Shown: piece after piece, positions 1 to 64,000 of the stretch | Layout: each line of letters opens with the position of its first letter | Position numbering within the stretch: position 1 is the first letter of the stretch | NCBI RefSeq assembly: GCF_016432865.1 | Contig: NC_067402.1 | Span: 299,522,001-299,586,000, forward strand | Source: Antechinus flavipes | Taxonomy: Eukaryota | Reading direction: 5' to 3' | DNA length: 64,000 bases | Notes under the pieces: model-generated | Databases searched by the model: none | The model's input: the letters and a program-made list of their open reading frames with translations, nothing else | What the model was told of the DNA's origin: nothing | Program-made: the position numbers and the translations under genes

Positions 1-1740
1 CTAGAAATTTTTTTTGTCAAATAGAGAGCTCTCATCTCAGAAACTGGCGTCTTTGGGTTTAATCAAACTCTTGGTCACTATAATCATTAATCATTGTGTC
101 GTGTATACTTAATCTATTCCACTAATTCTCTACTCTTAGTACATCGAATGATTTTGAAGACTGCCTCTTAATAAATATGGGATTAGGTCTGGTATGGCTA
201 GGCCACCTTCCTTTTCAGCATTTGTTTTTAAAAGATTTTGAATTCCCAAATTATGTCGTTTCTTCTTTCCTCTCCCCTCTTCTGAAGAAGGGATGTAGTT
301 TGATCTAGTTTATACCTGAGCTATCATGTAAGACACAATTCAACATTAGTCACAGTGTGAAAGAAGAACCTGAGCAAAAGGAAAAAAATGGGAAAACAAA
401 AAAGTGCTTCTTTGCATTCAGAGTCTGTCAGTTCCTTATCTGGATATGGCTAGCATTTTCTTTCATGAGTTGTTTGCACTTGTCTAAGATCATTTTGTGG
501 CTGAAAAGAGCAGTTATTCATACTTGATTATCATATAATGTTACTGATGCTGTGCACAGTGTTTTCCTGGTTCTGCTCATTTCACTTTGTATCAGTTTGT
601 ACAAGTCTTTCCAGGTTTTTCATTTCTTAGTGCACAATAATGTTCCTTTATATTCCTATACCACAACTTATTCAGCCATTCCCCAATTAATGGGCTTCCC
701 CTCAATTCCCAATATTTTCCCACCCCAAAAAGGACTGCTATAAATATTTTTGCACATGCATATATATTTATGTATTCATGTCCTTTCCTTTTTGTGTGAT
801 CTCTTTGGGATACAGACCTAGTAGTGGTATCACCCAAAGTATATGCACTGTTGGTTGCTCTTTGGGCACAGCTCCAAATAACTCTAAGAATGGTTGGATC
901 AGTTCAGGACTCCCACACTACATTAGGTGTTTCAATTTTCCCTGTCTTCAACATTTATCACTTTCCTTTTTTGTCATATTGACCAATCTGATAGGGGTGA
1001 GGTGGTCTCTCAGAGTTGTTTTAATTTGCATTTCTTTAATCAAGTGATTTGGAGCACTTCTTCATTTGTCTAGAGAAAGCTTTGATTATTTCATTTGAAA
1101 TCTGCCTGCTCATATCCTTTGATTTATCTATTGGGGAGTAAATTTTATTCTAATAAATTTGGCTCATAGTTCACTAATAAGGCTTTCTTGGAGGTTCTTA
1201 CTGTAAAGATTGTTTTCCAGCTTTCTGCTTTCCTTCTAGTCTTGGTAGTATTTGGTTTGGTTTGTATAAAAGCTTTTTAAATTTGATTTAATCAAGATGA
1301 TTTATTTTGCATGTTGTAATGTTCTCTCTGTTTGATCAAAAATATTCCCTCTTCCCATAACTTTGATAGATAGACTATTCTTTGCTCTTCTAATTTCCTT
1401 ATCCCCCTTTATCTCTAGATCACATGGCCATTCAGATCTTATCTTAGCATAAAGTAAGAGATACTGGTCTATACATAGTTTGTGTCCAATTCCCCCCCCC
1501 CCAAGTTTTCCCAGTTTTGTCAAATAGTGAGTTCTTATCCCTGAAGTCTTTAGGTTCATCAAACAGTAGAGAACTATAGTCTTTGACTATTATAACTTAT
1601 GTACCTATTTCCTTCTCTGATTCACTATTTCTTGGTCAATACCAGATGGTTTTGATGAGATCTGATAGTGCTAGACTACCTTCCTTTGTTATTTCATCCC
1701 AGTTGTTTTCCTTGATATCGTGACCTTTTTTTCCCTAATA
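1..1740 (-). mobile_element. LINE-1 ORF2/3' fragments, antisense, degenerate
   Basis: Minus-strand ORF 592-837 (CAKIFIAVLFGVGKYWELRGSPLIGEWLNKLWYRNIKEHYCALRNE) matches the L1 ORF2 C-terminal motif (MFIAALF...EWIKKLWY...EYYSA). Flanks are paralogous to the L1 block at ~49915-51700. Confidence 0.85.
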
Positions 1741-2914
1741 TTCTGGAGACCATTTGGAGAGAATGCTTAGCCCCCAGGAAGGATAGAAGCAGAAGAGCTA
1801 GGAGTCTTCTTGGCCTCTGTGGCCAGGCAGGGATAGAGAGAGAGCCCATGGAAGCAAGGCAGAGCTGTGTGAGAGTGTCAAGCAGTAGATTCTTTCCACC
1901 TCTTGGTCAGTCACTCTACATATTATGTGCCAGGTACTGTGCTAAGTGCTGCCACAATTGCTTCACTTTTCTCTAAAGGTGGGAACCACTTGGCCACTCT
2001 GCTTTCCAGTTAGCTCTTGTTACTTTCACAGGCTCTAGGTAAATAAGTTAAGCCTTGTTGTAGTTTATTCTTACACATTTCAAATAAAAATATTCATGAC
2101 TGATATTTTTGTCAGTCTTTTTCATCTCCTACTTCCTTCCCCATCATACTTTTATTTTCTTTTGGATATAGAACGTAAGTTTTAGATCATTTAATCCGAT
2201 TGACTTATTTCACAAAGAGTTTGTGACTCACCCAAACCACACCTGACACGGCTCACCCAGGACTCAAGTGCTGTGCAAATATTAGGTGCATCTCACAAGC
2301 CAAGTAGTTTCTTTCTCATCTTTGTCATAGATACAGTAAATAAAATCATGTGCTTTACTTGGTGTTGTCACAGAATGCCTGATAGAAATAACTCTTGCAT
2401 CAATTTTAAGTTACTGAATCTGAGCCTTTTTTGCTTAGGGGCAGATGATCCTTACTGTCTCCTCTCTCCCACACAAGCAGTGCTGGGGAGCTCTCTAAGC
2501 ATGGACTTTGGCCTGTACATGTGTTTGCATTTTTCTGTTCTGTGCTCAAGTAGGCTGCAGGTAGAAAGGAGGAACAGAGGCGGTAAGTGTCCTTCAGAGC
2601 TCCCCACAACCAAAAAGTGGTCTGCAAGAAGACACATGGACCAAGCCTGAGTTTTACAGCATCTCTCAGTTGGAAGTGCCTTTGTGGCTACCCAGTCCAA
2701 GTAGCACTTGGACAAGAATCCCTGTATTTTACAGCCTGTGGGGAAAAGTAGCCCTCTAGCTTTACTAGAAACCTCCCAAGAGACAGAACTCTGTCTCTTT
2801 CCACTTAAAGCAGTTCAGTCTTTGAAATGGTTCTAATGATCACAACATCTTGGCTGCCCAGGACTGTAGGATTATTATAGGTTCAGAATTTGCATTCAAC
2901 TGGCATAGTCATCT

Positions 2915-3140
2915 TCTTTTTCCTGAGGTAACTGGGGTTAAGTGACTTGCCCTGGGTCACAGAGCTAGGAATTATTAAGTGCCTGAGGCCAGATTTGACC
3001 TCAGGTCTTCCTGAGTGCCGTATCCACTGTCCTACCTTGATGGTCTTGCAGAAACTAACAAAGTGTCTGAGACTGGATTTAAAACTCAGAAAGGCGGGTC
3101 TTCACCAGGCCCAGTGCTCTTAGGTACTACATCATCTAGC
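2915..3140 (-). mobile_element. CORE-type marsupial SINE (WSINE1-like), degenerate
   Basis: GGGGTTAAGTGACTTGCCCTGGGTCACAGAGCTAGG...TCTGAGGCCAGATTTGA-type core on the reverse strand. A second copy lies at ~21650-21880. Confidence 0.7.
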
Positions 3141-3888
3141 AGCCATTAAACTAAGCCAGAAGTATAATCAGTTTGTGCCTGAGGTGATGGAGTCTCCATA
3201 CAAGAAGTTTCCTGCACCAAGGGAATGGAGAGCTCATAAATTGTGGGGATATTGGCTTTTATCTCTCAGTTATCAGGGGTTAAGTAGATCCTAGAGGCAG
3301 ATGAGCTTCCCTTAATTAGCTTGGCTAAATTAGCAGGGCCAGGATTAGGTGGCCACTATCTTTTCTGATAACTGAGGACTAGTGTCTCCCTCCCCTTAAC
3401 ATCTCACAGGACACTCAGAGACACTTCAGGAAGCAGAATCCCTAGTTAAGATCCTTCTGATCTGACTAAACCAGCTCTTGGTTTGAATCTGCCCTCATAG
3501 GCACTGGGTGCTAAGGAGAGGGGGGGGGGGCTTCTTCAATAATTGAGGATTAAGGAATTAAAACGATATAGAGATAGGTATGCTGGATTTTTACTAAAGG
3601 TCTCTGGGTTGAGATCCCTGGTCTTATCCAGTTGTGTGATCTTACCCAATCCCTTCACCTTCCTTCTCAGCTACAAAAACACAATTGTACTAGATTATCT
3701 AACTCACCTAATAGCTTTTTAAAGTGGAGGTTCAAAATCCAAACAATCTCCTTTACCTGCCTTCTCTAATTAAAGTCATCAACTCAAAGAGAAACAAGGA
3801 AAAGAGAGTTCTTGAATAGCCCTGATGTTAACCTTTCACTCCTACTCACCCATCCCGCTCAATCAGCTGGATCAGTTGACATTTAAAT

Positions 3889-4510
3889 TGTAATGCCAGA
3901 GAAACTGAGGCAGGAGAGAGATTAGAGAGTTTTTAATATTTTATTAATGGGAGAGTAAGATTGACTGGACAGGACTCTCGTCTCAAATTATCCAGTCAGA
4001 CAGAGATAAAAATATACTGGGACCAAGGAATTCATGTTGGTCCCAGGTCTGGAGGAGACTATCATCTCAAAGAATCCAGCCTCCAGCATCCACCGCCAGC
4101 CGCCATTCTCCAGCAATGAATGGAGAATCTCTAACCTTTATATACCTTTTAGAGACAAAGAAGAGGGAAAGAGTAGGAAAGAGCGGGAAAGCCCAGTTGG
4201 AAAAGGCTATGAATCAAAAAGGAACCCAGAGACAGGATGTCTGAATACCCAGAGATAAAGATGTTAGTGAAATATCTTGGAATATTTTAGAGGGATGTTG
4301 TAAATTCTCAAGGACAGAAGATAATCAGGAAGTCTACTCTCTTGTTTATCTTGCTTGGGCTAACAATTTATAACCTTAGACTAATTGGTCCTCAGCCTTC
4401 GTGGACCAGAGGGAGATTTACAGCTTAGGGGAGTAATTAGGAGACTGAGACAAGGGAAACTTGTACAAGGAAACTGAGTCAGGACAGTTAAAGAGAACTG
4501 TGGCATAACA
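3889..4510 (-). mobile_element. Solo ERV LTR (class I-like, 4-bp TSD)
   Basis: Begins TG(TAATGCCAG) and ends (GGCATAA)CA. Flanked by AAAT on both sides (3885-3888, 4511-4514). Reverse-strand AATAAA near 3942 and TATA near 4140. Termini are the reverse complement of the LTRs at 55520 and ~58490. Confidence 0.85.
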
Positions 4511-6039
4511 AAATAACTCTTGGATTAAGGTTGTGCTTGAACTAGCATTTGGGGAGGGAGAAGGAAATGTTCCTGAAGACCACCTACTTCAACACTCTCC
4601 TTTGGGAAGTGAGAAATTCTGGGGTCTAGAAAGGAAAAGGAGCTTGCCTAATTATTGCAACTCCCTTCACATACCCACAGCTCTCAAAACATCTGCTAGA
4701 CCAATACACACTGAGCTGGAAATTCAGGAACAAAGAATAATCCCCATCTCTGTTCTGTCTGAGTTTTATCTCCACTTCTCCTCCCTGGCCTTCCAAAGAA
4801 ACGTTTGTTCTCAGAGAAAAGAGAGGGAGAATTTTGCTTGAGATATCCAGAGGAGAGACCCCAAACCCGTTTGGGTGGAGTTCCAAGTGAGACTTGAAGG
4901 AAAAAGGTTAAAGAACATCTAACTCAGTAATAAAAGAAAGAGGAAATCTTTCTTCCCCATACCTAATACTTGGTGCAAGCAGTAAAATAGCAAAAAGCCA
5001 ATCCCTCCCGCACATGTTTCTGGGAAGAAATTCTCCCTCTAACTCATCTTAGCAACAAAGCAAGAAGCTTTATAGGCTCCCAGGAACTCCCTTCTCCAGT
5101 GGCTTCCTCCCATCTGCAACAACTTTACACAATCAGTCCCTCACCTGAGAATGTTGAAGGAAGCATTTGGAAGTCGGGTCCATTACAGAGATGAGGGAGT
5201 AGGACCGCCTTGGTGAGGATTAAGCCCACCAGCACAATGTAACATGAGTTTATAGTTGTAGGCTTTCATGTGCTTGGTCTGTTCTGGGAATAAAAGAGAA
5301 GTGTTCAACTCTGAGGTACAACTGTTCTTTTTTTTGCATTGCTCAGATCACCTGCTTAATGAAGGCATTCCTTTGCTACCCAGGGATCACTGAAATCGGG
5401 TTAATATTCTTTACCAAGGGATAGCCTTTATGTGGAGTTCTGAGCCCAGCTCAGCTCAGCTTAGCTCTCTTGGCTATTGGATATTGAAACAACTTTAACT
5501 TCTGAGTGAAAATCATGTCTCCTGAGCCAGGAGTTTGCAAAAATTTGGGGTCTCCTCTTAAGACTTTGAGGACTTTCTCAAGCCACCAAGGGCTTTAAAG
5601 GTCAATGAAGGCACACTTCTGAGGTGTCTCCCAAATACTTTTCTATGTGCTGAAGGAGAATTAGACTGTCTTGAAACAAAGACTCTTTGCAGAGCTTGCT
5701 CTTTTACTTAAACTATAATAAATTTAACGCATATTTTTATAAGTTGTCCTTTTTATCTGTAATTCCTTCTGGCTGTCCTTCTGTTCTCATGGGTTTTCAT
5801 TTGGAGGAAGAGGAGCCGGATCACTGATCACCACAATGTTCCTTCTCCTCAAAACGATATAGGGAAAGGAATAAGAAAGCTACACATTCAGAAAATTCCA
5901 ACTTTGTCAATGTGTAAAAAGAAAAAAAAAGTTTCAATCTTGAATCAGTCATTTTGAATAATTATTGGTCATGTTGCTATTAATAGGAGTTCTTCTATCT
6001 TTCAAATTTTCGTGTCTGTGCAAAGCCATATTTTATACT

Positions 6040-6800
6040 AAAAATTATTCTGCTCACTTCACTCTCTTTGTTAATACAAATTATTCTGCTTACTTTACTT
6101 GCTATTTATTCATAAAAGTCTTTCTAAAATAACCCATCTTGTACTTCTTACACAATATCATATTGCATCATATACACTATTGCATTCATATACTAAGATT
6201 TGTTTAAAAATTAAACTCCATTTGATAAGTACTCTATACTATAGTTCCTATAATTTTTGTGCATATGGGTTATTTTCCGCTTTTCATGCCAGTGGCTATC
6301 TTTGGGAGTCAGAAAGTACTCACAGTTCAGTGACATTTTAGGGATCATTCCAAATTGCTTTACACTTTGGCTAGACCAATTTATAGCACCACCAAAAGTA
6401 TGTGACTGTGTTAGGTTCTCTGGGACAGGTTTCTACATTTGATATTCTCCCTTTTTGATTTACTTTTGTCAATCTGACTGAGGTAGAATTTTGCAGTTAG
6501 TTTGTATGTTTCCAGTTCTTAATGACTTGGAGCATTTTTAAATCCCCGATAAATTTTGGAGGAGGATGCATTTTTATGTGGCCATTGAGAAGTGGGCTCT
6601 CTTCTTTTGAAAACTTCTAGGTCATCCATTTCCTTGACAATTTATCAATTACAGAATTTGCTTTTCTCATATATTTCAATTGGTTACTTTCAAAGAGACC
6701 TTTATTACAGAAACTTGATGCAAAGACTTTTCTCCAGTCCACTGTTTCCCAGCTACACACTCCACCGCTATAAAAATAGTCATGGAAAATAGTTTCTGGA
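6040..6800 (-). mobile_element. Old LINE-1 3' ORF2 remnant
   Basis: Degenerate antisense L1-like text (attccaaattgctttac...tggctagaccaattta...gacttggagcatttt). Paralogous copies lie at ~18040-18380, ~24780-25540 and ~36760-37100. Confidence 0.55.
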
Positions 6801-7446
6801 ATACCATACACAACAGCCATGTTTTCTCAGTCAAGAGTTTTTTTTTTTCTGAGAGTTAGAAATTAATTGAATTAAGATTAGAGTTGGAGCTTTTTCAAAA
6901 CTTCTCAAAAGCTTTCTATTTCTCATCAGACTGGCTTTCTGTCTCACATGTTTCCTCCATCCCGATTCAGTAATATAATATGCTTTCATTAGAAGAGGGA
7001 AGTATCTAATAGGAGTATTTTCTCCTCTCCTTGTCTTATCATTTGTGTATAATATATAATGTAGGGATTTTATTTATTATCTTCAAATGAAATTAAACTA
7101 TTCATAGCAATTTTGGTTTCAATCATTTCTCCATGTTTGGGGACTCTAGTCTTAGAAAAAAAAGAATCCAAAGCAACATAGCTGAACAATTGATTTTATC
7201 AACAAGCATTTTAATAATTGCTTAGTATGTGTCACCCTGCCAAACCCTGAGGATACAAGGAGAACAAAAGAAAAGAAAAAAACCCAAACCACTCCCTGCT
7301 CAAGCAGTTCAGTCTAAACAGGAAGAAAGCATGCAGTTATGTCTAATAATATCTATCTACAAATTATATATTTTCTAGGTGTGTGTATATGTAAAACTAG
7401 ATCTTGCCTATATGTGTGTATATGTACTATGCCTATATGTACATGT

Positions 7447-7448
<2 letters not shown>

Positions 7449-7482
<34 letters not shown>
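7449..7482. repeat. (AC)n microsatellite
   Basis: Pure AC run. The paralog lies at ~26163-26198. Confidence 0.95.
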
Positions 7483-7484
<2 letters not shown>

Positions 7485-8477
7485 TAACCAGCAGTCTGTT
7501 TTCATAGCAAAGATAATTGGCAAGAAAGGTACAAGTCAAAAGTTCCTGTGGCTGTGGCTAGCCTCTGTCCATGGTCATGGGTTATGACTAAAAGAATAGC
7601 CACCTCATTTCTAGGTGAGACTATACACATGACAAAAAGCAGATAAAGGGAAGCATACACATCAAAGGAAAAGAGGGATTAGGAAAGACTTCTGGGAAAA
7701 CACTTAGCTGGGATTTGAAAAAAAGTTAGAGAATAATTTGTCCTTAATGCTTTCGATACATTTAGAGAATATTGGAAAGCATCCAGGTGATTTATAACTC
7801 CGGGTCTGTTAGGTGACTTATAAATCCAGGGTTGAGCTTCCTCGGGCAGTCAAGAGACTGACAAGAGAGAGGGTGACAATTCTGAAGTTAGTGCAAAACA
7901 GCATTTTAAAGACAGGGAGAGCTAGTCACGCTGGGCTGGCCATAGCTGCAGACATGTGCTCCATCCCCTGCTGAGCAGGGTCCCCCATTGAGGATTGGTG
8001 GTATACAAGGCTTTAAAAAGATAGCAAAGACGAGTGTCCATTGAGAGAGAAAACTGCCAAGTCTAGGTACCTAAAGAATCAGTGAATCCTCTCTAGAAGG
8101 GGAAGAAGTCATCCTTTAAAGTTGTAACTGTTTTGAATTATAAATGTCCCTAAACAGAAAGCCATCTGAGAGAAAGTAGAGTGTCACTCAGCTCAGCCCC
8201 AGCCTGACTATCAAACCCTGGTGTGGACTCACAGAAATGCTTAGTAAAAACAATTTTAAAAGGAATATATGGTTCTAACTGCCTAAAAGACCAAGAAATG
8301 GAAGCAGAATTAGCTCAGTAGAAGGTATGAAATGTGTCTGCTGGACCTTCTCACAAGCTACTATCCACTGGCATATCAGGGCTAGCAAGGGGAGGAGAAA
8401 AAGAGGAGCTAGGTATAGGAGGAAATATGCTTGGAAAAATTGGGGAGTGAGACCACCCAATATGGGGAGGGCCCTTT

Positions 8478-8918
8478 TGACCCGTCTAGCAGGTCGTCAA
8501 TCGTGAGTCTCGAAGTGGAGCATCACCGTAAGGCAAAGGCCCGTAGGGCAAAAAGCCTGTAAGGCATAGCCTGTAGGGCAAAAAGCCTGGTAACAAAGAA
8601 CAAAGGAGGGAAACTGCCAAGTGGGGTTTAAAGCAGCTCCAGTTTATTGAGGCACACAATTCAGCTTATATAGGGTGGCTCAGGAATGTCACGTATGTAG
8701 GAATGCAGTTACACAATGCACAAGGTATAGAGGAGGGGGCTGAGGTCTTGTGATGAGGGTCATAAGTCCAGGGGTCCGATATCAGATGGTGATTGATGTC
8801 AGCACATCTTGTGAGATATGAAGTTCTGGAGCCAGGGAGCGGATAACCATCTCAGCACAATGGTGTTGACACAGTTGTCATTTATTAGCTCAGACCTAAG
8901 GGTATGGGGTCCCTGGCA
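8478..8918 (-). mobile_element. Solo ERV LTR with 6-bp TSD (class II/beta-like TSD length)
   Basis: TG...CA termini with CCCTTT on both sides (8472-8477, 8919-8924). The empty site is visible in unit C (GGCCCTGTGGCTTCC, ~42895). Reverse-strand AATAAA near 8646 and TATA near 8668. Confidence 0.88.
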
Positions 8919-9195
8919 CCCTTTGGCTTCCTTAGTGGCTACCAGAAAAATCAGTGAAAAGCCAAGGGAGAGATGAGGGATGGAACAAAAGGGGTGGGGA
9001 AGAACAGGACCCGCAATCACTTTGTAATATTCGGATGGCCAAGCCCCTTGCTGAACCAACTGCTCCGAGGCCAATTATTGAAAAGTCCCCGGCTTCTATG
9101 CACGGATTTCATAAAGCAGCTGCTCTTGCCCATCGTTGAAGCCATTGTTGGCTGTATCTGGATAAAAGATTTGCGGTGTTTCCAACTTCCTCCAG

Positions 9196-9975
9196 ATGAC
9201 AAAGTCCCATTCTCTGGGGAATGGCTGTCCCAGAGCAGTCAGAAATCCTCACACCCCGACCGCGGTGACTCTGAGGCCTCCGCTGGAAGGGAAGGCCGAG
9301 GTCCGCGGGGCCTTGAGGTAGACACGGTTCTTTCAGGTCCCGATCTCTCGGAACCACCCTCTACAAGTGCCGGGACCCCACACCTACCTGAGCCACCTCC
9401 ACCGTTGGAGGTCTTTCCACCTTCAAATCCAGGTCCCTGGGTGAGGAAATTTCTCCAGAGTGGGCATTACGGACTGGCCAAGGGTCCGGCCATGACCCAG
9501 GCCCGGAAACCCCGCCCCTTCGGACAGCTTTCACCACCAAGCAGATCAGGACTCTGGAGAGCTCCTCCAAACGCCCGCACTAACTGGGCGCGGCAGAGAG
9601 GAGAAAATTGGCAGGCGGGATGCAGCTGTCTCAAGTTCAGATCAAAACCTGGGTCCAAAGTCGCCGCAAGAGCCTGAAACGCCAGTTGCAGGACTTGGGG
9701 CCCCCCCGACCCCCCTCCAGGCTTCCCCGTCCACTTTTATAGCCCCTCTATCCCAGTGCTCAGGACCACTGCCTCCGTGGGCCTGCCGTATGTGTACCCC
9801 AATTGGCCGCAGCTCCGGGGCTCCGAACTTGTCCAGGAGCTTGTTGCCGATGTCTCCTCTGCTCCCTCTGCCCTTTCCCCGGCTCCTGAAAAGTTGCTCC
9901 TCCTGCCATCGAGTCGGTGCTGGCTCCTCTGCTAAGCGGCTGTCAGACCAGGCCGCCTTCCTGGGGGCGATGTGA
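9196..9975 (+). pseudogene. VENTX: VENTX-like homeobox processed pseudogene, copy A
   Basis: ATG ACA AAG at 9196, then a 1-nt frameshift into PFSGEWLSQSSQ (resembles the VENTX N-terminal WLSQSS motif). Homeobox ~9509-9688 reads PLRTAFTTKQIRTLESSSKRPH*LGAAERRKLAGGMQLSQVQIKTWVQSRRKSLKRQLQD, against human VENTX RVRTAFTMEQVRTLE...MQLSEVQIKTWFQNRRMKHKRQMQD. TAA at 9581-9583 (homeodomain Tyr25). No intron at Q44/I45. A-rich tract at ~10229-10250. Confidence 0.85.
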
Positions 9976-10739
9976 CTTTAGAGGCCCTGGTATAATCCCC
10001 CCTGGTAGGGGGTGACTGGTACTGAGAGAGGAGAGAAAATAAGGGAGCAAGAGATAGATCCCTTCGGTAGAGAGTTTAACTCGGAAGACTTCAGTAAATA
10101 ATGGCCTGCTTTGTCTTCTGCCCCATGGAAGTACTCCATACATGAACTTGTACATATTTGCGAAATTATTTGAAGTAGATTATGAACAGAGAATTATTTA
10201 TGGACATATGAAATAATTATGTTTATTAAAGTAAATAATAAATAAAAGAATAGATTCTACAATTCTAAATGTACTTTCTCTTTTTTCCTTTCCTCTCTGC
10301 CCTTGAATGGAGAATTTCTTATTCTCCAAGAATAAGATTTTCTTGGCGGGAATATCATTCTCAGGGAATAAGTGATCTGTGGAAAGTCATTTTTTGAAGA
10401 CCCATTTTATGTATGAGGAAGGGAAGTATCAAGTAAATGTGACATCTTGCCTGGGGTTGTGACTTTCCCCAAGAAAGCTTATCTTGCTCTGAGTGGATGC
10501 AAGATCATTTGGGTTTGCAGATTAATGGAGACATTTTTGGTGATTTTACATAATTTTACTGGGTTCATTCAGGTCAAACAGAGTTCACTCTAGTCACACT
10601 AAGCTGGCCTGACAAGTTAGAGAAGTATCAAGTCTTTATCCCAAGAATCTGAATCTGCTCCATCAGACAAGTAGCACCGGTATCCTGGCCCATGACATTC
10701 TATATAGCAGGGGCAGGTAAAAAACGTGGGTAAAAGGTA

Positions 10740-10930
10740 TGGGAGATGTGGAAGAGGAGAGAAGAGGGAGCTCATGGAACATGACCCTAATTTTTTTTTC
10801 TGTAAAATGAAGTATAAGGTTCTTAGTTGAGAGAGTTGAGGGAGGGAAGCAATGAAAGGGTTGAGGAGAAGTGAGCAAGTCTGGGTGATCTGCTGTGGAG
10901 AGTGGGAAAGGGAGCCAGTGAGGGTGATCT
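10740..10930 (-). mobile_element. LINE-2 ORF2 remnant (marker of array units)
   Basis: Minus-strand translation PSTLSTKNLILHFTEKKIR resembles the L2/CR1 ORF2 motif (LSADDFASYFTEKI). Paralogs lie near 29460, 39690, 44610 and 53190. Confidence 0.55.
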
Positions 10931-12659
10931 ATTTTCTTGGAGTCACAGGGGAGAGTTGAGTGCCAGGTGGATCCCAAGGCTATTCAACAAGGATGAGCAT
11001 CTCTGATGTGAGGGCTTGCCAAATTGCTCGACATGTATTTATAGTGTTACACTTTGAATGTCAAACTTTTTATTGAGTCATTTGTTTGAGAGGATAAGAA
11101 CAATTGGTGAAGTACTCTGTAAAAGTCAAAGCTGCTTCAACGATCCCCTAGGATGCTTTTCCAGGTGAGCCCCAGTCTGGGCCTGGTCTAAGGGGCCTCT
11201 CCCTCTCCCAGAGGCCGGCTCTCTCCTATCCAGCCTATGTGTGGCCTGGTGATCCAGTATTTATAGGACCAGGGTTGTTCATCCGCAAAAAGGATCCCCG
11301 AGTTAGGGTGCAGGCAGGTCATGGACCGCTTCTGATGTTTCAGGGTAAAACAATTCCCAGCCATGTGCAGGGGAAAGGCTCCCTAGATCAGCATCCTATT
11401 TATAGCAGAAAGCCCCAGGCAGTCGGAGTAGATAACCCACATGGTGCTCCATAAACAATCGGTTCCTTCAGAAAAAGAGAGAGAACTGAAGGGAGGAGGA
11501 GAGTGGAGGTGGGGAAAGGGAAGAGAAACACCTAGGAAAGGGAAAGAGAAGATGTAAACAAGAGAGCAAGGTGGTTTTTCTCCTTGGAAACCAAGTTAGC
11601 AATTGTGCCCTCCTTGAATTCTTTATGGAAATTGCCACAGTGCCTAGGGGGGCACTGGATTTGAACCTCCAAGAAAAATAACTGGCTTGGGAATTTCTAC
11701 AGCAAGCCCCAGGATCTTGGGTTTCCTTTTATCAATCAAGCTTGGAGGGCAGGAAGAGCCTGGAGGGTGAAGGCTGTCCCATGCCCCAACCTCAAGCAGA
11801 TCTGCAAAGTTTTCTGAGATCTTTCCAATCCTGAACTTCGACCTAGATTTCTAAGCCTTGAATGGGGGTGGAAACGAGCCATTACTGAAATTTTCTGATA
11901 CTGATTCAGAAAGGGAACAGCTTGGAGGAGGAAGGATCACGAATAATCACACTCAAAGCAATGGTGCATAAATCTGAGAACTTAATTATTGGTAGGAGAA
12001 GAATGGTCTGGAATGGTCAAAGTTTGGAAAATGGAAAGTATTTTGGCAGAAATTAGGTTTAGACCAATGACTTACAGCCAAGATATTCCTGAGCGCTGTC
12101 CCAGATATCAATGTGTGAGCAAGGTCAAATAAAGGGAACGGATGCATTCCCTAGGACAGAAAGCAATTTCTGAATATTTCTCTCTTACGCCTTTTTGCCC
12201 ACAAATTATAGCCAGAGAACGAGTGCAGATTCTAACAATGGGGTTTAGAGTGGTGATTAAGGGTGTGAAGTGCGGATTGGGCAAAAGAAAGCTAGGGTGA
12301 CAAAGCTTTCTTTTTCCCCTGGGGCCTGCAGGACTGAGGACTTTAGTGCGCACTGTCCTTTGGTGCAGAAACACTGGCTCTTGGACCTTCATCCTTACCT
12401 CAGAATCCTAAGGGCAGAACTATGCTGGCCCCAGGCTATATTGTGAGGCTGGGGCCAATAACCCTTGTGGTACATGTAGAGCTTCCCCAAACTCCCAAGG
12501 GTGGGGTGTCCTGAGCTCCTAAAACACGGCCACACGGGACGCTCAAAGCTCCAGCAAGGGTAGACTAAGAGTTCCCTAAGGCGCTTGTACTGAGCGGTGG
12601 GGCTCCCCAAATGCTTTTAGGGTGGAGCTTCCAAAAAGAAAGAAGTTCCTCACACCCTA

Positions 12660-12730
12660 AAGGAGTGGGGGCGTGGTTCCGCAGAGTCTTTGTGGCCTAG
12701 GGGCGGGGATCTCCAAATCACTCTTTAGAG
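12660..12730 (+). promoter_or_regulatory. Putative TATA-less promoter of Ras-like gene A (two GC boxes)
   Basis: GGGGGCGTGG (~12667) and GGGGCGGGG (~12700) Sp/KLF-type boxes at conserved spacing in units A, B (~31385-31430) and C (~46489-46550). A CpG-rich tract follows. Confidence 0.45.
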
Positions 12731-13560
12731 CCCTAGCACTGAGCAGGAAGAGGACCTCTACTCCATTTCTTATTGTACAACTCTTAAAGACTATACCTGA
12801 ATGCGACCTGACTGGGTATTTTTACAGCTCCGAAACGGTATGTAGAGGCCAGCTGATTAGTTCATGTTAGCGGGATGTTCTGGGTGCTCATTGAGCCCAG
12901 TCTCAGTTAACAGCAATGGGGTGGGTGGCACGTGGATCCCAAGTTAGTGCCATCTTGGACTGCATCAATGCGGGAGGTATTGACGGAGCTCGGCTCCTCG
13001 TGGGGCCGGATTAGTGCGGGCAGTGCCGCTGGGCTCGCCTCCCTCCCCCCACCTTAGTTGCCTGAGCCCATACACTTTGGGTTTAGATGCAGGTTGAGAT
13101 GGGGGAGCCCAGTTTACAGCCGAGCCGGCCAGGGACTCTCGGCCCCTTTGATGCAGGAGCTGCAGACCCGGCAGCCGCCCAAACCGAAGCTCTTTGGGCT
13201 ACATTACTGTGGAGGAGCGTGGCCTGTAGAAATAATGAGCATTCTCTGGCCTCCTAGAACCTTCGGAATTGACCGCGGGGTCTTCTGGTCGGTCGGGGGT
13301 TTGAGAAGGGCGCCAGTGAATCCGAGAGTGTCTTGGAGAAGCCGGACAGAATGGGAGGGCCTGGAGCCCACGTGCTCTAATGGGTTTGGAATTGGTCAGA
13401 AGAACCAGAGGAGTCAGAGATTTTTAGTATCTGAAGTTCTTTCCCTGGGGGGAGGGTTGAACCTTGTTCAGGTGGGCCCAGAGAGCTGAAAGGGGGCGGG
13501 GAAGAGGTTTGGCAAAGAATTAAAACTGGAGGCCAGAGAAGTGACCTCCTGTGAAATGGG

Positions 13561-13588
13561 CTGACTTCTTGCAGCTTCTTCCTTGCAG
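13561..13588 (+). promoter_or_regulatory. Putative splice acceptor upstream of the Ras-like start codon
   Basis: CTGAC branch-like motif, a pyrimidine tract and TTGCAG, with AG at 13587-13588, 43 nt before the ATG. Conserved in unit C (AG at 47415-47416). Confidence 0.4.
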
Positions 13589-13631
13589 CCTGGAAAGTGA
13601 CTAGAGGCCACTTGAGCCCTTTCCAGTTCTC

Positions 13632-14192
13632 ATGGCTTCTTGTGTCCATACCTCCATCGGTGATTCAGACGGACTCACAACCAAGATGTATAAGTTGGCG
13701 GTGATGGGCACCTGTTCTGTGGGCAAGAGTGCACTGATCATGCAGTTTAGTAGGAATCATTTTGTGACGGAGTATGACCCCACGACCCAAGATTTCTATA
13801 GTAAGGATACAATGGTGGACGAAGAGCAGTGTCAGCTGGACATCATGGATACCACAGGCAATGGAGCATTTTATTATCTGAGGGATGAGTCCATAAGCTG
13901 GGGAGAGGGATTCCTCTTGGTCTATGCAGTGAATGACCTCTACTCTTTTGAGAATGTGAATTTCTTCTGGGACATTCTGCAGTGGCTCAAGGGCACCGAC
14001 CGCGTACCCGTGGTGTTGGTGGCAAACAAAGTAGACGTGACCAACAGGCTGGTGGACCCCACAATGGGCCAGGAGGTGGCCAGGAGCTTCGGGTTCCCTT
14101 ATGTGGAGACCTCAGCCAAGACTGGACAAGGTGTGGAGCAAGCCTTCCATGAGCTGGTTCGAGAAATTCAGAGGAAGCGAGCTGAGGAGTAA
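13632..14192 (+). CDS. Ras-subfamily small GTPase (ERAS-like architecture), copy A; 186 aa, C-terminally truncated, no CAAX
   Basis: All G boxes present: GTCSVGKS, T35, DTTG, NKVD, ETSAK. Collinear with HRAS at an offset of 16. A TAA at 14190-14192 precedes an in-frame tail LKILPNTEQKEACGCKCCTIQ* ending at 14258. Confidence 0.82.
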   Translation: MASCVHTSIGDSDGLTTKMYKLAVMGTCSVGKSALIMQFSRNHFVTEYDPTTQDFYSKDTMVDEEQCQLDIMDTTGNGAFYYLRDESISWGEGFLLVYAVNDLYSFENVNFFWDILQWLKGTDRVPVVLVANKVDVTNRLVDPTMGQEVARSFGFPYVETSAKTGQGVEQAFHELVREIQRKRAEE

Positions 14193-14996
14193 CTCAAGAT
14201 TCTCCCTAATACTGAGCAGAAGGAGGCCTGTGGGTGCAAGTGTTGCACCATCCAGTGAACAGGTACACCCTTATCCTGATCCTGCCCCCTAATTCCCCTC
14301 TCCCCTGGCCTAGAATATCTCCAGATCCCCTGGCCACTCCCCAGCCTTCAAGACCTTCATCTGGACCCTTCCTTCTGCCTGCTCTTCACTTCCAAGCCCT
14401 TTTGGGCCTTTTAAACAGGAGCCACTTGGAGGGACCCGTCTGTGTTTCTATATTAAGAGTTTTGTTTTGGATTTTTCCTTTTGATTCGCCTTTTGAGCAG
14501 GAATGACTTAAGTCAATGCCTGGATATCCTGAACAGGCAAGGAAAGACTCCATTTCTCCTTGAGTGCGCAGCCTCCCCCAGCCTCTCTGGCTGCCAGAGG
14601 CCCCAGAGAAAGCCAACTTCCTGGAGGCTTTCTCTCCAGTCCGACCCTCATCTTCAGCAGCCTCCTCTGCCTTCCTAGAGGCCATCTGTGGGGTTTTCTT
14701 TATTGAGCTTTCTCTTGCTCTCCCAACTGAGACCCTGCCTCCGGAGACCAGGGCAAAGGGGTTCTCTCTCCTGCCCCTGGACTTGGTGTATTTGCTGTCT
14801 GGAGCCAGGTCACCACCCCTGTTGTGTCCCAGAAGACCTTGTTTGTGGTGTTGGTGAGGAGCCCTGCTCTGAACTGGTCCCCATTCAGTGACCTTAAAGA
14901 CCAGACCGGAGGGGTGGGGGGGAGGAGGGATTTTTTTTTTTTGTTACTCATGTTGAGCGTGTTTGTTTTCAACTTGCTTATCATCTGGAGCACTTT

Positions 14997-15158
14997 TTTT
15001 GTTTTTCTTTTGTTTTCTTTTTTTTCTGAGGCGATTGGAGTTAAGTGACTTGCCCGGGCCACACTGTTAGGAAATGTTAAGTGTCTGAAGCCAGATTTGA
15101 ACTCTAGTCTTCCAAAATTTGGGGCTGATGCTGCAACCTCTGCCCATCTAGCTGCCCC
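14997..15158 (-). mobile_element. Marsupial CORE SINE (WSINE1-like) with A-tail and 12-bp TSD, in the Ras 3' UTR
   Basis: Ends CTAGCTGCCCC (reverse of the GGGGCAGCTAG start). T-rich tail at left. TSD CTGGAGCACTTT at 14985-14996 and 15158-15169. Absent at the paralogous site of unit C (~48818). Confidence 0.9.
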
Positions 15159-15611
15159 TGGAGCACTTTGAATAGCAGTGAGGGCTTTGGGCGGAATGGG
15201 GCTGCCTCCTACCAGCAGGATGCCTTTAGACATAAGTGCTATTAAAATTTGTTTTAGCAGCCAGATGCACCCCTTTAGACATTGCAAGTTGAATTACTTT
15301 AATTGCCTCCAAGAGAAGTGGAGTGGGGGGGCCTGGCTATAAATGTTCTGAGCAGATACCTTACAGCTGCAAGTCAGGTGGGAGTCTGCTAAGGAGCCTT
15401 CTGACAGGGGCATCTTTTGTATTATCTCAGGATTTATGGTGAAAAGGGCAGGGGGTGATTTTCCTGTTTCAGTTAAAAGTATTAAGGATTCTAAAAATAC
15501 CTGTTTGGTTTTAGGGGTGGGGAGTGAATGGGAAGAGGAATTCATTTTAAGGGACTTCCTTCACACTTGGATTCAAAGTTGATTCTTTTTCTTTTTCTTG
15601 GATTACTTATA

Positions 15612-15617
15612 AATAAA
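15612..15617 (+). terminator. Polyadenylation signal of Ras-like gene A
   Basis: AATAAA followed by a GT-rich downstream element (gttttggtttgtttatacgtgtgtttctgg). Conserved in B (34330-34335) and C (49206-49211). Confidence 0.6.
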
Positions 15618-16079
15618 AGTTTTGGTTTGTTTATACGTGTGTTTCTGGTAGTTTCTTATGGGTTGATATGCTTGGGGTAGGAATCACATGAGGATAGTAT
15701 GGCCTAGTGGAGAGAGAACTGGGTTTGGGAGTGAGTGTTGTAGCTGTGGGACCTTGGTTTTCAGTTTTCTCACCAGTAAGAAGTGGGGAAGGAGAAGGAG
15801 AGGGTTGGTCTAGAATCTCAGATCCCTCTTAACTTTACCAGTAGAGGGGGTCTAAATCTATGAAGCTCCGTTCAATGGGATGATAGTGATCCCTAGAAAT
15901 ACTTTTATCCATCATCTACACATCAAGTGTCATAATATTTATCTCTGATTCTATCATCTCTGTAATAATTAATCATCTCTATTAATGTCATCACTTATTA
16001 TAGCCCAGTCCTATATCATCTATTATCTCTCATCTTTTTATGTAGTTGTCATTTCTCTCTACACACTCCCTCCACCCCA

Positions 16080-17220
16080 TTTTTAATTTAACATGATCAA
16101 AAATACTCATTTTGCATTTCATAATGTTCTCTACTTCTTTGTCCAAAATTTCCTCCCTTCTGACAAGGCAGACTATTCCTTGTTCTCCTAATTTGCCTAT
16201 AATATCTCCCTTTATATTGAAATCATGAACCCATTTTGACCTTATGTTGGTGTGTAGGGTATTAGATATTAGTCAATGCCTAGGTTTTGTGCCATAGTAT
16301 TTTCCAATTTTCCTAGCCATTTTTATCCAATAGAAGTCTCAGCCCAGAAACTGGCATCTTTGGGTTTAATCAAACAATTGATCACTATAGTCATTGACCA
16401 TTTTGTCTTGTATACTTCATCTATTCCACTGATTCTCTACTCTTAGTCCAGCCAACGATTTTAAAGACTGCCTCTTAATAAATATGGGATTAGGTCCAGT
16501 ATGGCTAGGCAACCTTCTTCTTCAGCATTCATTTTACAAGATTTTGAATTCCCAAGTTATCTTCCTCTTTCTTTCCTCTACCCTCTTTTGGAAGGCAGCT
16601 ATGCTCACCACTATACCACCAACGCCCCTCTACACTCTTTTGAAGAAGAGATGTAGTTTGATCTCTTTATATCTGAGTTATCATGTAAGACACAACTCCA
16701 CATTAGTCACAGTGTGAAAGAAGAACCTGATTAAAAGGAAAAAATGAGAAAAGAAAAACAATGCTTCAATCTGCATTAAGAGTCTGTCAGTTCTATATCA
16801 GTTCTTTGCAGGTGTCTCAGATCATTCTGTTGCAGAGAAGAGCAGAATTTCTCATAGTTGATCATACAATGTTGCTGATGCTGTGCACAATGTTTTCCTG
16901 ATTCTGCTCATTTCACTTTGAGTTTGTACAAGTCTTTCCAGGTTTTTCTGAAATCTGCCTGTTCATTTCGTAGTGTACAATAATATTCCTTTATATTCCT
17001 ATAGCACAACTTATTCAGCCATTCCCCAATTGTTGGGCTTCCCCCTCAGTTTCCAATATTTTGCCACCCTGAAAAGGACTCCTATAAATATTTTTGCATA
17101 TTCACATATATGTTTATGTATTTATATCATTTCCTTTTTGTGATTTGTGACATTTATGTCCTTTCCTTATCTCTTTGGGATACAGACCTAGTAGTGGTAT
17201 TGCCCAGTCAAAGTGTATGA
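16080..17220 (-). mobile_element. LINE-1 ORF2/3' UTR fragments, antisense
   Basis: Paralogous to 1-830 and 49690-50800. The B copy translates (35569-35787) as AKYWKLKGSPTIGEWLNKLCYRNIKEYYCTLRNE, the L1 ORF2 C-terminus. Confidence 0.85.
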
Positions 17221-17229
17221 CTTATCTTA

Positions 17230-17720
17230 CATTATGTATAATGGAGATAAACTAGAAGCTTTTCCCATAAATTCAGGGTGAAACTGTGATGTTCACTGTC
17301 ACCACTTCTGTCTGACATGGTATGAGAAATGTTAACTGGCACGAAGATGAAAAGAAAATTGAGGGAATAACTATAGGAAGTCAAGAAGATTCACAATTAT
17401 CACCTTTGCAGGTGATATATTGATGTACCTAAAGAACTTAATTCAGGTAAAAATTAATTGCAATAATACTTTTAGCAAATTTGCAGGAAACAAAAATATC
17501 CACACACATCACTGACATTTTAAACTAATACCAATAAATATAGGAAACTAAAGAGAAATATCACATAAAATCACTATAAAATATATAAAATAATTTGGAA
17601 TTTCCCTACCAAGATAAATACGTAAGAATTATAAAAATACAACTGCAAGTAACTGCGTATTTGCACAGCCAAATAATTGGAAAAGTTATATATTAATTGC
17701 TCACAAAATTAAATAAAATG
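17230..17720 (+). mobile_element. LINE-1 ORF2 reverse-transcriptase fragment, sense
   Basis: AATGGAGATAAACTAGAAGCTTTTCCCATAAATTCAGGGGTG-like start (GDKLEAFPINSGV). TTTGCAGGTGATATATTGATGTACCTA translates FAGDILMYL, a degenerate FADD motif. Confidence 0.75.
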
Positions 17721-18420
17721 GTTGCTGGCAGATGTGTGCCTGAATGCAGAGAAAAGTATTCATATTAACATTTTGTATTAGGTACTAGTAGCATCCGATA
17801 GTATCAATTGAGGAAAAGGAGTTATTAGTGCTGTTATTAGTTACTCCCATTGCTCTAGGGATTTCTGGGAGCCAATGAAAGAAGGGTTTTTTGGGTAATC
17901 TCTAGAGCCATTCTTGGAAGATGCAGAGCTTAGAGTCTAGCAGAGCTTGTGCCTACCTTGTGGTGTGAGGGCCACCAGGCTAATCCTCTGGAGAAGAGTT
18001 CTTACATCTTTCCTATTTTTGTGTCTTTGCATACCCATATTTTATGATAAAAATTATTCTGCTTACTTCACGGTCTTTGTTAATATAAATCATTGTGCTC
18101 ACTTTACTTTATTTGTTCATAAAATTTTTCCTAAAACAATCCATTTTGTCACTTTTTACACAATATCATATTACATCATATACAGTATTGCATTCATATA
18201 CTAAGATTTGTTTAAAAATTAACCCACATTTGATAAGTACTCTATAGTATACATTTCCTATAATTTTATGGCCATATGGGTTACTTTTCTCCTTTCATCT
18301 CAATTGATAACTTTGGTAGCCAGAAAATACTCACAGAGCAGTGACATTTTAGGTATAGTTCCAAATTGCTTTACAGATTGGCCTATATATATGTACATAT
18401 ATAATGTCTATATGCATCAG

Positions 18421-18436
18421 TACATGTGCGCGCATG

Positions 18437-18476
<40 letters not shown>
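18421..18476. repeat. Alternating purine-pyrimidine tract (GC)n/(CA)n
   Basis: tacatgtgcgcgcatgcgcgcgcacaca... is uninterrupted alternation. The paralog lies at ~37141-37188. Confidence 0.9.
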
Positions 18477-18478
<2 letters not shown>

Positions 18479-19471
18479 GACAATAGATATAACCAGCAGT
18501 CTGTTTTCATAGCAAAGATAATTGGCAAGTACAAGTGAAAATCATTGTGGCTGGTGTGGCTAGCCTCTGTCCATGATCCTGGGTTATTCTAAAAAAATAG
18601 CCACCTCATTTCTAGGAAAGATTTTAGACATGGAAAAAAGGAGATGGAGGGAAGCATATTCTCAAAGGAGAATAGGGATTAGGAAAGACTTCTGGTAGAA
18701 GATGAACTTAGCTGGGATTTGAACAAAGCTAGAAAATAATTTGTCCTTAATCACTTCAATACACTTAGAGGATATTGGAAAGTATCCACGTGACTTATAA
18801 ATCCAGGTGTCAGCTGCACAGGTTATTTCCATGTTAGTGCAGATCCATGTCATCAAGCAAGGTGAGGGAAAATCTGAGTCTTCTGAAAAACTGGCAACAA
18901 TTATGAGGAATACACAGAAACAGAAGTTTTGAAGAGAAGAACAGACTCACTGGGGATTTTAATCACAGAGGAAAGATATCTATGGGAGAACCAAGAATCA
19001 AATTCCAAGTGGTCTGCCTCACTTTTCCTTGCTCATAGGCACGCTTTATACTCAACTTTCCCAAGTAAAAACAATACAACATCTGTCCACTTTGAAAATT
19101 TGAAGTTGGTGTCTTCTCCACCAGAAAATAATCAGTTCAGAAACTGTCTCTTCTAGGAGAAGGGCTCCTTTCTCTCTCTCTTCTTTAGTCCTATCATATT
19201 GGACTAAGAAGGTCCTCTCCTTTGGCTTATTGAAGAGAAGTCATGACTTAGTGAATATTACTATAGTGGCAGAAACTAGGTGAATCCTACAGTCTGTTTC
19301 CATAGCAGAGAACATTTGGAAAATAAAGTGAAGGTTTCAGTGCCTAATGTTGCTAACCCTTGTCCATGGTCCCGAATTGTCTAAGAAAGTGGATGCCCTG
19401 TATCTAGGTCAGCTGAGTCCCTAGAAAAATCATGCACGTGTTTCTACTGGGTTTATACCCCAAAGAGAACT

Positions 19472-20470
19472 GCTATAAATATTTTTGCACATGCATATAT
19501 ATTTATGTATTCATGTCCTTTCCTTTTTGTGTGATCTCTTTGGGATACAGACCTAGTACTGGTATCACCCAAAGTATATGCACTGTTGGTTGCTCTTTGG
19601 GCACAGCTCCAAATAACTCTAAGAATGGTTGGATCAGTTCAGGACTCCCACACTACATTAGGTGTTTCAATTTTCCCTGTCTTCAACATTTATCACTTTC
19701 CTTTTTTGTCATATTGGCCAATCTGATAGGGGTGAGGTGGTCTCTCAGAGTTGTTTTAATTTGCATTTCTTTAATCAAGTGATTTGGAGCACTTCTTCAT
19801 TTGTCTAGAGAAAGCTTTGATTATTTCATTTGAAATCTGCCTGCTCATATCCTTTGATTTATCTATTGGGGAGTAAATTTTATTCTAATAAATTTGGCTC
19901 ATAGTTCACTAATAAGGCTTTCTTGGAGGTTCTTATTGTAAAGATTGTTTTCCAGCTTTCTGCTTTCCTTCTAGTCTTGGTAGTATTTGGTTTGGTTTGT
20001 ATAAAAGCTTTTTAAATTTGATTTAATCAAGATGATTTATTTTGCATGTTGTAATGTTCTCTCTGTTTGATCAAAAATATTCCCTCTTCCCATAACTTTG
20101 ATAGATAGACTATTCTTTGCTCTTCTAATTTCCTTATCCCCCTTTATCTCTAGATCACATGGCCATTCAGATCTTATTTTAGCATAAAGTAAGAGATACT
20201 GGTCTATACATAGTTTGTGTCCAATTCCCCCCCCCCAAGTTTTCCCAGTTTTGTCAAATAGTGAGTTCTTATCCCTGAAGTCTTTAGGTTCATCAAACAG
20301 TAGAGAACTATAGTCTTTGACTATTATAACTTATGTACCTAATTTCCTTCTCTGATTCACTATTTCTTGGCCAATACCAGATGGTTTTGATGAGATCTGA
20401 TAGTGCTAGACTACCTTCCTTTGTTATTTCATCCCAGTTGTTTTCCTTGATATCGTGACCTTTTTTTCCC
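19472..20470 (-). mobile_element. LINE-1 fragment, antisense (copy of 737-1740)
   Basis: Near-identical to 737-1740. Confidence 0.85.
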
Positions 20471-22628
20471 TAATGCTCTGGAGAACATTTGGAGAGAATG
20501 CTTAGCCCCCAGGAAGGATAGAAGCAGAAGAGCCAGGAGTCTTCTTGACCTCTGTGGCCAGGCAGGGATAGAGAGAGAGCCCATGGAAGCAAGGCAGAGC
20601 TGTGTGAGAGTGTCAAGCAGTAGATTCTTTCCACCTCTTGGTCAGTCACTCTACATATTATGTGCCAGGTACTGTGCTAAGTGCTGCCACAATTGCTTCA
20701 CTTTTCTCTAAAGGTGGGAACCACTTGGCCACTCTGCTTTCCAGTTAGCTCTTGTTACTTTCACAGGCTCTAGGTAAATAAGTTAAGCCTTGTTGTAGTT
20801 TATTCTTACACATTTCAAATAAAAATATTCATGACTGATATTTTTGTCAGTCTTTTTCATCTCCTACCTCCTTCCCCATCATACTTTTATTTTCTTTTGG
20901 ATATAGAATGTAAGTTTTAGATCATTTAATCCGATTGACTTATATCACAAAGAGTTTGTGACTCACCCAAACCACACCTGACACGGCTCTCCCAGGACTC
21001 AACTGCTGTGCAAATATTAGGTGCATCTCACAAGCCAAGTAGTCTCTTTCTCATCTTTATCATAGATACAGTAAATAAAATCATGTGCTTTACTTGGTGT
21101 TGTCACAGAATGCCTGATAGAAACAACTCTTGCATCAATTTTAAGTTACTGAATCTGAGCCTTTTTTGCTTAGGGGCAGATGATCCTTACTGTCTCCTCT
21201 CTCCCACACAAGCAGTGCTGGGGAGCTCTCTAAGCATGGACTTTGGCCTGTACATGTGTTTGCATTTTTCTGTTCTGTGCTCAAGTAGGCTGCAGGTAGA
21301 AAGGAGGAACAGAGGCGGTAAGTGTCCTTCAGAGCTCCCCAGAACCAAAAAGTGGTCTGCAAGAAGACACATGGACCAAGCCTGAGTTTTACAGCATCTC
21401 TCAGTTGGAAGTGCCTTTGTGGCTACCCAGTCCAAGTAGCACTTGGACAAGAATCCCTGTATTTTACAGCCTGTGGGGAAAAGTAGCCCTCTAGCTTTAC
21501 TAGAAACCTCCCAAGAGACAGAACTCTGTCTCTTTCCACTTAAAGCAGTTCAGTCTTTGAAATGGTTCTAATGATCACAACATCTTGGCTGCTCAGGACT
21601 GTAGGATTATTATAGGTTCAGAATTTGCATTCAACTGGCATAGTCATCTTCTTTTTCCTGAGGTAACTGGGGTTAAGTGACTTGCCCTGGGTCACAGAGC
21701 TAGGAATTATTAAGTGCCTGAGGCCAGATTTGACCTCAGGTCTTCCTGAGTGCCGTATCCACTGTCCTACCTTGATGGTCTTGCAGAAACTAACAAAGTG
21801 TCTGAGACTGGATTTAAAACTCAGAAAGGCGGCTCTTCCTGACACCAGGCCCAGTGCTCTTAGGTACTACATCATCTAGCAGCCATTAAACTAAGCCAGA
21901 AGTATAATCAGTTTGTGCCTGAGGTGATGGAGTCTCCATACAAGAAGTTTCCTGCACCAAGGGAATGGAGAGCTCATAAATTGTGGGGATATTGGCTTTT
22001 ATCTCTCAGTTATCAGGGGTTAAGTAGATCCTAGAGGCAGATGAACTTCCCTTAATTAGCTTGGCTAAATTAGCAGGGCCAGGATTAGGTGGCCACTATC
22101 TTTTCTGATAACTGAGGACTAGTGTCTCCCTCCCCTTAACATCTCACAGGACACTCAGAGACACTTCAGGAAACAGAATCCCTAGTTAAGATCCTTCTGA
22201 TCTGACTAAACCAGCTCTTGGTTTGAATCTGCCCTCATAGGCACTGGGTGCTAAGGAGAGGGGGGGGGGGCTTCTTCAATAATTGAGGATTAAGGAATTA
22301 AAACGATATAGAGATAGGTATGCTGGATTTTTACTAAGGGTCTCTGGGTTGAGATCCCTGGTCTTATCCAGTTGTGTGATCTTACCCAATCCCTTCACCT
22401 TCCTTCTCAGCTACAAAAACACAATTGTACTAGATTATCTAACTCACCTAATAGCTCTTTAAAGTGGAGGTTCAAAATCCAAACAATCTCCTTTACCTGC
22501 CTTCTCTAATTAAAGTCATCAACTCAAAGAGAAACAAGGAAAAGACAGTTCTTGAATAGCCCTGATGTTAACCTTTCACTCCTACTCACCCATCCCGCTC
22601 AATCAGCTGGATCAGTTGACATTTAAAT

Positions 22629-23250
22629 TGTAATGCCAGAGAAACTGAGGCAGGAGAGAGATTGGAGAGTTTTTAATATTTTATTAATGGGAGAGTAAGA
22701 TTGACTGGAGAGGACTCTCGTCTCAAATTATCCAGTCAGACAGAGATAAAAATATACTGGGACCAAGGAATTCATGTTGGTCCCAGGTCTGGAGGAGACT
22801 ATCATCTCAAAGAATCCAGCGTCCAGCATCCACCGCCAGCCGCCATTCTCCAGCAATGAATGGAGAATCTCTAACCTTTATATACCTTTTAGAGACAAAG
22901 AAGAGGGAAAGAGTAGGAAAGAGCGGGAAAGCCCAGCTGGAAAAGACTATGAATCAAAAAGGAACCCAGAGACAGGATGTCTGAATACCCAGAGATAAAG
23001 ATGTTAGTGAAATATCTTGGAATATTTTAGAGGGATGTTGTAAATTCTCAAGGACAGAAGATAATCAGGAAGTCTACTCTCTTGTTTATCTTGCTTGGGC
23101 TAACACTTTATAACCTTAGACTAATTGGTCCTCAGCCTTCGTGGACCAGAAGGAGATTTACAGCTTAGGGGAGTAATTAGGAGACTGAGACAAGGGAAAC
23201 TTGTACAAGGAAACTGAGTCAGGACAGTTAAAGAGAACTGTGGCATAACA
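22629..23250 (-). mobile_element. Solo ERV LTR (copy of 3889-4510)
   Basis: TG...CA termini with AAAT TSD. Near-identical to the unit A copy. Confidence 0.85.
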
Positions 23251-26161
23251 AAATAACTCTTGGATTAAGGTTGTGCTTGAACTAGCATTTGGGGAGGGAG
23301 AAGGAAATGTTCCTGAAGACCACCTACTTCAACACTCTCCTTTGGGAAGTGAGAAATTCTGGGGTCTAGAAAGGAAAAGGAGCTTGCCTAATTATTGCAA
23401 CTCCCTTCACATACCCACAGCTCTCAAAACATCTGCTAGACCAATACACACTGAGCTGGAAATTCAGGAACAAAGAATAATCCCCATCTCTGTTCTGTCT
23501 GAGTTTTATCTCCACTTCTCCTCCCTGGCCTTCCAAAGAAACGTTTGTTCTCAGAGAAAAGAGAGGGAGAATTTTGCTTGAGATATCCAGAGGAGAGACC
23601 CCAAACCCGTTTGGGTGGAGTTCCAAGTGAGACTTGAAGGAAAAAGGTTAAAGAACATCTAACTCAGTAATAAAAGAAAGAGGAAATCTTTCTTCCCCAT
23701 ACCTAATACTTGGTGCAAGCAGTAAAATAGCAAAAAGCCAATCCCTCCCGCACATGTTTCTGGGAAGAAATTCTCCCTCTAACTCATCTTAGCAACAAAG
23801 CAAGAAGCTTTATAGGCTCCCAGGAACTCCCTTCTCCAGTGGCTTCCTCCCATCTGCAACAACTTTACACAATCAGTCCCTCACCTGAGAATGTTGAAGG
23901 AAGCATTTGGAAGTCGGGTCCATTACAGAGATGAGGGAGGAGGACCGCCTTGGTGAGGATTAAGCCCACTAGCACAATGTAACATGAGTTTATAGTTGTA
24001 GGCTTTCATGTGCTTGGTCTGTTCTGGGAATAAAAGTGAAGTGTTCAACTCTGAGGTACAACTGTTCTTTTTTTTGCATTGCTCAGATCACCTGCTTAAT
24101 GAAGGCATTCCTTTGCTACCCAGGGATCACTGAAATCGGGTTAATATTCTTTACCAAGGGATAGCCTTTATGTGGAGTTCTGAGCCCAGCTCAGCTCAGC
24201 TTAGCTCTCTTGGCTATTGGATATTAAAACAACTTTAACTTCTGAGTGAAAATCATGTCTCCTGAGCCAGGAGTTTGCAAAAATTTGGGGTCTCCTCTTA
24301 AGACTTTGAGGACTTTCTCAAGCCACCAAGGGCTTTAAAGGTCAATGAAGGCACGCTTCTGAGGTGTCTCCCAAATACTTTTCTATGTGCTGAAGGAGAA
24401 TTAGACTGTCTTAAAACAAAGACTCTGCAGAGCTTGCTCTTTTACTTAAACTATAATAAATTGAACACATAATTTTATAAGTTGTCCTTTTTATCTGTAA
24501 TTCCTTCTGGCTGTCCTTCTGTTCTCATGGGTTTTCATTTGGGTGAGAGGAGCTGGATCACTGATCACCACAATGTTCCTTCTCCTCAAAACGATATAGG
24601 GAAAGGAATAAGAAAGCTACACATTCAGAAAATTCCAACTTTGTCAATGTGTAAAAAGAAAAAAAAAGTTTCAATCTTGAATCAGTCATTTTGAATAATT
24701 ATTGGTCATGTTGCTATTAATAGGAGTTCTTCTATCTTTCAAATTTTCGTGTCTGTGCAAAGCCATATTTTATACTAAAAATTATTCTGCTCACTTCACT
24801 CTCTTTGTTAATACAAATTATTCTGCTTACTTTACTTGCTATTTATTCATAAAAGTCTTTCTAAAATAACCCATCTTGTACTTCTTACACAATATCATAT
24901 TGCATCATATACACTATTGCATTCATATACTAAGATTTGTTTAAAAATTAAACTCCATTTGATAAGTACTCTATACTATAGTTCCTATAATTTTTGTGCA
25001 TATGGGTTATTTTCCGCTTTTCATGCCAGTGGCTATCTTTGGGAGTCAGAAAGTACTCACAGTTCAGTGACATTTTAGGGATCGTTCCAAATTGCTTTAC
25101 ACTTTGGCTAGACCAATTTATAGCACCACCAAAAGTATGTGACTGTGTTAGGTTCTCTGGGACAGGTTTCTACATTTGATATTCTCCCTTTTTGATTTAC
25201 TTTTGTCAATCTGACTGAGGTAGAATTTTGCAGTTAGTTTGTATGTTTCCAGTTCTTAATGACTTGGAGCATTTTTAAATCCCCGATAAATTTTGGAGGA
25301 GGATGCATTTTTATGTGGCCATTGAGAAGTGGGCTCTCTTCTTTTGAAAACTTCTAGGTCATCCATTTCCTTGACAATTTATCAATTACAGAATTTGCTT
25401 TTCTCATATATTTCAATTGGTTACTTTCAAAGAGACCTTTATTACAGAAACTTGATGCAAAGACTTTTCTCCAGTCCACTGTTTCCCAGCTACACACTCC
25501 ACCGCTATAAAAATAATCATGGAAAATAGTTTCTGGAATACCATACACAACAGCCATGTTTTCTCAGTCAAGAGTTTTTTTTTTCTGAGAGTTAGAAATT
25601 AATTGAATTAAGATTAGAGTTGGAGCTTTTTCAAAACTTCTCAAAAGCTTTCTATTTCTCATCAGACTGGCTTTCTGTCTCACATGTTTCCTCCATCCCG
25701 ATTCAGTAATATAATATGCTTTCATTAGAAGAGGGAAGTATCTAATAGGAGTATTTTCTCCTCTCCTTGTCTTATCATTTGTGTATAATATATAATGTAG
25801 GGATTTTATTTATTATCTTCAAATGAAATTAAACTATTCATAGCAATTTTGGTTTCAATCATTTCTCCATGTTTGGGGACTCTAGTCTTAGAAAAAAAAG
25901 AATCCAAAGCAACATAGCTGAACAATTGATTTTATCAACAAGCATTTTAATAATTGCTTAGTATGTGTCACCCTGCCAAACCCTGAGGATACAAGGAGAA
26001 CAAAAGAAAAGAAAAAAAAACCCAAACCACTCCCTGCTCAAGCAGTTCAGTCTAAACAGGAAGAAAGCATGCAGTTATGTCTAATAATATCTATCTACAA
26101 ATTATATAGTTTCTAGGTGTGTGTATATGTGTGTATATGTACTATGCCTGTATGTACATGT

Positions 26162-26201
<40 letters not shown>

Positions 26202-27190
26202 TAACCAGCAGTCTGTTTTCATAGCAAAGATAATTGGCAAGAAAGGTACAAGTCAAAAGTTCCTGTGGCTGTACCTAGCCTCTGTCCATGGTCATGGGTT
26301 ATGACTAAAAGAATAGCCACCTCATTTCTAGGTGAGACTATACACATGACAAAAAGCAGATAAAGGGAAGCATACACATCAAAGGAAAAGAGGGATTAGG
26401 AAAGACTTCTGGGAAAACACTTAGCTGGGATTTGAAAAAAAGTTAGAGAATAATTTGTCCTTAATGCTTTCGATACATTTAGAGAATATTGGAAAGCATC
26501 CAGGTGACTTATAACTCCAGGTCTGTTAGGTGACTTATAAATCCAGGGTTGAGCTTCCTTGGGCAGTCAAGAGACTGACAAGAGAGAGGGTGACAATTCT
26601 GAAGTTAGTGCAGAACAGCATTTTAAAGACAGGGAGAGCTAGTCACGCTGGGCTGGCCATAGCTGCAGACATGTGCTCCATCCCCTGCTGAGCAGTGTCT
26701 CCCATTGAGGATTGGTGGTATACAAGGCTTTAAAAAGATAGCAAAGATGAGTGTCCATTGAGAGAGAAAACTGCCGAGTCTAGGTACCTAAAGAATCAGT
26801 GAATCCTCTCTAGAAGGGGAAGAAGTCATCCTTTAAAGTTGTAACTGTTTTGAATTATAAGTTTCCCTAAACAGAAAGCCATCTGAGAGAAAGTAGAGTG
26901 TCACTCAGCTCAGCCCCAGCCTGACTATCAAACCCTGGTGTGGACTCACAGAAATGCTTAGTAAAAACAATTTTAAAAGGAATATATGGTTCTGCCTAAA
27001 AGACCAAGAATTGGAAGCAGAATTAGCTCAGTAGAAGGTATGAAATGTGTCTGCTGGACCTTGTCACAAGCTACTATCCACTGGCATATCAGGGCTAGCA
27101 AGGGGAGGAGAAAAAGAGGAGCTAGGTATAGGAGGAAATATGCTTGGAAAAATTGGGGAGTGAGACCACCCAATATGGGGAGGGCCCTTT

Positions 27191-27638
27191 TGACCCGTCT
27201 AGCAGGTCGTCAATCGTGAGTCTCGAAGTGGAGCATCACCGTAAGGCAAAGGCCTGTAGGGCAAAAAGCCTGTAAGGCAGAGCCTGTAGGGCAAAAAGCC
27301 TGGTAACAAAGAACAAAGGAGGGAAACTGCCAAGTGGGGTTTAAAGCAGCTCCAGTTTATTGAGGCACACAATTCAGCTTATATAGGGTGGCTCAGGAAT
27401 GTCACGTATGTAGGAATGCAGTTACACAATGCACAAGGTATAGAGGAGGGGGCTGAGGTCTCGTGATGAGGGTCATAAGTCCAGGGGTCCGATATCAGAT
27501 GGTGATTGATGTCAGCACATCTTGTGAGATATGAAGTTCTGGAGCCAGGGAGCGGATAACCATCTCAGCACAATGCACAATGGTGTTGACACAGTTGTCA
27601 TTTATTAGCTCAGACCTAAGGGTATGGGGTCCCTGGCA
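27191..27638 (-). mobile_element. Solo ERV LTR with CCCTTT TSD (copy of 8478-8918)
   Basis: Same termini and TSD. Carries an extra 7-bp GCACAAT duplication near 27570. Confidence 0.88.
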
Positions 27639-27915
27639 CCCTTTGGCTTCCTTAGTGGCTACCAGAAAAATCAGTGAAAAGCCAAGGGAGAGATGAGGGA
27701 TGGAACAAAAGGGGTGGGGAAGAACAGGACCCGCAATCACTTTGTAATATTCGGATGGCCAAGCCCCTTGCTGAACCAACTGCTCCGAGGCCAATTATTG
27801 AAAAGTCCCCGGCTTCTATGCACGGATTTCATAAAGCAGCTGCTCTTGCCCATCGTTGCAGCCATTGTTGGCTGTATCTGGATAAAAGATTTGCGGTGTT
27901 TCCAACTTCCTCCAG

Positions 27916-28696
27916 ATGACAAAGTCCCATTCTCTGGGGAATGGCTGTCCCAGAGCAGTCAGAAATCCTCACACCCCGACCGCGGTGACTCTGAGGCCTC
28001 CGCTGGAAGGGAAGGCCGAGGTCCGCGGGGCCTTGAGGTAGACACGGTTCTTTCAGGTCCCGATCTCTCGGAACCACCCTCTACAAGTGCCGGGACCCCA
28101 CACCTACCTGCGCCACCTCCACCGTTGGAGGTCTTTCCACCTTCAAATCCAGGTCCCTGGGTGAGGAAATTTCTCCAGAGTGGGCATTACGGACTGGCCA
28201 AGGGTCCGGCCATGACCCAGGCCCGGAAACCCCGCCCCTTCGGACAGCTTTCACCACCAAGCAGATCAGGACTCTGGAGAGCTCCTCCAAACGCCCGCAC
28301 TAACTGGGCGCGGCAGAGAGGAGAAAATTGGCAGGCGGAATGCAGCTGTCTCAAGTTCAGATCAAAACCTGGCTCCAAAGTCGCCGCAAGAGCCTGAAAC
28401 GCCAGTTGCAGGACTTGGGGCCCCCCCGACCCCCCCTCCAGGCTTCCCCGTCCACTTTTATAGCCCCTCTATCCCAGTGCTCAGGACCACTGCCTCCGTG
28501 GGCCTGCCGTATGTGTACCCCAATTGGCCGCAGCTCCGGGGCTCCGAACTTGTCCAGGAGCTTGTTGCCGATGTCTCCTCTGCTCCCTCTGCCCTTTCCC
28601 CGGCTCCTGAAAAGTTGCCCCTCCTGCCATCGAGTCGGTGCTGGCTCCTTTGCTAAGCGGCTGTCAGACCAGGCCGCCTTCCTGGGGGCGATGTGA
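27916..28696 (+). pseudogene. VENTX: VENTX-like homeobox processed pseudogene, copy B
   Basis: Same post-ATG frameshift and TAA (28301-28303). The downstream frame reads MQLSQVQIKTWLQSRRKSLKRQLQD. Confidence 0.85.
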
Positions 28697-31600
28697 CTTT
28701 AGAGGCCCTGGCATAATCCCCCCTGGTAGGGGGTGACTGGTACTGAGAGAGGAGAGAAAATAAGGGAGCAAGAGATAGATCCCTTCGGTAGAGAGTTTAA
28801 CTCGGAAGACTTCAGTAAATAATGGCCTGCTTTGTCTTCTGCCCCATGGAAGTACTCCATACATGAACTTGTACATATTTGTGAAATTATTTGAAGTAGA
28901 TTATGAACAGAGAATTATTTATGGACATATGAAATAATTATGTTTATTAAAATAAATAATAAATAAAAGAATAGATTCTACAATTCTAAATGTACTTTCT
29001 CTTTTTTCCTTTCCTCTCTGCCCTTGAATGGAGAATCTCTTATTCTCCAAGAATAAGATTCTCTTGGCGGGAATATCATTCTCAGGGAATAAGTGATCTG
29101 TGGGAAGTCATTTTTTGAAGACCCATTTTATGTATGAGGAAGGGAAGTATCAAGTAAATGTGACATCTTGCCTGGGGTTGTGACTTTCCCCAAGAAAGCT
29201 TATCTTGCTCTGAGTGGATGCAAGATCATTTGGGTTTGCAGATTAATGGAGACATTTTTGGTGATTTTACATAATTTTACTGGGTTCATTCAGGTCAAAC
29301 AGAGTTCACTCTAGTCACACTAAGCTGGCCTGACAAGTTAGAGAAGTATCAAGTCTTTATCCCAAGAATCTGAATCTGCTCCATCAGACAAGTAGCACCG
29401 GTATCCTGGCCCATGACATTCTATATAGCAGGGGCAGGTAAAAAACGTGGGTAAAAGGTATGGGAGATGTGGAAGAGGAGAGAAGAGGGAGCTCATGGAA
29501 CATGACCCTAATTTTTTTTCTGTAAAATGAAGTATAAGGTTCTTAGTTGAGAGAGTTGAGGGAGGGAAGCAATGAAAGGGTTGAGGAGAAGTGAGCAAGT
29601 CTGGGTGATCTGCTGTGGAGAGTGGGAGAGGGAGCCAGTGAGGGTGATCTATTTTCTTGGAGTCACAGGGGAGAGTTGAGTGCCAGGTGGATCCCAAGGC
29701 TATTCAACAAGGATGAGCATCTCTGATGTGAGGGCTTGCCAAATTGTTCGACATGTATTTATAGTGTTACACTTTGAATGTCAAACTTTTTATTGAGTCA
29801 TTTGTTTGAGAGGATAAGAACAATTGGTGAAGTACTCTGTAAAAGTCAAAGCTGCTTCAACGATCCCCTAGGATGCTTTTCCAGGTGAGCCCCAGTCTGG
29901 GCCTGGTCTAAGGGGCCTCTCCCTCTCCCAGAGGCCGGCTCTCTCCTATCCAGCCTATGTGTGGCCTGGTGATCCAGTATTTATAGGACCAGGGTTGTTC
30001 ATCCGCAAAAAGGATCCCCGAGTTAGGGTTCAGGCAGGTCATGGACCGCTTCTGATGTTTCAGGGTAAAACAATTCCCAGCCATGTGCAGGGGAAAGGCT
30101 CCCTAGATCAGCATCCTATTTATAGCAGAAAGCCCCAGGCAGTCGGAGTAGATAACCCACAAGGTGCTCCATAAACAATCGGTTCCTTCAGAAAAAGAGA
30201 GAGAACTGAAGGGAGGAGGAGAGTGGAGGTGGGGAAAGGGAAGAGAAACACCTAGGAAAGGGAAAGAGAAGATGTAAACAAGAGAGCAAGGTGGTTTTTC
30301 TCCTTGGAAACCAAGTTAGCAATTGTGCCCTCCTTGAATTCTTATGGAAATTGCCACAGTGCCTAGGGGGCACTGGATTTGAACCTCCAAGAAAAATAAC
30401 TGGCTTGGGAATTTCTACAGCAAGCCCCAGGATCTTGGGTTTCCTTTTATCAATCAAGCTTGGAGGGCAGGAAGAACCTGGAGGGTGAAGGCTGTCCCAT
30501 GCCCCAACCTCAAGCAGATCTGCAAAGTTTTCTGAGATCTTTCCAATCCTGAACTTCGACCTAGATTTCTAAGCCTTGAATGGGGGTGTAAACGAGCCAT
30601 TACTGAAATTTTCTGATACTGATTCAGAAAGGGAACAGCTTGGAGGAGGAAGGATCACGAATAATCACACTCAAAGCAATGGTGCATAAATCTGAGAACT
30701 TAATTATTGGTAGGAGAAGAATGGTCTGGAATGGTCAAAGTTTGGAAAATGGAAAGTATTTTGGCAGAAATTAGGTTTAGACCAATGACTTACAGCCAAG
30801 ATATTCCTGAGCGCTGTCCCAGATATCAATGTGTGAGCAAGGTCAAATAAAGGGAACGGATGCATTCCCTAGGACAGAAAGCAATTTCTGAATATTTCTC
30901 TCTTACGCCTTTTTGCCCACAAATTATAGCCAGAGAACGAGTGCAGATTCTAACAATGGGGTTTAGAGTGGTGATTAAGGGTGTGAAGTGCGGATTGGGC
31001 AAAAGAAAGCTAGGGTGACAAAGCTTTCTTTTTCCCCTGGGGCCTGCAGGACTGAGGACTTTAGTGCGCACTGTCCTTTGGTGCAGAAACACTGGCTCTT
31101 GGACCTTCATCCTTACCTCAGAATCCTAAGGGCAGAACTATGCTGGCCCCAGGCTATATTGTGAGGCTGGGGCCAATAACCCTTGTGGTACATGTAGAGC
31201 TTCCCCAAACTCCCAAGGGTGGGGTGTCCTGAGCTCCTAAAACACGGCCACACGGGACGCTCAAAGCTCCAGCAAGGGTAGACTAAGAGTTCCCTAAGGC
31301 GCTTGTACTGAGCGGTGGGGCTCCCCAAATGCTTTTAGGGTGGAGCTTCCAAAAAGAAAGAAGTTCCTCACACCCTAAAGGAGTGGGGGCGTGGTTCCGC
31401 AGAGTCTTTGTGGCCTAGGGGCGGGGATCTCCAAATCACTCTTTAGAGCCCTAGCACTGAGCAGGAAGAGGACCTCTACTCCATTTCTTATTGTACAACT
31501 CTTAAAGACTATACCTGAATGCGACCTGACTGGGTATTTTTACAGCTCCGAAACGGTATGTAGAGGCCAGCTGATTAGTTCATGTTAGCGGGATGTTCTG

Positions 31601-32351
31601 GGTGCTCATTGAGCCCAGTCTCAGTTAACAGCAATGGGGTGGGGTGGCAAGTGGATCCCAAGTTAGTGCCATCTTGGACTGCATCAATGCGGGAGGTATT
31701 GACGGAGCTCGGCTCCTCGTGGGGCCGGATTAGTGCGGGCAGTGCCGCTGGGCTCGCCTCCCTCCCCCCACCTTAGTTGCCTGAGCCCATACACTTTGGG
31801 TTTAGATGCAGGTTGAGATGGGGGAGCCCAGTTTACAGCCGAGCCGGCCAGGGACTCTCGGCCCCTTTGATGCAGGAGCTGCAGACCCGGCAGCCGCCCA
31901 AACCGAAGCTCTTTGGGCTACATTACTGTGGAGGAGCGTGGCCTGTAGAAATAGTTAGCATTCTCTGGCCTCCTAGAACCTTCGGAATTGACCGCGGGGT
32001 CTTCTGGTCGGTCGGGGGTTTGAGAAGGGCGCCAGTGAATCCGAGAGTGTCTTGGAGAAGCCGGACAGAATGGGAGGGCCTGGAGCCCACGTGCTCTAAT
32101 GGGTTTGGAATTGGTCAGAAGAACCAGAGGAGTCAGAGATTTTTAGTATCTGAAGTTCTTTCCCTGGGGGGAGGGTTGAACCTTGTTCAGGTGGGCCCAG
32201 AGAGCTGAAAGGGGAGCGGGGAAGAGGTTTGGCAAAGAATTAAAACTGGAGGCCAGAGAAGTGACCTCCTGTGAAATGGGCTGACTTCTTGCAGCTTCTT
32301 CCTTGCAGCCTGGAAAGTGACTAGAGGCCACTTGAGCCCTTTCCAGTTCTC

Positions 32352-32912
32352 ATGGCTTCTTGTGTCCATACCTCCATCGGTGATTCAGACGGACTCACAA
32401 CCAAGATGTATAAGTTGGCGGTGATGGGCACCTGTTCTGTGGGCAAGAGTGCACTGATCATGCAGTTTAGTAAGAATCATTTTGTGACGGAGTATGACCC
32501 CACGACCCAAGATTTCTATAGTAAGGATACAATGGTGGACGAAGAGCAGTGTCAGCTGGACATCATGGATACCACAGGCAATGGAGCATTTTATTATCTG
32601 AGGGATGAGTCCATAAGCTGGGGAGAGGGATTCCTCTTGGTCTATGCAGTGAATGACCTCTACTCTTTTGAGAATGTGAATTTCTTCTGGGACATTCTGC
32701 AGTGGCTCAAGGGCACCGACCGCGTACCCGTGGTGTTGGTGGCAAACAAAGTAGACGTGACCAACAGGCTGGTGGACCCCACAATGGGCCAGGAGGTGGC
32801 CAGGAGCTTCGGGTTCCCTTATGTGGAGACCTCAGCCAAGACTGGACAAGGTGTGGAGCAAGCCTTCCATGAGCTGGTTCGAGAAATTCAGAGGAAGCGA
32901 GCTGAGGAGTAA
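32352..32912 (+). CDS. Ras-subfamily small GTPase, copy B; 186 aa, no CAAX
   Basis: Protein identical to copy A except codon 41 (Lys vs Arg). Same premature TAA and the same intact downstream CGCKCCTIQ tail. Confidence 0.82.
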   Translation: MASCVHTSIGDSDGLTTKMYKLAVMGTCSVGKSALIMQFSKNHFVTEYDPTTQDFYSKDTMVDEEQCQLDIMDTTGNGAFYYLRDESISWGEGFLLVYAVNDLYSFENVNFFWDILQWLKGTDRVPVVLVANKVDVTNRLVDPTMGQEVARSFGFPYVETSAKTGQGVEQAFHELVREIQRKRAEE

Positions 32913-33713
32913 CTCAAGATTCTCCCTAATACTGAGCAGAAGGAGGCCTGTGGGTGCAAGTGTTGCACCATCCAGTGAACAGGTACACCCTTAGCCTGAT
33001 CCTGCCCCCTAATTCCCCTCTCACCTGGCCTAGAATATCTCCAGATCCCCTGGCCACTCCCCAGCCTTCAAGACCTTCATCTGGACCCTTCCTTCTGCCT
33101 GCTCTTCACTTCCAAGCCCTTTTGGGCCTTTTAAACAGGAGCCACTTGGAGGGCTCTGTGTTTCTATATTAAGAGTTTTGTTTTGGATTTTTCCTTTTGA
33201 TTCGCCTTTTGAGCAGGAATGACTTAAGTCAATGCCTGAGTATCCTGAACAGGCAAGGAAAGACTCCATTTCTCCTTGAGTGCGCAGCCTCCCCCAGCCT
33301 CTCTGGCTGCCAGAGGCCCCAGAGAAAGCCAGCTTCCTGGAGGCTTTCTCTCCAGTCCGACCCTCATCTTCAGCAGCCTCCTCTGCCTTCCTAGAGGCCA
33401 TCTGTGGGGTTTTCTTTATTGAGCTTTCTCTTGCTCTCCCAACTGAGACCCTGCCTCCGGAGACCAGGGCAAAGGGGTTCTCTCTCCTGCCCCTGGACTT
33501 GGTGTATTTGCTGTCTGGAGCCAGGTCACCACCCCTGTTGTGTCCCAGAAGACCTTGTTTGTGGTGTTGGTGAGGAGCCCTGCTCTGAACTGGTCCCCAT
33601 TCAATGACCTTCAAGACCAGACCGGAGGGGTGGGGGGGAGGAGGGATTTTTTTTTTTTTGTTACTCATGTTGAGCGTGTTTGTTTTCAACTTGCTTATCA
33701 TCTGGAGCACTTT

Positions 33714-33876
33714 TTTTGTTTTTCTTTTGTTTTCTTTTTTTTTCTGAGGCGATTGGAGTTAAGTGACTTGCCCGGGCCACACTGTTAGGAAATGTTAAGT
33801 GTCTGAAGCCAGATTTGAACTCTAGTCTTCCAAAATTTGGGGCTGATGCTGCAACCTCTGCCCATCTAGCTGCCCC
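33714..33876 (-). mobile_element. Marsupial CORE SINE with TSD (copy of 14997-15158)
   Basis: Same CTGGAGCACTTT TSD and CTAGCTGCCCC end. Confidence 0.9.
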
Positions 33877-34329
33877 TGGAGCACTTTGAATAGCAGTGAG
33901 GGCTTTGGGCGGAATGGGGCTGCCTCCTACCAGCAGGATGCCTTTAGACATAAGTGCTATTAAAATTTATTTTAGCAGCCAGATGCACCCCTTTAGACAT
34001 TGCAAGTTGAATTACTTTAATTGCCTCCAAGAGAAGTGGAGTGGGGGGGCCTGGCTATAAATGTTCTGAGCAGATACCTTACAGCTGCAAGTCAGGTGGG
34101 AGTCTGCTAAGGAGCCTTCTGACAGGGGCATCTTTTGTATTATCTCAGGATTTATGGTGAAAAGGGCAGGGGGTGATTTTCCTGTTTCAGTTAAAAGTAT
34201 TAAGGATTCTAAAAATACCTGTTTGGTTTTAGGGGTGGGGAGTGAATGGGAAGAGGAATTCATTTTAAGGGACTTCCTTCACACTTGGATTCAAAGTTGA
34301 TTCTTTTTCTTTTTCTTGGATTACTTATA

Positions 34330-34335
34330 AATAAA
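34330..34335 (+). terminator. Polyadenylation signal of Ras-like gene B
   Basis: AATAAA plus GT-rich downstream element, as in A and C. Confidence 0.6.
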
Positions 34336-34799
34336 AGTTTTGGTTTGTTTATACGTGTGTTTCTGGTAGTTTCTTATGGGTTGATATGCTTGGGGTAGGA
34401 ATCACATGAGGATAGTATGGCCTAGTGGAGAGAGAACTGGGTTTGGGAGTGAGAGTGTTGTAGCTGTGGGACCTTGGTTTTCAGTTTTCTCACCAGTAAG
34501 AAGTGGGGGAGGAGAAGGAGAGGGTTGGTCTAGAATCTCAGATCCCTCTTAACTTTACCAGTAGAGGGGGTCTAAATCTATGAAGCTCCGTTCAATGGGA
34601 TGATAGTGATCCCTAGAAATACTTTTATCCATCATCTACACATCAAGTGTCATAATATTTATCTCTGATTCTATCATCTCTGTAATAATTAATCATCTCT
34701 ATTAATGTCATCACTTATTATAGCCCAGTCCTATATCATCTATTATCTCTCATCTTTTTATGTAGTTGTCATTTCTCTCTACACACTCCCTCCACCCCA

Positions 34800-36440
34800 T
34801 TTTTAATTTAACATGATCAAAAATACTCATTTTGCATTTCATAATGTTCTCTACTTCTTTGTCCAAAATTTCCTCCCTTCTGACAAGGCAGACTATTCCT
34901 TGTTCTCCTAATTTGCCTATATCTCCCTTTATATTGAAATCATGAACCCATTTTGACCTTATGTTGGTGTGTAGGGTATTAGATATTAGTCAATGCCTAG
35001 GTTTTGTGCCATAGTATTTTCCAATTTTCCTAGCCATTTTTATCCAATAGAAGTCTCAGCCCAGAAACTGGCATCTTTGGGTTTAATCAAACAATTGATC
35101 ACTATAGTCATTGACCATTTTGTCTTGTATACTTCATCTATTCCACTGATTCTCTACTCTTAGTCCAGCCAATGATTTTAAAGACTGCCTCTTAATAAAT
35201 ATGGGATTAGGTCCAGTATGGCTAGGCAACCTTCTTCTTCAGCATTCATTTTACAAGATTTTGAATTCCCAAGTTATCTTCCTCCTTCTTTCCTCTACCC
35301 TCTTTTGGAAGGCAGCTATGCTCACCACTATACCACCAACGCCCCTCTACACTCTTTTGAAGAAGAGACGTAGTTTGATCTCTTTATATCTGAGTTATCA
35401 TGTAAGACACAACTCCACATTAGTCACAGTGTGAAAGAAGAACCTGATTAAAAGGAAAAAATGAGAAAAGAAAAACAATGCTTCAATCTGCATTAAGAGT
35501 CTGTCAGTTCTATATCAGTTCTTTGCAGGTGTCTCAGATCATTCTGTTGCAGAGAAGAGCAGAATTTCTCATAGTTGATCATACAATGTTGCTGATGCTG
35601 TGCACAATGTTTTCCTGATTCTGCTCATTTCACTTTGTATGAGTTTGTACAAGTCTTTCCAGGTTTTTCTGAAATCTGCCTGTTCATTTCGTAGTGTACA
35701 ATAATATTCCTTTATATTCCTATAGCACAGCTTATTCAGCCATTCCCCAATTGTTGGGCTTCCCTTCAGTTTCCAATATTTTGCCACCCTGAAAAGGACT
35801 CCTATAAATATTTTTGCATATTCACATATATGTTTATGTATTTATATCATTTCCTTTTTGTGATTTGTGACATTTATGTCCTTTCCTTATCTCTTTGGGA
35901 TACAGACCTAGTAGTGGTATTGCCCAGTCAAAGTGTATGACTTATCTTACATTATGTATAATGGAGATAAACTAGAAGCTTTTCCCATAAATTCAGGGTG
36001 AAACTGTGATGTTCACTGTCACCACTTCTGTCTGACATGGTATGAGAAATGTTAACTGGCACGAAGATGAAAAGAAAATTGAGGGAATAACTATAGAAAG
36101 TCAAGAAGATTCACAATTATCACCTTTGCAGGTGATATATTGATGTACCTAAAGAACTTAATTCAGGTAAAAATTAATTGCAATAATACTTTTAGCAAAT
36201 TTGCAGGAAACAAAAATATCCACACACATCACTGACATTTTAAACTAATACCAATAAATATAGGAAACTAAAGAGAAATATCACATAAAATCACTATAAA
36301 ATATATAAAATAATTTGGAATTTCCCTACCAAGATAAATACGTAAGAATTATAAAAATACAACTGCAAGTAACTGTGTATTTGCACAGCCAAATAATTGG
36401 AAAAGTTATATATTAATTGCTCACAAAATTAAATAAAATG
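34800..36440. mobile_element. LINE-1 fragments (antisense 34800-35940, sense RT fragment 35950-36440)
   Basis: Copies of 16080-17220 and 17230-17720. Confidence 0.8.
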
Positions 36441-37148
36441 GTTGCTGGCAGATGTGTGCCTGAATGCAGAGTACAGTATTCATATTAACATTTTGTATTA
36501 GGTACTAGTAGCATCCGATAGTATCAATTGAGGAAAAGGAGTTATTAGTGCTGTTATTAGTTACTCCCATTGCTCTAGGGATTTCTGGGAGCCAATGAAA
36601 GAAGGGTTTTTTGGGTAATCTCTAGAGCCATTCTTGGAAGATGCAGAGCTTAGAGTCTAGCAGAGCTTGTGCCTACCTTGTGGTGTGAGGGCCACCAGGC
36701 TAATCCTCTGGAGAAGAGTTCTTACATCTTTCCTATTTTTGTGTCTTTGCATACCCATATTTTATGATAAAAATTATTCTGCTTACTTCACTGTCTTTGT
36801 TAATATAAATCATTCTGCTCACTTTACTTTATTTGTTCATAAAATTTTTCCTAAAACAATCCATTTTGTCACTTTTTACACAATATCATATTACATCATA
36901 TACAGTATTGCATTCATATACTAAGATTTGTTTAAAAATTAACCCACATTTGATAAGTACTCTATAGTATACATTTCCTATAATTTTATGGCCATATGGG
37001 TTACTTTTCTCCTTTCATCTCAATGGATATCTTTGGTAGCCAGAAAATACTCACAGAGCAGTGACATTTTAGGTATAGTTCCAAATTGCTTTACAGGTTG
37101 GCCTATATATATGTATATGTATAATGTCTATAGGCATCAGTACATGTA

Positions 37149-37192
<44 letters not shown>

Positions 37193-38129
37193 ATAGATAT
37201 AACCAGCAGTCTGTTTCCATAGCAAAGATAATTGGCATTATCATTGTGGCTGGTGTGGCTAGCCTCTGTCCATGGTCCTGGGTTATTCTAAAAAAATAGC
37301 CACCTCATTTCTAGGAAAGATTTTAGACATGGAAAAAAGGAGATGGAGGGAAGCATATTCTCAAAGGAGAATAGGGATTAGGAAAGACTTCTGGTAGAAG
37401 ATGAGCTTAGCTGGGATTTGAACAAAGCTAGAAAATAATTTGTCCTTAATCACTTCAATACACTTAGAGGATATTGGAAAGTATCCACGTGACTTATAAA
37501 TCCAGGTCTCAGCTGCACAGGTTATTTCCATGTTAGTGCAGATCCATGTCATCAAACAAGGATAAGGGGAAATCTGAGTCTTCTGAAAAACTGGCAACAA
37601 TTATGAGGAATACACAGAAACAGAAGTTTTGAAGAGAAGAACAGACTCACTGGGGATTTTAATCACAGAGGAAAGCTATCTATGGGAGAACCAAGAATCA
37701 AATTCCAAGTGGTCTGCCTCACTTTTCCTTGCTCATAGGCACGCTTTATACTCAACTTTCCCAAGTAAAAACAATACAACATCTGTCCACTTTGAAAATT
37801 TGAAGTTGGTGTCTTCTCCACCAGAAAATAATCAGTTCAGAAACTGTCTCTTCTAGGAGAAGGGCTCCTTTCTCTCTCTCTTCTTTAGTCCTATCATATT
37901 GGACTAAGAAGGTCCTCTCCTTTGGCTTATTGAAGAGAAGTCATGACTTAGTGAATATTACTATAGTGGCAGAAACTAGGTGAATCCTACAGTCTGTTTC
38001 CATAGCAGAGAACATTTGGAAAATAAAGTGAAGGTTTCAGTGCCTAATGTTGCTAACCCTTGTCCATGGTCCCGAATTGTCTAAGAAAGTGGATGCCCTG
38101 TATCTAGGTCAGCTGAGTCCCTAGAAAAA

Positions 38130-38498
38130 TCATGCACTTGTTTCTACTGGGTTTATACCCCAAAGAGAACTAAAGAAGGGAAAGGGACCTGTATGTGCCA
38201 AAATGTTGGTGGCAGCCCTGTTTGTAGTGACTAGAAACTGGAAAATGAATGGATGCTCATCAATTGGAGAATGGTTGAGTCAACTGTGGTATATGAATGT
38301 TATGGAATATTCTTGTTCTGTAAGAAATGACCAGCAGGATGAAGACAGAGAGGCTTGGAGAGACTTACATGAACTGATGCTAAGTGAGATGAACAGAACC
38401 AGGAGACCATTATATACCTCAACAACAATACTGTGTGAGGATGTATTCTGATGGAAGTGGATCTCTTCGATAAAGAGATCTAACTCAGTTTGAATTAA
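38130..38498 (+). mobile_element. LINE-1 ORF2 C-terminus/3' UTR, sense, truncated by a rearrangement junction
   Basis: ORF 38203-38451 (MLVAALFVVTRNWKMNGCSSIGEWLSQLWYMNVMEYSCSVRND) is the L1 ORF2 C-terminus. It abuts the Ras fragment directly. Confidence 0.9.
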
Positions 38499-38669
38499 TT
38501 CGGGGTCCCTTATATGGAGACATCAGCCAAGACTGGACAAGGTGTAGAGTAAGCCTTCCATGAGCTGGTTGGTGAAATTCGGAGGCTGCGAGCTGAGGAG
38601 GAGCTCAAGAGTCACCCAAATACTGAGCAGAGGGAGGTCTGTGGGTGCAAGTGTTGTACAATCCAGTGA
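38499..38669 (+). pseudogene. 5'-truncated Ras-like fragment (last 56 codons) with an internal stop
   Basis: FGVPYMETSAKTGQGVE*AFHELVGEIRRLRAEEELKSHPNTEQREVCGCKCCTIQ*. TAA at 38550-38552. Followed by ~680 bp of paralogous 3' UTR. Confidence 0.9.
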
Positions 38670-40103
38670 GTAGGTACACCCTTATCCTTATATTGCCCCC
38701 TAATTCCCCTCTCACCTGGCCTAGAATACCTCCAAATCCCCTACCCACTCCCCAGCATTCAAGACTTTCATCTGGACCCTTCCTTCTGCCTTCTCTTCCC
38801 TGCCAAGCCCTTTTGGCCCTTATCAGGATTTCTCCAGGAGTCTCTTGGAGGAACCCGTCTGTGTTTCTATGTTAAGAGATTTGTGTTGGATTTTTGATTT
38901 TGTTTCCCATTTGAGCAGGAATGACTACCTCACTGCCCGGGTATCCTGAAAGGCAAGGAAAGACTCCATTTCTCCCTGAATGTGCAGCCTCTCCTAGCCT
39001 CCCAGCCTGTCAGAGGCCCCAGAGACAGCCAGCTTCCTGGCTGCTTTCTGTCTAGTCTGGCCCTCATTTTCAGCAGCTTCCTCTGCCTTCCTGGAGGCTG
39101 TGTGTGAATTTTCTTTGTTGGGCTTTCCCCTGCTCTCCCAACAGAGATGCTGTCTCTGGAGACCAGGGCAAAGTGATTCTCCCTCCTATTCCTGGGCTTG
39201 GTGGATTTGCTGTCTGGAGCTAGGTCCCCTTCCCTGTCTCCCCCAGAAGACCTTGTTTATGGTGTTGGTCAGGAGCCCTGCTCTGAAGTGGTCCCCATTC
39301 AGTGACACTCAAGGCCAGACTGGGGGAATATGATTTTTTTTTGTTACTCACATTGTGTGTTCTTATTCTCAATTTGCATATCTTATTATTTTGATAATAA
39401 ATCTTACCAGTTACATTCTACATATTTTTTTCTCCCTTGGTTGATTCCCTTCTTTCTCTACTCCTCCCTTCCCTCCCCTTGTCTGCAACATTTGCTACAG
39501 AATATTGTTATTTGACTGTGTACTCTAAGCTGGCCTGAAAAGTCAGAGAAGCACCGAATCTATATCCCAAGAATCTGAATCTGCTCCATCTGACAAGTGG
39601 CACCGGTATTCTGACCCATGACATTCTATATAGGAGCCCCTGGTCACAAAGGTGGGTAAAAGGTATGGGAGAGGGGGAACAGGAGAGAAGAGGGAGCTCA
39701 TGGAGGATGCTCCTAACTTTTTTTTGTAAAAATGAGGTATAAAGTTCTTAGTTGAGACAATTGAGGGAGGAGAGCAATGAAAGGGTGGAGGAGGGGTGAG
39801 AAGGTTTGGGAGATCTGGGAGATCTGCTATGGAGAGTGGGAGAGAGAGCCAGTGAGGGTGATGTATCTTCTTGGAGTCTCAGGGGAGAGTTGAGTGCCAG
39901 GTGGATCCCAAGGGTATCCAAGGAGGATGAGCATTTCTGGTGTGAGGGCTTGCCAGAGTGTTTTTGGGACATTGATAGTGTTACACCTTGAAGGTCAAAC
40001 TCTTTCACTAAGTCATTTGGTTAAGAGGATAAAGAATAAATGGCAAAATTTTCTGCAAAAGTCAAAGCATTACCGAAATGCTAACTGTCCTAACTTCTGC
40101 AGA

Positions 40104-40272
40104 GGGAGCTAGATGGCATAGTGTAAAACCCTGAGTTTAAATCCAGCCCCAGAAACTTTGGGCATCCTTAATCCCCTGCCACGGGAGAATGAAATGGCAA
40201 TCCACTCCAGTATCTTTGCCAAGAAAATCCCAGGGACAGAGACCTATGGGGATACAGAGTCACTGAACAACA
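40104..40272 (+). mobile_element. CORE SINE with RTE-type 3' tail (Mar1-like)
   Basis: GGGAGCTAGATGGCATAGTG head, then GAAATGGCAATCCACTCCAGTATCTTTGCCAAGAAAATCCC, the Bov-B/RTE-like tail. Confidence 0.7.
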
Positions 40273-41354
40273 GTAACGGCAAGACTCAAAGAGCTCCAAG
40301 TCTTTCAGAGGCATTAAAGGCAATCCTCTAAGGATAAGAGACAGAGAGAGCTAAAACTTCTGCTCCAAAGCCCAGCATAGGTGAGTGTCTGGGGCTGGAT
40401 CTGCATTCAGGTCTCTGACTACAAGCTAAACCTTTCCTCTGGCAGGAAAGAGAGAGGAATTCCCCGGGACTGAGAGCCGCAGAGCCTGGGGAGATAGTGA
40501 GAGCTTCATTCTCGAGCACAGTTAGAGGGATGGTATGGGGCAGGGACATTGGGGATCTTGGGTCAAGGCAAAAATGACCAGACCGGTTGAAAGAGGTTAC
40601 AGACACAAGGTGCTGAGAGAAGTGTGTGAGGACATGTACATACACACACACTCTCCCCTACCTAGTCTTTTGGGGCTCACTGCTTCCTGCACACAGATTG
40701 GTACTGCCCCCTTTCCCTGGCAGGGCAAAGAAAAGCAGAAAAGCTGACCTGGAAAGAGGCTGAAGGAGGGATGGGGGAAGCAGGCAGGGGAGGGTTCTGG
40801 GAAGAGATAGTGATGGGGAAAGGAGGCAAAAGAAATAAGCATTGATTGAGAACTCACTGTGTGGTAGGTGTAGTAAGTGCAGGGGTCCAAATACAAATAC
40901 TATAAACAGTCTTTAAAAGACTCTTCATGATTTCTGGGAAGAGGGAGACATGGGGGTGGGGGCTAGAAGGAAGTCATGCGGAAGGCAATGGGGCTCTGGG
41001 CATGGTTTGGTCAGAAGTAGAACCTGGAGAATGGGCTGGCCCTGCCCCCCTCCCCCAAAGTGGGAGAGAACTCCTCCCGATCCTCATTCAAATCCTTGTG
41101 GAACAGGTTAAGAAACTTGAGGTAAACAAGTCACACAGAGAGTGAGGTAGAAGTAGGACTAGAACTCAGTTCTTTTTCTTTTTTAAGATAAAAATATTAG
41201 GTTTTGATCCACATTCAATCTCCATCATTCTCTCTCCAAATGCTGACAGCACTTTCCGTTACAAGTTTATTGGAATTGCTTTAAATCACCCCATTGTCAA
41301 AATCCATCAGAATATGAAAATAGCCAAATCCATCAGAAAATCTTTTTTTTCCCC

Positions 41355-41490
41355 TGATGCAATTAGGGTTAAGTGACTTACCCAGGGTCACACAGCTGGG
41401 AAGTGTTAAGTGTCTGAGACCACATTTGAACTCAGAATCTCCTGACTAAAGTGCTGATGCTCTAAGCATTGAGCCACCCAATTGACCCCC
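41355..41490 (-). mobile_element. Marsupial CORE SINE (WSINE1-like)
   Basis: GGGTTAAGTGACTTACCCAGGGTCACACAGCTGGGAAGTGTTAAGTGTCTGAGACCACATTTGAACTCAG core. Confidence 0.8.
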
Positions 41491-42384
41491 TCACATAATC
41501 TTCTTGTAGCTGTGTGCAATATTCTCCTGGTTCTGCACACTTCCCTCAGCATGAGTCCATGAAAGTCTTTGCAGTTTCACTGGAAATCAGCCTGCTCAGC
41601 ATTTCTCATAGACTAGTAATATTTTGTTATATTCATATGCCATCGCTTGTTCAGCCATTCCCCAAGGATGAGCAGCCTCTCAGTTTCCAGCAGAACTCCC
41701 TTCTTTTGCCCGAGGGAGGCAGGAGATGGGATTGGCCAAGAGCTCCTGCCCGGTTTCCCTCTCCTTGCTATCTTGTGCTGATGGACTACAGAGATGGGTT
41801 CAGCTTCTTTGAGCTGTCAAGAGACTGACAGGGGAGAGGGTGACAATTCTGAAGTTAGTGCAGAACAGCATTTTAAAGACAGGGAGAGCTAGTCAGGGCT
41901 GGGCTGGTCATAGCTGCAGACATGTGCTTCATCTGCTGGGGAGCATGTCCCCCGTTGAGGATCTGTAGTATACATGACTTTAAAAATATAACAAAGATGA
42001 GTGTTCATTTGGAGAGACAACTGACAGGTCCAGGTCCCCAAAGAATGAGTGAATCCTCTCTGTTAGAGGAGATGTCATCCTTGAAAGTTGTATCTGTTTT
42101 GAATTATAAGTGTCCCTAAACAGAAAGCCATCTGACAGAAAGTAGGGTGTCACTCAACTCAGCCTCCAGCCTGAACCTCAAATCCTGGGTGTGGATTCGC
42201 AAAAATGCCTAGTTAAAATTTAAACAATTTAAAAAGGAATATATGATTCCAACTTGGCCTAAAAGACCAAGAATTGGAAGCAGAATTGGCTCAGTAGAAG
42301 GTATCAAAGGGGTCTGTTGGATCAGGATGTCTGGGCTAGCAAGGGGAGGAGAGAGAAAGGAGCCAGCTATAGGAGGAGATTGGC

Positions 42385-42850
42385 TGTAGTGTTCTTCTTT
42401 TTCTATAATAGGATGGTTCTCTGGGAGCAGGTTTCTTGGGGAGGTTTCTGGAAGCAGCCTTAGTTTCAATTCTGATCAATAATCACCTCAAATACAGCCA
42501 GGAGTTAAAATCCAATCCTTTATTGTCTCTTCCAAAATAGCCCAGTAAGCTTTCCTTGGTTCCGAGAGCTCTTGTTGCTAGTCCTTTAGCTCTTCCAGCT
42601 TCTGCCTCTCTCCAACTGACCCTTCCTGAGACTGAGAGATTTTTATATATGATTTCTTAAAGTTGTGAACCCAAAAGTTGACTCCTCCTCTGAGAGAGTG
42701 GGATTGTGGGAGGTGTAAACTTGGATCTCTCCCTACTTGTGAACTCCAATGTGTGAGCCAATGTGTGAACTCTCAAAGGTGTAAACATAATCGTTGTTTC
42801 TATCAGTTTCGTTGAGTTAATCACGTTGTTTCAAGTTCTGGCCCATAATA
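42385..42850 (-). mobile_element. Probable solo LTR specific to unit C
   Basis: A ~465-bp insert absent from A and B, between GGAGGAGATTGGC and AGGAAAAATTGGGGAGTGAG. Starts TGT. Reverse-strand AATAAA near 42520 and TATA near 42643. The right terminus and TSD are degenerate. Confidence 0.55.
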
Positions 42851-43207
42851 GTAGGCTAGGAAAAATTGGGGAGTGAGACCATCCAATATGGGGAAGGCCC
42901 TGTGGCTTCCTTAGTTGCTACCTGAAAAATCATAGTGAAAATACAAGGGAGGGGTAAGGAATGCAACAAAGAGGGTGGGGAAGAACAGGATCCGCAATCA
43001 TTTTGTAATATTTGGATGGCCAAGCCCTTTGCTGAACCAACTGCTCCGAGGCCAATTATTGAAAAGTCCCGACTTCTATGCAAGGATTTTATAAAACAGC
43101 TGCTCTTGCCCATCGTTGAAGCCGTTAATGGCTGTCTCTGGATAAAAGATCCTGCAGTTTTGTCTACAAGAAGAGCTTCCCCCTCCTCCGTTTCTAACTT
43201 CCTCCAG

Positions 43208-43980
43208 ATGACAAAGGCCCATTCTCTGGGGAATGGCTGTCCCAGAGCAGCCAGAAATCCTCACACCCCGACTGCAGTGACTCTGAGGCCTCCTCTGGAA
43301 GGGAAGGCCGAGGTCCGCGGGGCCTTGCGGGAGACACGGTTCCTTCGGGTGCCGATATCTCTGAACCACCCTCTACAAGTGTCGGTTCCCCAGACCTACC
43401 TGCCATTGGAGGTGGGAAGATCTCAAATCCAGGTCTCTGGGTGAGGAAATTTCTCCGGACATCAGCAGGGGTCACTGCGGACTGGCCGAGGGCCCGGAAA
43501 TCCCGCCCCTTCGACAGCTTTCGCCACCAAGCAGATCAGCACGCTGGAGAGCTCCTCCAAACGCCTGCACTAACTGGGAGGGGCAGAGAGGCGAAAACTG
43601 GCGGGAGGGATGCAGCTGTCGCAAGTTCAGATCAAAACCTAGCTCCAAAGTCGCCGCAAGAGGTTGAAACGCCAGTTGCAGCATTGGGGCCCCCCGACTC
43701 CCCTCCAGGCTTCTCCCTCCACTTTTACAGCCCCCTGCCCCAGTGCTCAGCACCAGCGCCGCCGCGGGCCTCCAGTACATGTACCCCGGTTGGCCACAAC
43801 TCGGGAGCTCCGAGCTTGCCAGGAGCCTTTTGCCGCTGCCCTGGTTCTCCCCCTCTGCCCCCTCTGCCCTTTCCTCGGCTCCTGCAAAGTTGCCCCTCCT
43901 GCCATCGCGTCAGTGCTGGCTCGTTTGCTAAGCGGTTGTCCCGACCAGGCCTCCTTCCTGAGCGCAATGAGACGGTAGAG
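43208..43980 (+). pseudogene. VENTX: VENTX-like homeobox processed pseudogene, copy C
   Basis: ATG ACA AAG GCC followed by the same 1-nt frameshift. Shared TAA at 43571-43573 and an extra TAG at Trp48. C-terminal LSTSAAAGLQYMYPGWPQLG resembles human VENTX YSTSSCLANGLQLLCPWAPLSG. Confidence 0.85.
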
Positions 43981-46488
43981 GCCTATAATCCCCCCTGGTG
44001 GGGCTGACTGGTACTGAGAGAGGAGAGAGAATACGGGAGCAAGAGACAGATCCCTCCGGGAGAGAGTCTAACTCGGAAGACTTCAGGAATTAATGGTCTG
44101 CTCTGTCTTCTGCCTCTTGGCAGTACTCCATACATGAACTTGTACATATTTGCGAAATTATTTGAAGTGCATTATGTATAGAGATTTAGTTATACACATA
44201 TTAAATAGTTATATTTTAAACAAATAAAAAATAGCTTCTACATTTATAAAAGTGCTTTGTTTTTTCCTTTCATCTCTGCCCTTGAATAGGGAATCTCTTC
44301 TTATTTTGAGAATAAATCTTACCAGTTACATTCCACATGTTTCCTTTTCTCTGTTGGCCGATTCCCTTCTTTCTCTATTCCTCCTTTCCCTCTAAAATGC
44401 TTTCCTTGTCTGCCTCAAGTCCCTACAGAATATTGTTATTTGACTGTGTGTGACTCTAAACTGGCCTGAAAAGTTAGAGAAGCACCGAATCTTTATCCCA
44501 ATTATCTGAATCTGCTCCCTCTGACAAGTAGCACCGGTATCCTGGCCCATGACATTCTATATAGGAGGCCCTAGTCACAAAGGTGGGTAAAAGGTATGAG
44601 AGATGTGAAACAGGAGAGAAGAGGGAACTCGTGGAGAATGCCCTTAACTTTTTTCTGTAAAAATGAGGTATAAAGTTCTTAGTTGAAAGAGTTGAGGGAG
44701 GGAAGCAATGAAAGGGTTGAGGAGGGGTGAGCAGGTTTGGGAGATCTGTGGAGAGGGAAAGGGAGCCAATGAGGGTGATCTATTTTCTTGGAGTCACAGG
44801 GGAGAGTTGAGTGCCAGGTGGATCCCAAGGGTATCCAAGGAGAATCCAAGCATCTCTGGTGTAAGGGCTTGCCAAAGTGTTCTGGGTACATTACAAGGGT
44901 GTTACACCTTGAACGTCAAACTTTTTAGTGAGTCCTTTGGTTGAGAGGATGAAAATAATTAGTGAAGTACCTTGGAAAAGTCAAAGCTGCCTCAATGAGC
45001 CTCGATAAAGGCTTTTCCTGGCAAACCCGTCTGGACTTTGCCTAAGGGGCCTCTCCCTCTCCCAGAGGCCGGCTCTCTACTATCCAGCCTATGTGTGGCC
45101 TGGTGATCCAGTATTTATACGAACAGATTTGTTCATCCGTAAAAGGATCCCCGAGTTAGGGTGCAGGCAGGTCATGGACCGCCTTTGATGTTTCAGGGTA
45201 AAACAATTCCCAGCCATGTGCAGGGAAAAGGCTCCCTAGATCAGCATCCTGTTTATAGCAGAAGGCCCCAGGCAGTCGGAGCAAATAACCCACATGGTGC
45301 TCCATAAAACAATCTGCTTCTTTAGAAAAAGAGAGAACTGAAGGGGGCGATGAGTGATGGTGGGGAAGGAGGAGAGAAACGCGTTAGGGAAAAGGGAGAG
45401 AAGATATAAATAAGACAAAAGGAGGCATTTCCCCTAGGAAACCAAGTTAGCAATTGTAGCCTCCTTGAAATCATTATGGAGATTGCCACAGTGCCAGAGG
45501 GCGCTGGCTTTGGGCCTCCAGTAAAAATAGCTGGCAGGAGAAATTCTACAGCAAACCCCAGGATCCTTGGGCTTCCTATCAGCAATCAAGCTTGGAGGGC
45601 AAGAAGAGCTTGAATTGTGACGAATGTCCCATCCTCTGACCTCAAGCAGGTCTGCAAAGTTCCCTGAGATCTTTCCAATCCTGAAATCTGAGCTAGATTT
45701 CTAAGCCTTGAATGGGGGTGTAAACGAGCCATTACTGATATTACTTGATGCTGATTCAGAAAGGGAACAGCTTGGGAAGAGGAAGCATCATGAATAAGGA
45801 CACTCAAGCCAATGGGGAATAAACCTGAGAACTTAATTCCTGGTAGGAGAAGGCTGTAATCCTCTGGAATGGTCAAAGTTTGGAAAATGGAAAGCATTTT
45901 GGCAGAAATTAGGTTTCGAACAACGACTTATACCCAAGATATTCCTGAGCGTTGTAAAGGGAACGGATGCATTACCTAGGACAGAAAGCAATTTCTGAAT
46001 ATTTCTCTCTTATGTCTTCTTGGCCCACAAATTATAGCCAGAGAATGAGTGCAGATTCTAACAATGGGGTTTAGAGTGGTGATTAAGGGTGTGAAGTCCG
46101 GTTTAGGCAAAAGAAAGCCAGGGTGACAAAGCCTGCTTTTTTCCCTTGGGCCTGAACGACTGAGGACTTTAGTGCGCACTATCCTTTGGTGCAGAAGCAC
46201 TGGCTCTTGGACCTTCATCCTTACCTCAGAATCCCAGGGGCAGAACTACCCTGGCCTCAGGCTACATTGTGAGGTTGGGGCCAATAATCCTTGTGGTACA
46301 CGTAGGGCTTCCCCGAACTCCTAAGGGTGGGGTTTCCTGAGCTCCCAAAACACTGCCACATGGGATGCTCAAAGCTTCAGCAAAGGTAGACTAGGGTTTC
46401 CAGCTGGCTCTCGTAGTGAGGGGTGGGGCTTCCCAAAATCTTATGGGTGGAGGTTCCAAAATGAAGGAAATTCCCCCATCCCAAAGGC

Positions 46489-46555
46489 GGGGGGGGGGGG
46501 GGGGGCGTGGTTCCCGGGAGCCTTTGTTGCCTAGGGGCGGAGTTCTCCAAATCAC
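46489..46555 (+). promoter_or_regulatory. Putative promoter of Ras-like gene C, with a G17 run
   Basis: Seventeen consecutive G (46489-46505) run into the CGTGG GC box. A second box, GGGGCGGAG, sits at the spacing conserved with A and B. Confidence 0.45.
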
Positions 46556-47460
46556 TCTGGAGACCTGAGGTTGCCAGAAGCCCCTATAGTACGCAGGAAG
46601 GGGTCGTCTGCTTCTGAGACCTTCTACACTTAAAGACTAGACCTGAATTCTACCTGAGTAATTTTACAGCTCCTAAAGGGTATATAGAGGCCAGCTCTCA
46701 GTTAACAGCAATGGGGTGGGTGGCAAGTAGACCTCAAGTTAGTGCCATGTTGGACTACATTAATGCAGGAGGTATTGGCTCAACTGGGCTCCTCGTGGGG
46801 CCGGATTAATGCGGGCAGTGCCGCTGGGCTCGCCTCCCCTGCCCCCAACTTAGCTGCCTGAACCCATATAATGTTACAAACTTTGGGTTGTATTATTGAA
46901 GGTTCAGGTTGGGAGCCCAATTTGCAGCCAAGCCGGCCAAAGACTCCCGGCCCCTTCGATGCAGGAACTCCCGACCAGGCAGCCGCCCAAACCGAACCCC
47001 TTTGGGCTACATTACTGTGGAGGAGCATGGTCTGTAGAAATAGCACTATTCTTGCCTCCTAAGAGCCTTCAGAATTGGCCCGGGGTCTTCTGGGTCGCAG
47101 GGTTTGAGAAGGGCGCCAGTAAATCAGAGAGCATCTTGGAGAAGCCAGCCAGAATGGAAGAGCCTGGAACCCACGTGCTCCAGTGGGTTTGGAATTGGTC
47201 AGAAGAGCCAGGGGATTCAGAGATTTCCAGTTTCTGAAGTTCTGTCACTGGGGGGGAGGGTTGAGCCTTGTTCGCTTGGGCCCCAGAGAGCTGAAAGGGG
47301 GGCGGGGAAGAGCATTGGCAAAGAAGCCCACTGAGGCTGGAGGCAGGAGTAAAGTCTTCCTCCAGAGAGGTGACCTCCAGTGAAATGGGCTGACTTCTTG
47401 CAGTCCTTCCTTGCAGCCTAGAAAGTAGACTAGAGACCACTTGAGCCCATCCCAGTTCTC

Positions 47461-48087
47461 ATGGCTTTTTGTGTCCATACCTCCATAGGTGATCCAGAGA
47501 GACGCCGAACCAAGATGTATAAGTTGGTGGTGATGGGCACCTGTTCTGTGGGCAAGACTGCACTGATCATGCAGTTTGCTAAGGATCATTTTATGACCGA
47601 ATATGGTCCCACCATCCAAGATTCCTATCGGAAGCACACAGTGGTGGATGAAGAGCAGTGTCACCTGGACATCATGGATACCACAAGCACTGAAGCATTT
47701 TATTGCCTGAGGGATGAGTCCATGCACCGGGGAGAGGGATTCCTCTTAGTTTATGCAGTGAATGACCTCTACTCTTTTGACAATGTGAATATCCTCTGGA
47801 ACCATCTACAGGGAATCAAGGGCAACAACCGTATACCCGTGGTGTTGGTGGCCAACAAAGTAGATGTGACCGACAGGCTGGTGAACCATACAATGGGCCA
47901 GGAGGTGGCCAGGAGCTTCGGGGTCCCTTATGTGGAGACATCAGCCAAGACTGGGCAAGGTGTGGAGCAAGCCTTCCATGACTTGGTCCGAGAAATTTGT
48001 AGGCTGCGAGCTGAGGAGGAGCTTAAGAGTCTCCCTAATACTAAGCAGAAGAAAGTCTGGGAGTTCAAGTTTTGCACTATCCAGTGA
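47461..48087 (+). CDS. Ras-subfamily small GTPase (ERAS-like architecture), copy C; full-length 208 aa with CAAX (CTIQ)
   Basis: Uninterrupted ORF with GTCSVGKT, YGPTIQDSY, DTTS, NKVD, ETSAK and terminal CTIQ*. Confidence 0.92.
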   Translation: MAFCVHTSIGDPERRRTKMYKLVVMGTCSVGKTALIMQFAKDHFMTEYGPTIQDSYRKHTVVDEEQCHLDIMDTTSTEAFYCLRDESMHRGEGFLLVYAVNDLYSFDNVNILWNHLQGIKGNNRIPVVLVANKVDVTDRLVNHTMGQEVARSFGVPYVETSAKTGQGVEQAFHDLVREICRLRAEEELKSLPNTKQKKVWEFKFCTIQ

Positions 48088-49205
48088 GCAGGTACACCCT
48101 TATCCTGATCCTGCCCCCTAATTACTCTCTCACCTGGCCTAGAATACCCCCAAATCCCCTGGCCACTCCCCAGCCTTTAAGACCTTCATCTGGACCCTTC
48201 CTTCTGCCTGCTCTTCACTGCCAAGACCTTTTCCCCAATTTCAGGATTTCTCCAGGAATCTCTTAGTGGGAGGGAGGGAGGGCTGCGTTTCTCCCTTAAG
48301 GCCTTTTTGGATTTTTGCTTTTGTTTCCCCTTTTGAGCAGGAATGACTTCCTCAGTGCTTGGGTATTCTCACCAGGCAAGAAAAGACTCCATTTCTACTT
48401 GAGTGGGCAGCCTCCCTCTGCCTCTCAGGCTGCCAGAGGCCCCAGAGACAGCCAGCTCCCTGGCTGCTTTCTCTACAACCTGGTTCTCATCTTCTGCAGC
48501 CTCCTGTGTCTTCCTGGAGGCTGTGTGTGGGATTTTCTTTATTGGGCTTTCCCCTCCTCCCCCAAGAGAAACCTTGCCTCCAGAGACCAGGGCAAAGTGA
48601 TTCTCCCTCCTACCTCTGGATTTTGTTATTTGTTGTCTGGAGTCAGGTCACCACCCCTGTCGTGGCCCAGAAGATCTTGTTTGTGGTGATGGTGAGCAGC
48701 CCTGCTCTGAAGTGGTCCCCATTCAGTGACCCTCAAGACTAGACTGGGAGGATATGGGTAGGGTTTTTTTTTTGGTTACTTACATTGAGCGTGTTTATTC
48801 TCAACTTGGTTTTCATCTGGAGCACTTTGGATAGCAGCGAGGGGTTGGGGTGGAATGGGGCTGCCTCCTACCAGCAGGATGCCTCTAGATTTAAGTGCCA
48901 TTAATATTATTATTTCTGTTTTAGTAGCCAGATACACCCCTTTAGACATTGCAAGTTGAATTACTTTAATTGCCTCCAAGAGAAGTGGAGTGGAGGGGCC
49001 TGGCTGTAAATGTTCTGAGCAGATACTTCACAGGTGCAGTTCAGGTCTGCTTAGGAACCTTCAGACAGGGACATCTTCGTATTATCTCAGGAGTTCTGGT
49101 GAAAAGGGCAGTGGGTGATTCTCCTGATTCAGTATCAATGATTTTAAAGCTACTTGTTTGGCTTTTGTTGGGTTGATGATTTTTCTTTTTCTAGGATTTC
49201 TTATA

Positions 49206-49211
49206 AATAAA
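49206..49211 (+). terminator. Polyadenylation signal of Ras-like gene C
   Basis: AATAAA followed by gttgtttgtttataagtgtgtttctgg. Confidence 0.6.
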
Positions 49212-49699
49212 GTTGTTTGTTTATAAGTGTGTTTCTGGTAGTTTCTCATGGGTTGATATGTTTGGGGTAGGAATCATATGAGGGCAGTATGACCTACTGG
49301 GGAGAGAGCTGGGTTTGGGAGTGAGGAAGGCATGGGTGTTGTAACTGTGGGACCTTGGGTTTCAGTTTTCTCACCAGTAAAATGTGGGGGAGGAGAAGGG
49401 GAGGGTTGGTCTAGACTCTCAGGTTTCACTTAACTCTACCACTAGAGTGGGTCTAAGTCCATGAAGCTCAGCTCAATGAGATGATAGTGATCCCTAGAAA
49501 TAGTTTTATCTATTATCTGGCCATCATGTATCATAATATTTATCTCTGAATCTCTCATCTCTATATTAACTAATCATCTCTATTAATGTCATCTCTCATT
49601 TATTATAGCTCAGTTTTTTATCACCTACTGTCTCTCATCTTTTTATGTAGTTTTCATTCCTCTCTCCACGTTCTTCCAGGGCACCTCATTTTTAGATTA

Positions 49700-51700
49700 A
49701 AAATCAAAAATACTCATTTTGCATTTCATAATGTTCTCTAATTCTTTGTCCAAAATATCCTCCCTTCTCCAACGATCTGACAAGGTAGACTATTTTTTAA
49801 GCTAATTCGCCTATAATATCTCTCTTTACGTCTAAACCATGAACCCCTTTTAACCTTATGTTGGTATAGGGTGTTATATATTAGTCAATGCCTAGCTTCT
49901 GCCATAGTATTTTCCAATTTTCCTAGCCATTTTTTGTCAAATAGAGAGTTCTCATTCCAGAAACTGGTGTCTTTGAGTTTAATTAAACACTTGATCACTA
50001 TTAGTCATTGTCCATTGTGTCTTGTATGACTTCATCTCTTCCACTGATTCTCTACTCTTAGAACACCAAATGATTCTGAAGACTGCCTCTTAATAAATAT
50101 GGGATTAGGCCCGGTATGGCTAGGCCACCTTCCCTTTTAGCATTTGTTTTACAAGATTTTGAATTCCCAAGTTTTCTCCCTCCTTCCTTCCTCTCCCCTC
50201 TTCTAAAGAAGAGATGTAGTTTGATCTCGTTTATACCTGAGTTATCAGGTAAGACACAATTCCACATTAGTCACAGTGTGAAAGAAGAACCTGATTAAAA
50301 GGAAAAAATGAGAAAAGAAAAACAACGCTTTGATCTGCATTCAGAGTCTGTCAGTTCTTTATCAGGATATGGATAGCATTTTCCTCCATGAGTTCTTTGC
50401 AGTTGTCTTAGATCATTCTGTTGCAGAGAAGAGCAGAATTTCTCATAATTGATCATACAATGTTGCTGATGCTGTGCACAGTGTTTTCCTGATTCTGCTC
50501 ATTTCACTTTGTATGCGTTTGTACAAGTCTTTCCAGGTTTTTCTGAAATCTGCCTGTTCATTTCATAGTGTACAATAATATTCCTTTATATTCTTATACC
50601 ACAGCTTATTCAGCCATTCCCCAATTGTTGGGCTTCCCCGCAGTTTCCAATATTTTGCCACCCTGAAAAGGACTCCTATAAATATTTTTGCATATTCACA
50701 TATATGTTTATGTATTTGTATCATTTCCTTTTTGCATGATCTCTTTGGGATACAGACCTAGTAGTGGTTTTGCCCAGTCAATGTGTATGCACTATCTGGT
50801 TGCCCTTTGGGCCTAGTTCCAACTATCTCTGAGAATGGTTGGATCAGTTCAGGACTCCAACAATGCCTTAGGTGTTTCAATTTTTCCTGTCTTCAACATT
50901 TATCACTTAACTTTTTTTTTTTTCTTATTGGCCAATCTGATTAGGTGTGAGGTGGTATCTCAGAGTTGTTTTAATTTGCATTTCTCTGATCAAGTGATTT
51001 GGAGCACTTTTCCACATGTCCAGAGAAAGCTGTGATTATTTCATCTGAAATCTGCCTGCTCATATCCTTTATCTAGGGGAAAATAATTTTTTATTCTTAT
51101 AAATTTTACTTATATTTTATAAATGAGGCCTTTAATAGAGATATTTGCTCTAATGATTGTTTTCTAGCTTTTTGCTTTCTTCTAGTCTTGGTAGCATTTG
51201 GTTTGCTTTGTATAAAAGCTTTTAAAATTTAATTTAATCAAGATGATCTTTTTGCATTTTGTGATGTTCTCTCTATTTGATCAAAAATATCTCCTCTTCC
51301 CATAGGTTTGATAGATAGACTATTCTTTGCTCTATTCTAATTTGCTTATGATTCCCTTTTATCTCTAACTCATGTAGCCATTCAGACTGTGTCTTAATAT
51401 AAAGTAAGAGATACTGGTCTATACATAACTTTGTATCCAATCTCCCCCTCCCCCAGTTTCCCAGTTTTTCTGAAATAGTTCTTATCCCAGAAGTCTTTGG
51501 GTTTATCAAACAATAGATTACTATAGTCTTTGACTATTTATCTTATGTACCTAATTTCTTTCATTGATTCACTATTTCTTTGCCAGTACCAGATGGCTTT
51601 GATGGTTACTGCTTTATACTGTACTTTTAGATCTGATATTGCTAGACTACCTTCTTTTGTTATTTTGTCCCCATTATTTCCCTTGATATTCTTAACCTTT
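49700..51700 (-). mobile_element. LINE-1 ORF2/3' UTR fragments, antisense
   Basis: Paralogous to 16080-17220 and 1-1740. Typical antisense L1 text (cagccattccccaattgttgggc..., ggtgtgaggtggtatctcagagttg). Confidence 0.85.
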
Positions 51701-52000
51701 TTTTTTTCATCCCGATGAGTTTTTTTTTTTTTAAACTTCTCTTAGATTTTTTTGGTAGTTTGATGGACACGGCCCTGAATAAGTAAATCAAACAGAATGT
51801 ATTTAAAATCAAGAGCTAATATTATATATAATGGAGATAACGACAACCTTTTCCCATAAATTTAGGGTGAAACAATGTTGTTCATTGTCACCAGTTCTGT
51901 TTGATACGGTATGACAAATTTTGACTGGCGCTAATATTAGGTGCTTAGTAAATATTTGACAGATTTTTATTGAAATCCCAAGATGTATCTCTTTGAATAT

Positions 52001-52570
52001 GAGGTCTTCCCACCTTCAAATCCAAGTCCCTGGGTGAGGAAATTTCTCCGGACATCAGCAGGGGTCACTGCAGACTGGCCGAGGGCCCAGGCCTGGAAGC
52101 CCCGCCCTTCGGACGGCTCTCGCCACGAAGCAGATCAGCACTCTGGACAGCTCCTCCAAACGCCCGCACTAACTGGGCGCGGCAGAGAGGAGAAAACTGG
52201 CGGACGGGATGCAGCTGTCTCAAGTTCAGATCAAAACCAGCGTCCAAAGTCGCCGCAAGAGGCTGAAATTGCAGGACTGGGACCCCCCGACCCCCTTCAG
52301 ACTTCCCCCTCCACTTTTACAGCCCCCTGCCCAGTGCTCGGTACCACTGCCGCCGGGGGCCTGCAGTACGTGTACCCTGGTTGGCCGCAGCTCCGGGGCC
52401 CGAGCTTGCCAGGAACCTTTTGCCGCTGCCCTGGTTCTCCCCCTCTGTCCCCACTGCCCTTTCCCCGGCTCCTGCAAAGTTGCCCCTCCCACCATCGCGC
52501 CGGTGCTGGCTCGTCTGCTAAGCGGCTGTCCGGACCAGGCCTCCTTCCTGGGGGCGATGAGACTTTAGAG
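52001..52570 (+). pseudogene. VENTX: 5'-truncated VENTX-like homeobox pseudogene, copy D
   Basis: LRTALATKQISTLDSSSKRPH*LGAAERRKLADGMQLSQVQIKTSVQSRRKRLK, with the shared TAA at 52170-52172. Paralogy with the intergenic spacer continues to ~54500 but stops before a Ras gene. Confidence 0.83.
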
Positions 52571-55222
52571 GCCTATAAGCCTCCCTGGTGAGCCTGACTG
52601 GTACTGAGATAGGAGAGAGAAAAAGGAAGCAAGAGACAGATCCCTCCGAGAGAAAGTCTAATTTGGGAGACTTCAGGAAATAATAGTCTGCTCTGTCTTC
52701 TGCCCCATGGAAGTACTCCATACATGAACTTGCACATATTTGTGAAATTATTTGAAGTAGATTATGAACAGAGAATTTTTTATAGATAGAATAAATTTGG
52801 TTTTTAAATAAATAAATAAAAGAATAGCTTCTACAACTGTAAAAATGCTTTTTCTTTTTTCCTTTCATCCCTGCCCTTCAATGGGGAACCTCTTCCTATC
52901 TTGAGAATAAATCTTGCCAGTTACATTCCTAATGTTTCCTTTTCTCCCTTGGCTGATTCCCTTCTTTTTCTTCTCCTCCCTTCCCTCTAAAGTGCTTTCC
53001 TGGTCTGCCCCAAATCCCTACAGAATATTGTTATTTGACTGTGTACTCTAAACTGGCTTGAAATTTAGAGAAGCACTGAATCTATATCCCAAGAACCTGA
53101 ATCTGCTCTGACAAGTAGCACCACTATCCTGCCCCGTTATATTCTATATAGGAGGCCCTGGTCACAAAGGTCACAAAGATGTGAAAGAGGAGAGAAGAGG
53201 AGGCAAATGGAGAGTGGCCTTAACTTTTTTTTTTTTTTTTTTTTTTTTTGCAAAAATGAGGTATGAAGTTCTTAGTTGAGAGAGTTGAGGGAGGGAAGCA
53301 ATGAAAGGGTTGAGGAGGGGTGAGCAGGTTTTGGAGATCTGTTGTGGAGAGTGGAAGAGTGAGCCAATGAGGGTGATCTATATTCTTGGAGTCTCAGAGG
53401 AGAGTTGAGTGTCAGGTGGATCCCAAGGGTATCCAAGGAGGATGAGCATCTCTGGTGTGAGGGCTGGCCAAAGTGTTCTGAGTACATTCATAGTGTGACA
53501 CCTCTAACATCAAACTTTTTAGTGAGTCATTAGGTTGAGACAATGAAAACAATTGGCAAAGTGCTCTGGAAAAGTCAAAGGTGCCTCAATGAGCCTCAAT
53601 GGTGGTTTTTCCCAGCAAACCATGGTCTGGACTTTGTCTAAGGGGCCTCTCCCTCTCCCAGAGGCCGGCTCTCTATTATCCAACCTATGTGTGGCCTGGC
53701 CATCCAGGATTTATATAAACAGATTTGTTCATCCACAAAAGGATCCCTGAGTTAGGGTGCAGGCAGGTCATGGACCGCCTCTGATGTTTTAGGGTAAAAC
53801 AATTCCCTGCCGTGTGCAGGGAATATAGCAGAAAGCCCCAGACAGTTGGAGCACATAACCCACATGGTGCTCCATAAACAATCTGCTCCTTCAGAAAAAG
53901 AGAGAGAAGAAGTGAAGGGGGGGGGGAGGAAAGTGGGGGTGGGGCAAGAGAAGAGAAACACCTAGCAAAGGGAGAGAGAAGATGTAAACGAGAAAAAGGA
54001 GGTATTTCTCCTTGGAAACTATGTTAGCAACTGTGCCCTCCTTGAAGTCTTTATGGAAATTGCTACAGTGCCAGAGGGCACTGGATTTGAGCCTCCAAGA
54101 AAAATAGCTGGCTTGGGAAATTCTGCGACAAGCCCCAGGATCTTGGGTTTCTTTTTATCAATCAAGCTTGGAGGGCAAGAAGAGCCTGAAGGGTGAAGGT
54201 GTCCCATCCCCGGATCTCAAGCAGGTCTGCAAAGTTCTCTGAGATCTTTCCAATCCTGAAGTCCGAGCTAGATTTCTAAGCCTTGAATGGGGGTGTTAAA
54301 GAGCCATTACTGAAATTATTTGATGCTAATTCAGAAAGGAAACAGCTTGGAAGAGGAAAGATCAGGAATAATCACTCAAAGCAATGGTGGATAAATCTGT
54401 GAACTTAATTCCTGGTAGGAGAAGGCTGTAATTCTCTGGAATGGTCAAAGATTGGAAAATGGAAAGCATTTTGGCAGAAATTAGGTTTAGACCAACAATT
54501 TATACCACAATCCACAATCCACAACAAGTTCCAAATGATGAAAACATTAAGTTACACCATTCAAAAAATAGAATCACATTAGTAAATTTTTTTTTGGTTG
54601 AGGTGGGGATCTAAAGTGTACATTCAGGACATGTTGACAACTTGGTGATGTGTTGGTTGGTTTTAATGAACTATATTTCCCCTTTTTTGAGTAAATGAAA
54701 GGATAGTGTGCTGTGTAAGGAAATGGGGGAGGCTGCTGTATGAGAGTGATATGAAAACATAAGATAGAGATTTTATAGGAAACTTAAAAGGAATGTGTTC
54801 CAATACCCTAGTTTTCCACAAGGAAAGTTAAGGATGGTTGAATGAGTGAAGCCTTTTAAGGTTCTGGTAAAGTGAAGAGACCCATGGCCCTGGAAATGAT
54901 TTAATCGGCCCAGAGAAAAAAGATCAGCACCTCTGCTTATTACGGATTAAAAAAAGGAAGATAGAGGAAAAAATGCTTTAAAAGGCAGTACTTTCAATAA
55001 CCCCAAATCATTCCACTTTCTTCTAAGGAGGCACTTAAAAATTCTTATAACTTCAGCCCTTTTCTGTTGGCACATTTAAAAGAAAGCCCTCTCAACACAG
55101 CATTTTCATTCTTTTTGTTGTTGTTGTTTGCTTTCATTTTATTGTTTCTCTCTCTCTTTTTTTTACTGGTTTGATTTGATTATTCTTGTGTGGCACAATA
55201 ATTGTATAAATATGTATAGCTA

Positions 55223-55363
55223 GGGGCAGCTAAGTGCTGCAATGGGTAGAGCACCAGTTCTGAAGTCAAGCGGACCTGAGTTCAGATCTGGCCTCAGATA
55301 CTTGCAGTTAAACACCTTCTAGCTGTGTGATCCTGGGCCAGTTACTTAATCTCAATTGCCTCA
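55223..55363 (+). mobile_element. Marsupial CORE SINE (WSINE1-like)
   Basis: GGGGCAGCTAAGTG...GGACCTGAGTTCAGATCTGGCCTCAGATACTT...CTAGCTGTGTGATCCTGGGC. Followed by a (TA)/(TG) microsatellite. Confidence 0.85.
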
Positions 55364-55519
55364 TTTCTCTCTCTATATATATGTATGTGTGTGTGTGTGT
55401 GTATACATATATGCATATGAGGAAGCTGAGGCTGAAAGCAGTTAAGTAATTTGTCCAAAGGAAATGTGAAGGGCAGAACCGAGCCCTACTCTTCTCGACT
55501 CCAAATCTGGGCCTCTAAC

Positions 55520-56018
55520 TGTTATGCCACAATTCCCTTTTATTATCCTAACTCAGTTTCCCTAAATTGTCCTGCCTTGGTTTCCCTGAATTGTGTTGCC
55601 GCAGTTCCTAATTGTTCTGCTCAATCCTGCAGGACCACCCCTGCCTCCTAATCATCATGATCCAGATAAGGAGAAAGAGCTTCTATTTTAGACATCATGA
55701 CCCCAGCCCTTCCCAACTTATCAGAATGCCTGGTGCCTCCCCCAACCCTGTCAGAACCGGATTGATGGTCTGCTCGTTCCCACTCTCAGTGCTCTGACTC
55801 TGCCCCTGCCTCAGTCTACCCCTTGGTAGCTTGGAGCCTCACGCATATATATGTCATTGAGAACTCACATCGGTGCTGGATTCTGGGAGACGATAGTGTC
55901 ATTCAGCCCTGGGACCCATTCAGACCATGGGTCCGTTTGGTCCCAATAAATCTCTCCCTTTCAGACAAAATATGAAAAACTCTAATCTGGATCTTGTCTC
56001 AGTTTCTCCGGCATTGCA
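55520..56018 (+). mobile_element. ERV 5' LTR followed by a primer-binding site and leader
   Basis: TGTTATGCCAC...GGCATTGCA termini. TATA-like run near 55846 and AATAAA near 55945. TGGAGGCTTCCTAGCGAGAT at 56021-56040 resembles a tRNA-Thr PBS (TGGAGGCCCCAGCGAGAT). Confidence 0.8.
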
Positions 56019-56405
56019 TGTGGAGGCTTCCTAGCGAGATAGCAGAAATGAGAGCAGGATTTAGAGACCTTCGGGGCTCCGCCTGAGGCGGTCGAGGATC
56101 CGGGTCCTTGGCCCTCTGGATTTCTCCAGAGTCTCTGGGAAGGAGAGCAGTTTTCAGCGGCAGCCACGCCTGACGATGGACGCTCCATTCGGCCACAGGA
56201 GAGTAAGTCTGGATGTCTGTGGGGAGCCGCAATCTCTAAGCGGATTAGCAAAGCCCAGCACTGAGATCAGATGTGCACAGCACTCAGGCAGGAACAACAT
56301 CTCCTTCTATGATTCTCATTAGTGGGCTGCTATTTCCGATATTATTTATAATTGGCTTGATTATAGCACTAAACATGATTTAAAAAAAATCTGGTGACCA
56401 GAGTC

Positions 56406-56995
56406 GGAGAGACAGAGAGAGAAGCAGAGAGAAAGAAACAGAGACAAAGAGAGAAAGAAACAGAGACAGAGATAGAGAAAGAAACAGAGGGACACACAGA
56501 GAGAAGCAGAGACAGAGAAAGAAACAGAGAGAGGGACAGAGAGAAAGAAACAGAGACAAAGAGAGTAAGAAGAAGAGACAGAGAAAGAAACAGAAAGAGG
56601 GACACAGAGAGAGAAAGAAACAGAGACAAAGAGAGAAAGAAGCAGAGACAGAGATAGAGAAAGAAATAGAGGGACACACAGAGAAGCAGAGACAGAGAAA
56701 GAAACAGAGAGAGGGACACACAGAGAGAAACAGAGACAAAGAGAGAAAGAAGCAGAGACAGAGATAGAGAAAGAAATAGAGGGACACACAGAGAGAAGCA
56801 GAGACAGAGAAAGAAACAGAGACAGACAAAGAAACAGAGACAGACAAAGAGAGAAAGAGATAGAGACACAGACAGAGAGAGAGAAAGAAACAGAAACAAA
56901 AAGAGGAGCAGAGACAGAAAGAAACAGAGACAGAGAGACAGACAGAGAGAGACAGAGAAACAGACAGACAAAGAGAGAGAAAGAGACAGAGCAAG
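56406..56995. repeat. Purine-rich compound tandem repeat (AGAGAC/AGAAAGAAAC units)
   Basis: About 590 bp almost free of T on the + strand, with recurring ~18-nt AGAGACAGAGAAAGAAAC units and higher-order blocks. Confidence 0.92.
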
Positions 56996-57489
56996 CAAAC
57001 AAGAAGTTAGCAAAGAACCAGGAGCAGGAAAATAAATTTAGAGAGAAAAGTTGAGAAATTAGGTGCTTGAAGTCAGTGATATGCTCATTTTTATGGCTTG
57101 GAGATAGAGTTGAGGAGTGGTCTGACTGACTTTGTGCCCAGATGCAGTGTCCATAGTTCTCTGGGCAGAGCTGAAGGGGGGAATGTGTGTGAGATGGGGA
57201 GAATCTTCCAGAGGCAAGTTGTTAGTGGCAGATGCCCGATTCTGATCTGCGCCTGCAGCCTTAGCATCCTGCTCACATCCGGTAAATGGGGCAGCATGGC
57301 CTAAGGGAAGAAATCCAGCACTTCTAACAACACCACTCCCACGGCCAGGTGGATTTAGGCTTATCGTTACTTTCTTCCTAAGGGCTGCACCCACAGCACT
57401 CTTAACTCTCCTACCTGGATTTTATATTTTAGTTTTCTGTCAACTTTCTTTAAGTTGAAAATAAAAAACCAAGCAAACAGAAAGTTAAG

Positions 57490-57700
57490 CTAGAGGCAGT
57501 GTGCTCCTTTAGGGGATTTGGATTCAGAAAGATGTGAATTTGGTCCCTCCATAGAGGTTTTTATTTAGGTAATCCTAGGTGAATCACAATCTCTCCTCCT
57601 CATTTTCCTCCACTATAAAATGAGAGAGAGAGCAGTCTCTATCATAGGATTGTTGTGAGGATCATATGAGGTGAGGTATGAAAACTTATTTACATACCCT
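57490..57700 (+). mobile_element. MIR-like SINE remnant
   Basis: ...cctcattttcctccactataaaatgag...ataggattgttgtgaggatcatatgag... matches the MIR core. Confidence 0.55.
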
Positions 57701-58489
57701 AAACCCATACATAAATACGATTTATTCTTATCACTTCACATCTGTAAACATCCTGGGCTCTGATAGGCGACCCCTCCCCTCTGGCTTTCTTTTATCCCCA
57801 AGCAGGCCCCACCTCATTTCCGGGCCACAAGCTCCAAGCCAAGCTGTTTCTTCCTCCCTGCCCTTTTCCAGCTCCCTTTTCTGTGTTATCTTGCCTTCAT
57901 TAGAATGTAAACTCATTGAGGATAGGAACCCTCTGGCTTCCTTGCTTGTGTATACCCAGGGCGGTTTTCAGAACCTAATAGGCATGTAATAAATAACACT
58001 ATTCATCTCTGTTAACAGTTGAGGGAAAATCATCTGTAATTATTACTGCAATTTTATTTCTCAAGCCAAAGCAGTGATTTTAACAGGTGATATTTATGAG
58101 CTGATGATCTACAGTACAAATGATGATGAGTTTTCACATTTTGATTTAATTAAAAGTCAATAACCTAACCTGTTGCTTTAGGAAGATGATCTTCTCAGAA
58201 GCCTTAGGAGGGGAGGGCTGCATTTTAGTGGAGGGAAGGACAAGGTGGCAGACGCTGAGTGACCTTGCCTGGAGCCACACAGGCAGCACTTAGAATTCTG
58301 GCCTTAACTCCAAATCTAACTAGCTATTGATTAATAATCAAAGACTATCATTTCTTCTCTGTAAGAAGGTCTGTTTTGCCCTGGGACTTGCTCTTGTGTA
58401 ACCTTCATGCTTCCCTTTGCTCAGCATAAAACGAGGTGCTTGGACTTCCCAGAGTCTTTCTAGCTTGAGCTCCAGATCTCTATCACATT

Positions 58490-59043
58490 AATAATGTGCC
58501 ACAGTTCTCTTTTATTGTCCTCAGTTTCTCTAATTGTCCTGACTCAATTTCCCTAAATTCTAACTCAGTTTCCTTAACTGTTCTGCCTCAGTCCCCTTAG
58601 TAGTAACCCCTCAGTTCATTAAGACTAAGGACCATTTGCTCTAAGGTTATATATAAATTATCAATGTGAGATTCAAAATGAGGGGGAGATCAGACTTCCT
58701 GGCTCCAAACTCCTTCTGTCCTCAAGAATTTATGGCACTACCCCCTCTATCTGGGATACTTCATTGACATCTTTACTTCCGTTTATTCAGACATCCTGAC
58801 TCTGGCTTCTAGTAAGAATTTATAGCTCCCCCCCACCCCCCATCGTGACAGAACCAAATGGTTCTGAAAAACTTCCTGCTCTTTTCTTTCTTTGTTTGAA
58901 AAAGATATAAAAAGATTTGGGATTCTCACATTCGTCATTGGGTACTTTGAGACTAGAGTCCTGTCCAGTCAATTATACTCTCCAATTAATAAAATATTAA
59001 AAGCTCTCCAATCTCTATCTTGCCTCAGTTTCTCCAGCAGTAA
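58490..59043 (+). mobile_element. Solo ERV LTR of the same family as 3889-4510
   Basis: GTGCCACAGTTCTC near the start and AATAAAATATTAAAAGCTCTCCAATCTCTATCTTGCCTCAGTTTCTCC near the end match the reverse complement of the 3889 LTR termini. Confidence 0.75.
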
Positions 59044-59969
59044 GTCAAGTTCTATGTTGAGTTTCTCGAGTCTTGCCCTTTATACTTGAGCAGCCAGGCC
59101 ATGTGCTAACGACATCATGCTACAAAAATGTTCCTCTGCATTTCCTTTTGGTTTAAAGGGAGCCCACAGGTTTAAAGAGGATTAGAGGTGGGAGATCTTC
59201 TACCAAGAAAATGGAAATGAAATCGTAAGGAGTGAATGTGGTCTTTGATTATTCTTCTCTGATGTAGATCTGGGTCAGTGTTCCCATCTAACAGGAAGAG
59301 AGCAGGAGGGTCAGAGAATCGGAGGCAAGGGGAGGAGACAGAGCATCCCAGGGCTGATAAAAATGCTGGTGCCCATGCAGACCACCGGACACAGAAGGCT
59401 GTACGTGTGGCTGTTGTTACTCTGCAGCTCTTTATGACACCATTTGTTGGCCGATACTGGAGTGTTTGCCATTTTTTTCTCCAGCTTAATTTACAGATGA
59501 GGAGCCTGAGGCAGAGCTAGGTGGCCGGCCTAGGGACACACTGCCACTGATTGAGTTCAGATTTGGCTACAGGAAGAAGAGTCTTCCTTACTCCCATCCC
59601 TCAGTCCATCCTACCCACTGTGCAGCTTAGCTACCCCTGTGGAGGCGGAAAGAGCGTTGACTGGTGGCCACGTGTCATTGCTGTCATTAGCTGGCTAAAC
59701 TGGCTGACCTCGGGGCCCTGACCACTACTGTTCTCTATACCAGTAAAAAGCAAAGAATGAATTCGGCCTGATGGTTTTAAACCTGCATCTCTGAACACTG
59801 TTCTGTTCACATCTTCCTGTGCTCTCTGCCAGTCCTTCAAAGGCTCCCTCTTTTACTCTAGTTTTTTGGGTCATCATCACCATCACTTGTCACTCTTTTC
59901 CTCCCTAATTACCACTTCCCATGGTATTTTAAATTCTCTCTTGTGACAATAAGAATAATCCTGCGCAAG

Positions 59970-60075
59970 TCCCTTACTCCCGTTTCCCTCAGTTTCCTCA
60001 ACTGTAAAATGGAAACAATGACAGAATTTACCTTGCAGGGTAGTTGTAAAGCATTTGGCACATAGTAGACACTAT
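59970..60075 (+). mobile_element. MIR-like SINE remnant
   Basis: cctcagtttcctcaactgtaaaatgg...ccttgcagggtagttgtaaagcatttggcacatagtag. Confidence 0.6.
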
Positions 60076-60474
60076 AGAAATTCCCCTTCTCTCCCTTTGC
60101 CTCTTCCCTTGGGACAGATGGGAAAAGAAAATGGGTTTCCAAAAAGATTATAACAAGCTCTGAGGTATAAAGGAGTAGAACTGAGGAAATATTGGGAGAA
60201 TGATCTAATAGTTTTAGGGAAGCAGGTCATGGGCTATGAAAATGGTATGGGGAGGAAATAGGGGATGGAGAGAGAAAAAACAAAGAAATAGATCATCAGT
60301 GAGCAATAGATGGAAGGGCTGCGGATCCCCTGAGTAATGATAGAATGTCGCCATGACATGTCCAGTGGGTATGATTTGTCCAGGGGAAAAATGTGAGATC
60401 CCGGGAAAAGATGGAGGGGCTCTGCAGTGAACGATACAGCTAAAGAATGTCTATAAGCGTTCCAATGGCTCCCA

Positions 60475-60620
60475 TCATTCAATCAACCAACATTTATTAA
60501 GCTTCTCTGTATCAGGCACTGTGACAAGTGCTGGGGATACAAAAAGAGGCAAAAGACAGTCTGTCTTCAAGGAACTTACATTCTCATGAGGGAGACAACA
60601 TGCAAACAAATATAGACAAA
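60475..60620 (-). mobile_element. LINE-2 3' end remnant
   Basis: cattcaatcaaccaacatttattaagc...caggcactgtg...tgctggggatacaaa is the typical reverse L2 3' terminus. Confidence 0.7.
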
Positions 60621-61300
60621 AATAATCAGAGAGGGAAAAACACTAAGGGGAAATTTTGGAAGCGACTAAAAAGGATGTGAATAAATCACTTTATTTCCAT
60701 AATTCCAAATTGTGTTCCAGAATTTCTGGATCTTAGTTTTGTTGATAGCTGTCTATTGTGTGAGATGAAGTAGCCAAAGGATAAATCAAAGTTTTTTTTT
60801 GGTCGTTGTTTTTAGTGAGCTGGATAACATTAGCAGCGTCTTAGATGAAGTGTACACATAACTTTTTCCTGCTTTTATAATCTTTTTTTTTTAACCTTGG
60901 AGACTTCAGACCTTGAGGTCCTACTTAAATAATCCCCCAAATGGCTATTGTATTTATCTCTATCATAGGTCAATTTGATAGTGTGCTGAAAGTCGATGCT
61001 TTTCAAAGCACAACATAGGGTTTCCTCCACTGAAGACCACGGGATCTTCCTCTGTGACTGTCCTGGAGGAACAGAGCTTAAGACAGGTTCATGAAAACTA
61101 TGCCAACAAATTCTGACTCATTCTGCCTAAGGGAAATAAGTTACAAATACAACAAACTATGTCTACCGCACATATCACTAGACTCATGGTAGGAGGTTTG
61201 GTTAGGATTAATCTTATGGCCCCAGGAATTCATTAAACTTTCTGTGGAGCACTGGCTGGGTTTTGATTCTTGTAATGAAAGAATATCCAGTTATTAGTAG

Positions 61301-61453
61301 TATTTTATTTATTTGTTGCTGAGGCAATTGGGGTTAAGTGACTTGCCCAGGGTCACACAGTTGGGAGGTGTTAAGTGTTTGAGGTCAAATTTTAACTCAG
61401 ATCCTCCTGACTTCAGGGCTGGTGCTCTAACCCCTGCACCACCTAGCTGCCCC
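61301..61453 (-). mobile_element. Marsupial CORE SINE (WSINE1-like)
   Basis: T-rich tail, then GAGGCAATTGGGGTTAAGTGACTTGCCCAGGGTCACACAG...CACCTAGCTGCCCC. Confidence 0.88.
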
Positions 61454-61679
61454 CATCATCTGCATTTATCCGATTTGTTATTGTTTCATGGCTTTTCATC
61501 TTCTTCCTCTGGACTTTCGGTGTATGGGTAAAAGAGGCGTGTAAGATAAAGCTTTTAGATACATATAAAGGAACAGGCTGATTTCAGAAAAACCTGGACT
61601 TAAACATGATCTGATGTTAGTGACAGCAGAATCTTACACACGACGTAAGATTATGTGACGATCAGCCATCCTTAGCGCC

Positions 61680-62040
61680 TCAGTAATACTGTGATCCAAG
61701 ATCATTCCAATAGGCTTGGGATGGAAAACGCCATCTGTATTCAGAGAGAGATATGAAGATTGGATGCAAATTGAAGCCTATTATTTCGCTTTTTTTCCTC
61801 TGCTGATTTCCCCTTTTTTCCACACTATGAATAATGGGGGAATATGTTTAAAATGATTATATATGTGTAACATCAATTTTTTTACTATCTTGGGAAAAGG
61901 AAGAGGGGGAAAATCTGGAACTGTCTTACAAAAGTCAATGTTGAAAACAATTTTAACATGTAATCAGAAAAAAGAAAATACCAAGTGGAGGGGGGGGGGA
62001 ATTAAACTGTTACAAATCATCAAAAAAATGTACCAAGGAT
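61680..62040 (+). mobile_element. LINE-1 3' UTR remnant
   Basis: tgatccaagatcattcc...atggaaaacgccatctgtattcagagagag...aatgttgaaaac resembles the marsupial L1 3' UTR. Confidence 0.55.
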
Positions 62041-62219
62041 TATTTGCTGCCAGTCTTCAAGAACTCCCATGGCTTTAACTCCTTTCAAGTAGGCAGATTA
62101 GCAAATGGGCCGTAATTTGTTTCAGACAGGGACCAAGAGCACTGAAAGGTATCTGTAAAGCGCTTTGCAAACCTTAAGCGCTATATAAACATTACCGAGA
62201 AAGCAAGATTTGAATCCAC

Positions 62220-63960
62220 CGCTGACAGTGAGGCTGCCTCCCATGTAAGAGAAAAAAACCTGACGCGTTCGCTTGCCGACCCCTTATTCTCATTTTAAAA
62301 CCAAACGAACTCCCTTGGGTCCCTCCACTGTAGACACGCTCTCTGAACTTCAGCCTGGTCACCGCCTTTGTTTTTCATCGTGCTTACTCAGGGTCATTGT
62401 AGATTTTTATTTTTATTATTACTCTTAACAAGGCTGGGAAGTTCGTTGCTCTCCCGCCCTACTTTGAAGGAGCGGCGTATAAATACGGATAATGACGTTC
62501 TACGAGATCCCAGCCGCCTCCGCTGCTCCGCAGGCGCGTGCCTCGTTCTGGGGCGCGGCTTCCGAGAATGTAGCTGCGGTTCGGGCGGGGCGGGGGGGAG
62601 TGAAAGGCGTGCGCGTGCGATATGCGTGCGGTTTCCGGTGAGGATGCACTTAGTCCCTCGCTAGCCGATAAGGTAGGGACGCGCGCGTAGCTCGCGACTC
62701 CCGGCGCAGCCCGTTGGAGGGAGAAGGGCGCGTGCTCGCTGCGGACGCCCAGCGGCGCGCACGAAGACCTGTGCGGCTTCCAGCTTGGGCCCCCTGTGGA
62801 CTCTCCTAAGCGCGCGGACGCCGCGAGGTGCTTCTTCCCCTCCCCCCAAGGCCCTCCAAGGGTCCGCGAAGGCGGGCATGGCGCCAGAAATCCCCGTCCG
62901 AGGGCTGTAGGGCCCTGTTCCGCCGGGGGAGCGGGCCAAAGCCCGCACGGCCAGAAGCTCCATTCGGCTCTAGAGCCGGAGGTGAGCCTGCGGCCGCGGG
63001 GACCGTCACTCAAATCAAGTAGACCCTACGCGTCGCTCTGCTTGGGGGAGGGGGGGAGGGGCGCCCAGTCGGTGGCTACTCTCTTCTGGCGCTTGGCGGC
63101 GCCGAATTCGAGGTGTGAGGGTGGGGGCTGAGGGGCGGGTTTGAAGTCACCGGCGGGAGGGGAAAGGAAGAACCGGACGGGATTGGGGGGGGTCTCCGCG
63201 TCCGGGGCAAAGGTAACCGGAAATCCGGGCCGGCGAGTGGACGGGCTCTCTCGCCTGGCTGGAAGAGGGCGCGAACAGGTGCCGCTTCTCCAGCAAGCCC
63301 AAACAAGAGCCCCGGGCCGTGGGGCCGGGCCGATGAGTCAGCTTTTCCCCTTTTGCCTGGTCATGTTGGGACCCGTCAGCAGGCGGCAGAGCCGGGTTTC
63401 TAAATCCCGGCTTGTCTGCTAGCTGCGGGCATTTAAACTCGAGCCGGAGTAAGCCCGTTACTTACCGGCTTTTGTGCTTTTAAGGAGATGTGGTCTCCTT
63501 TCAGATCCAAGAGAGTTCCTCTCGTCCTCCTCCGGTAATGCCGGGGAAATGAGGCGAGGAGGGAGCAGTTTAATTTCAAGTGGAGAGATTAGTATAATCA
63601 GGCTAGCCGACCGAAGGGACTATTGTCCACATCATTCGGTCCAGAGTGACTGGAGAACGGCGTTAATGTAGCAAAGCTAGCAGGAGAGACAGAAGCAAAA
63701 AAACAAAATGAAGCAAGCGGTTCGGGCTCCCGGCAGCAAAAATATTTCTCCCAGTTTAAAGCAATAACCGGAGGCACACAATACACAATGGGGGGGGGGA
63801 GGTGTTTGGGATACATCGGCCTAAAGCGATAACAGGATACATACAATGAGGGGCCTGAGCTTGGGATACTTCCACTTCAAGCAGTTACCGGCCACATACA
63901 ATGAGGGCGTGGGCTTGGTTGTTTACAGTTGTTGGGAACGGGCTTCCGGAACGTTTCCGT
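62220..63960. promoter_or_regulatory. CpG-island promoter of an unidentified neighbouring gene
   Basis: Abrupt high GC and CpG density. TATAAATA at 62478, CRE-like TGACG near 62261 and 62492, GC boxes ~62583-62598, NRF1-like GCGTGCGCGTGCG ~62607-62630, ETS-like TTCCGG at 62633. Candidate donors AAG|GTAGGG (62673) and GAG|GTGAGC (62982). Confidence 0.8.
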
Positions 63961-64000
63961 TTTAGAAAACACTTTGCTGGTGTTAGGAACCAAATCAGCC

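Follow-up and report, generated by a model that had tools for sequence, protein, structure and literature searches.

The Ras-VENTX cassette of the antechinus window

The window analysed here (64 kb) comes from the yellow-footed antechinus (Antechinus flavipes), where it lies on a 300-Mb autosome; its sequence contains no N. Self-BLAST of the window resolved three full cassettes (copies A, B and C), each consisting of a VENTX remnant, a spacer of ~3.4 kb and an intact, intron-less Ras open reading frame (ORF), and two partial cassettes (Table 1). VENTX-derived sequence begins at 9179/9196 in copy A, 27916 in copy B and 43181/43208 in copy C; a further segment, truncated at its 5' end, begins at 52019. 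The distance from the ATG of the remnant to the ATG of the Ras gene amounts to 4436, 4436 and 4253 bp in copies A, B and C, respectively. The module of two parts, three times intact and twice partial, that the initial annotation had described is thus present, and the VENTX sequence was duplicated together with the Ras gene. Positions 722-19471 are repeated as 19457-38171 at 98.8% identity, which makes A and B part of an 18.7-kb tandem duplicate; across the 5.4-kb cassette, A and B differ at 29 positions only (99.5% identity). An older copy (42898-50797) is ~82% identical. The sequence around the A/B duplication junction is presumably LINE-1 ORF2, judging from its appearance. Pfam searches with the other long ORFs of the window (14700-15287, 33030-33710, 56361-57002, 62459-63013, 13058-13489 and 51983-52591) gave no match.

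Table 1 Features of the window, with positions counted from its first nucleotide.
Feature	Position	Strand	Description
Processed VENTX pseudogene, copy A	9179..10253	+	Full-length mRNA copy; parental exon blocks abut
Cassette-specific spacer, copy A	10254..12295	+	No gene detected; CpG-poor (CpG o/e 0.09-0.32)
Upstream region common to all clade-A MgRas copies examined	12296..13631	+	Homology starts at 12296 (L007) or 12378 (L003, clade-A gene)
MgRas clade-A gene, copy A	13632..14192	+	186 aa; Pfam Ras E 4.7e-44
A/B tandem duplication junction (18.7 kb)	19457..19471		15-17 nt microhomology
Processed VENTX pseudogene, copy B	27899..28973	+	Near-identical tandem duplicate of A; same stop
MgRas clade-A gene, copy B	32352..32912	+	186 aa; one residue different from A
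Partial cassette	38499..40068	+	Last 56 Ras codons and 3' flank, fused to spacer sequence
Processed VENTX pseudogene, copy C	43181..44250	+	Blocks 43181-43404, 43426-43630 and 43628-44222
MgRas clade-A gene, copy C	47461..48087	+	208 aa; CTIQ CAAX box kept; G60S/Q61T equivalents
Partial cassette	52001..54506	+	5'-truncated VENTX retrocopy (52019-52807) with exon-2/3 sequence, and spacer; without Ras gene

The interval between the remnant and the Ras gene falls into two parts. In alignments, the only counterparts of the copy-A spacer are in copies B and C and at the loci L001, L006 and L009; L003, L007 and L008 have none. The adjoining upstream region is moderately CpG-rich (CpG o/e ~0.5 over 12501-13500), would represent the promoter and 5'UTR of clade-A MgRas genes, and is 91.6% identical to its Sarcophilus orthologue, compared to 88.7% for the spacer. 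Six sequencing runs of unspecified type, mapped to 8900-14300, behave as genome resequencing at 20-30x: the spacer is evenly covered and splice-like joints are absent. At the sites that distinguish A from B, the resequencing contigs mostly carry the B-type letter, and the duplication that separates the youngest pair, A/B, may be an artefact of the assembly.

The VENTX part is a processed pseudogene

The identity of the remnant was obtained from its 234-aa ORF, whose only database match is Sarcophilus VENTX (P0121) with 81% identity over the N-terminal block, whereas Pfam and PDB searches with the homeobox pieces yielded no more than an unspecific NK-like homeodomain (E ~1e-4). A tblastn search with P0121 covered residues 3-264 of 274 in copies A-C. 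Compared exon by exon, the remnant shows 77-81% nucleotide identity to the parental VENTX exons, which occupy positions 6001-6247, 6736-6980 and 7091-7423 of the Sarcophilus locus L005 and have GT/AG borders; the L005 blocks that align to the window are 5984-6247, 6754-6980 and 7088-7660. In copy A, the equivalents of exons 1, 2 and 3 lie at 9179-9425, 9426-9640 and 9638-10229. These blocks abut at 9425/9426 and about 9640/9641, so that both parental introns, the second of which sits at homeodomain position 44/45, are precisely absent. The 5' end of the retrocopy lies close to the parental TATA/TSS, and its 3' end coincides with the ATTAAA/poly(A) site. Homology to the parent stops ~15 nt past a parental ATTAAA; in four copies, an A-rich stretch of ~25 nt comes next (about 10228-10253 in copy A), which the parent locus lacks. 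We found two candidate target-site direct repeats, AAGAAGAGCTTC versus AAGAATAGCTTC, which may belong to the 5'UTR itself, and the 7-mer TCTACAA. In Sarcophilus, parent and cassette are unlinked, the former residing near the end of LR735555.1 (661.49 Mb) and the latter on LR735558.1 (0.81 Mb). The remnant is a textbook example of a processed pseudogene.

Every one of the nine copies that we examined is disabled, and an intact homeobox gene elsewhere in the cluster was thus rejected. Each copy carries 1-2 stops and 9-20 frameshifting indels. A stop at the codon of homeodomain Tyr25 (TAC to TAA or TAG) is common to eight of the nine copies, from three genera. Copy A combines this stop (TAA) with 10 frameshifting indels, copy B has one more frameshift than A, and copy C has the shared stop, an extra one and 9 frameshifts. 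As the Tyr25 stop is shared, the VENTX copy was dead early, before its amplification. Moreover, the copies have the same stop and the same flanks, which argues for spread by segmental duplication instead of repeated retrotransposition. The initial annotation had called the element a dead VENTX retrocopy, and the missing introns, A-rich tail, shared stop and frameshifts bear this out.

The Ras genes are clade-A members of the MgRas family

The three Ras ORFs of the window are uninterrupted, consist of a single coding exon and encode 186, 186 and 208 aa (Pfam Ras, E 1e-44 to 1e-45). Among the proteins listed as matches, all those at 53-100% identity are marsupial, followed by H/K/NRAS at about 50%; copy A is 100% identical to P0001, encoded on a 300,479,852-bp Antechinus contig. 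In a FastTree phylogeny, the window copies fall inside a dasyurid expansion, nested among Antechinus, Sarcophilus and Sminthopsis members, in a clade with Monodelphis and diprotodont members. The genes therefore belong to clade A of the published MgRas family, which comprises marsupial-only, single-exon, mostly gonad-expressed genes, every member examined lacking Gly12 and Gln61 (Mol Biol Evol 2026, PMC12866920). MgRas proteins are defined by at least four of five G-box motifs (PMC12866920). The window proteins contain GxxxxGKS/T, T35, NKVD and SAK as well as DxxG, which is broken in copy C, where it reads DTTS. Copy A comprises the G domain only and stops just ahead of the hypervariable/CAAX tail. 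The CAAX tail is also missing from copy B, from the Sarcophilus orthologue (P0003, 186 aa) and from an Antechinus paralogue.

The activated-type character proposed earlier is evident from the equivalents of G12C, G13S, A59T and Q61N/T, and judging from the lack of Gly12 and Gln61 in the sequence, the proteins are probably GTP-locked Ras-like GTPases. The proposed ERAS type did not hold. The 120 best matches to the window Ras proteins include none named ERAS, and ERas forms a separate, eutherian-only clade, with MgRas placed near but outside it (PMC12866920); orthology to ERAS was thus rejected. By family membership, the window genes may have a role in the germline.

The linkage marks one dasyurid sub-lineage

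MgRas cluster 2 is dasyurid-only and has been assigned to chromosome 5 (PMC12866920). We located the cluster near a chromosome end in all three genera, at 294.8 of 300.5 Mb in Antechinus (CM028221.1), at 1.5-1.7 Mb of a 316.8-Mb chromosome in Sarcophilus and at 311.5-311.7 of 314.3 Mb in Sminthopsis. The initial annotation had raised the choice between X chromosome and autosome. The size of these chromosomes (288-317 Mb) and the chromosome-5 assignment (PMC12866920) identify an autosome, and X-linkage was rejected.

Beyond the window, the cassette is present in Sarcophilus (L001) and Sminthopsis (L006) and twice at a further Antechinus locus (L009), which gives at least five full and two partial cassettes in Antechinus. 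The Sminthopsis orthologue of VENTX copy C lies at L006 5041-6009, and downstream of it L006 contains the same VENTX-plus-spacer partial cassette (15902-18360). The retrocopy is absent at the four other MgRas loci compared (L003, L004, L007 and L008), although at L003 this may reflect a secondary loss instead of primary absence. The linkage is thus narrow: within the dasyurid-only cluster on chromosome 5, it marks a single clade-A sub-lineage that probably goes back at least to crown Dasyuridae. Neither VENTX nor a homeobox remnant is mentioned in the MgRas paper, nor does it give dN/dS values (PMC12866920). The earlier statement that such a linkage is undescribed therefore stands with respect to that paper, but it applies to this sub-lineage only and not to MgRas genes in general. 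As a rare genomic change, the retrocopy traces a defined subset of the dasyurid clade-A expansion to one founder cassette, which probably predates crown Dasyuridae, and can be used for ordering MgRas duplications.

Selection acts on the Ras ORFs while the retrocopy decays

The two parts of the cassette differ sharply in their indel load. In three pairwise comparisons, the Ras ORFs show 0 indels versus 5.7-8.1 expected (P=0.003-0.0003), whereas the retrocopy has accumulated 9.7-14.4 indels per kb, compared to 10-14.5 per kb in the flanks. Pairwise dN/dS of the Ras genes ranges from 0.33 to 0.6 and is significantly below 1 for both orthologue pairs, copy A and Sarcophilus P0003 (0.43, p=0.015) and copy C and Sminthopsis P0017/L006 (0.33, p=0.00015). 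The dead VENTX copy serves here as a neutral control of the same locus and the same age, against which the MgRas ORFs, including the 186-aa forms that lack an anchor, are visibly shielded from indels. The selected part of the cassette is the Ras gene, the ORF of which is kept, and the retrocopy looks like a passenger, in agreement with the roles suggested for the two in the initial annotation. This contrast partly answers the dN/dS question left open by the authors of the MgRas study (PMC12866920).

Two other readings were weighed against this. If the whole amplicon, Ras genes included, were an unstable segmental duplication in neutral decay, the Ras ORFs would be open merely because they are young. 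The missing CAAX tails of A, B and their relatives would fit, as would the dN/dS of 1.28 between copy A and its recent Antechinus paralogue at L009, which is not significantly different from 1, and the low number of antechinus MgRas genes for which gonad expression was scored, 4 out of 23 (PMC12866920). However, the VENTX coding sequence gathered its 9-20 frameshifts in the same cassette and over the same time in which the Ras ORFs took none, and together with the dN/dS of the orthologue pairs this makes neutral decay of all Ras copies, the outcome against which the initial annotation had set its proposal, highly improbable.

The retrocopy might instead have been co-opted: its CpG-rich body would be an orphan CpG island, free of methylation in the germline, that supplies the MgRas copies downstream with an alternative promoter, enhancer or non-coding RNA gene and thereby aided retention and amplification of the sub-lineage. 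All copies indeed retain a CpG o/e of 0.5-0.6 (0.26 in the window) and a GC content of 0.55-0.63 despite about 15-17% divergence from the parent. Of the parental CpGs, 41-52% survive, where heavy methylation would leave far fewer, and their loss is merely ~2-2.6 times that of other sites. Substitution divergence between A and C is also slightly lower in the retrocopy (12.6%) than in the spacer (about 16%). As inert, methylated sequence is expected to decay faster, these values speak against a plain passenger, and the slow CpG decay suggests that the cluster, or at least the retrocopy, is hypomethylated in the germline. In addition, the human retro-pseudogene VENTXP1 is transcribed (PMC2211742). 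On the other hand, GC-biased gene conversion near the chromosome end could also slow CpG loss, and this slowness is only indirect evidence for the captured regulatory element once proposed. The retrocopy takes up indels at the neutral rate, among them an insertion of roughly 470 bp in one copy and deletions of 13-21 nt in others, and it lies 4.25 to about 6.1 kb from the Ras ATG, depending on the copy. Open ORFs under similar constraint are also found in MgRas genes that lack the retrocopy, and directly upstream of the Ras ATG lies another CpG-rich region, which all clade-A copies conserve. We thus consider co-option unlikely. Its more specific form, in which such an island would give the MgRas sub-lineage a distinct early-embryo or germline expression and so explain why the larger duplication unit was retained, appears slightly less likely still.

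Discussion

Taken together, our data are best accounted for by a VENTX retrocopy hitchhiking with a selected MgRas lineage, a history that we regard as very probable. A full-length VENTX mRNA would have been reverse-transcribed, and its copy would have landed in the dasyurid cluster on chromosome 5, ~3.4 kb upstream of a single clade-A MgRas gene. This insertion would date to the origin of crown Dasyuridae or earlier, and the shared Tyr25 stop indicates that the copy was inactivated early. Later segmental duplications presumably involved units of 8-19 kb, and because these exceed the roughly 3-kb core common to all clade-A genes, the dead retrocopy would have been carried along. The newest duplication (A/B) may have formed between L1-like repeats. 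Multiple cassettes in Antechinus, with orthologous ones in Sarcophilus and Sminthopsis, would be the outcome, selection acting on the Ras ORFs and the retrocopy remaining a neutral passenger. In this view, the VENTX element is an ordinary pseudogene that hitchhikes within a known and expanding gene family. Since this Ras family has already been described, the gain is modest; relative to the MgRas paper, our analysis adds the retrocopy as a marker, the contrast in selection and the L1-like sequence at the duplication junction.

The closest known system is MgRas clade A itself. Its dasyurid cluster 2 likewise forms tandem clusters near the end of a large autosome, its proteins comprise 186-208 aa and, when full-length, carry a ...CCTIQ tail, and the Ras genes themselves show no difference from those of the window. 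ERAS shares with the window genes an intron-less coding sequence, an N-terminal extension and substitutions at Gly12 and in the Gln61 region that predict GAP-insensitive, GTP-bound behaviour. However, ERas is confined to eutherians and branches apart from MgRas as a clade of its own (PMC12866920), ERAS-named proteins are no closer to the window proteins than H/K/NRAS (about 50% identity), and copies A and B lack any CAAX box. The VENTX part resembles the human pseudogenes VENTXP1-7, which are also retrotransposed, intron-less and disabled, with poly(A) remnants (Holland et al. 2007, PMC2211742), and which show that the L1 machinery has access to VENTX mRNA in cells of the germline or early embryo. 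Unlike these, the marsupial copy stems from an independent insertion that was later multiplied at the DNA level by segmental duplication and not by repeated retrotransposition.

A recurrent VENTX-Ras cassette

Every full cassette in the window (copies A, B and C) consists of a VENTX homeobox remnant followed by an open, intron-less Ras ORF, and two partial cassettes accompany them. The distance from the VENTX ATG to the Ras ATG is 4436, 4436 and 4253 bp in the three full cassettes. Self-comparison, ORFs and this spacing agree with the coordinates and the cassette description of the initial annotation. Copies A and B, which differ at just 29 positions across the 5.4-kb cassette, belong to an 18.7-kb tandem duplicate. 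The 64-kb window sequence contains no N.

At the A/B junction, 15-17 nt of microhomology (ACCCCAAA.AG.AC) were found that are present at both parental breakpoints. The sequence around the junction presumably resembles the 'LLGIYPKE' region of LINE-1 ORF2, and the location of the motif within such sequence suggests L1-mediated unequal recombination; the duplication would then have arisen between two L1 fragments. In resequencing contigs of other individuals, the B-type letter predominates at A/B-distinguishing sites, so that this youngest pair could conceivably be an assembly duplication or confined to the reference animal. Whether the pair is genuine has no bearing on the older cassette copies or the orthologues.

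Features of the window and of related dasyurid loci
Feature	Sequence	Position	Strand	Remarks
Tandem duplicate	Window	722-19471, 19457-38171		98.8% identity
A/B junction	Window	19457-19471
Duplication breakpoints	Window	700-740, 19440-19480, 38150-38175		common 15-17-nt motif
VENTX exon blocks, copy A	Window	9179-9425, 9426-9640, 9638-10229
Ras ORF, copy A	Window	13632-14192	+	186 aa; Pfam Ras, E ~1e-44
Ras ORF, copy B	Window	32352-32912	+	186 aa, one residue off copy A; Pfam Ras, E ~1e-44
Ras ORF, copy C	Window	47461-48087	+	208 aa; Pfam Ras, E ~1e-44
Older cassette copy	Window	42898-50797		~82% identical
Partial cassettes	Window	38499-40068, 52001-54506
GA-rich (purine-rich) tandem array	Window	56407-57001		~600 bp; 12-, 22- and 112-bp periods, 64-76% matches; gives rise to long spurious minus-strand ORFs
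GC-richest part	Window	62001-64000		GC 0.566; outside all cassettes
184-aa ORF	Window	62459-63013	-	no match in Pfam search
Parental VENTX coding exons	Sarcophilus L005	6001-6247, 6736-6980, 7091-7423		GT/AG borders
Region upstream of VENTX ATG	Sarcophilus L005	5925-6000		TATATAAA box ~70 nt upstream of ATG
Ras ORF, copy-C orthologue	Sminthopsis L006	9947-10573
Ras ORF, copy-A paralogue	Antechinus L009	10001-10561
Clade-A MgRas gene	Sarcophilus L003	3955-4524	-	head-to-head with next, ~5.5 kb apart
Divergent MgRas gene (P0061)	Sarcophilus L003	10001-10567	+

The Ras genes belong to the MgRas family

The copy-A protein has an identical entry on a 300,479,852-bp Antechinus contig. The named proteins closest to it are annotated as 'ras-like' or 'GTPase NRas-like' and come from Antechinus flavipes, Sarcophilus harrisii and Sminthopsis crassicaudata. 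Remoter relatives are found in possum, opossum, wombat, koala, glider, monito del monte and bilby, and these marsupial proteins all rank ahead of canonical H/K/NRAS, which reach ~50% identity. In a protein tree, the window copies nest in a dasyurid expansion of a clade with opossum and diprotodont members, which makes the Ras part of the cassette a member of an already described family. This family, the marsupial "gonad Ras" (MgRas), is a marsupial-specific single-exon clade apart from eutherian ERas and is split into three clades, A to C (Mol Biol Evol 2026, PMC12866920). The yellow-footed antechinus has 23 MgRas genes, of which 17 fall into clade A; two clusters are described, the second being dasyurid-only and located on chromosome 5, and expression is mostly found in testes, ovaries and yolk sac (PMC12866920). 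The 'ERAS-type' label of the initial annotation is thus replaced by MgRas. Its question of X or autosomal location is answered by the chromosomes bearing cassette and MgRas loci, which at 288-317 Mb are autosomes.

The description as activated-type Ras is borne out at the residue level. Numbered as in KRAS, the substitutions are G12C, G13S, A59T and Q61N in copies A and B, and G12C, G13S, A59T, G60S and Q61T in copy C. Across all MgRas proteins examined from the three clades, neither Gly12 nor Gln61 is present. Judging from established Ras biochemistry, MgRas proteins are therefore predicted to hydrolyze GTP poorly, both intrinsically and upon GAP stimulation. In copies A and B, as in the Sarcophilus orthologue and the L009 paralogue, the protein stops immediately after the G domain and is anchor-less; a ...CTIQ CAAX box is retained by most family members, copy C included. 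The invariant Gly60 of DxxG is replaced by Ser (DTTS) in copy C and its Sminthopsis orthologue, a change also found in P0008 and P0024, and copy C is nevertheless under clear purifying selection.

The VENTX remnant is a full-length processed pseudogene

Read in frame, the remnant can be recognised as an NK-like homeodomain that is interrupted by a stop codon. A 234-aa ORF over its N-terminal part gave a single protein match in a large database, the 274-aa Sarcophilus VENTX (P0121), whose gene (L005) lies near the end of LR735555.1. We compared the parental exons singly to the window rather than as a joined model. The copy-A exon blocks abut exactly, showing that both parental introns are gone, including the second, which falls between homeodomain positions 44 and 45. 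Homology starts a few tens of bases 5' of the ATG, just 3' of the parental TATATAAA (TATA) box, indicating that the copied mRNA was full length, and stops ~15 nt past the parental ATTAAA. An A-rich run of ~25 nt, which the parent lacks, marks the 3' end of homology in four copies; candidate target-site duplications are present and ambiguous. Taken together, these sequence features identify the remnant as a full-length processed pseudogene.

Nine retrocopies from three genera were compared: four in the window (A, B, C and the 52-kb partial), two in Antechinus L009, the orthologue in Sarcophilus L001, and the orthologue plus a partial in Sminthopsis L006. In eight of them, the TAC that encodes homeodomain Tyr25 in the parent has become TAA or TAG; each of the nine carries 9-20 frameshifting indels, and some have further stops. 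The retrocopy was dead before amplification.

Selection acts on Ras and not on VENTX coding sequence

The cassette provides an internal control, as its two coding sequences are similar in length and had a common history. In three pairwise comparisons, we observed 9.7-14.4 indel events per kb in the retrocopy, 10-14.5 in the flanks and none in the Ras ORF, where 5.7-8.1 events were expected (P(0) = 0.003-0.0003). The Ras dN/dS (Nei-Gojobori) was 0.43 for copy A versus its Sarcophilus orthologue (p 0.015), 0.33 for copy C versus its Sminthopsis orthologue (p 0.00015) and 0.6 for copy A versus copy C (p 0.05-0.06). Thus, selection preserves the Ras genes and does not preserve the VENTX copy as coding sequence, in line with the proposed roles of cargo and passenger for Ras and a dead VENTX retrocopy. 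Copy A versus the L009 paralogue gave 1.28 (not significant; 5 synonymous and 23 non-synonymous changes), a hint that the anchor-less type evolves in a relaxed or diversifying manner. For this pair the flanks are ~9% diverged, yet dS is 0.043, a pattern that gene conversion or diversifying selection may explain.

The retrocopy could alternatively have been captured as a regulatory element or co-opted CpG island, a reading kept alive by its CpG retention. Its CpG o/e is 0.5-0.6 at a GC of 0.55-0.63 (window CpG o/e 0.26). The decay of methylated CpGs is roughly tenfold faster than that of other sites. The retrocopies have kept 41-52% of the parental CpGs, versus 69-72% expected if they decayed like other sites, so that CpG loss is just ~2-2.6x that of other substitutions. 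Copies A and C also show slightly less substitution divergence in the retrocopy (12.6%) than in the spacer (~16%). This pattern fits germline hypomethylation, as an insert dense in CpGs can act as an orphan CpG island, and it also fits GC-biased gene conversion near a chromosome end. A required function of the retrocopy is, however, opposed by its neutral indel load, by a distance to the Ras ATG that varies from 4.25 to ~6.1 kb, and by the constraint on MgRas genes without a retrocopy. We regard capture as improbable.

Distribution and age of the linkage

The copy-A orthologue in Sarcophilus (L001/L002) carries the cassette, is 86-90% identical throughout and likewise encodes a 186-aa Ras. The copy-C orthologue in Sminthopsis (L006) has the cassette and the same VENTX-only partial downstream, and Antechinus L009 holds two more units with a 13.4-kb period. 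Five other MgRas genes have no cassette in the 10 kb upstream of them: the two L003 genes, the L004 gene on another chromosome, the early-branching Sminthopsis clade-A gene (L007) and the basal dasyurid clade-A gene (L008). The interval between the head-to-head L003 genes contains no VENTX remnant. As homology common to all clade-A copies extends just ~1.3 kb 5' of the ATG, the retrocopy marks one clade-A sub-lineage. It was probably already in place in the ancestor shared by Sminthopsinae and Dasyurinae. At non-CpG sites the retrocopy is 15-17% diverged from the parent, and Antechinus and Sarcophilus orthologues diverge by ~10-12%, which suggests an uncalibrated insertion age of roughly 2-3x the Antechinus/Sarcophilus split.

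The retrocopy is useful as a phylogenetic marker and neutral control for MgRas, with a small chance that it hides a co-opted CpG island. The VENTX-Ras linkage represents ordinary hitchhiking that is restricted to one lineage. VENTX retrotransposition as such is unremarkable, given that seven human VENTX retro-pseudogenes, products of the same kind of event, have been described (PMC2211742).

What the first reader, a model, noticed from the sequence alone, without database searches (positions are those of the whole stretch)
14190..14258. Copies A and B have lost the membrane anchor through a stop placed exactly after the G domain
Codon 187 is TAA in A and B but GAG in C and in the 38.5-kb fragment, a two-nucleotide difference. 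The 21 downstream codons remain in frame and still encode ...EACGCKCCTIQ*, so the truncation is relatively recent. The product would be a complete but unprenylated, cytosolic G domain with activating-type residues. Cytosolic activated Ras is known to act as a dominant inhibitor by sequestering effectors, so A and B could be antagonists of C rather than simply dead. The truncated version is the one most recently duplicated.
Basis: partly seen in the sequence, partly recalled or inferred. Interest (0 to 1): 0.72.

Follow-up and report, generated by a model that had tools for sequence, protein, structure and literature searches.

The report
Old, conserved anchorless marsupial Ras genes
Two Ras-like genes of the yellow-footed antechinus end at a stop codon that removes their lipid membrane anchor; the stop is real but old, being shared by at least seven intact genes in antechinus and Tasmanian devil, so these are probably working anchorless Ras proteins and not freshly broken copies.

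Summary
Codon 187 is TAA in copies A (14190-14192) and B (32910-32912) and GAG in copy C and the 38.5-kb fragment. The 21 codons after it are still in frame and end in CCTIQ.

The inference that the truncation is recent does not hold. The window is Antechinus flavipes, in the published marsupial gonad Ras (MgRas) array. The same TAA, in the same context (TAA CTC AAG ATT), is found in two more antechinus genes and three Tasmanian devil genes, one of them in two independent assemblies. The nearest full-length relative, in Sminthopsis, has GAA, so a single G>T change before the two genera split is enough.

The seven G-domain ORFs have no indel (about 14.5 expected from the flanks) and no stop (about 5 expected). 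Their dN/dS is 0.49-0.62, the same as in full-length orthologue pairs. Amino-acid changes avoid family-invariant sites. The stop falls at the end of helix α5.

I read these as a retained, soluble, probably GTP-locked Ras subclade. A and B are a young duplicate pair of it. The antagonist role is untested.

One point is unexplained: the tail after the stop evolves like coding sequence (8 synonymous changes, 4 replacements, 1 stop). This hints at stop-codon readthrough.

The scan had already met this MgRas array in adjacent windows, but not this shared stop.

The parts
13632..14189 (+). Copy A: 186-codon ORF, made of an 18-residue N-terminal extension and a complete Ras G domain
   Evidence: ORF list. 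Pfam PF00071, 4.7e-44. Structure model with pLDDT 88.6 and helix α5 at residues 168-185.
14190..14192 (+). TAA at codon 187 of copy A (HRAS position 171)
   Evidence: The same codon and context occur in six other genes.
14193..14258 (+). Post-stop tail of A: 21 in-frame codons (three cysteines upstream of the CAAX box CTIQ) followed by the ancestral TGA
   Evidence: Substitution pattern is 8 synonymous, 4 replacement and 1 nonsense. ML ω is 0.13.
14180..14211 (+). 32-base block that is invariant in all seven truncated genes and straddles the TAA
   Evidence: It is the longest invariant run in a 3.6-kb alignment of the seven loci.
32352..32909 (+). Copy B: 186-codon ORF, one base different from A (R41K)
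32910..32978 (+). TAA at codon 187, the 21-codon tail and the TGA of copy B
722..38171 (.). Two tandem units of about 18.7 kb (722-19471 and 19457-38171), 98.8% identical, carrying A and B
   Evidence: Self-BLAST.
47461..48087 (+). Copy C: full-length paralogue (208 codons, GAG at codon 187, CAAX box CTIQ), 87% identical to A at the DNA level
38499..38669 (+). 3' fragment of a full-length-type copy (codons 153-209, GAG at 187)

Best explanation
A and B are a young tandem duplicate pair, about 1% diverged. They belong to an old subclade of the marsupial gonad Ras (MgRas) family that has so far been seen in antechinus and devil. In this subclade a single G>T change (GAA to TAA) at codon 187 removed the hypervariable region and the CAAX box. 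This happened before Antechinus and Sarcophilus split. Selection has since kept the 186-codon G-domain ORF open in at least four antechinus and three devil genes. The product is therefore most likely a working, non-prenylated, soluble Ras G domain. It still has all its nucleotide-binding motifs but lacks the residues needed for GTP hydrolysis (C12, S13, T59, N61), so it should sit in the GTP-bound form. Shown here: the age of the stop, that it is shared, the integrity of the ORFs, an unchanged level of protein constraint, and a complete fold. Inferred: it stays off membranes, and it acts there by binding effectors or regulators of the anchored MgRas paralogues (a sponge or antagonist) or through cytosolic partners of its own. 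Its derived switch residues (T36, G62, W102 in HRAS numbering) fit an altered partner set.
For: The TAA with identical context occurs in A, B, Af2 (L003), Af3 (L008), devil Sh1 (L001 and L002, two assemblies), Sh2 (L004) and Sh3 (L005). Four of the proteins form a clade with 100/98 support, and a full-length Sminthopsis gene with GAA at codon 187 is their weakly supported sister. The near flanks carry 28 indel loci in 1077 columns, which predicts about 14.5 in the 558-base ORF; none is seen. About 5.3 nonsense changes are expected and none is seen. ML dN/dS between species is 0.49-0.62 for truncated pairs and 0.58-0.62 for full-length orthologue pairs. The branch model finds no significant difference in ω between the truncated crown and the full-length background branches (0.80 vs 0.60, p = 0.22). 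Only 2 of 38 variable residues fall on the 47 family-invariant positions, against 10.6 expected (p = 1.7e-4). All five G boxes are intact in six of the seven genes. The model shows a full Ras fold ending with helix α5. NCBI annotates these genes as protein-coding. The family is reported as gonad-expressed (PMC12866920). Ras mutants in which the CAAX cysteine is changed are retained in the cytosol (10.1101/704312).
Against: I obtained no expression or protein evidence for these particular copies. The runs found were contigs of unrecorded kind, and the paper reports only 4 of 23 antechinus MgRas genes as expressed in gonads. Taken alone, dN/dS of the G domain across the seven copies is 0.80 and not significantly below 1. 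Gene conversion among paralogues (Sh3 is a mosaic) could mimic part of the avoidance of invariant sites. The conserved N-terminal extension has a cysteine at position 4 that might give another membrane anchor, so 'cytosolic' is not proven. The coding-like conservation of the tail is not expected under a purely truncated product.
Confidence: 0.6

Rival explanations
1. Dual-product gene through stop-codon readthrough. Most ribosomes stop at UAA-187 and make the soluble form. A small fraction reads through and makes a 208-residue form that gains the hidden CAAX box and three cysteines, and so a membrane anchor. This would be analogous to the hidden peroxisomal signal of LDHBx and MDH1x.
For: Since the stop arose, the tail has taken 8 synonymous changes against 4 replacements and 1 nonsense change. 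The neutral synonymous share is 0.25, giving a binomial p of 0.005, and none of 52 non-coding 63-base windows from the same loci is as extreme. ML ω of the tail is 0.13, lower than 1 (p = 0.0007) and lower than in the translated tails of full-length paralogues (0.60, p = 0.03). All three upstream cysteines and a CAAX box are kept in all seven copies. The longest invariant block of the locus straddles the stop, and the base after the stop is C. The precedent is in PMC4359377 and PMC5133446.
Against: There are only 13 substitution events. UAA is the least leaky stop codon and the context is not the known UGA CUA G motif (PMC12233894). Devil Sh2 has a second in-frame stop in the tail. Nucleotide conservation continues for about 150 bases past the TGA, so part of the signal is regional. 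No stable or covarying RNA structure follows the stop (z = +0.49). Several tail variants also occur in same-species full-length paralogues, so conversion or parallel change could bias the counts.
Confidence: 0.15
2. The truncated copies are non-functional relics. Their ORFs look intact only because divergence is low and gene conversion from working paralogues keeps repairing them.
For: dN/dS of the G domain across the seven copies is 0.80 and not significantly below 1, and variable sites are spread evenly over codon positions (40/32/43). Within antechinus, A against Af2 gives ω above 1. Sh2 has lost the G of the DxxG motif and has a second stop in the tail. Sh3 is a mosaic.
Against: There are no indels and no stops in 558 bases across seven genes, against about 14.5 and 5.3 expected. 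Full-length paralogues, which nobody would call dead, have the same dN/dS. Invariant sites are avoided. Conversion from full-length donors would also tend to erase the TAA and the neighbouring ATT codon, yet both are invariant. The type has been duplicated again twice.
Confidence: 0.12
3. One reading: a recent truncation private to A and B, or an assembly error at the TAA.
For: The tail is still in frame. A and B are nearly identical, so one error or one recent mutation copied by the duplication could give both.
Against: The same TAA occurs in Af2 and Af3, 4.7 Mb away, and in three devil genes, one of them in two assemblies. A contig of a further, coded organism (X6, record 22) spans the site, and its four differences are all accounted for outside codon 187.
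Confidence: 0.02

Closest known systems
MgRas, the marsupial gonad Ras family (Mol Biol Evol 2026, PMC12866920)
   Same: It has a single coding exon, a Ras-subfamily G domain and a tandem-array location in a dasyurid. Its nearest relatives are the antechinus, devil and dunnart 'ras-like / NRas-like' proteins. The window lies in the A. flavipes array.
   Different: The paper gives gene counts, clades, lengths of 155-390 residues and expression. Its main text never mentions the CAAX box, a shared premature stop or an anchorless subclade. Its supplements were not available.
ERas (eutherian ES-cell-expressed Ras)
   Same: It is an intronless Ras paralogue with an N-terminal extension and germline residues that make it constitutively GTP-bound. 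The paper places ERas as sister to a clade containing the MgRas genes. The biochemical description of ERas is from my own knowledge.
   Different: ERas keeps its CAAX box and works at the membrane. A and B lack the box in the annotated product.
Laboratory cytosolic Ras mutants (HRAS/NRAS C186S, KRAS C185S) and unfarnesylated oncogenic Ras
   Same: These are a complete G domain without a lipid anchor and are retained in the cytosol (10.1101/704312). From memory, not checked here: activated unfarnesylated Ras is reported to hold Raf in inactive cytosolic complexes.
   Different: Those are engineered point mutants that keep the hypervariable region. Here a natural stop removes the whole region, has been kept since before the two genera split, and sits beside divergent switch regions.
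Natural Ras-family GTPases without a CAAX box (RERG, RIT1/2, NKIRAS, RASL11; from memory)
   Same: They show that Ras-family proteins can work without prenylation.
   Different: Those are old, separate families. Here the loss happened inside a young family whose other members keep the anchor, and the lost anchor is still legible behind the stop.
Functional translational readthrough that exposes a hidden targeting signal (LDHBx, MDH1x; PMC4359377, PMC4207609, PMC5133446)
   Same: A targeting signal lies in frame just behind the stop, and the extension shows a coding-like pattern of conservation.
   Different: The stop is UAA CUC and not UGA CUA G, and no extended protein has been seen.

Membership tests
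MgRas (marsupial gonad Ras) | Ras-subfamily G domain with at least four of the five G boxes | tested here: met
   Pfam Ras 4.7e-44. Best solved relatives are H/K-Ras at about 1e-52. GxxxxGKS, T35, DTTG, NKVD and SAK can be read directly. The model shows a Ras fold.
MgRas (marsupial gonad Ras) | Coding sequence in a single exon | tested here: met
   Uninterrupted ORF at 13632-14192.
MgRas (marsupial gonad Ras) | Member of the marsupial-only clade, within a tandem array | tested here: met
   All close hits are marsupial proteins, as the tree also shows. The window lies at about 299.5 Mb of A. flavipes CM028221.1, among further copies. The paper's own named sequences could not be obtained.
MgRas (marsupial gonad Ras) | Expression almost confined to gonads | not tested
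   The runs found are contigs of unrecorded kind.
Membrane-anchored classical Ras (H/N/K-Ras, ERas) | C-terminal CAAX box in the translated product | tested here: not met
   The ORF ends ...KRAEE at codon 186. The CAAX box CTIQ lies 18 codons behind the TAA.
Membrane-anchored classical Ras (H/N/K-Ras, ERas) | GTPase switch residues G12, G13 and Q61 | tested here: not met
   These are C, S and N in A and B, by the alignment to HRAS with an offset of 16.
Functional translational readthrough genes | Leaky stop context (UGA CUA G type) | tested here: not met
   The context is UAA CUC AAG. UAA is the least leaky stop (PMC12233894).
Functional translational readthrough genes | Extension conserved as coding sequence and carrying a functional signal | tested here: inconclusive
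   Tail ω is 0.13 (p about 0.001) and the CAAX box is kept in 7 of 7 copies. However, there are only 13 events, one copy has a second stop, and the regional conservation runs on past the TGA.
Functional translational readthrough genes | Extended protein detectable | not testable with these tools
   This needs ribosome profiling, mass spectrometry or a reporter assay.
Pseudogene | Frame disruptions accumulating in the remaining ORF | tested here: not met
   No indels and no stops in seven copies, against about 14.5 and 5.3 expected.

The most novel reading that the evidence does not exclude
The UAA at codon 187 is a regulated gate and not an end. A conserved 32-base context lets a small share of ribosomes read through, so each of these genes makes a major soluble GTP-locked Ras and a minor lipid-anchored one. 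This would be the first case of a hidden CAAX membrane anchor exposed by stop-codon readthrough.
Probability: 0.15. Interest if true: 0.85.

Novelty: new variant of a known kind. Interest (0 to 1): 0.58.

Why it matters
Ras biology rests on the rule that Ras must be lipid-anchored to signal. This is a natural case in which an 'activated' Ras paralogue lost its anchor. It has nevertheless been kept intact, and repeatedly duplicated, in two dasyurid genera since before they split, next to anchored sisters. That offers a ready-made system for asking what a soluble GTP-locked Ras does in vivo, for example as a sponge for effectors or as a cytosolic signal. It also refines the MgRas family that was proposed as relevant to dasyurid cancer susceptibility: about a fifth of the dasyurid clade-A genes may not act at membranes at all. 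If the tail signal is real, it adds a new type of readthrough-controlled localisation.

Tried and rejected
1. Assembly error was rejected, because the same stop occurs in seven genes, two species and two devil assemblies.

2. Recent origin was rejected for the same reason. The in-frame tail is compatible with flank divergence of about 10%.

3. Using G-domain dN/dS alone to prove function was not decisive. ω is 0.80 across the seven copies (p = 0.26 against 1), and the whole family runs at about 0.6. I relied instead on ORF integrity and on the avoidance of invariant sites.

4. A readthrough-promoting RNA structure was not found. The folding z-score is +0.49 and there is no covariation.

5. I considered that the G>T change created a 5' splice donor (GGA|GTAACT). 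The site is a poor match on the exon side and at +5, and NCBI models end at the TAA. I left this as untested.

6. Public reads gave only Logan contigs of 100-300 bases, of unrecorded kind. They gave no expression evidence and no clean confirmation for A and B themselves. For X3, record 12 has two unlisted differences that I could not place.

7. The paper's supplements, which hold the gene lists and per-gene expression, are not held.

8. Devil protein P0022, a full-length gene with the same LKIL tail, is not on record as DNA.

9. The 234-codon ORF upstream of A and B has no Pfam match.

Full report
**What is in the window.**
The stretch at 14190-14258 lies at the 3' end of an uninterrupted ORF of 186 codons, 13632-14192 on the + strand. 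A BLAST of this gene against the window finds four related pieces:
- copy A at 13632-14258;
- copy B at 32352-32978, differing from A at 1 of 627 bases;
- copy C at 47461-48087, 87% identical to A;
- a 3' fragment at 38499-38669.

The alignment shows TAA at codon 187 in A and B, and GAG in C and the fragment. In A and B the stop is followed by 21 in-frame codons that end in the CAAX box CTIQ and the family's normal TGA. A and B sit in two tandem units of 18.7 kb that are 98.8% identical.

**What the gene is.**
- Pfam calls a complete Ras domain (4.7e-44).
- The best solved relatives are H- and K-Ras, and the top hits are G12C mutants because the gene itself has Cys at position 12.
- The offset to HRAS is 16 residues, so residue 186 corresponds to HRAS 170 and the stop to HRAS 171. 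This is four residues past the usual G-domain boundary at residue 166; that boundary is from my own knowledge.
- An AlphaFold model built on a 40-sequence family alignment has mean pLDDT 88.6. It shows the full Ras fold, with helix α5 spanning residues 168-185 of 186 and a disordered N-terminal extension.
- An earlier scan note pointed to the MgRas family. I read the paper (PMC12866920). It describes single-exon, marsupial-only, gonad-expressed Ras genes that are expanded in dasyurids, with 23 in the yellow-footed antechinus.
- The main text does not mention the CAAX box or a shared premature stop. The supplements are not held.
- The word search and contig look-ups place the window on Antechinus flavipes CM028221.1 at about 299.5 Mb.

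**The stop is old and shared.**
The protein search returned other proteins that end at the same ...AEE: a 186-residue antechinus protein (P0002) and 186-, 168- and 226-residue devil proteins (P0003, P0004, P0023). A cluster look-up added a second antechinus protein, P0122. I fetched their DNA.
- All of them carry TAA at codon 187 with the identical context GAG GAG TAA CTC AAG ATT, followed by the same type of tail.
- The devil gene Sh1 has it in two independent assemblies.
- There are thus at least four such genes in antechinus: A and B, plus Af2 and Af3. Af2 and Af3 lie 4.7 Mb away from A and B, 13.4 kb apart from each other, and differ at 4 of 627 bases.
- There are at least three such genes in the devil.
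- In a protein tree of the G domain, four of the proteins form a clade with 100/98 support. Its weakly supported sister is a full-length Sminthopsis gene whose codon 187 is GAA. One G>T change is therefore enough.
- The third devil gene, Sh3, has a G domain from elsewhere in the family joined to the TAA-type 3' end. It is a mosaic that points to gene conversion.
- A contig from a further, coded organism (X6, record 22) spans the site. Its four differences are all accounted for by listed positions outside codon 187.

The TAA therefore predates the Antechinus-Sarcophilus split. From memory I put that split at roughly 10-15 million years; I did not check this here. The A/B duplication is about a tenth as old, with 1.2% divergence against about 10-11% flank divergence between the species.

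**Why the in-frame tail does not show recency.**
- Between the species, truncated copies differ by 7-9% in the ORF, by 4-5 of 63 bases in the tail, and by 9-12% in the flanks.
- At that divergence an intact 63-base frame is not surprising. The flanks predict about 1.8 indel loci and 0.6 stops in the tail, and the data show 0 and 1.

**Are the truncated genes alive?**
- The near flanks of the seven loci carry 28 indel loci in 1077 alignment columns. This predicts about 14.5 in the 558-base ORF. None is present (P about 5e-7).
- Of 146 inferred substitutions, about 5.3 should have made a stop. None did (P about 0.005).
- ML dN/dS between antechinus and devil truncated genes is 0.49-0.62. Two full-length orthologue pairs give 0.58 and 0.62.
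- A branch model finds no significant difference between the truncated crown (0.80) and the full-length background (0.60) (p = 0.22). It also cannot separate 0.80 from 1. dN/dS alone is therefore not decisive in this fast-evolving family.
- Amino-acid changes within the truncated clade avoid the 47 positions that are invariant in 21 full-length dasyurid paralogues. Two of 38 variable positions fall on them, against 10.6 expected (p = 1.7e-4).
- All five G boxes are intact in six of the seven genes. Devil Sh2 has lost the glycine of the DxxG motif.
- The clade has its own fixed or near-fixed switch residues: T36, G62 and W102 in HRAS numbering.
- The truncated type has been duplicated again twice in antechinus.

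Together this shows selection for an open, folded G domain after loss of the anchor.

**How it most likely works.**
- Shown: a complete G domain, with intact nucleotide-binding motifs, without the residues needed for GTP hydrolysis, and without the hypervariable region or the CAAX box.
- From established knowledge: Ras lacking the CAAX cysteine is not prenylated and stays in the cytosol (10.1101/704312).
- Inferred: the product is a soluble, GTP-locked Ras. It binds effectors or regulators away from the membrane, either damping the anchored paralogues such as C or signalling through partners of its own.

Nothing here tests that last step. The conserved N-terminal extension with Cys4 leaves a small chance of a different anchor.

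**An unexplained feature: the tail looks translated.**
- By parsimony on the flank tree, the tail has taken 8 synonymous changes, 4 replacements and 1 nonsense change since the stop arose. The neutral synonymous share is 0.25, which gives a binomial p of 0.005. None of 52 non-coding 63-base windows from the same alignment is as extreme.
- ML gives ω = 0.13 for the tail. This is below 1 (p about 0.001) and below the 0.60 of the translated tails of full-length paralogues (p = 0.03).
- All seven copies keep the three cysteines and a CAAX box.
- The longest invariant run in 3.6 kb of aligned locus is a 32-base block straddling the TAA.

Against a readthrough reading:
- UAA is the least leaky stop and the context is not the known high-readthrough motif (PMC12233894).
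- Sh2 has a second stop in the tail.
- Nucleotide conservation runs on for about 150 bases past the TGA.
- There is no structured RNA element after the stop.
- Several variants recur in full-length paralogues.
- The count is only 13 events.

I give readthrough about 15%. The precedent of a hidden targeting signal behind a stop is LDHBx and MDH1x (PMC4359377, PMC5133446).

**Comparison and novelty.**
- The family itself is already published.
- What is new is a conserved anchorless subclade inside it. It makes up roughly a fifth of the clade-A genes in each of the two species, and the anchor is still legible behind the stop.
- Natural CAAX-less Ras relatives exist (RERG, RIT, NKIRAS; from memory), and cytosolic Ras mutants are a laboratory staple. 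I therefore rate this as a new variant of a known kind.
- The scan had already met this MgRas array in adjacent windows, but none of those notes reports the shared stop.

**Limits.**
- I have no expression or protein data for these copies.
- The read tools returned only short contigs of unrecorded kind.
- Only three annotated dasyurid genomes could be reached.
- Gene conversion blurs orthology and dN/dS.

Noticed in passing
protein P0015 (A. flavipes, 212 aa; not in the window): Another antechinus MgRas gene has lost its CAAX box in a different way. Its tail reads as a frameshifted version of the usual ...CGCKCCTIQ end. Anchor loss may therefore be recurrent in this family.
   Followed up: no
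L004:9947-10573 (devil gene Sh2, P0004): This truncated copy has Cys in place of the DxxG glycine (HRAS G60) and a second in-frame stop (CAG to TAG) inside the tail. It may be the one member that is decaying. NCBI starts its model at the second Met, although the upstream ATG is intact.
   Followed up: partly
L005:3740-4366 (devil gene Sh3, P0023): This is a mosaic gene. Its G domain groups outside the truncated clade, but its 3' end carries the TAA, the LKIL tail and a CAAX box changed to CIIQ. This suggests gene conversion between paralogues. The NCBI model adds an upstream spliced exon.
   Followed up: partly
protein P0022 (devil, UniProt G3VMA8, 199 aa): This is a full-length devil protein with Glu at position 187 followed by exactly the tail type of the truncated clade (LKILPNTEQREACGCKCCTIQ). 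It may be a donor or recipient of conversion, or a reversion. Its DNA was not on record.
   Followed up: partly
window 8973-9677 and 27693-28397 (+); diverged copies at 43441-44007 and 51983-52591: An open 234-codon ORF lies about 4 kb upstream of both A and B, with shorter diverged copies in the older units. It has no Pfam match.
   Followed up: partly
window 13632-13685 (codons 1-18) and the same region in all copies: The N-terminal extension MASCVHTSIGD is highly conserved across clade-A MgRas genes (89% invariant columns among the seven truncated genes) and has a cysteine at position 4. It is disordered in the model. It could be a second lipidation or interaction site.
   Followed up: no
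window 56360-57020: This is a block of internal direct repeats, with self-matches at offsets of about 60-290 bases and about 80% identity. Long ORFs on the minus strand run through it.
   Followed up: no
A (window 13632) against Af2 (L003:10001): Within antechinus, the two truncated lineages differ by 19 residues but have little synonymous change (ML ω 1.7, NG86 1.3). This may mean diversifying selection or conversion after duplication. The numbers are too small to test.
   Followed up: partly
proteins P0055 (Trichosurus, 162 aa) and P0045 (Macrotis, 213 aa): Ras-like proteins of a possum and a bilby that were returned by the same search also end without a CAAX box in their annotations. They may be independent anchorless forms or partial gene models.
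   Followed up: no

Follow-up and report, generated by a model that had tools for sequence, protein, structure and literature searches.

The output of a Ras protein depends on the membrane that it occupies and on its residence time there, and the textbook second signals are palmitate or a polybasic stretch. HRAS and NRAS are palmitoylated at Cys181 and have their CAAX Cys at position 186. RIT1 and RIT2 have no CAAX box, and in their C-terminal basic-hydrophobic cluster Trp/Phe residues bind the membrane together with Lys/Arg, with no acylation. A Leu in the X position of the CAAX box is of the geranylgeranyl type. The logic of the Ras second signals has been laid out previously, including the KRAS4B tail with its charge of +8 (PMC9882654). 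Farnesyl-only Ras proteins exchange rapidly between the cytosol and endomembranes, as reported for depalmitoylated HRAS and NRAS (PMC2171405), and paralog pairs that differ in their second signal include RhoA vs RhoB/TC10, Rap1 vs Rap2 and KRAS4A vs KRAS4B (Michaelson et al. 2001, PMC2193662).

The MgRas (marsupial gonad Ras) family was described by Petrohilos et al. (Mol Biol Evol 2026, PMC12866920). In the main text of that paper the MgRas genes are presented as genes with one coding exon that occur only in marsupials, form a clade sister to ERas and have multiplied in dasyurids within 'cluster 2', close to the end of dasyurid chromosome 5. Expression is given there as almost exclusively gonadal, with detection in gonads for only 4 of the 23 antechinus genes, and dN/dS tests are named as future work. 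The terms CAAX, palmitoyl, farnesyl, prenyl, cysteine, hypervariable and C-terminal are all absent from that main text, relative to which the tail classes, the Cys-free tail of the orthogroup described here and the selection analysis are new.

The window, that is, the whole stretch of 64,000 nucleotides of Antechinus flavipes DNA that was analysed, contained no runs of N and held four Ras copies. Copy C (47461..48087, + strand) was recognized from the ORF list, Pfam, PDB and AlphaFold2 (AF2) as an intact single-exon MgRas gene of 208 uninterrupted codons plus stop, with the canonical Ras core beginning at M19 (47515), and its product was 100% identical to an annotated A. flavipes protein on CM028221.1. 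It is a Ras-family GTPase (Pfam Ras, E=2e-45) whose best PDB matches were KRAS and HRAS (about 180 bits); the GxxxxGKT, T51, NKVD and SAK G-boxes were all found, and the DxxG box, DTTS, was a partial match only. The AF2 model, which used the family alignment as input, presented a canonical Ras fold (mean pLDDT of 88.8) with helix 5 extending to ORF residue 190. Copy C belongs to the MgRas family of PMC12866920: it is a single-exon Ras domain in a marsupial-only clade expanded in Dasyuromorphia, its closest database proteins were all marsupial and labelled 'NRas-like' or 'ras-like', matches above about 44% identity came from marsupials only, and many paralogs were found in A. flavipes, Sarcophilus harrisii and Sminthopsis crassicaudata. 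It lies at 299.56-299.58 Mb of the 300.48-Mb record CM028221.1, and its dunnart and devil relatives likewise map close to the ends of their records (314 Mb and 317 Mb, respectively). A sequencing-run search found no RNA runs on record that contain the copy C stretch; the contigs mapped to it were short and DNA-like, extended also over the flanks and came with paralog cross-mapping, and contigs of two related organisms (X8 record 22 and X9 record 30) crossed the copy C tail, each with a single difference.

The last 22 codons of the copy C ORF encode ELKSLPNTKQKKVWEFKFCTIQ, followed by TGA, and constitute a hypervariable tail (codons 187-208 plus stop, 48019..48087, +; ORF, codon alignment and AF2) that reads GAG CTT AAG AGT CTC CCT AAT ACT AAG CAG AAG AAA GTC TGG GAG TTC AAG TTT TGC ACT ATC CAG TGA. 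Within it, codons 200-204 (TGG GAG TTC AAG TTT, 48058..48072, +) form an aromatic ladder, W-E-F-K-F, which according to the codon alignment, parsimony and a clustering test is derived and stands where C-G-C-K-C was. Each cysteine was replaced through one base (TGT>TGG for C200W, TGC>TTC for C202F and TGT>TTT for C204F). The CAAX box CTIQ comes next (48073..48084, +) and is unchanged in three of three orthologs, the only difference being a synonymous ACT/ACA. A preliminary description of this DNA had read W200, E201, F202, F204, K195, K198 and the CAAX residues C205-T-I-Q in the same way, and had stated that the CAAX box was spared, as is the case in copy C and both orthologs. Residues 194-208 were disordered in the AF2 model (pLDDT below 50, without secondary structure). 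Docking of the aromatic tail on the G domain was considered and rejected, given that the model presents none; a tail predicted to be undocked and disordered is as expected for a membrane anchor.

Positions -8 to -1 before the CAAX Cys hold zero Cys in copy C and both orthologs, and one to three in the other clade-A CAAX tails. Copy C thus has none of the Cys, at least one within about 6 residues upstream of the CAAX Cys, by which a palmitoyl-type tail is defined, whereas a CAAX box of the farnesyl type (X = S, M, Q, A or C) is present, as CTIQ followed by a stop, in the three orthologs. Judging from position and motif, the ancestral cysteines are predicted to have been S-acylated, and C205 of copy C is predicted to be still farnesylated. 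Rhes/RASD2 ends in CTIQ and is farnesylated at C263; a literature search found no paper pairing CTIQ with farnesyl, and papers using the C263S farnesylation mutant bear on the Rhes/RASD2 ending only indirectly.

A maximum likelihood tree was built with the G domain only, the tail being left out so that it could not drive the grouping, and comprised marsupial proteins only, ERAS and the canonical RAS genes not being in the tree. Copy C was recovered in the arrangement (Sminthopsis P0003,(copy C, Sarcophilus P0078)) with support of 100/98 and the topology of the species tree; P0002 and P0078 are models of one devil gene, P0002 being the older. The tails of copy C, P0078 and P0003 read NTKQKKVWEFKF-CTIQ, NTEQKKVWEFKF-CTIQ and NTKQKKAWELKF-CTIQ, respectively, with WE(F/L)KF-CTIQ as the motif of the orthogroup, and a word search limited to residues 165-208 returned only this orthogroup, the WE(F/L)KF tail being found in no other cluster. 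The sister clade (Antechinus P0004 and Sarcophilus P0009; support 95/91) carries the tail VC(R/G)CKC-CTIQ and has the unusual switch-II motif DTTSTEAFYCLRD in common with copy C; both clades are nested among dasyurid clade-A paralogs, whose usual tail is ACGCKC-CTIQ. C200 was invariant among the 14 background paralogs examined, which bears out the proposal that the Cys-rich tail is ancestral. The preliminary description had also set random variation of the orthologous tails, including loss of the CAAX Cys, against its own interpretation; the Sarcophilus and Sminthopsis tails share the change, are constrained and keep the CAAX Cys, so no such variation was found.

Deeper in the family the tail is G-C-G-F-K-x-C (brushtail possum, wombat, gracile opossum and the CTIL subclade), with Phe at -3 and a single Cys, at -5. 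F202 thus restores the residue of the deeper family and counts as a reversal, and the -5 Cys is the old and conserved one. The dasyurid subclade with CTIL rather than CTIQ (P0026, P0029, P0031 and P0037) has a strongly basic tail (+4 to +5), and its Sminthopsis member has lost the one upstream Cys.

Fitch parsimony on a gap-free codon alignment of seven genes assigned C200W, G201E, C202F and C204F to the stem of the copy C orthogroup, as four single-base changes spanning 13 nucleotides. They took place after the lineage of copy C and the Cys-tailed sister paralog had diverged, but before Sminthopsis branched off from Antechinus and Sarcophilus. The preliminary description had counted E195K and E198K as part of the same change, and the gain of lysines as part of a switch. 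According to parsimony, the ancestor that copy C shares with the Cys-tailed sister clade had both K195 and K198, so the lysines precede the Cys losses and do not belong to the copy C change. Residue 195 is E in the devil ortholog, and G201E introduces an acidic side chain.

Some further substitutions were observed in the G domain. Copy C has T-C-S at HRAS positions A11-G12-G13 (window 47536-47547, codons 26-29) and T-S-T-E-A-F at HRAS positions 59-64, with A59T, G60S and Q61T (window 47677-47700, codons 73-80), as well as D33G and E37Q in switch I. The loss of the DxxG glycine (G60S) is shared with the sister clade P0004/P0009 alone, and D33G (D49G) was placed on the same stem branch as the tail change.

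By parsimony, about 10 nonsynonymous changes fell on the stem branch of the orthogroup, four of them in codons 200-204. A clustering test with 200,000 random placements, scoring a 5-codon window with 4 or more changes, gave P = 0.0026 with uniform site weights and P = 0.004 when sites were weighted by their variability in paralogs; all three upstream Cys codons were struck with P of about 1e-4. The earlier impression that the clustering is hard to explain by chance is upheld by these values, although a single multinucleotide mutation could give such a cluster, and four changes in 13 nt arising as one event could inflate the statistic; the clustering therefore shows non-independence rather than selection.

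Among the three orthologs the whole-gene omega was 0.24-0.33 and dS was 0.14-0.22. Tail codons 187-208 accumulated 3 nonsynonymous changes vs 13.8 expected from the synonymous rate if neutral (P = 6e-4), and codons 200-208 accumulated 1 vs 5.6 expected (P = 0.024); for the five ladder codons alone the small counts (1 vs 3.1 expected) were not significant (P = 0.18). Identity between orthologs was 92-95% in the tail and 84-90% in the flanks, and the sole ladder change was the conservative F202L in Sminthopsis. The tail and CAAX box of copy C have been kept by purifying selection in three genera since the change. The check for excess nonsynonymous change that had been proposed for the tail accordingly came out as a stem excess in codons 200-204 with purifying selection afterwards.

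We consider it fairly probable that copy C represents a conserved loss of S-acylation sites in which a farnesyl group plus the aromatic ladder replaces the palmitoyl signal, and that the resulting anchor is not of the KRAS4B type. The alternative that survives best, which we nevertheless hold to be unlikely, assumes no new function: a multinucleotide mutation, or relaxed constraint, would have drifted to fixation and left a farnesyl-only Ras that works or fails like Rheb or the HRAS C181S/C184S mutant. Rapid evolution is usual in Ras hypervariable regions (mean variability in the family of 2.2 in the tail vs 1.35 in the G domain), and other paralogs, which lack one or two of the upstream cysteines, lost them individually many times, so that constraint on positions -3 and -1 is not strong across the family. 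An entire clade, moreover, has lost its tail to a stop codon; the proximity of the four changes and the non-significant constraint on the five ladder codons also agree with drift. It is harder to reconcile with C200 being invariant in the other clade-A paralogs sampled, with all replacements being F or W (chance of about 0.01, or about 0.09 for any aromatic, calculated from the codon table under a simple mutation spectrum), with W200, E201, K203, F204 and CTIQ being identical in three genera at the dS given above, and with the deficit of nonsynonymous changes over the whole tail.

The preliminary description had likened the change to a switch from a palmitoyl second signal to a KRAS4B-like basic one. 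Its first half stands, as the loss of all candidate palmitoylation cysteines is derived and conserved, but the basic half does not. In a KRAS4B-like arrangement, a polybasic/hydrophobic signal would drive copy C to the plasma membrane by electrostatics, and the tail does lack Cys, keeps its CAAX box and, in Antechinus and Sminthopsis, has four Lys among the 14 residues that precede the CAAX Cys. The net charge of those 14 residues is, however, +3, +3 and +1 in the three orthologs vs the +8 of KRAS4B (PMC9882654), and the Lys/Arg run of a strong polybasic tail (about +8) is absent from copy C, which has E201 inside the motif. The sister tri-Cys tails are equally or more basic (P0004, +5; P0009, +2), the devil has E in place of K195, parsimony makes both K195 and K198 older than the split from the sister clade, and the lineage-specific G201E brings in a negative charge. 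The lysines of the copy C tail are thus neither lineage-specific nor fully conserved, and we regard an electrostatic anchor of this kind as quite improbable.

What is specific to and conserved in the copy C orthogroup is an aromatic/hydrophobic ladder at -5, -3 and -1, the positions of the lost cysteines, whose side chains would lie on one face of an extended chain. On the Wimley-White interfacial scale, with values summed over the six residues before the CAAX Cys, copy C scored about -1.0 kcal/mol, compared with +0.35 to +1.25 for unacylated tri-Cys tails, and the orthogroup had the lowest sum among the tails compared; E201 partly offsets the aromatic gain. Tails that lack Cys and combine W, F or Y with basic residues were also found in P0047, P0048, P0029, P0042 and P0046, in other MgRas clades, so the design recurs and is evidently tolerated in the family. 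A third possibility, that the aromatics form a new protein-binding or chaperone-selectivity motif (for prenyl-binding chaperones or a germline-specific partner), has in its favour the conservation of W-E-(F/L)-K-F including the charged E201 and K203, and the accessibility of a tail that is disordered in the AF2 model, but it matches no known motif and we give it little credence, lipid contact being the simpler reading, given that the replacements coincide exactly with the presumed acylation sites.

The remaining Ras copies of the window differ from copy C in their 3' ends. Copy A (13632..14192, +) is an MgRas ORF of 186 codons ended by a TAA at 14190-14192, and copy B (32352..32912, +) is its near-identical duplicate with the same TAA at 32910-32912, both established from the ORF list and codon alignment. 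In both, the TAA stands directly after ...RKRAEE, 21 codons ahead of the Cys tail, and is followed in frame by LKILPNTEQKEACGCKCCTIQ and a second stop; the Cys-tail remnants behind the TAA (14193..14258, + in copy A; 32913..32978, + in copy B) are not translated. The fourth copy (38499..38669, +) is a 3' fragment with an internal TAA and the tail TEQREVCGCKCCTIQ followed by a stop, cut upstream by an L1-like insertion; an ORF like the 3' end of L1 ORF2 (window 38203-38451) lies directly upstream of it. Given the TAA of copies A and B and the truncation of the fourth copy, copy C is therefore the sole gene of the window that encodes a CAAX tail. This modifies the initial view, which took the Cys tails of the window as coding and counted three tail types: there are one translated tail, two tail-less proteins and one pseudogene, and the 'V' variant of the tail, given as TEQKE-V, reads TEQRE-V in the fourth copy. 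Copies A and B with their upstream ORFs are contained in an 18.7-kb tandem duplication (98.8% identical; window 722-19471 vs 19457-38171), and the unit with copy C (about 41.8-51.6 kb), which matches the A/B unit at about 84% identity in coding and flanking DNA alike, arose by an older duplication.

Copies A and B, together with Antechinus P0017, are members of a tail-less MgRas clade with a common TAA after ...RAEE, which in the devil includes P0014, P0025 and possibly P0024; the shared TAA also lies at L006:2059-2061, L007:2059-2061, L008:2005-2007 and L009:2798-2800. The G domains of this clade are still open, and omega between species is 0.36-0.45. This points to a soluble, CAAX-less form of Ras that has been conserved. 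The post-stop Cys tail was intact and in frame in 5 of 6 tail-less genes (including copies A and B) from two species, and stop readthrough or selection on it was considered, the identity being 92-95% vs 84-94% in the flanks. This was rejected: the identity was no higher than third codon positions predict, changes were distributed 5:5 between third and first/second codon positions, and one devil copy had a second stop in this tail. As the post-stop tail is no more conserved than the flanks, neutral persistence is enough to account for the remnants of copies A and B.

Proline-rich ORFs were observed upstream of each Ras copy and are co-duplicated with them (8973-9677, 27693-28696, 42935-44007 and 51983-52591; locus L005:3001-7802). 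They carry a homeobox helix-3-like stretch, QVQIKTW(L/V)QSRRKSLKRQ, and a Pfam search of the upstream ORFs and of the N-terminal 165 residues of the devil fusion model returned no family. In that NCBI model (XP_031794389.1, P0078) the Ras ORF is spliced to the upstream proline-rich unit. Copy C has the corresponding acceptor, cctccatag/GTGATCC, at 47487/47488; its orthologs and those sister paralogs that were examined conserve it, and copy A has ...atc there. The older devil model, P0002 (UPI00062B3BBA), uses a splice donor GT inside ATC CA/GTGAGC, so that a downstream exon (CTIH-LITTPVVAQK...) takes the place of the final Gln and the stop, and the CAAX box would be lost. Copy C has both this donor and the downstream ORF (window 48081-48090 and about 48640-48742), and the spliced form could be either a real isoform or a prediction artefact. 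A CT-rich low-complexity repeat of roughly 650 bp (window 56361-57013) has long Ser/Leu/Cys/Phe ORFs in three minus-strand frames and internal repeats that are 76-82% identical.

If the farnesyl group and aromatic ladder do replace the palmitoyl signal, copy C would be farnesylated at C205 and no longer S-acylated. Lacking S-acylation, it would leave the palmitoylation/depalmitoylation cycle that moves HRAS and NRAS between the Golgi and the plasma membrane, as follows from established Ras biology (PMC9882654, PMC2171405, PMC2193662). Its second membrane signal would consist of the fixed aromatic side chains at -5, -3 and -1, assisted by a weak and variable positive charge (+1 to +3), and its membrane contact would be weaker and constitutive, unlike an electrostatic plasma-membrane anchor of the KRAS4B type. 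Its distribution would then differ from that of the tri-Cys paralogs, probably with more protein on endomembranes and faster exchange. From its tail sequence, copy C is probably placed on membranes differently from its sister copies.

The MgRas family and the swapping of second signals between paralogs are already known. A residue-for-residue replacement of Cys by aromatics, kept across three dasyurid genera, appears to be new, as does the observation that anchor class (tri-Cys, aromatic, CTIL, or tail-less through a common TAA) is the main difference among the MgRas paralogs. More tentatively, and with doubts that outweigh our confidence, we propose that the MgRas paralogs, which are oncogene-type at positions 12, 13, 59 and 61, are partitioned among compartments by at least four anchor classes (tri-Cys palmitoyl plus farnesyl, aromatic plus farnesyl, CTIL of the geranylgeranyl type, and tail-less soluble), with the aromatics of copy C standing in for palmitates. 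If so, the aromatic ladder would be a third hard-wired Ras second signal, neither acyl nor polybasic, and copy C a natural experiment in which aromatic side chains replace palmitates residue for residue. Should the localization differ, it would make a clean evolutionary case of paralogs dividing function by anchor chemistry, and copy C tail peptides would be simple probes of how far aromatics can replace acylation. The anchor classes suggest that the numerous MgRas copies are not redundant.

In relation to HRAS, NRAS and ERAS, the clade-A MgRas tail C-G-C-K-C-CTIQ is alike, with Cys at -5, -3 and -1, and the spacing between Cys181 and Cys186 of HRAS/NRAS is that of the MgRas -5 Cys; copy C and its orthologs differ in being without any upstream Cys, so that this signal is unusable. 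With KRAS4B, copy C shares a farnesyl CAAX box, the lack of a palmitoylatable Cys and some upstream lysines, but it differs in its charge (+1 to +3 vs +8), in having no contiguous Lys run and in the acidic residue within the ladder. It resembles the farnesyl-only proteins (Rheb, HRAS C181S/C184S and depalmitoylated HRAS/NRAS, PMC2171405) in being, as predicted, farnesylated, unacylated and weakly basic, whereas three conserved aromatic/hydrophobic side chains beside the prenyl-Cys set it apart and should lift its membrane affinity above that of a farnesyl-only tail. As in the pairs of the RhoA/RhoB type, one MgRas duplicate keeps the palmitoyl Cys and the other loses it, and the hypervariable region sets the compartment; in those pairs, however, the alternative is polybasic, whereas in copy C each former Cys position has received an aromatic residue. 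Finally, copy C is like RIT1 and RIT2 in having a tail of Trp/Phe and basic residues without acylation, but unlike them it keeps a CAAX box.
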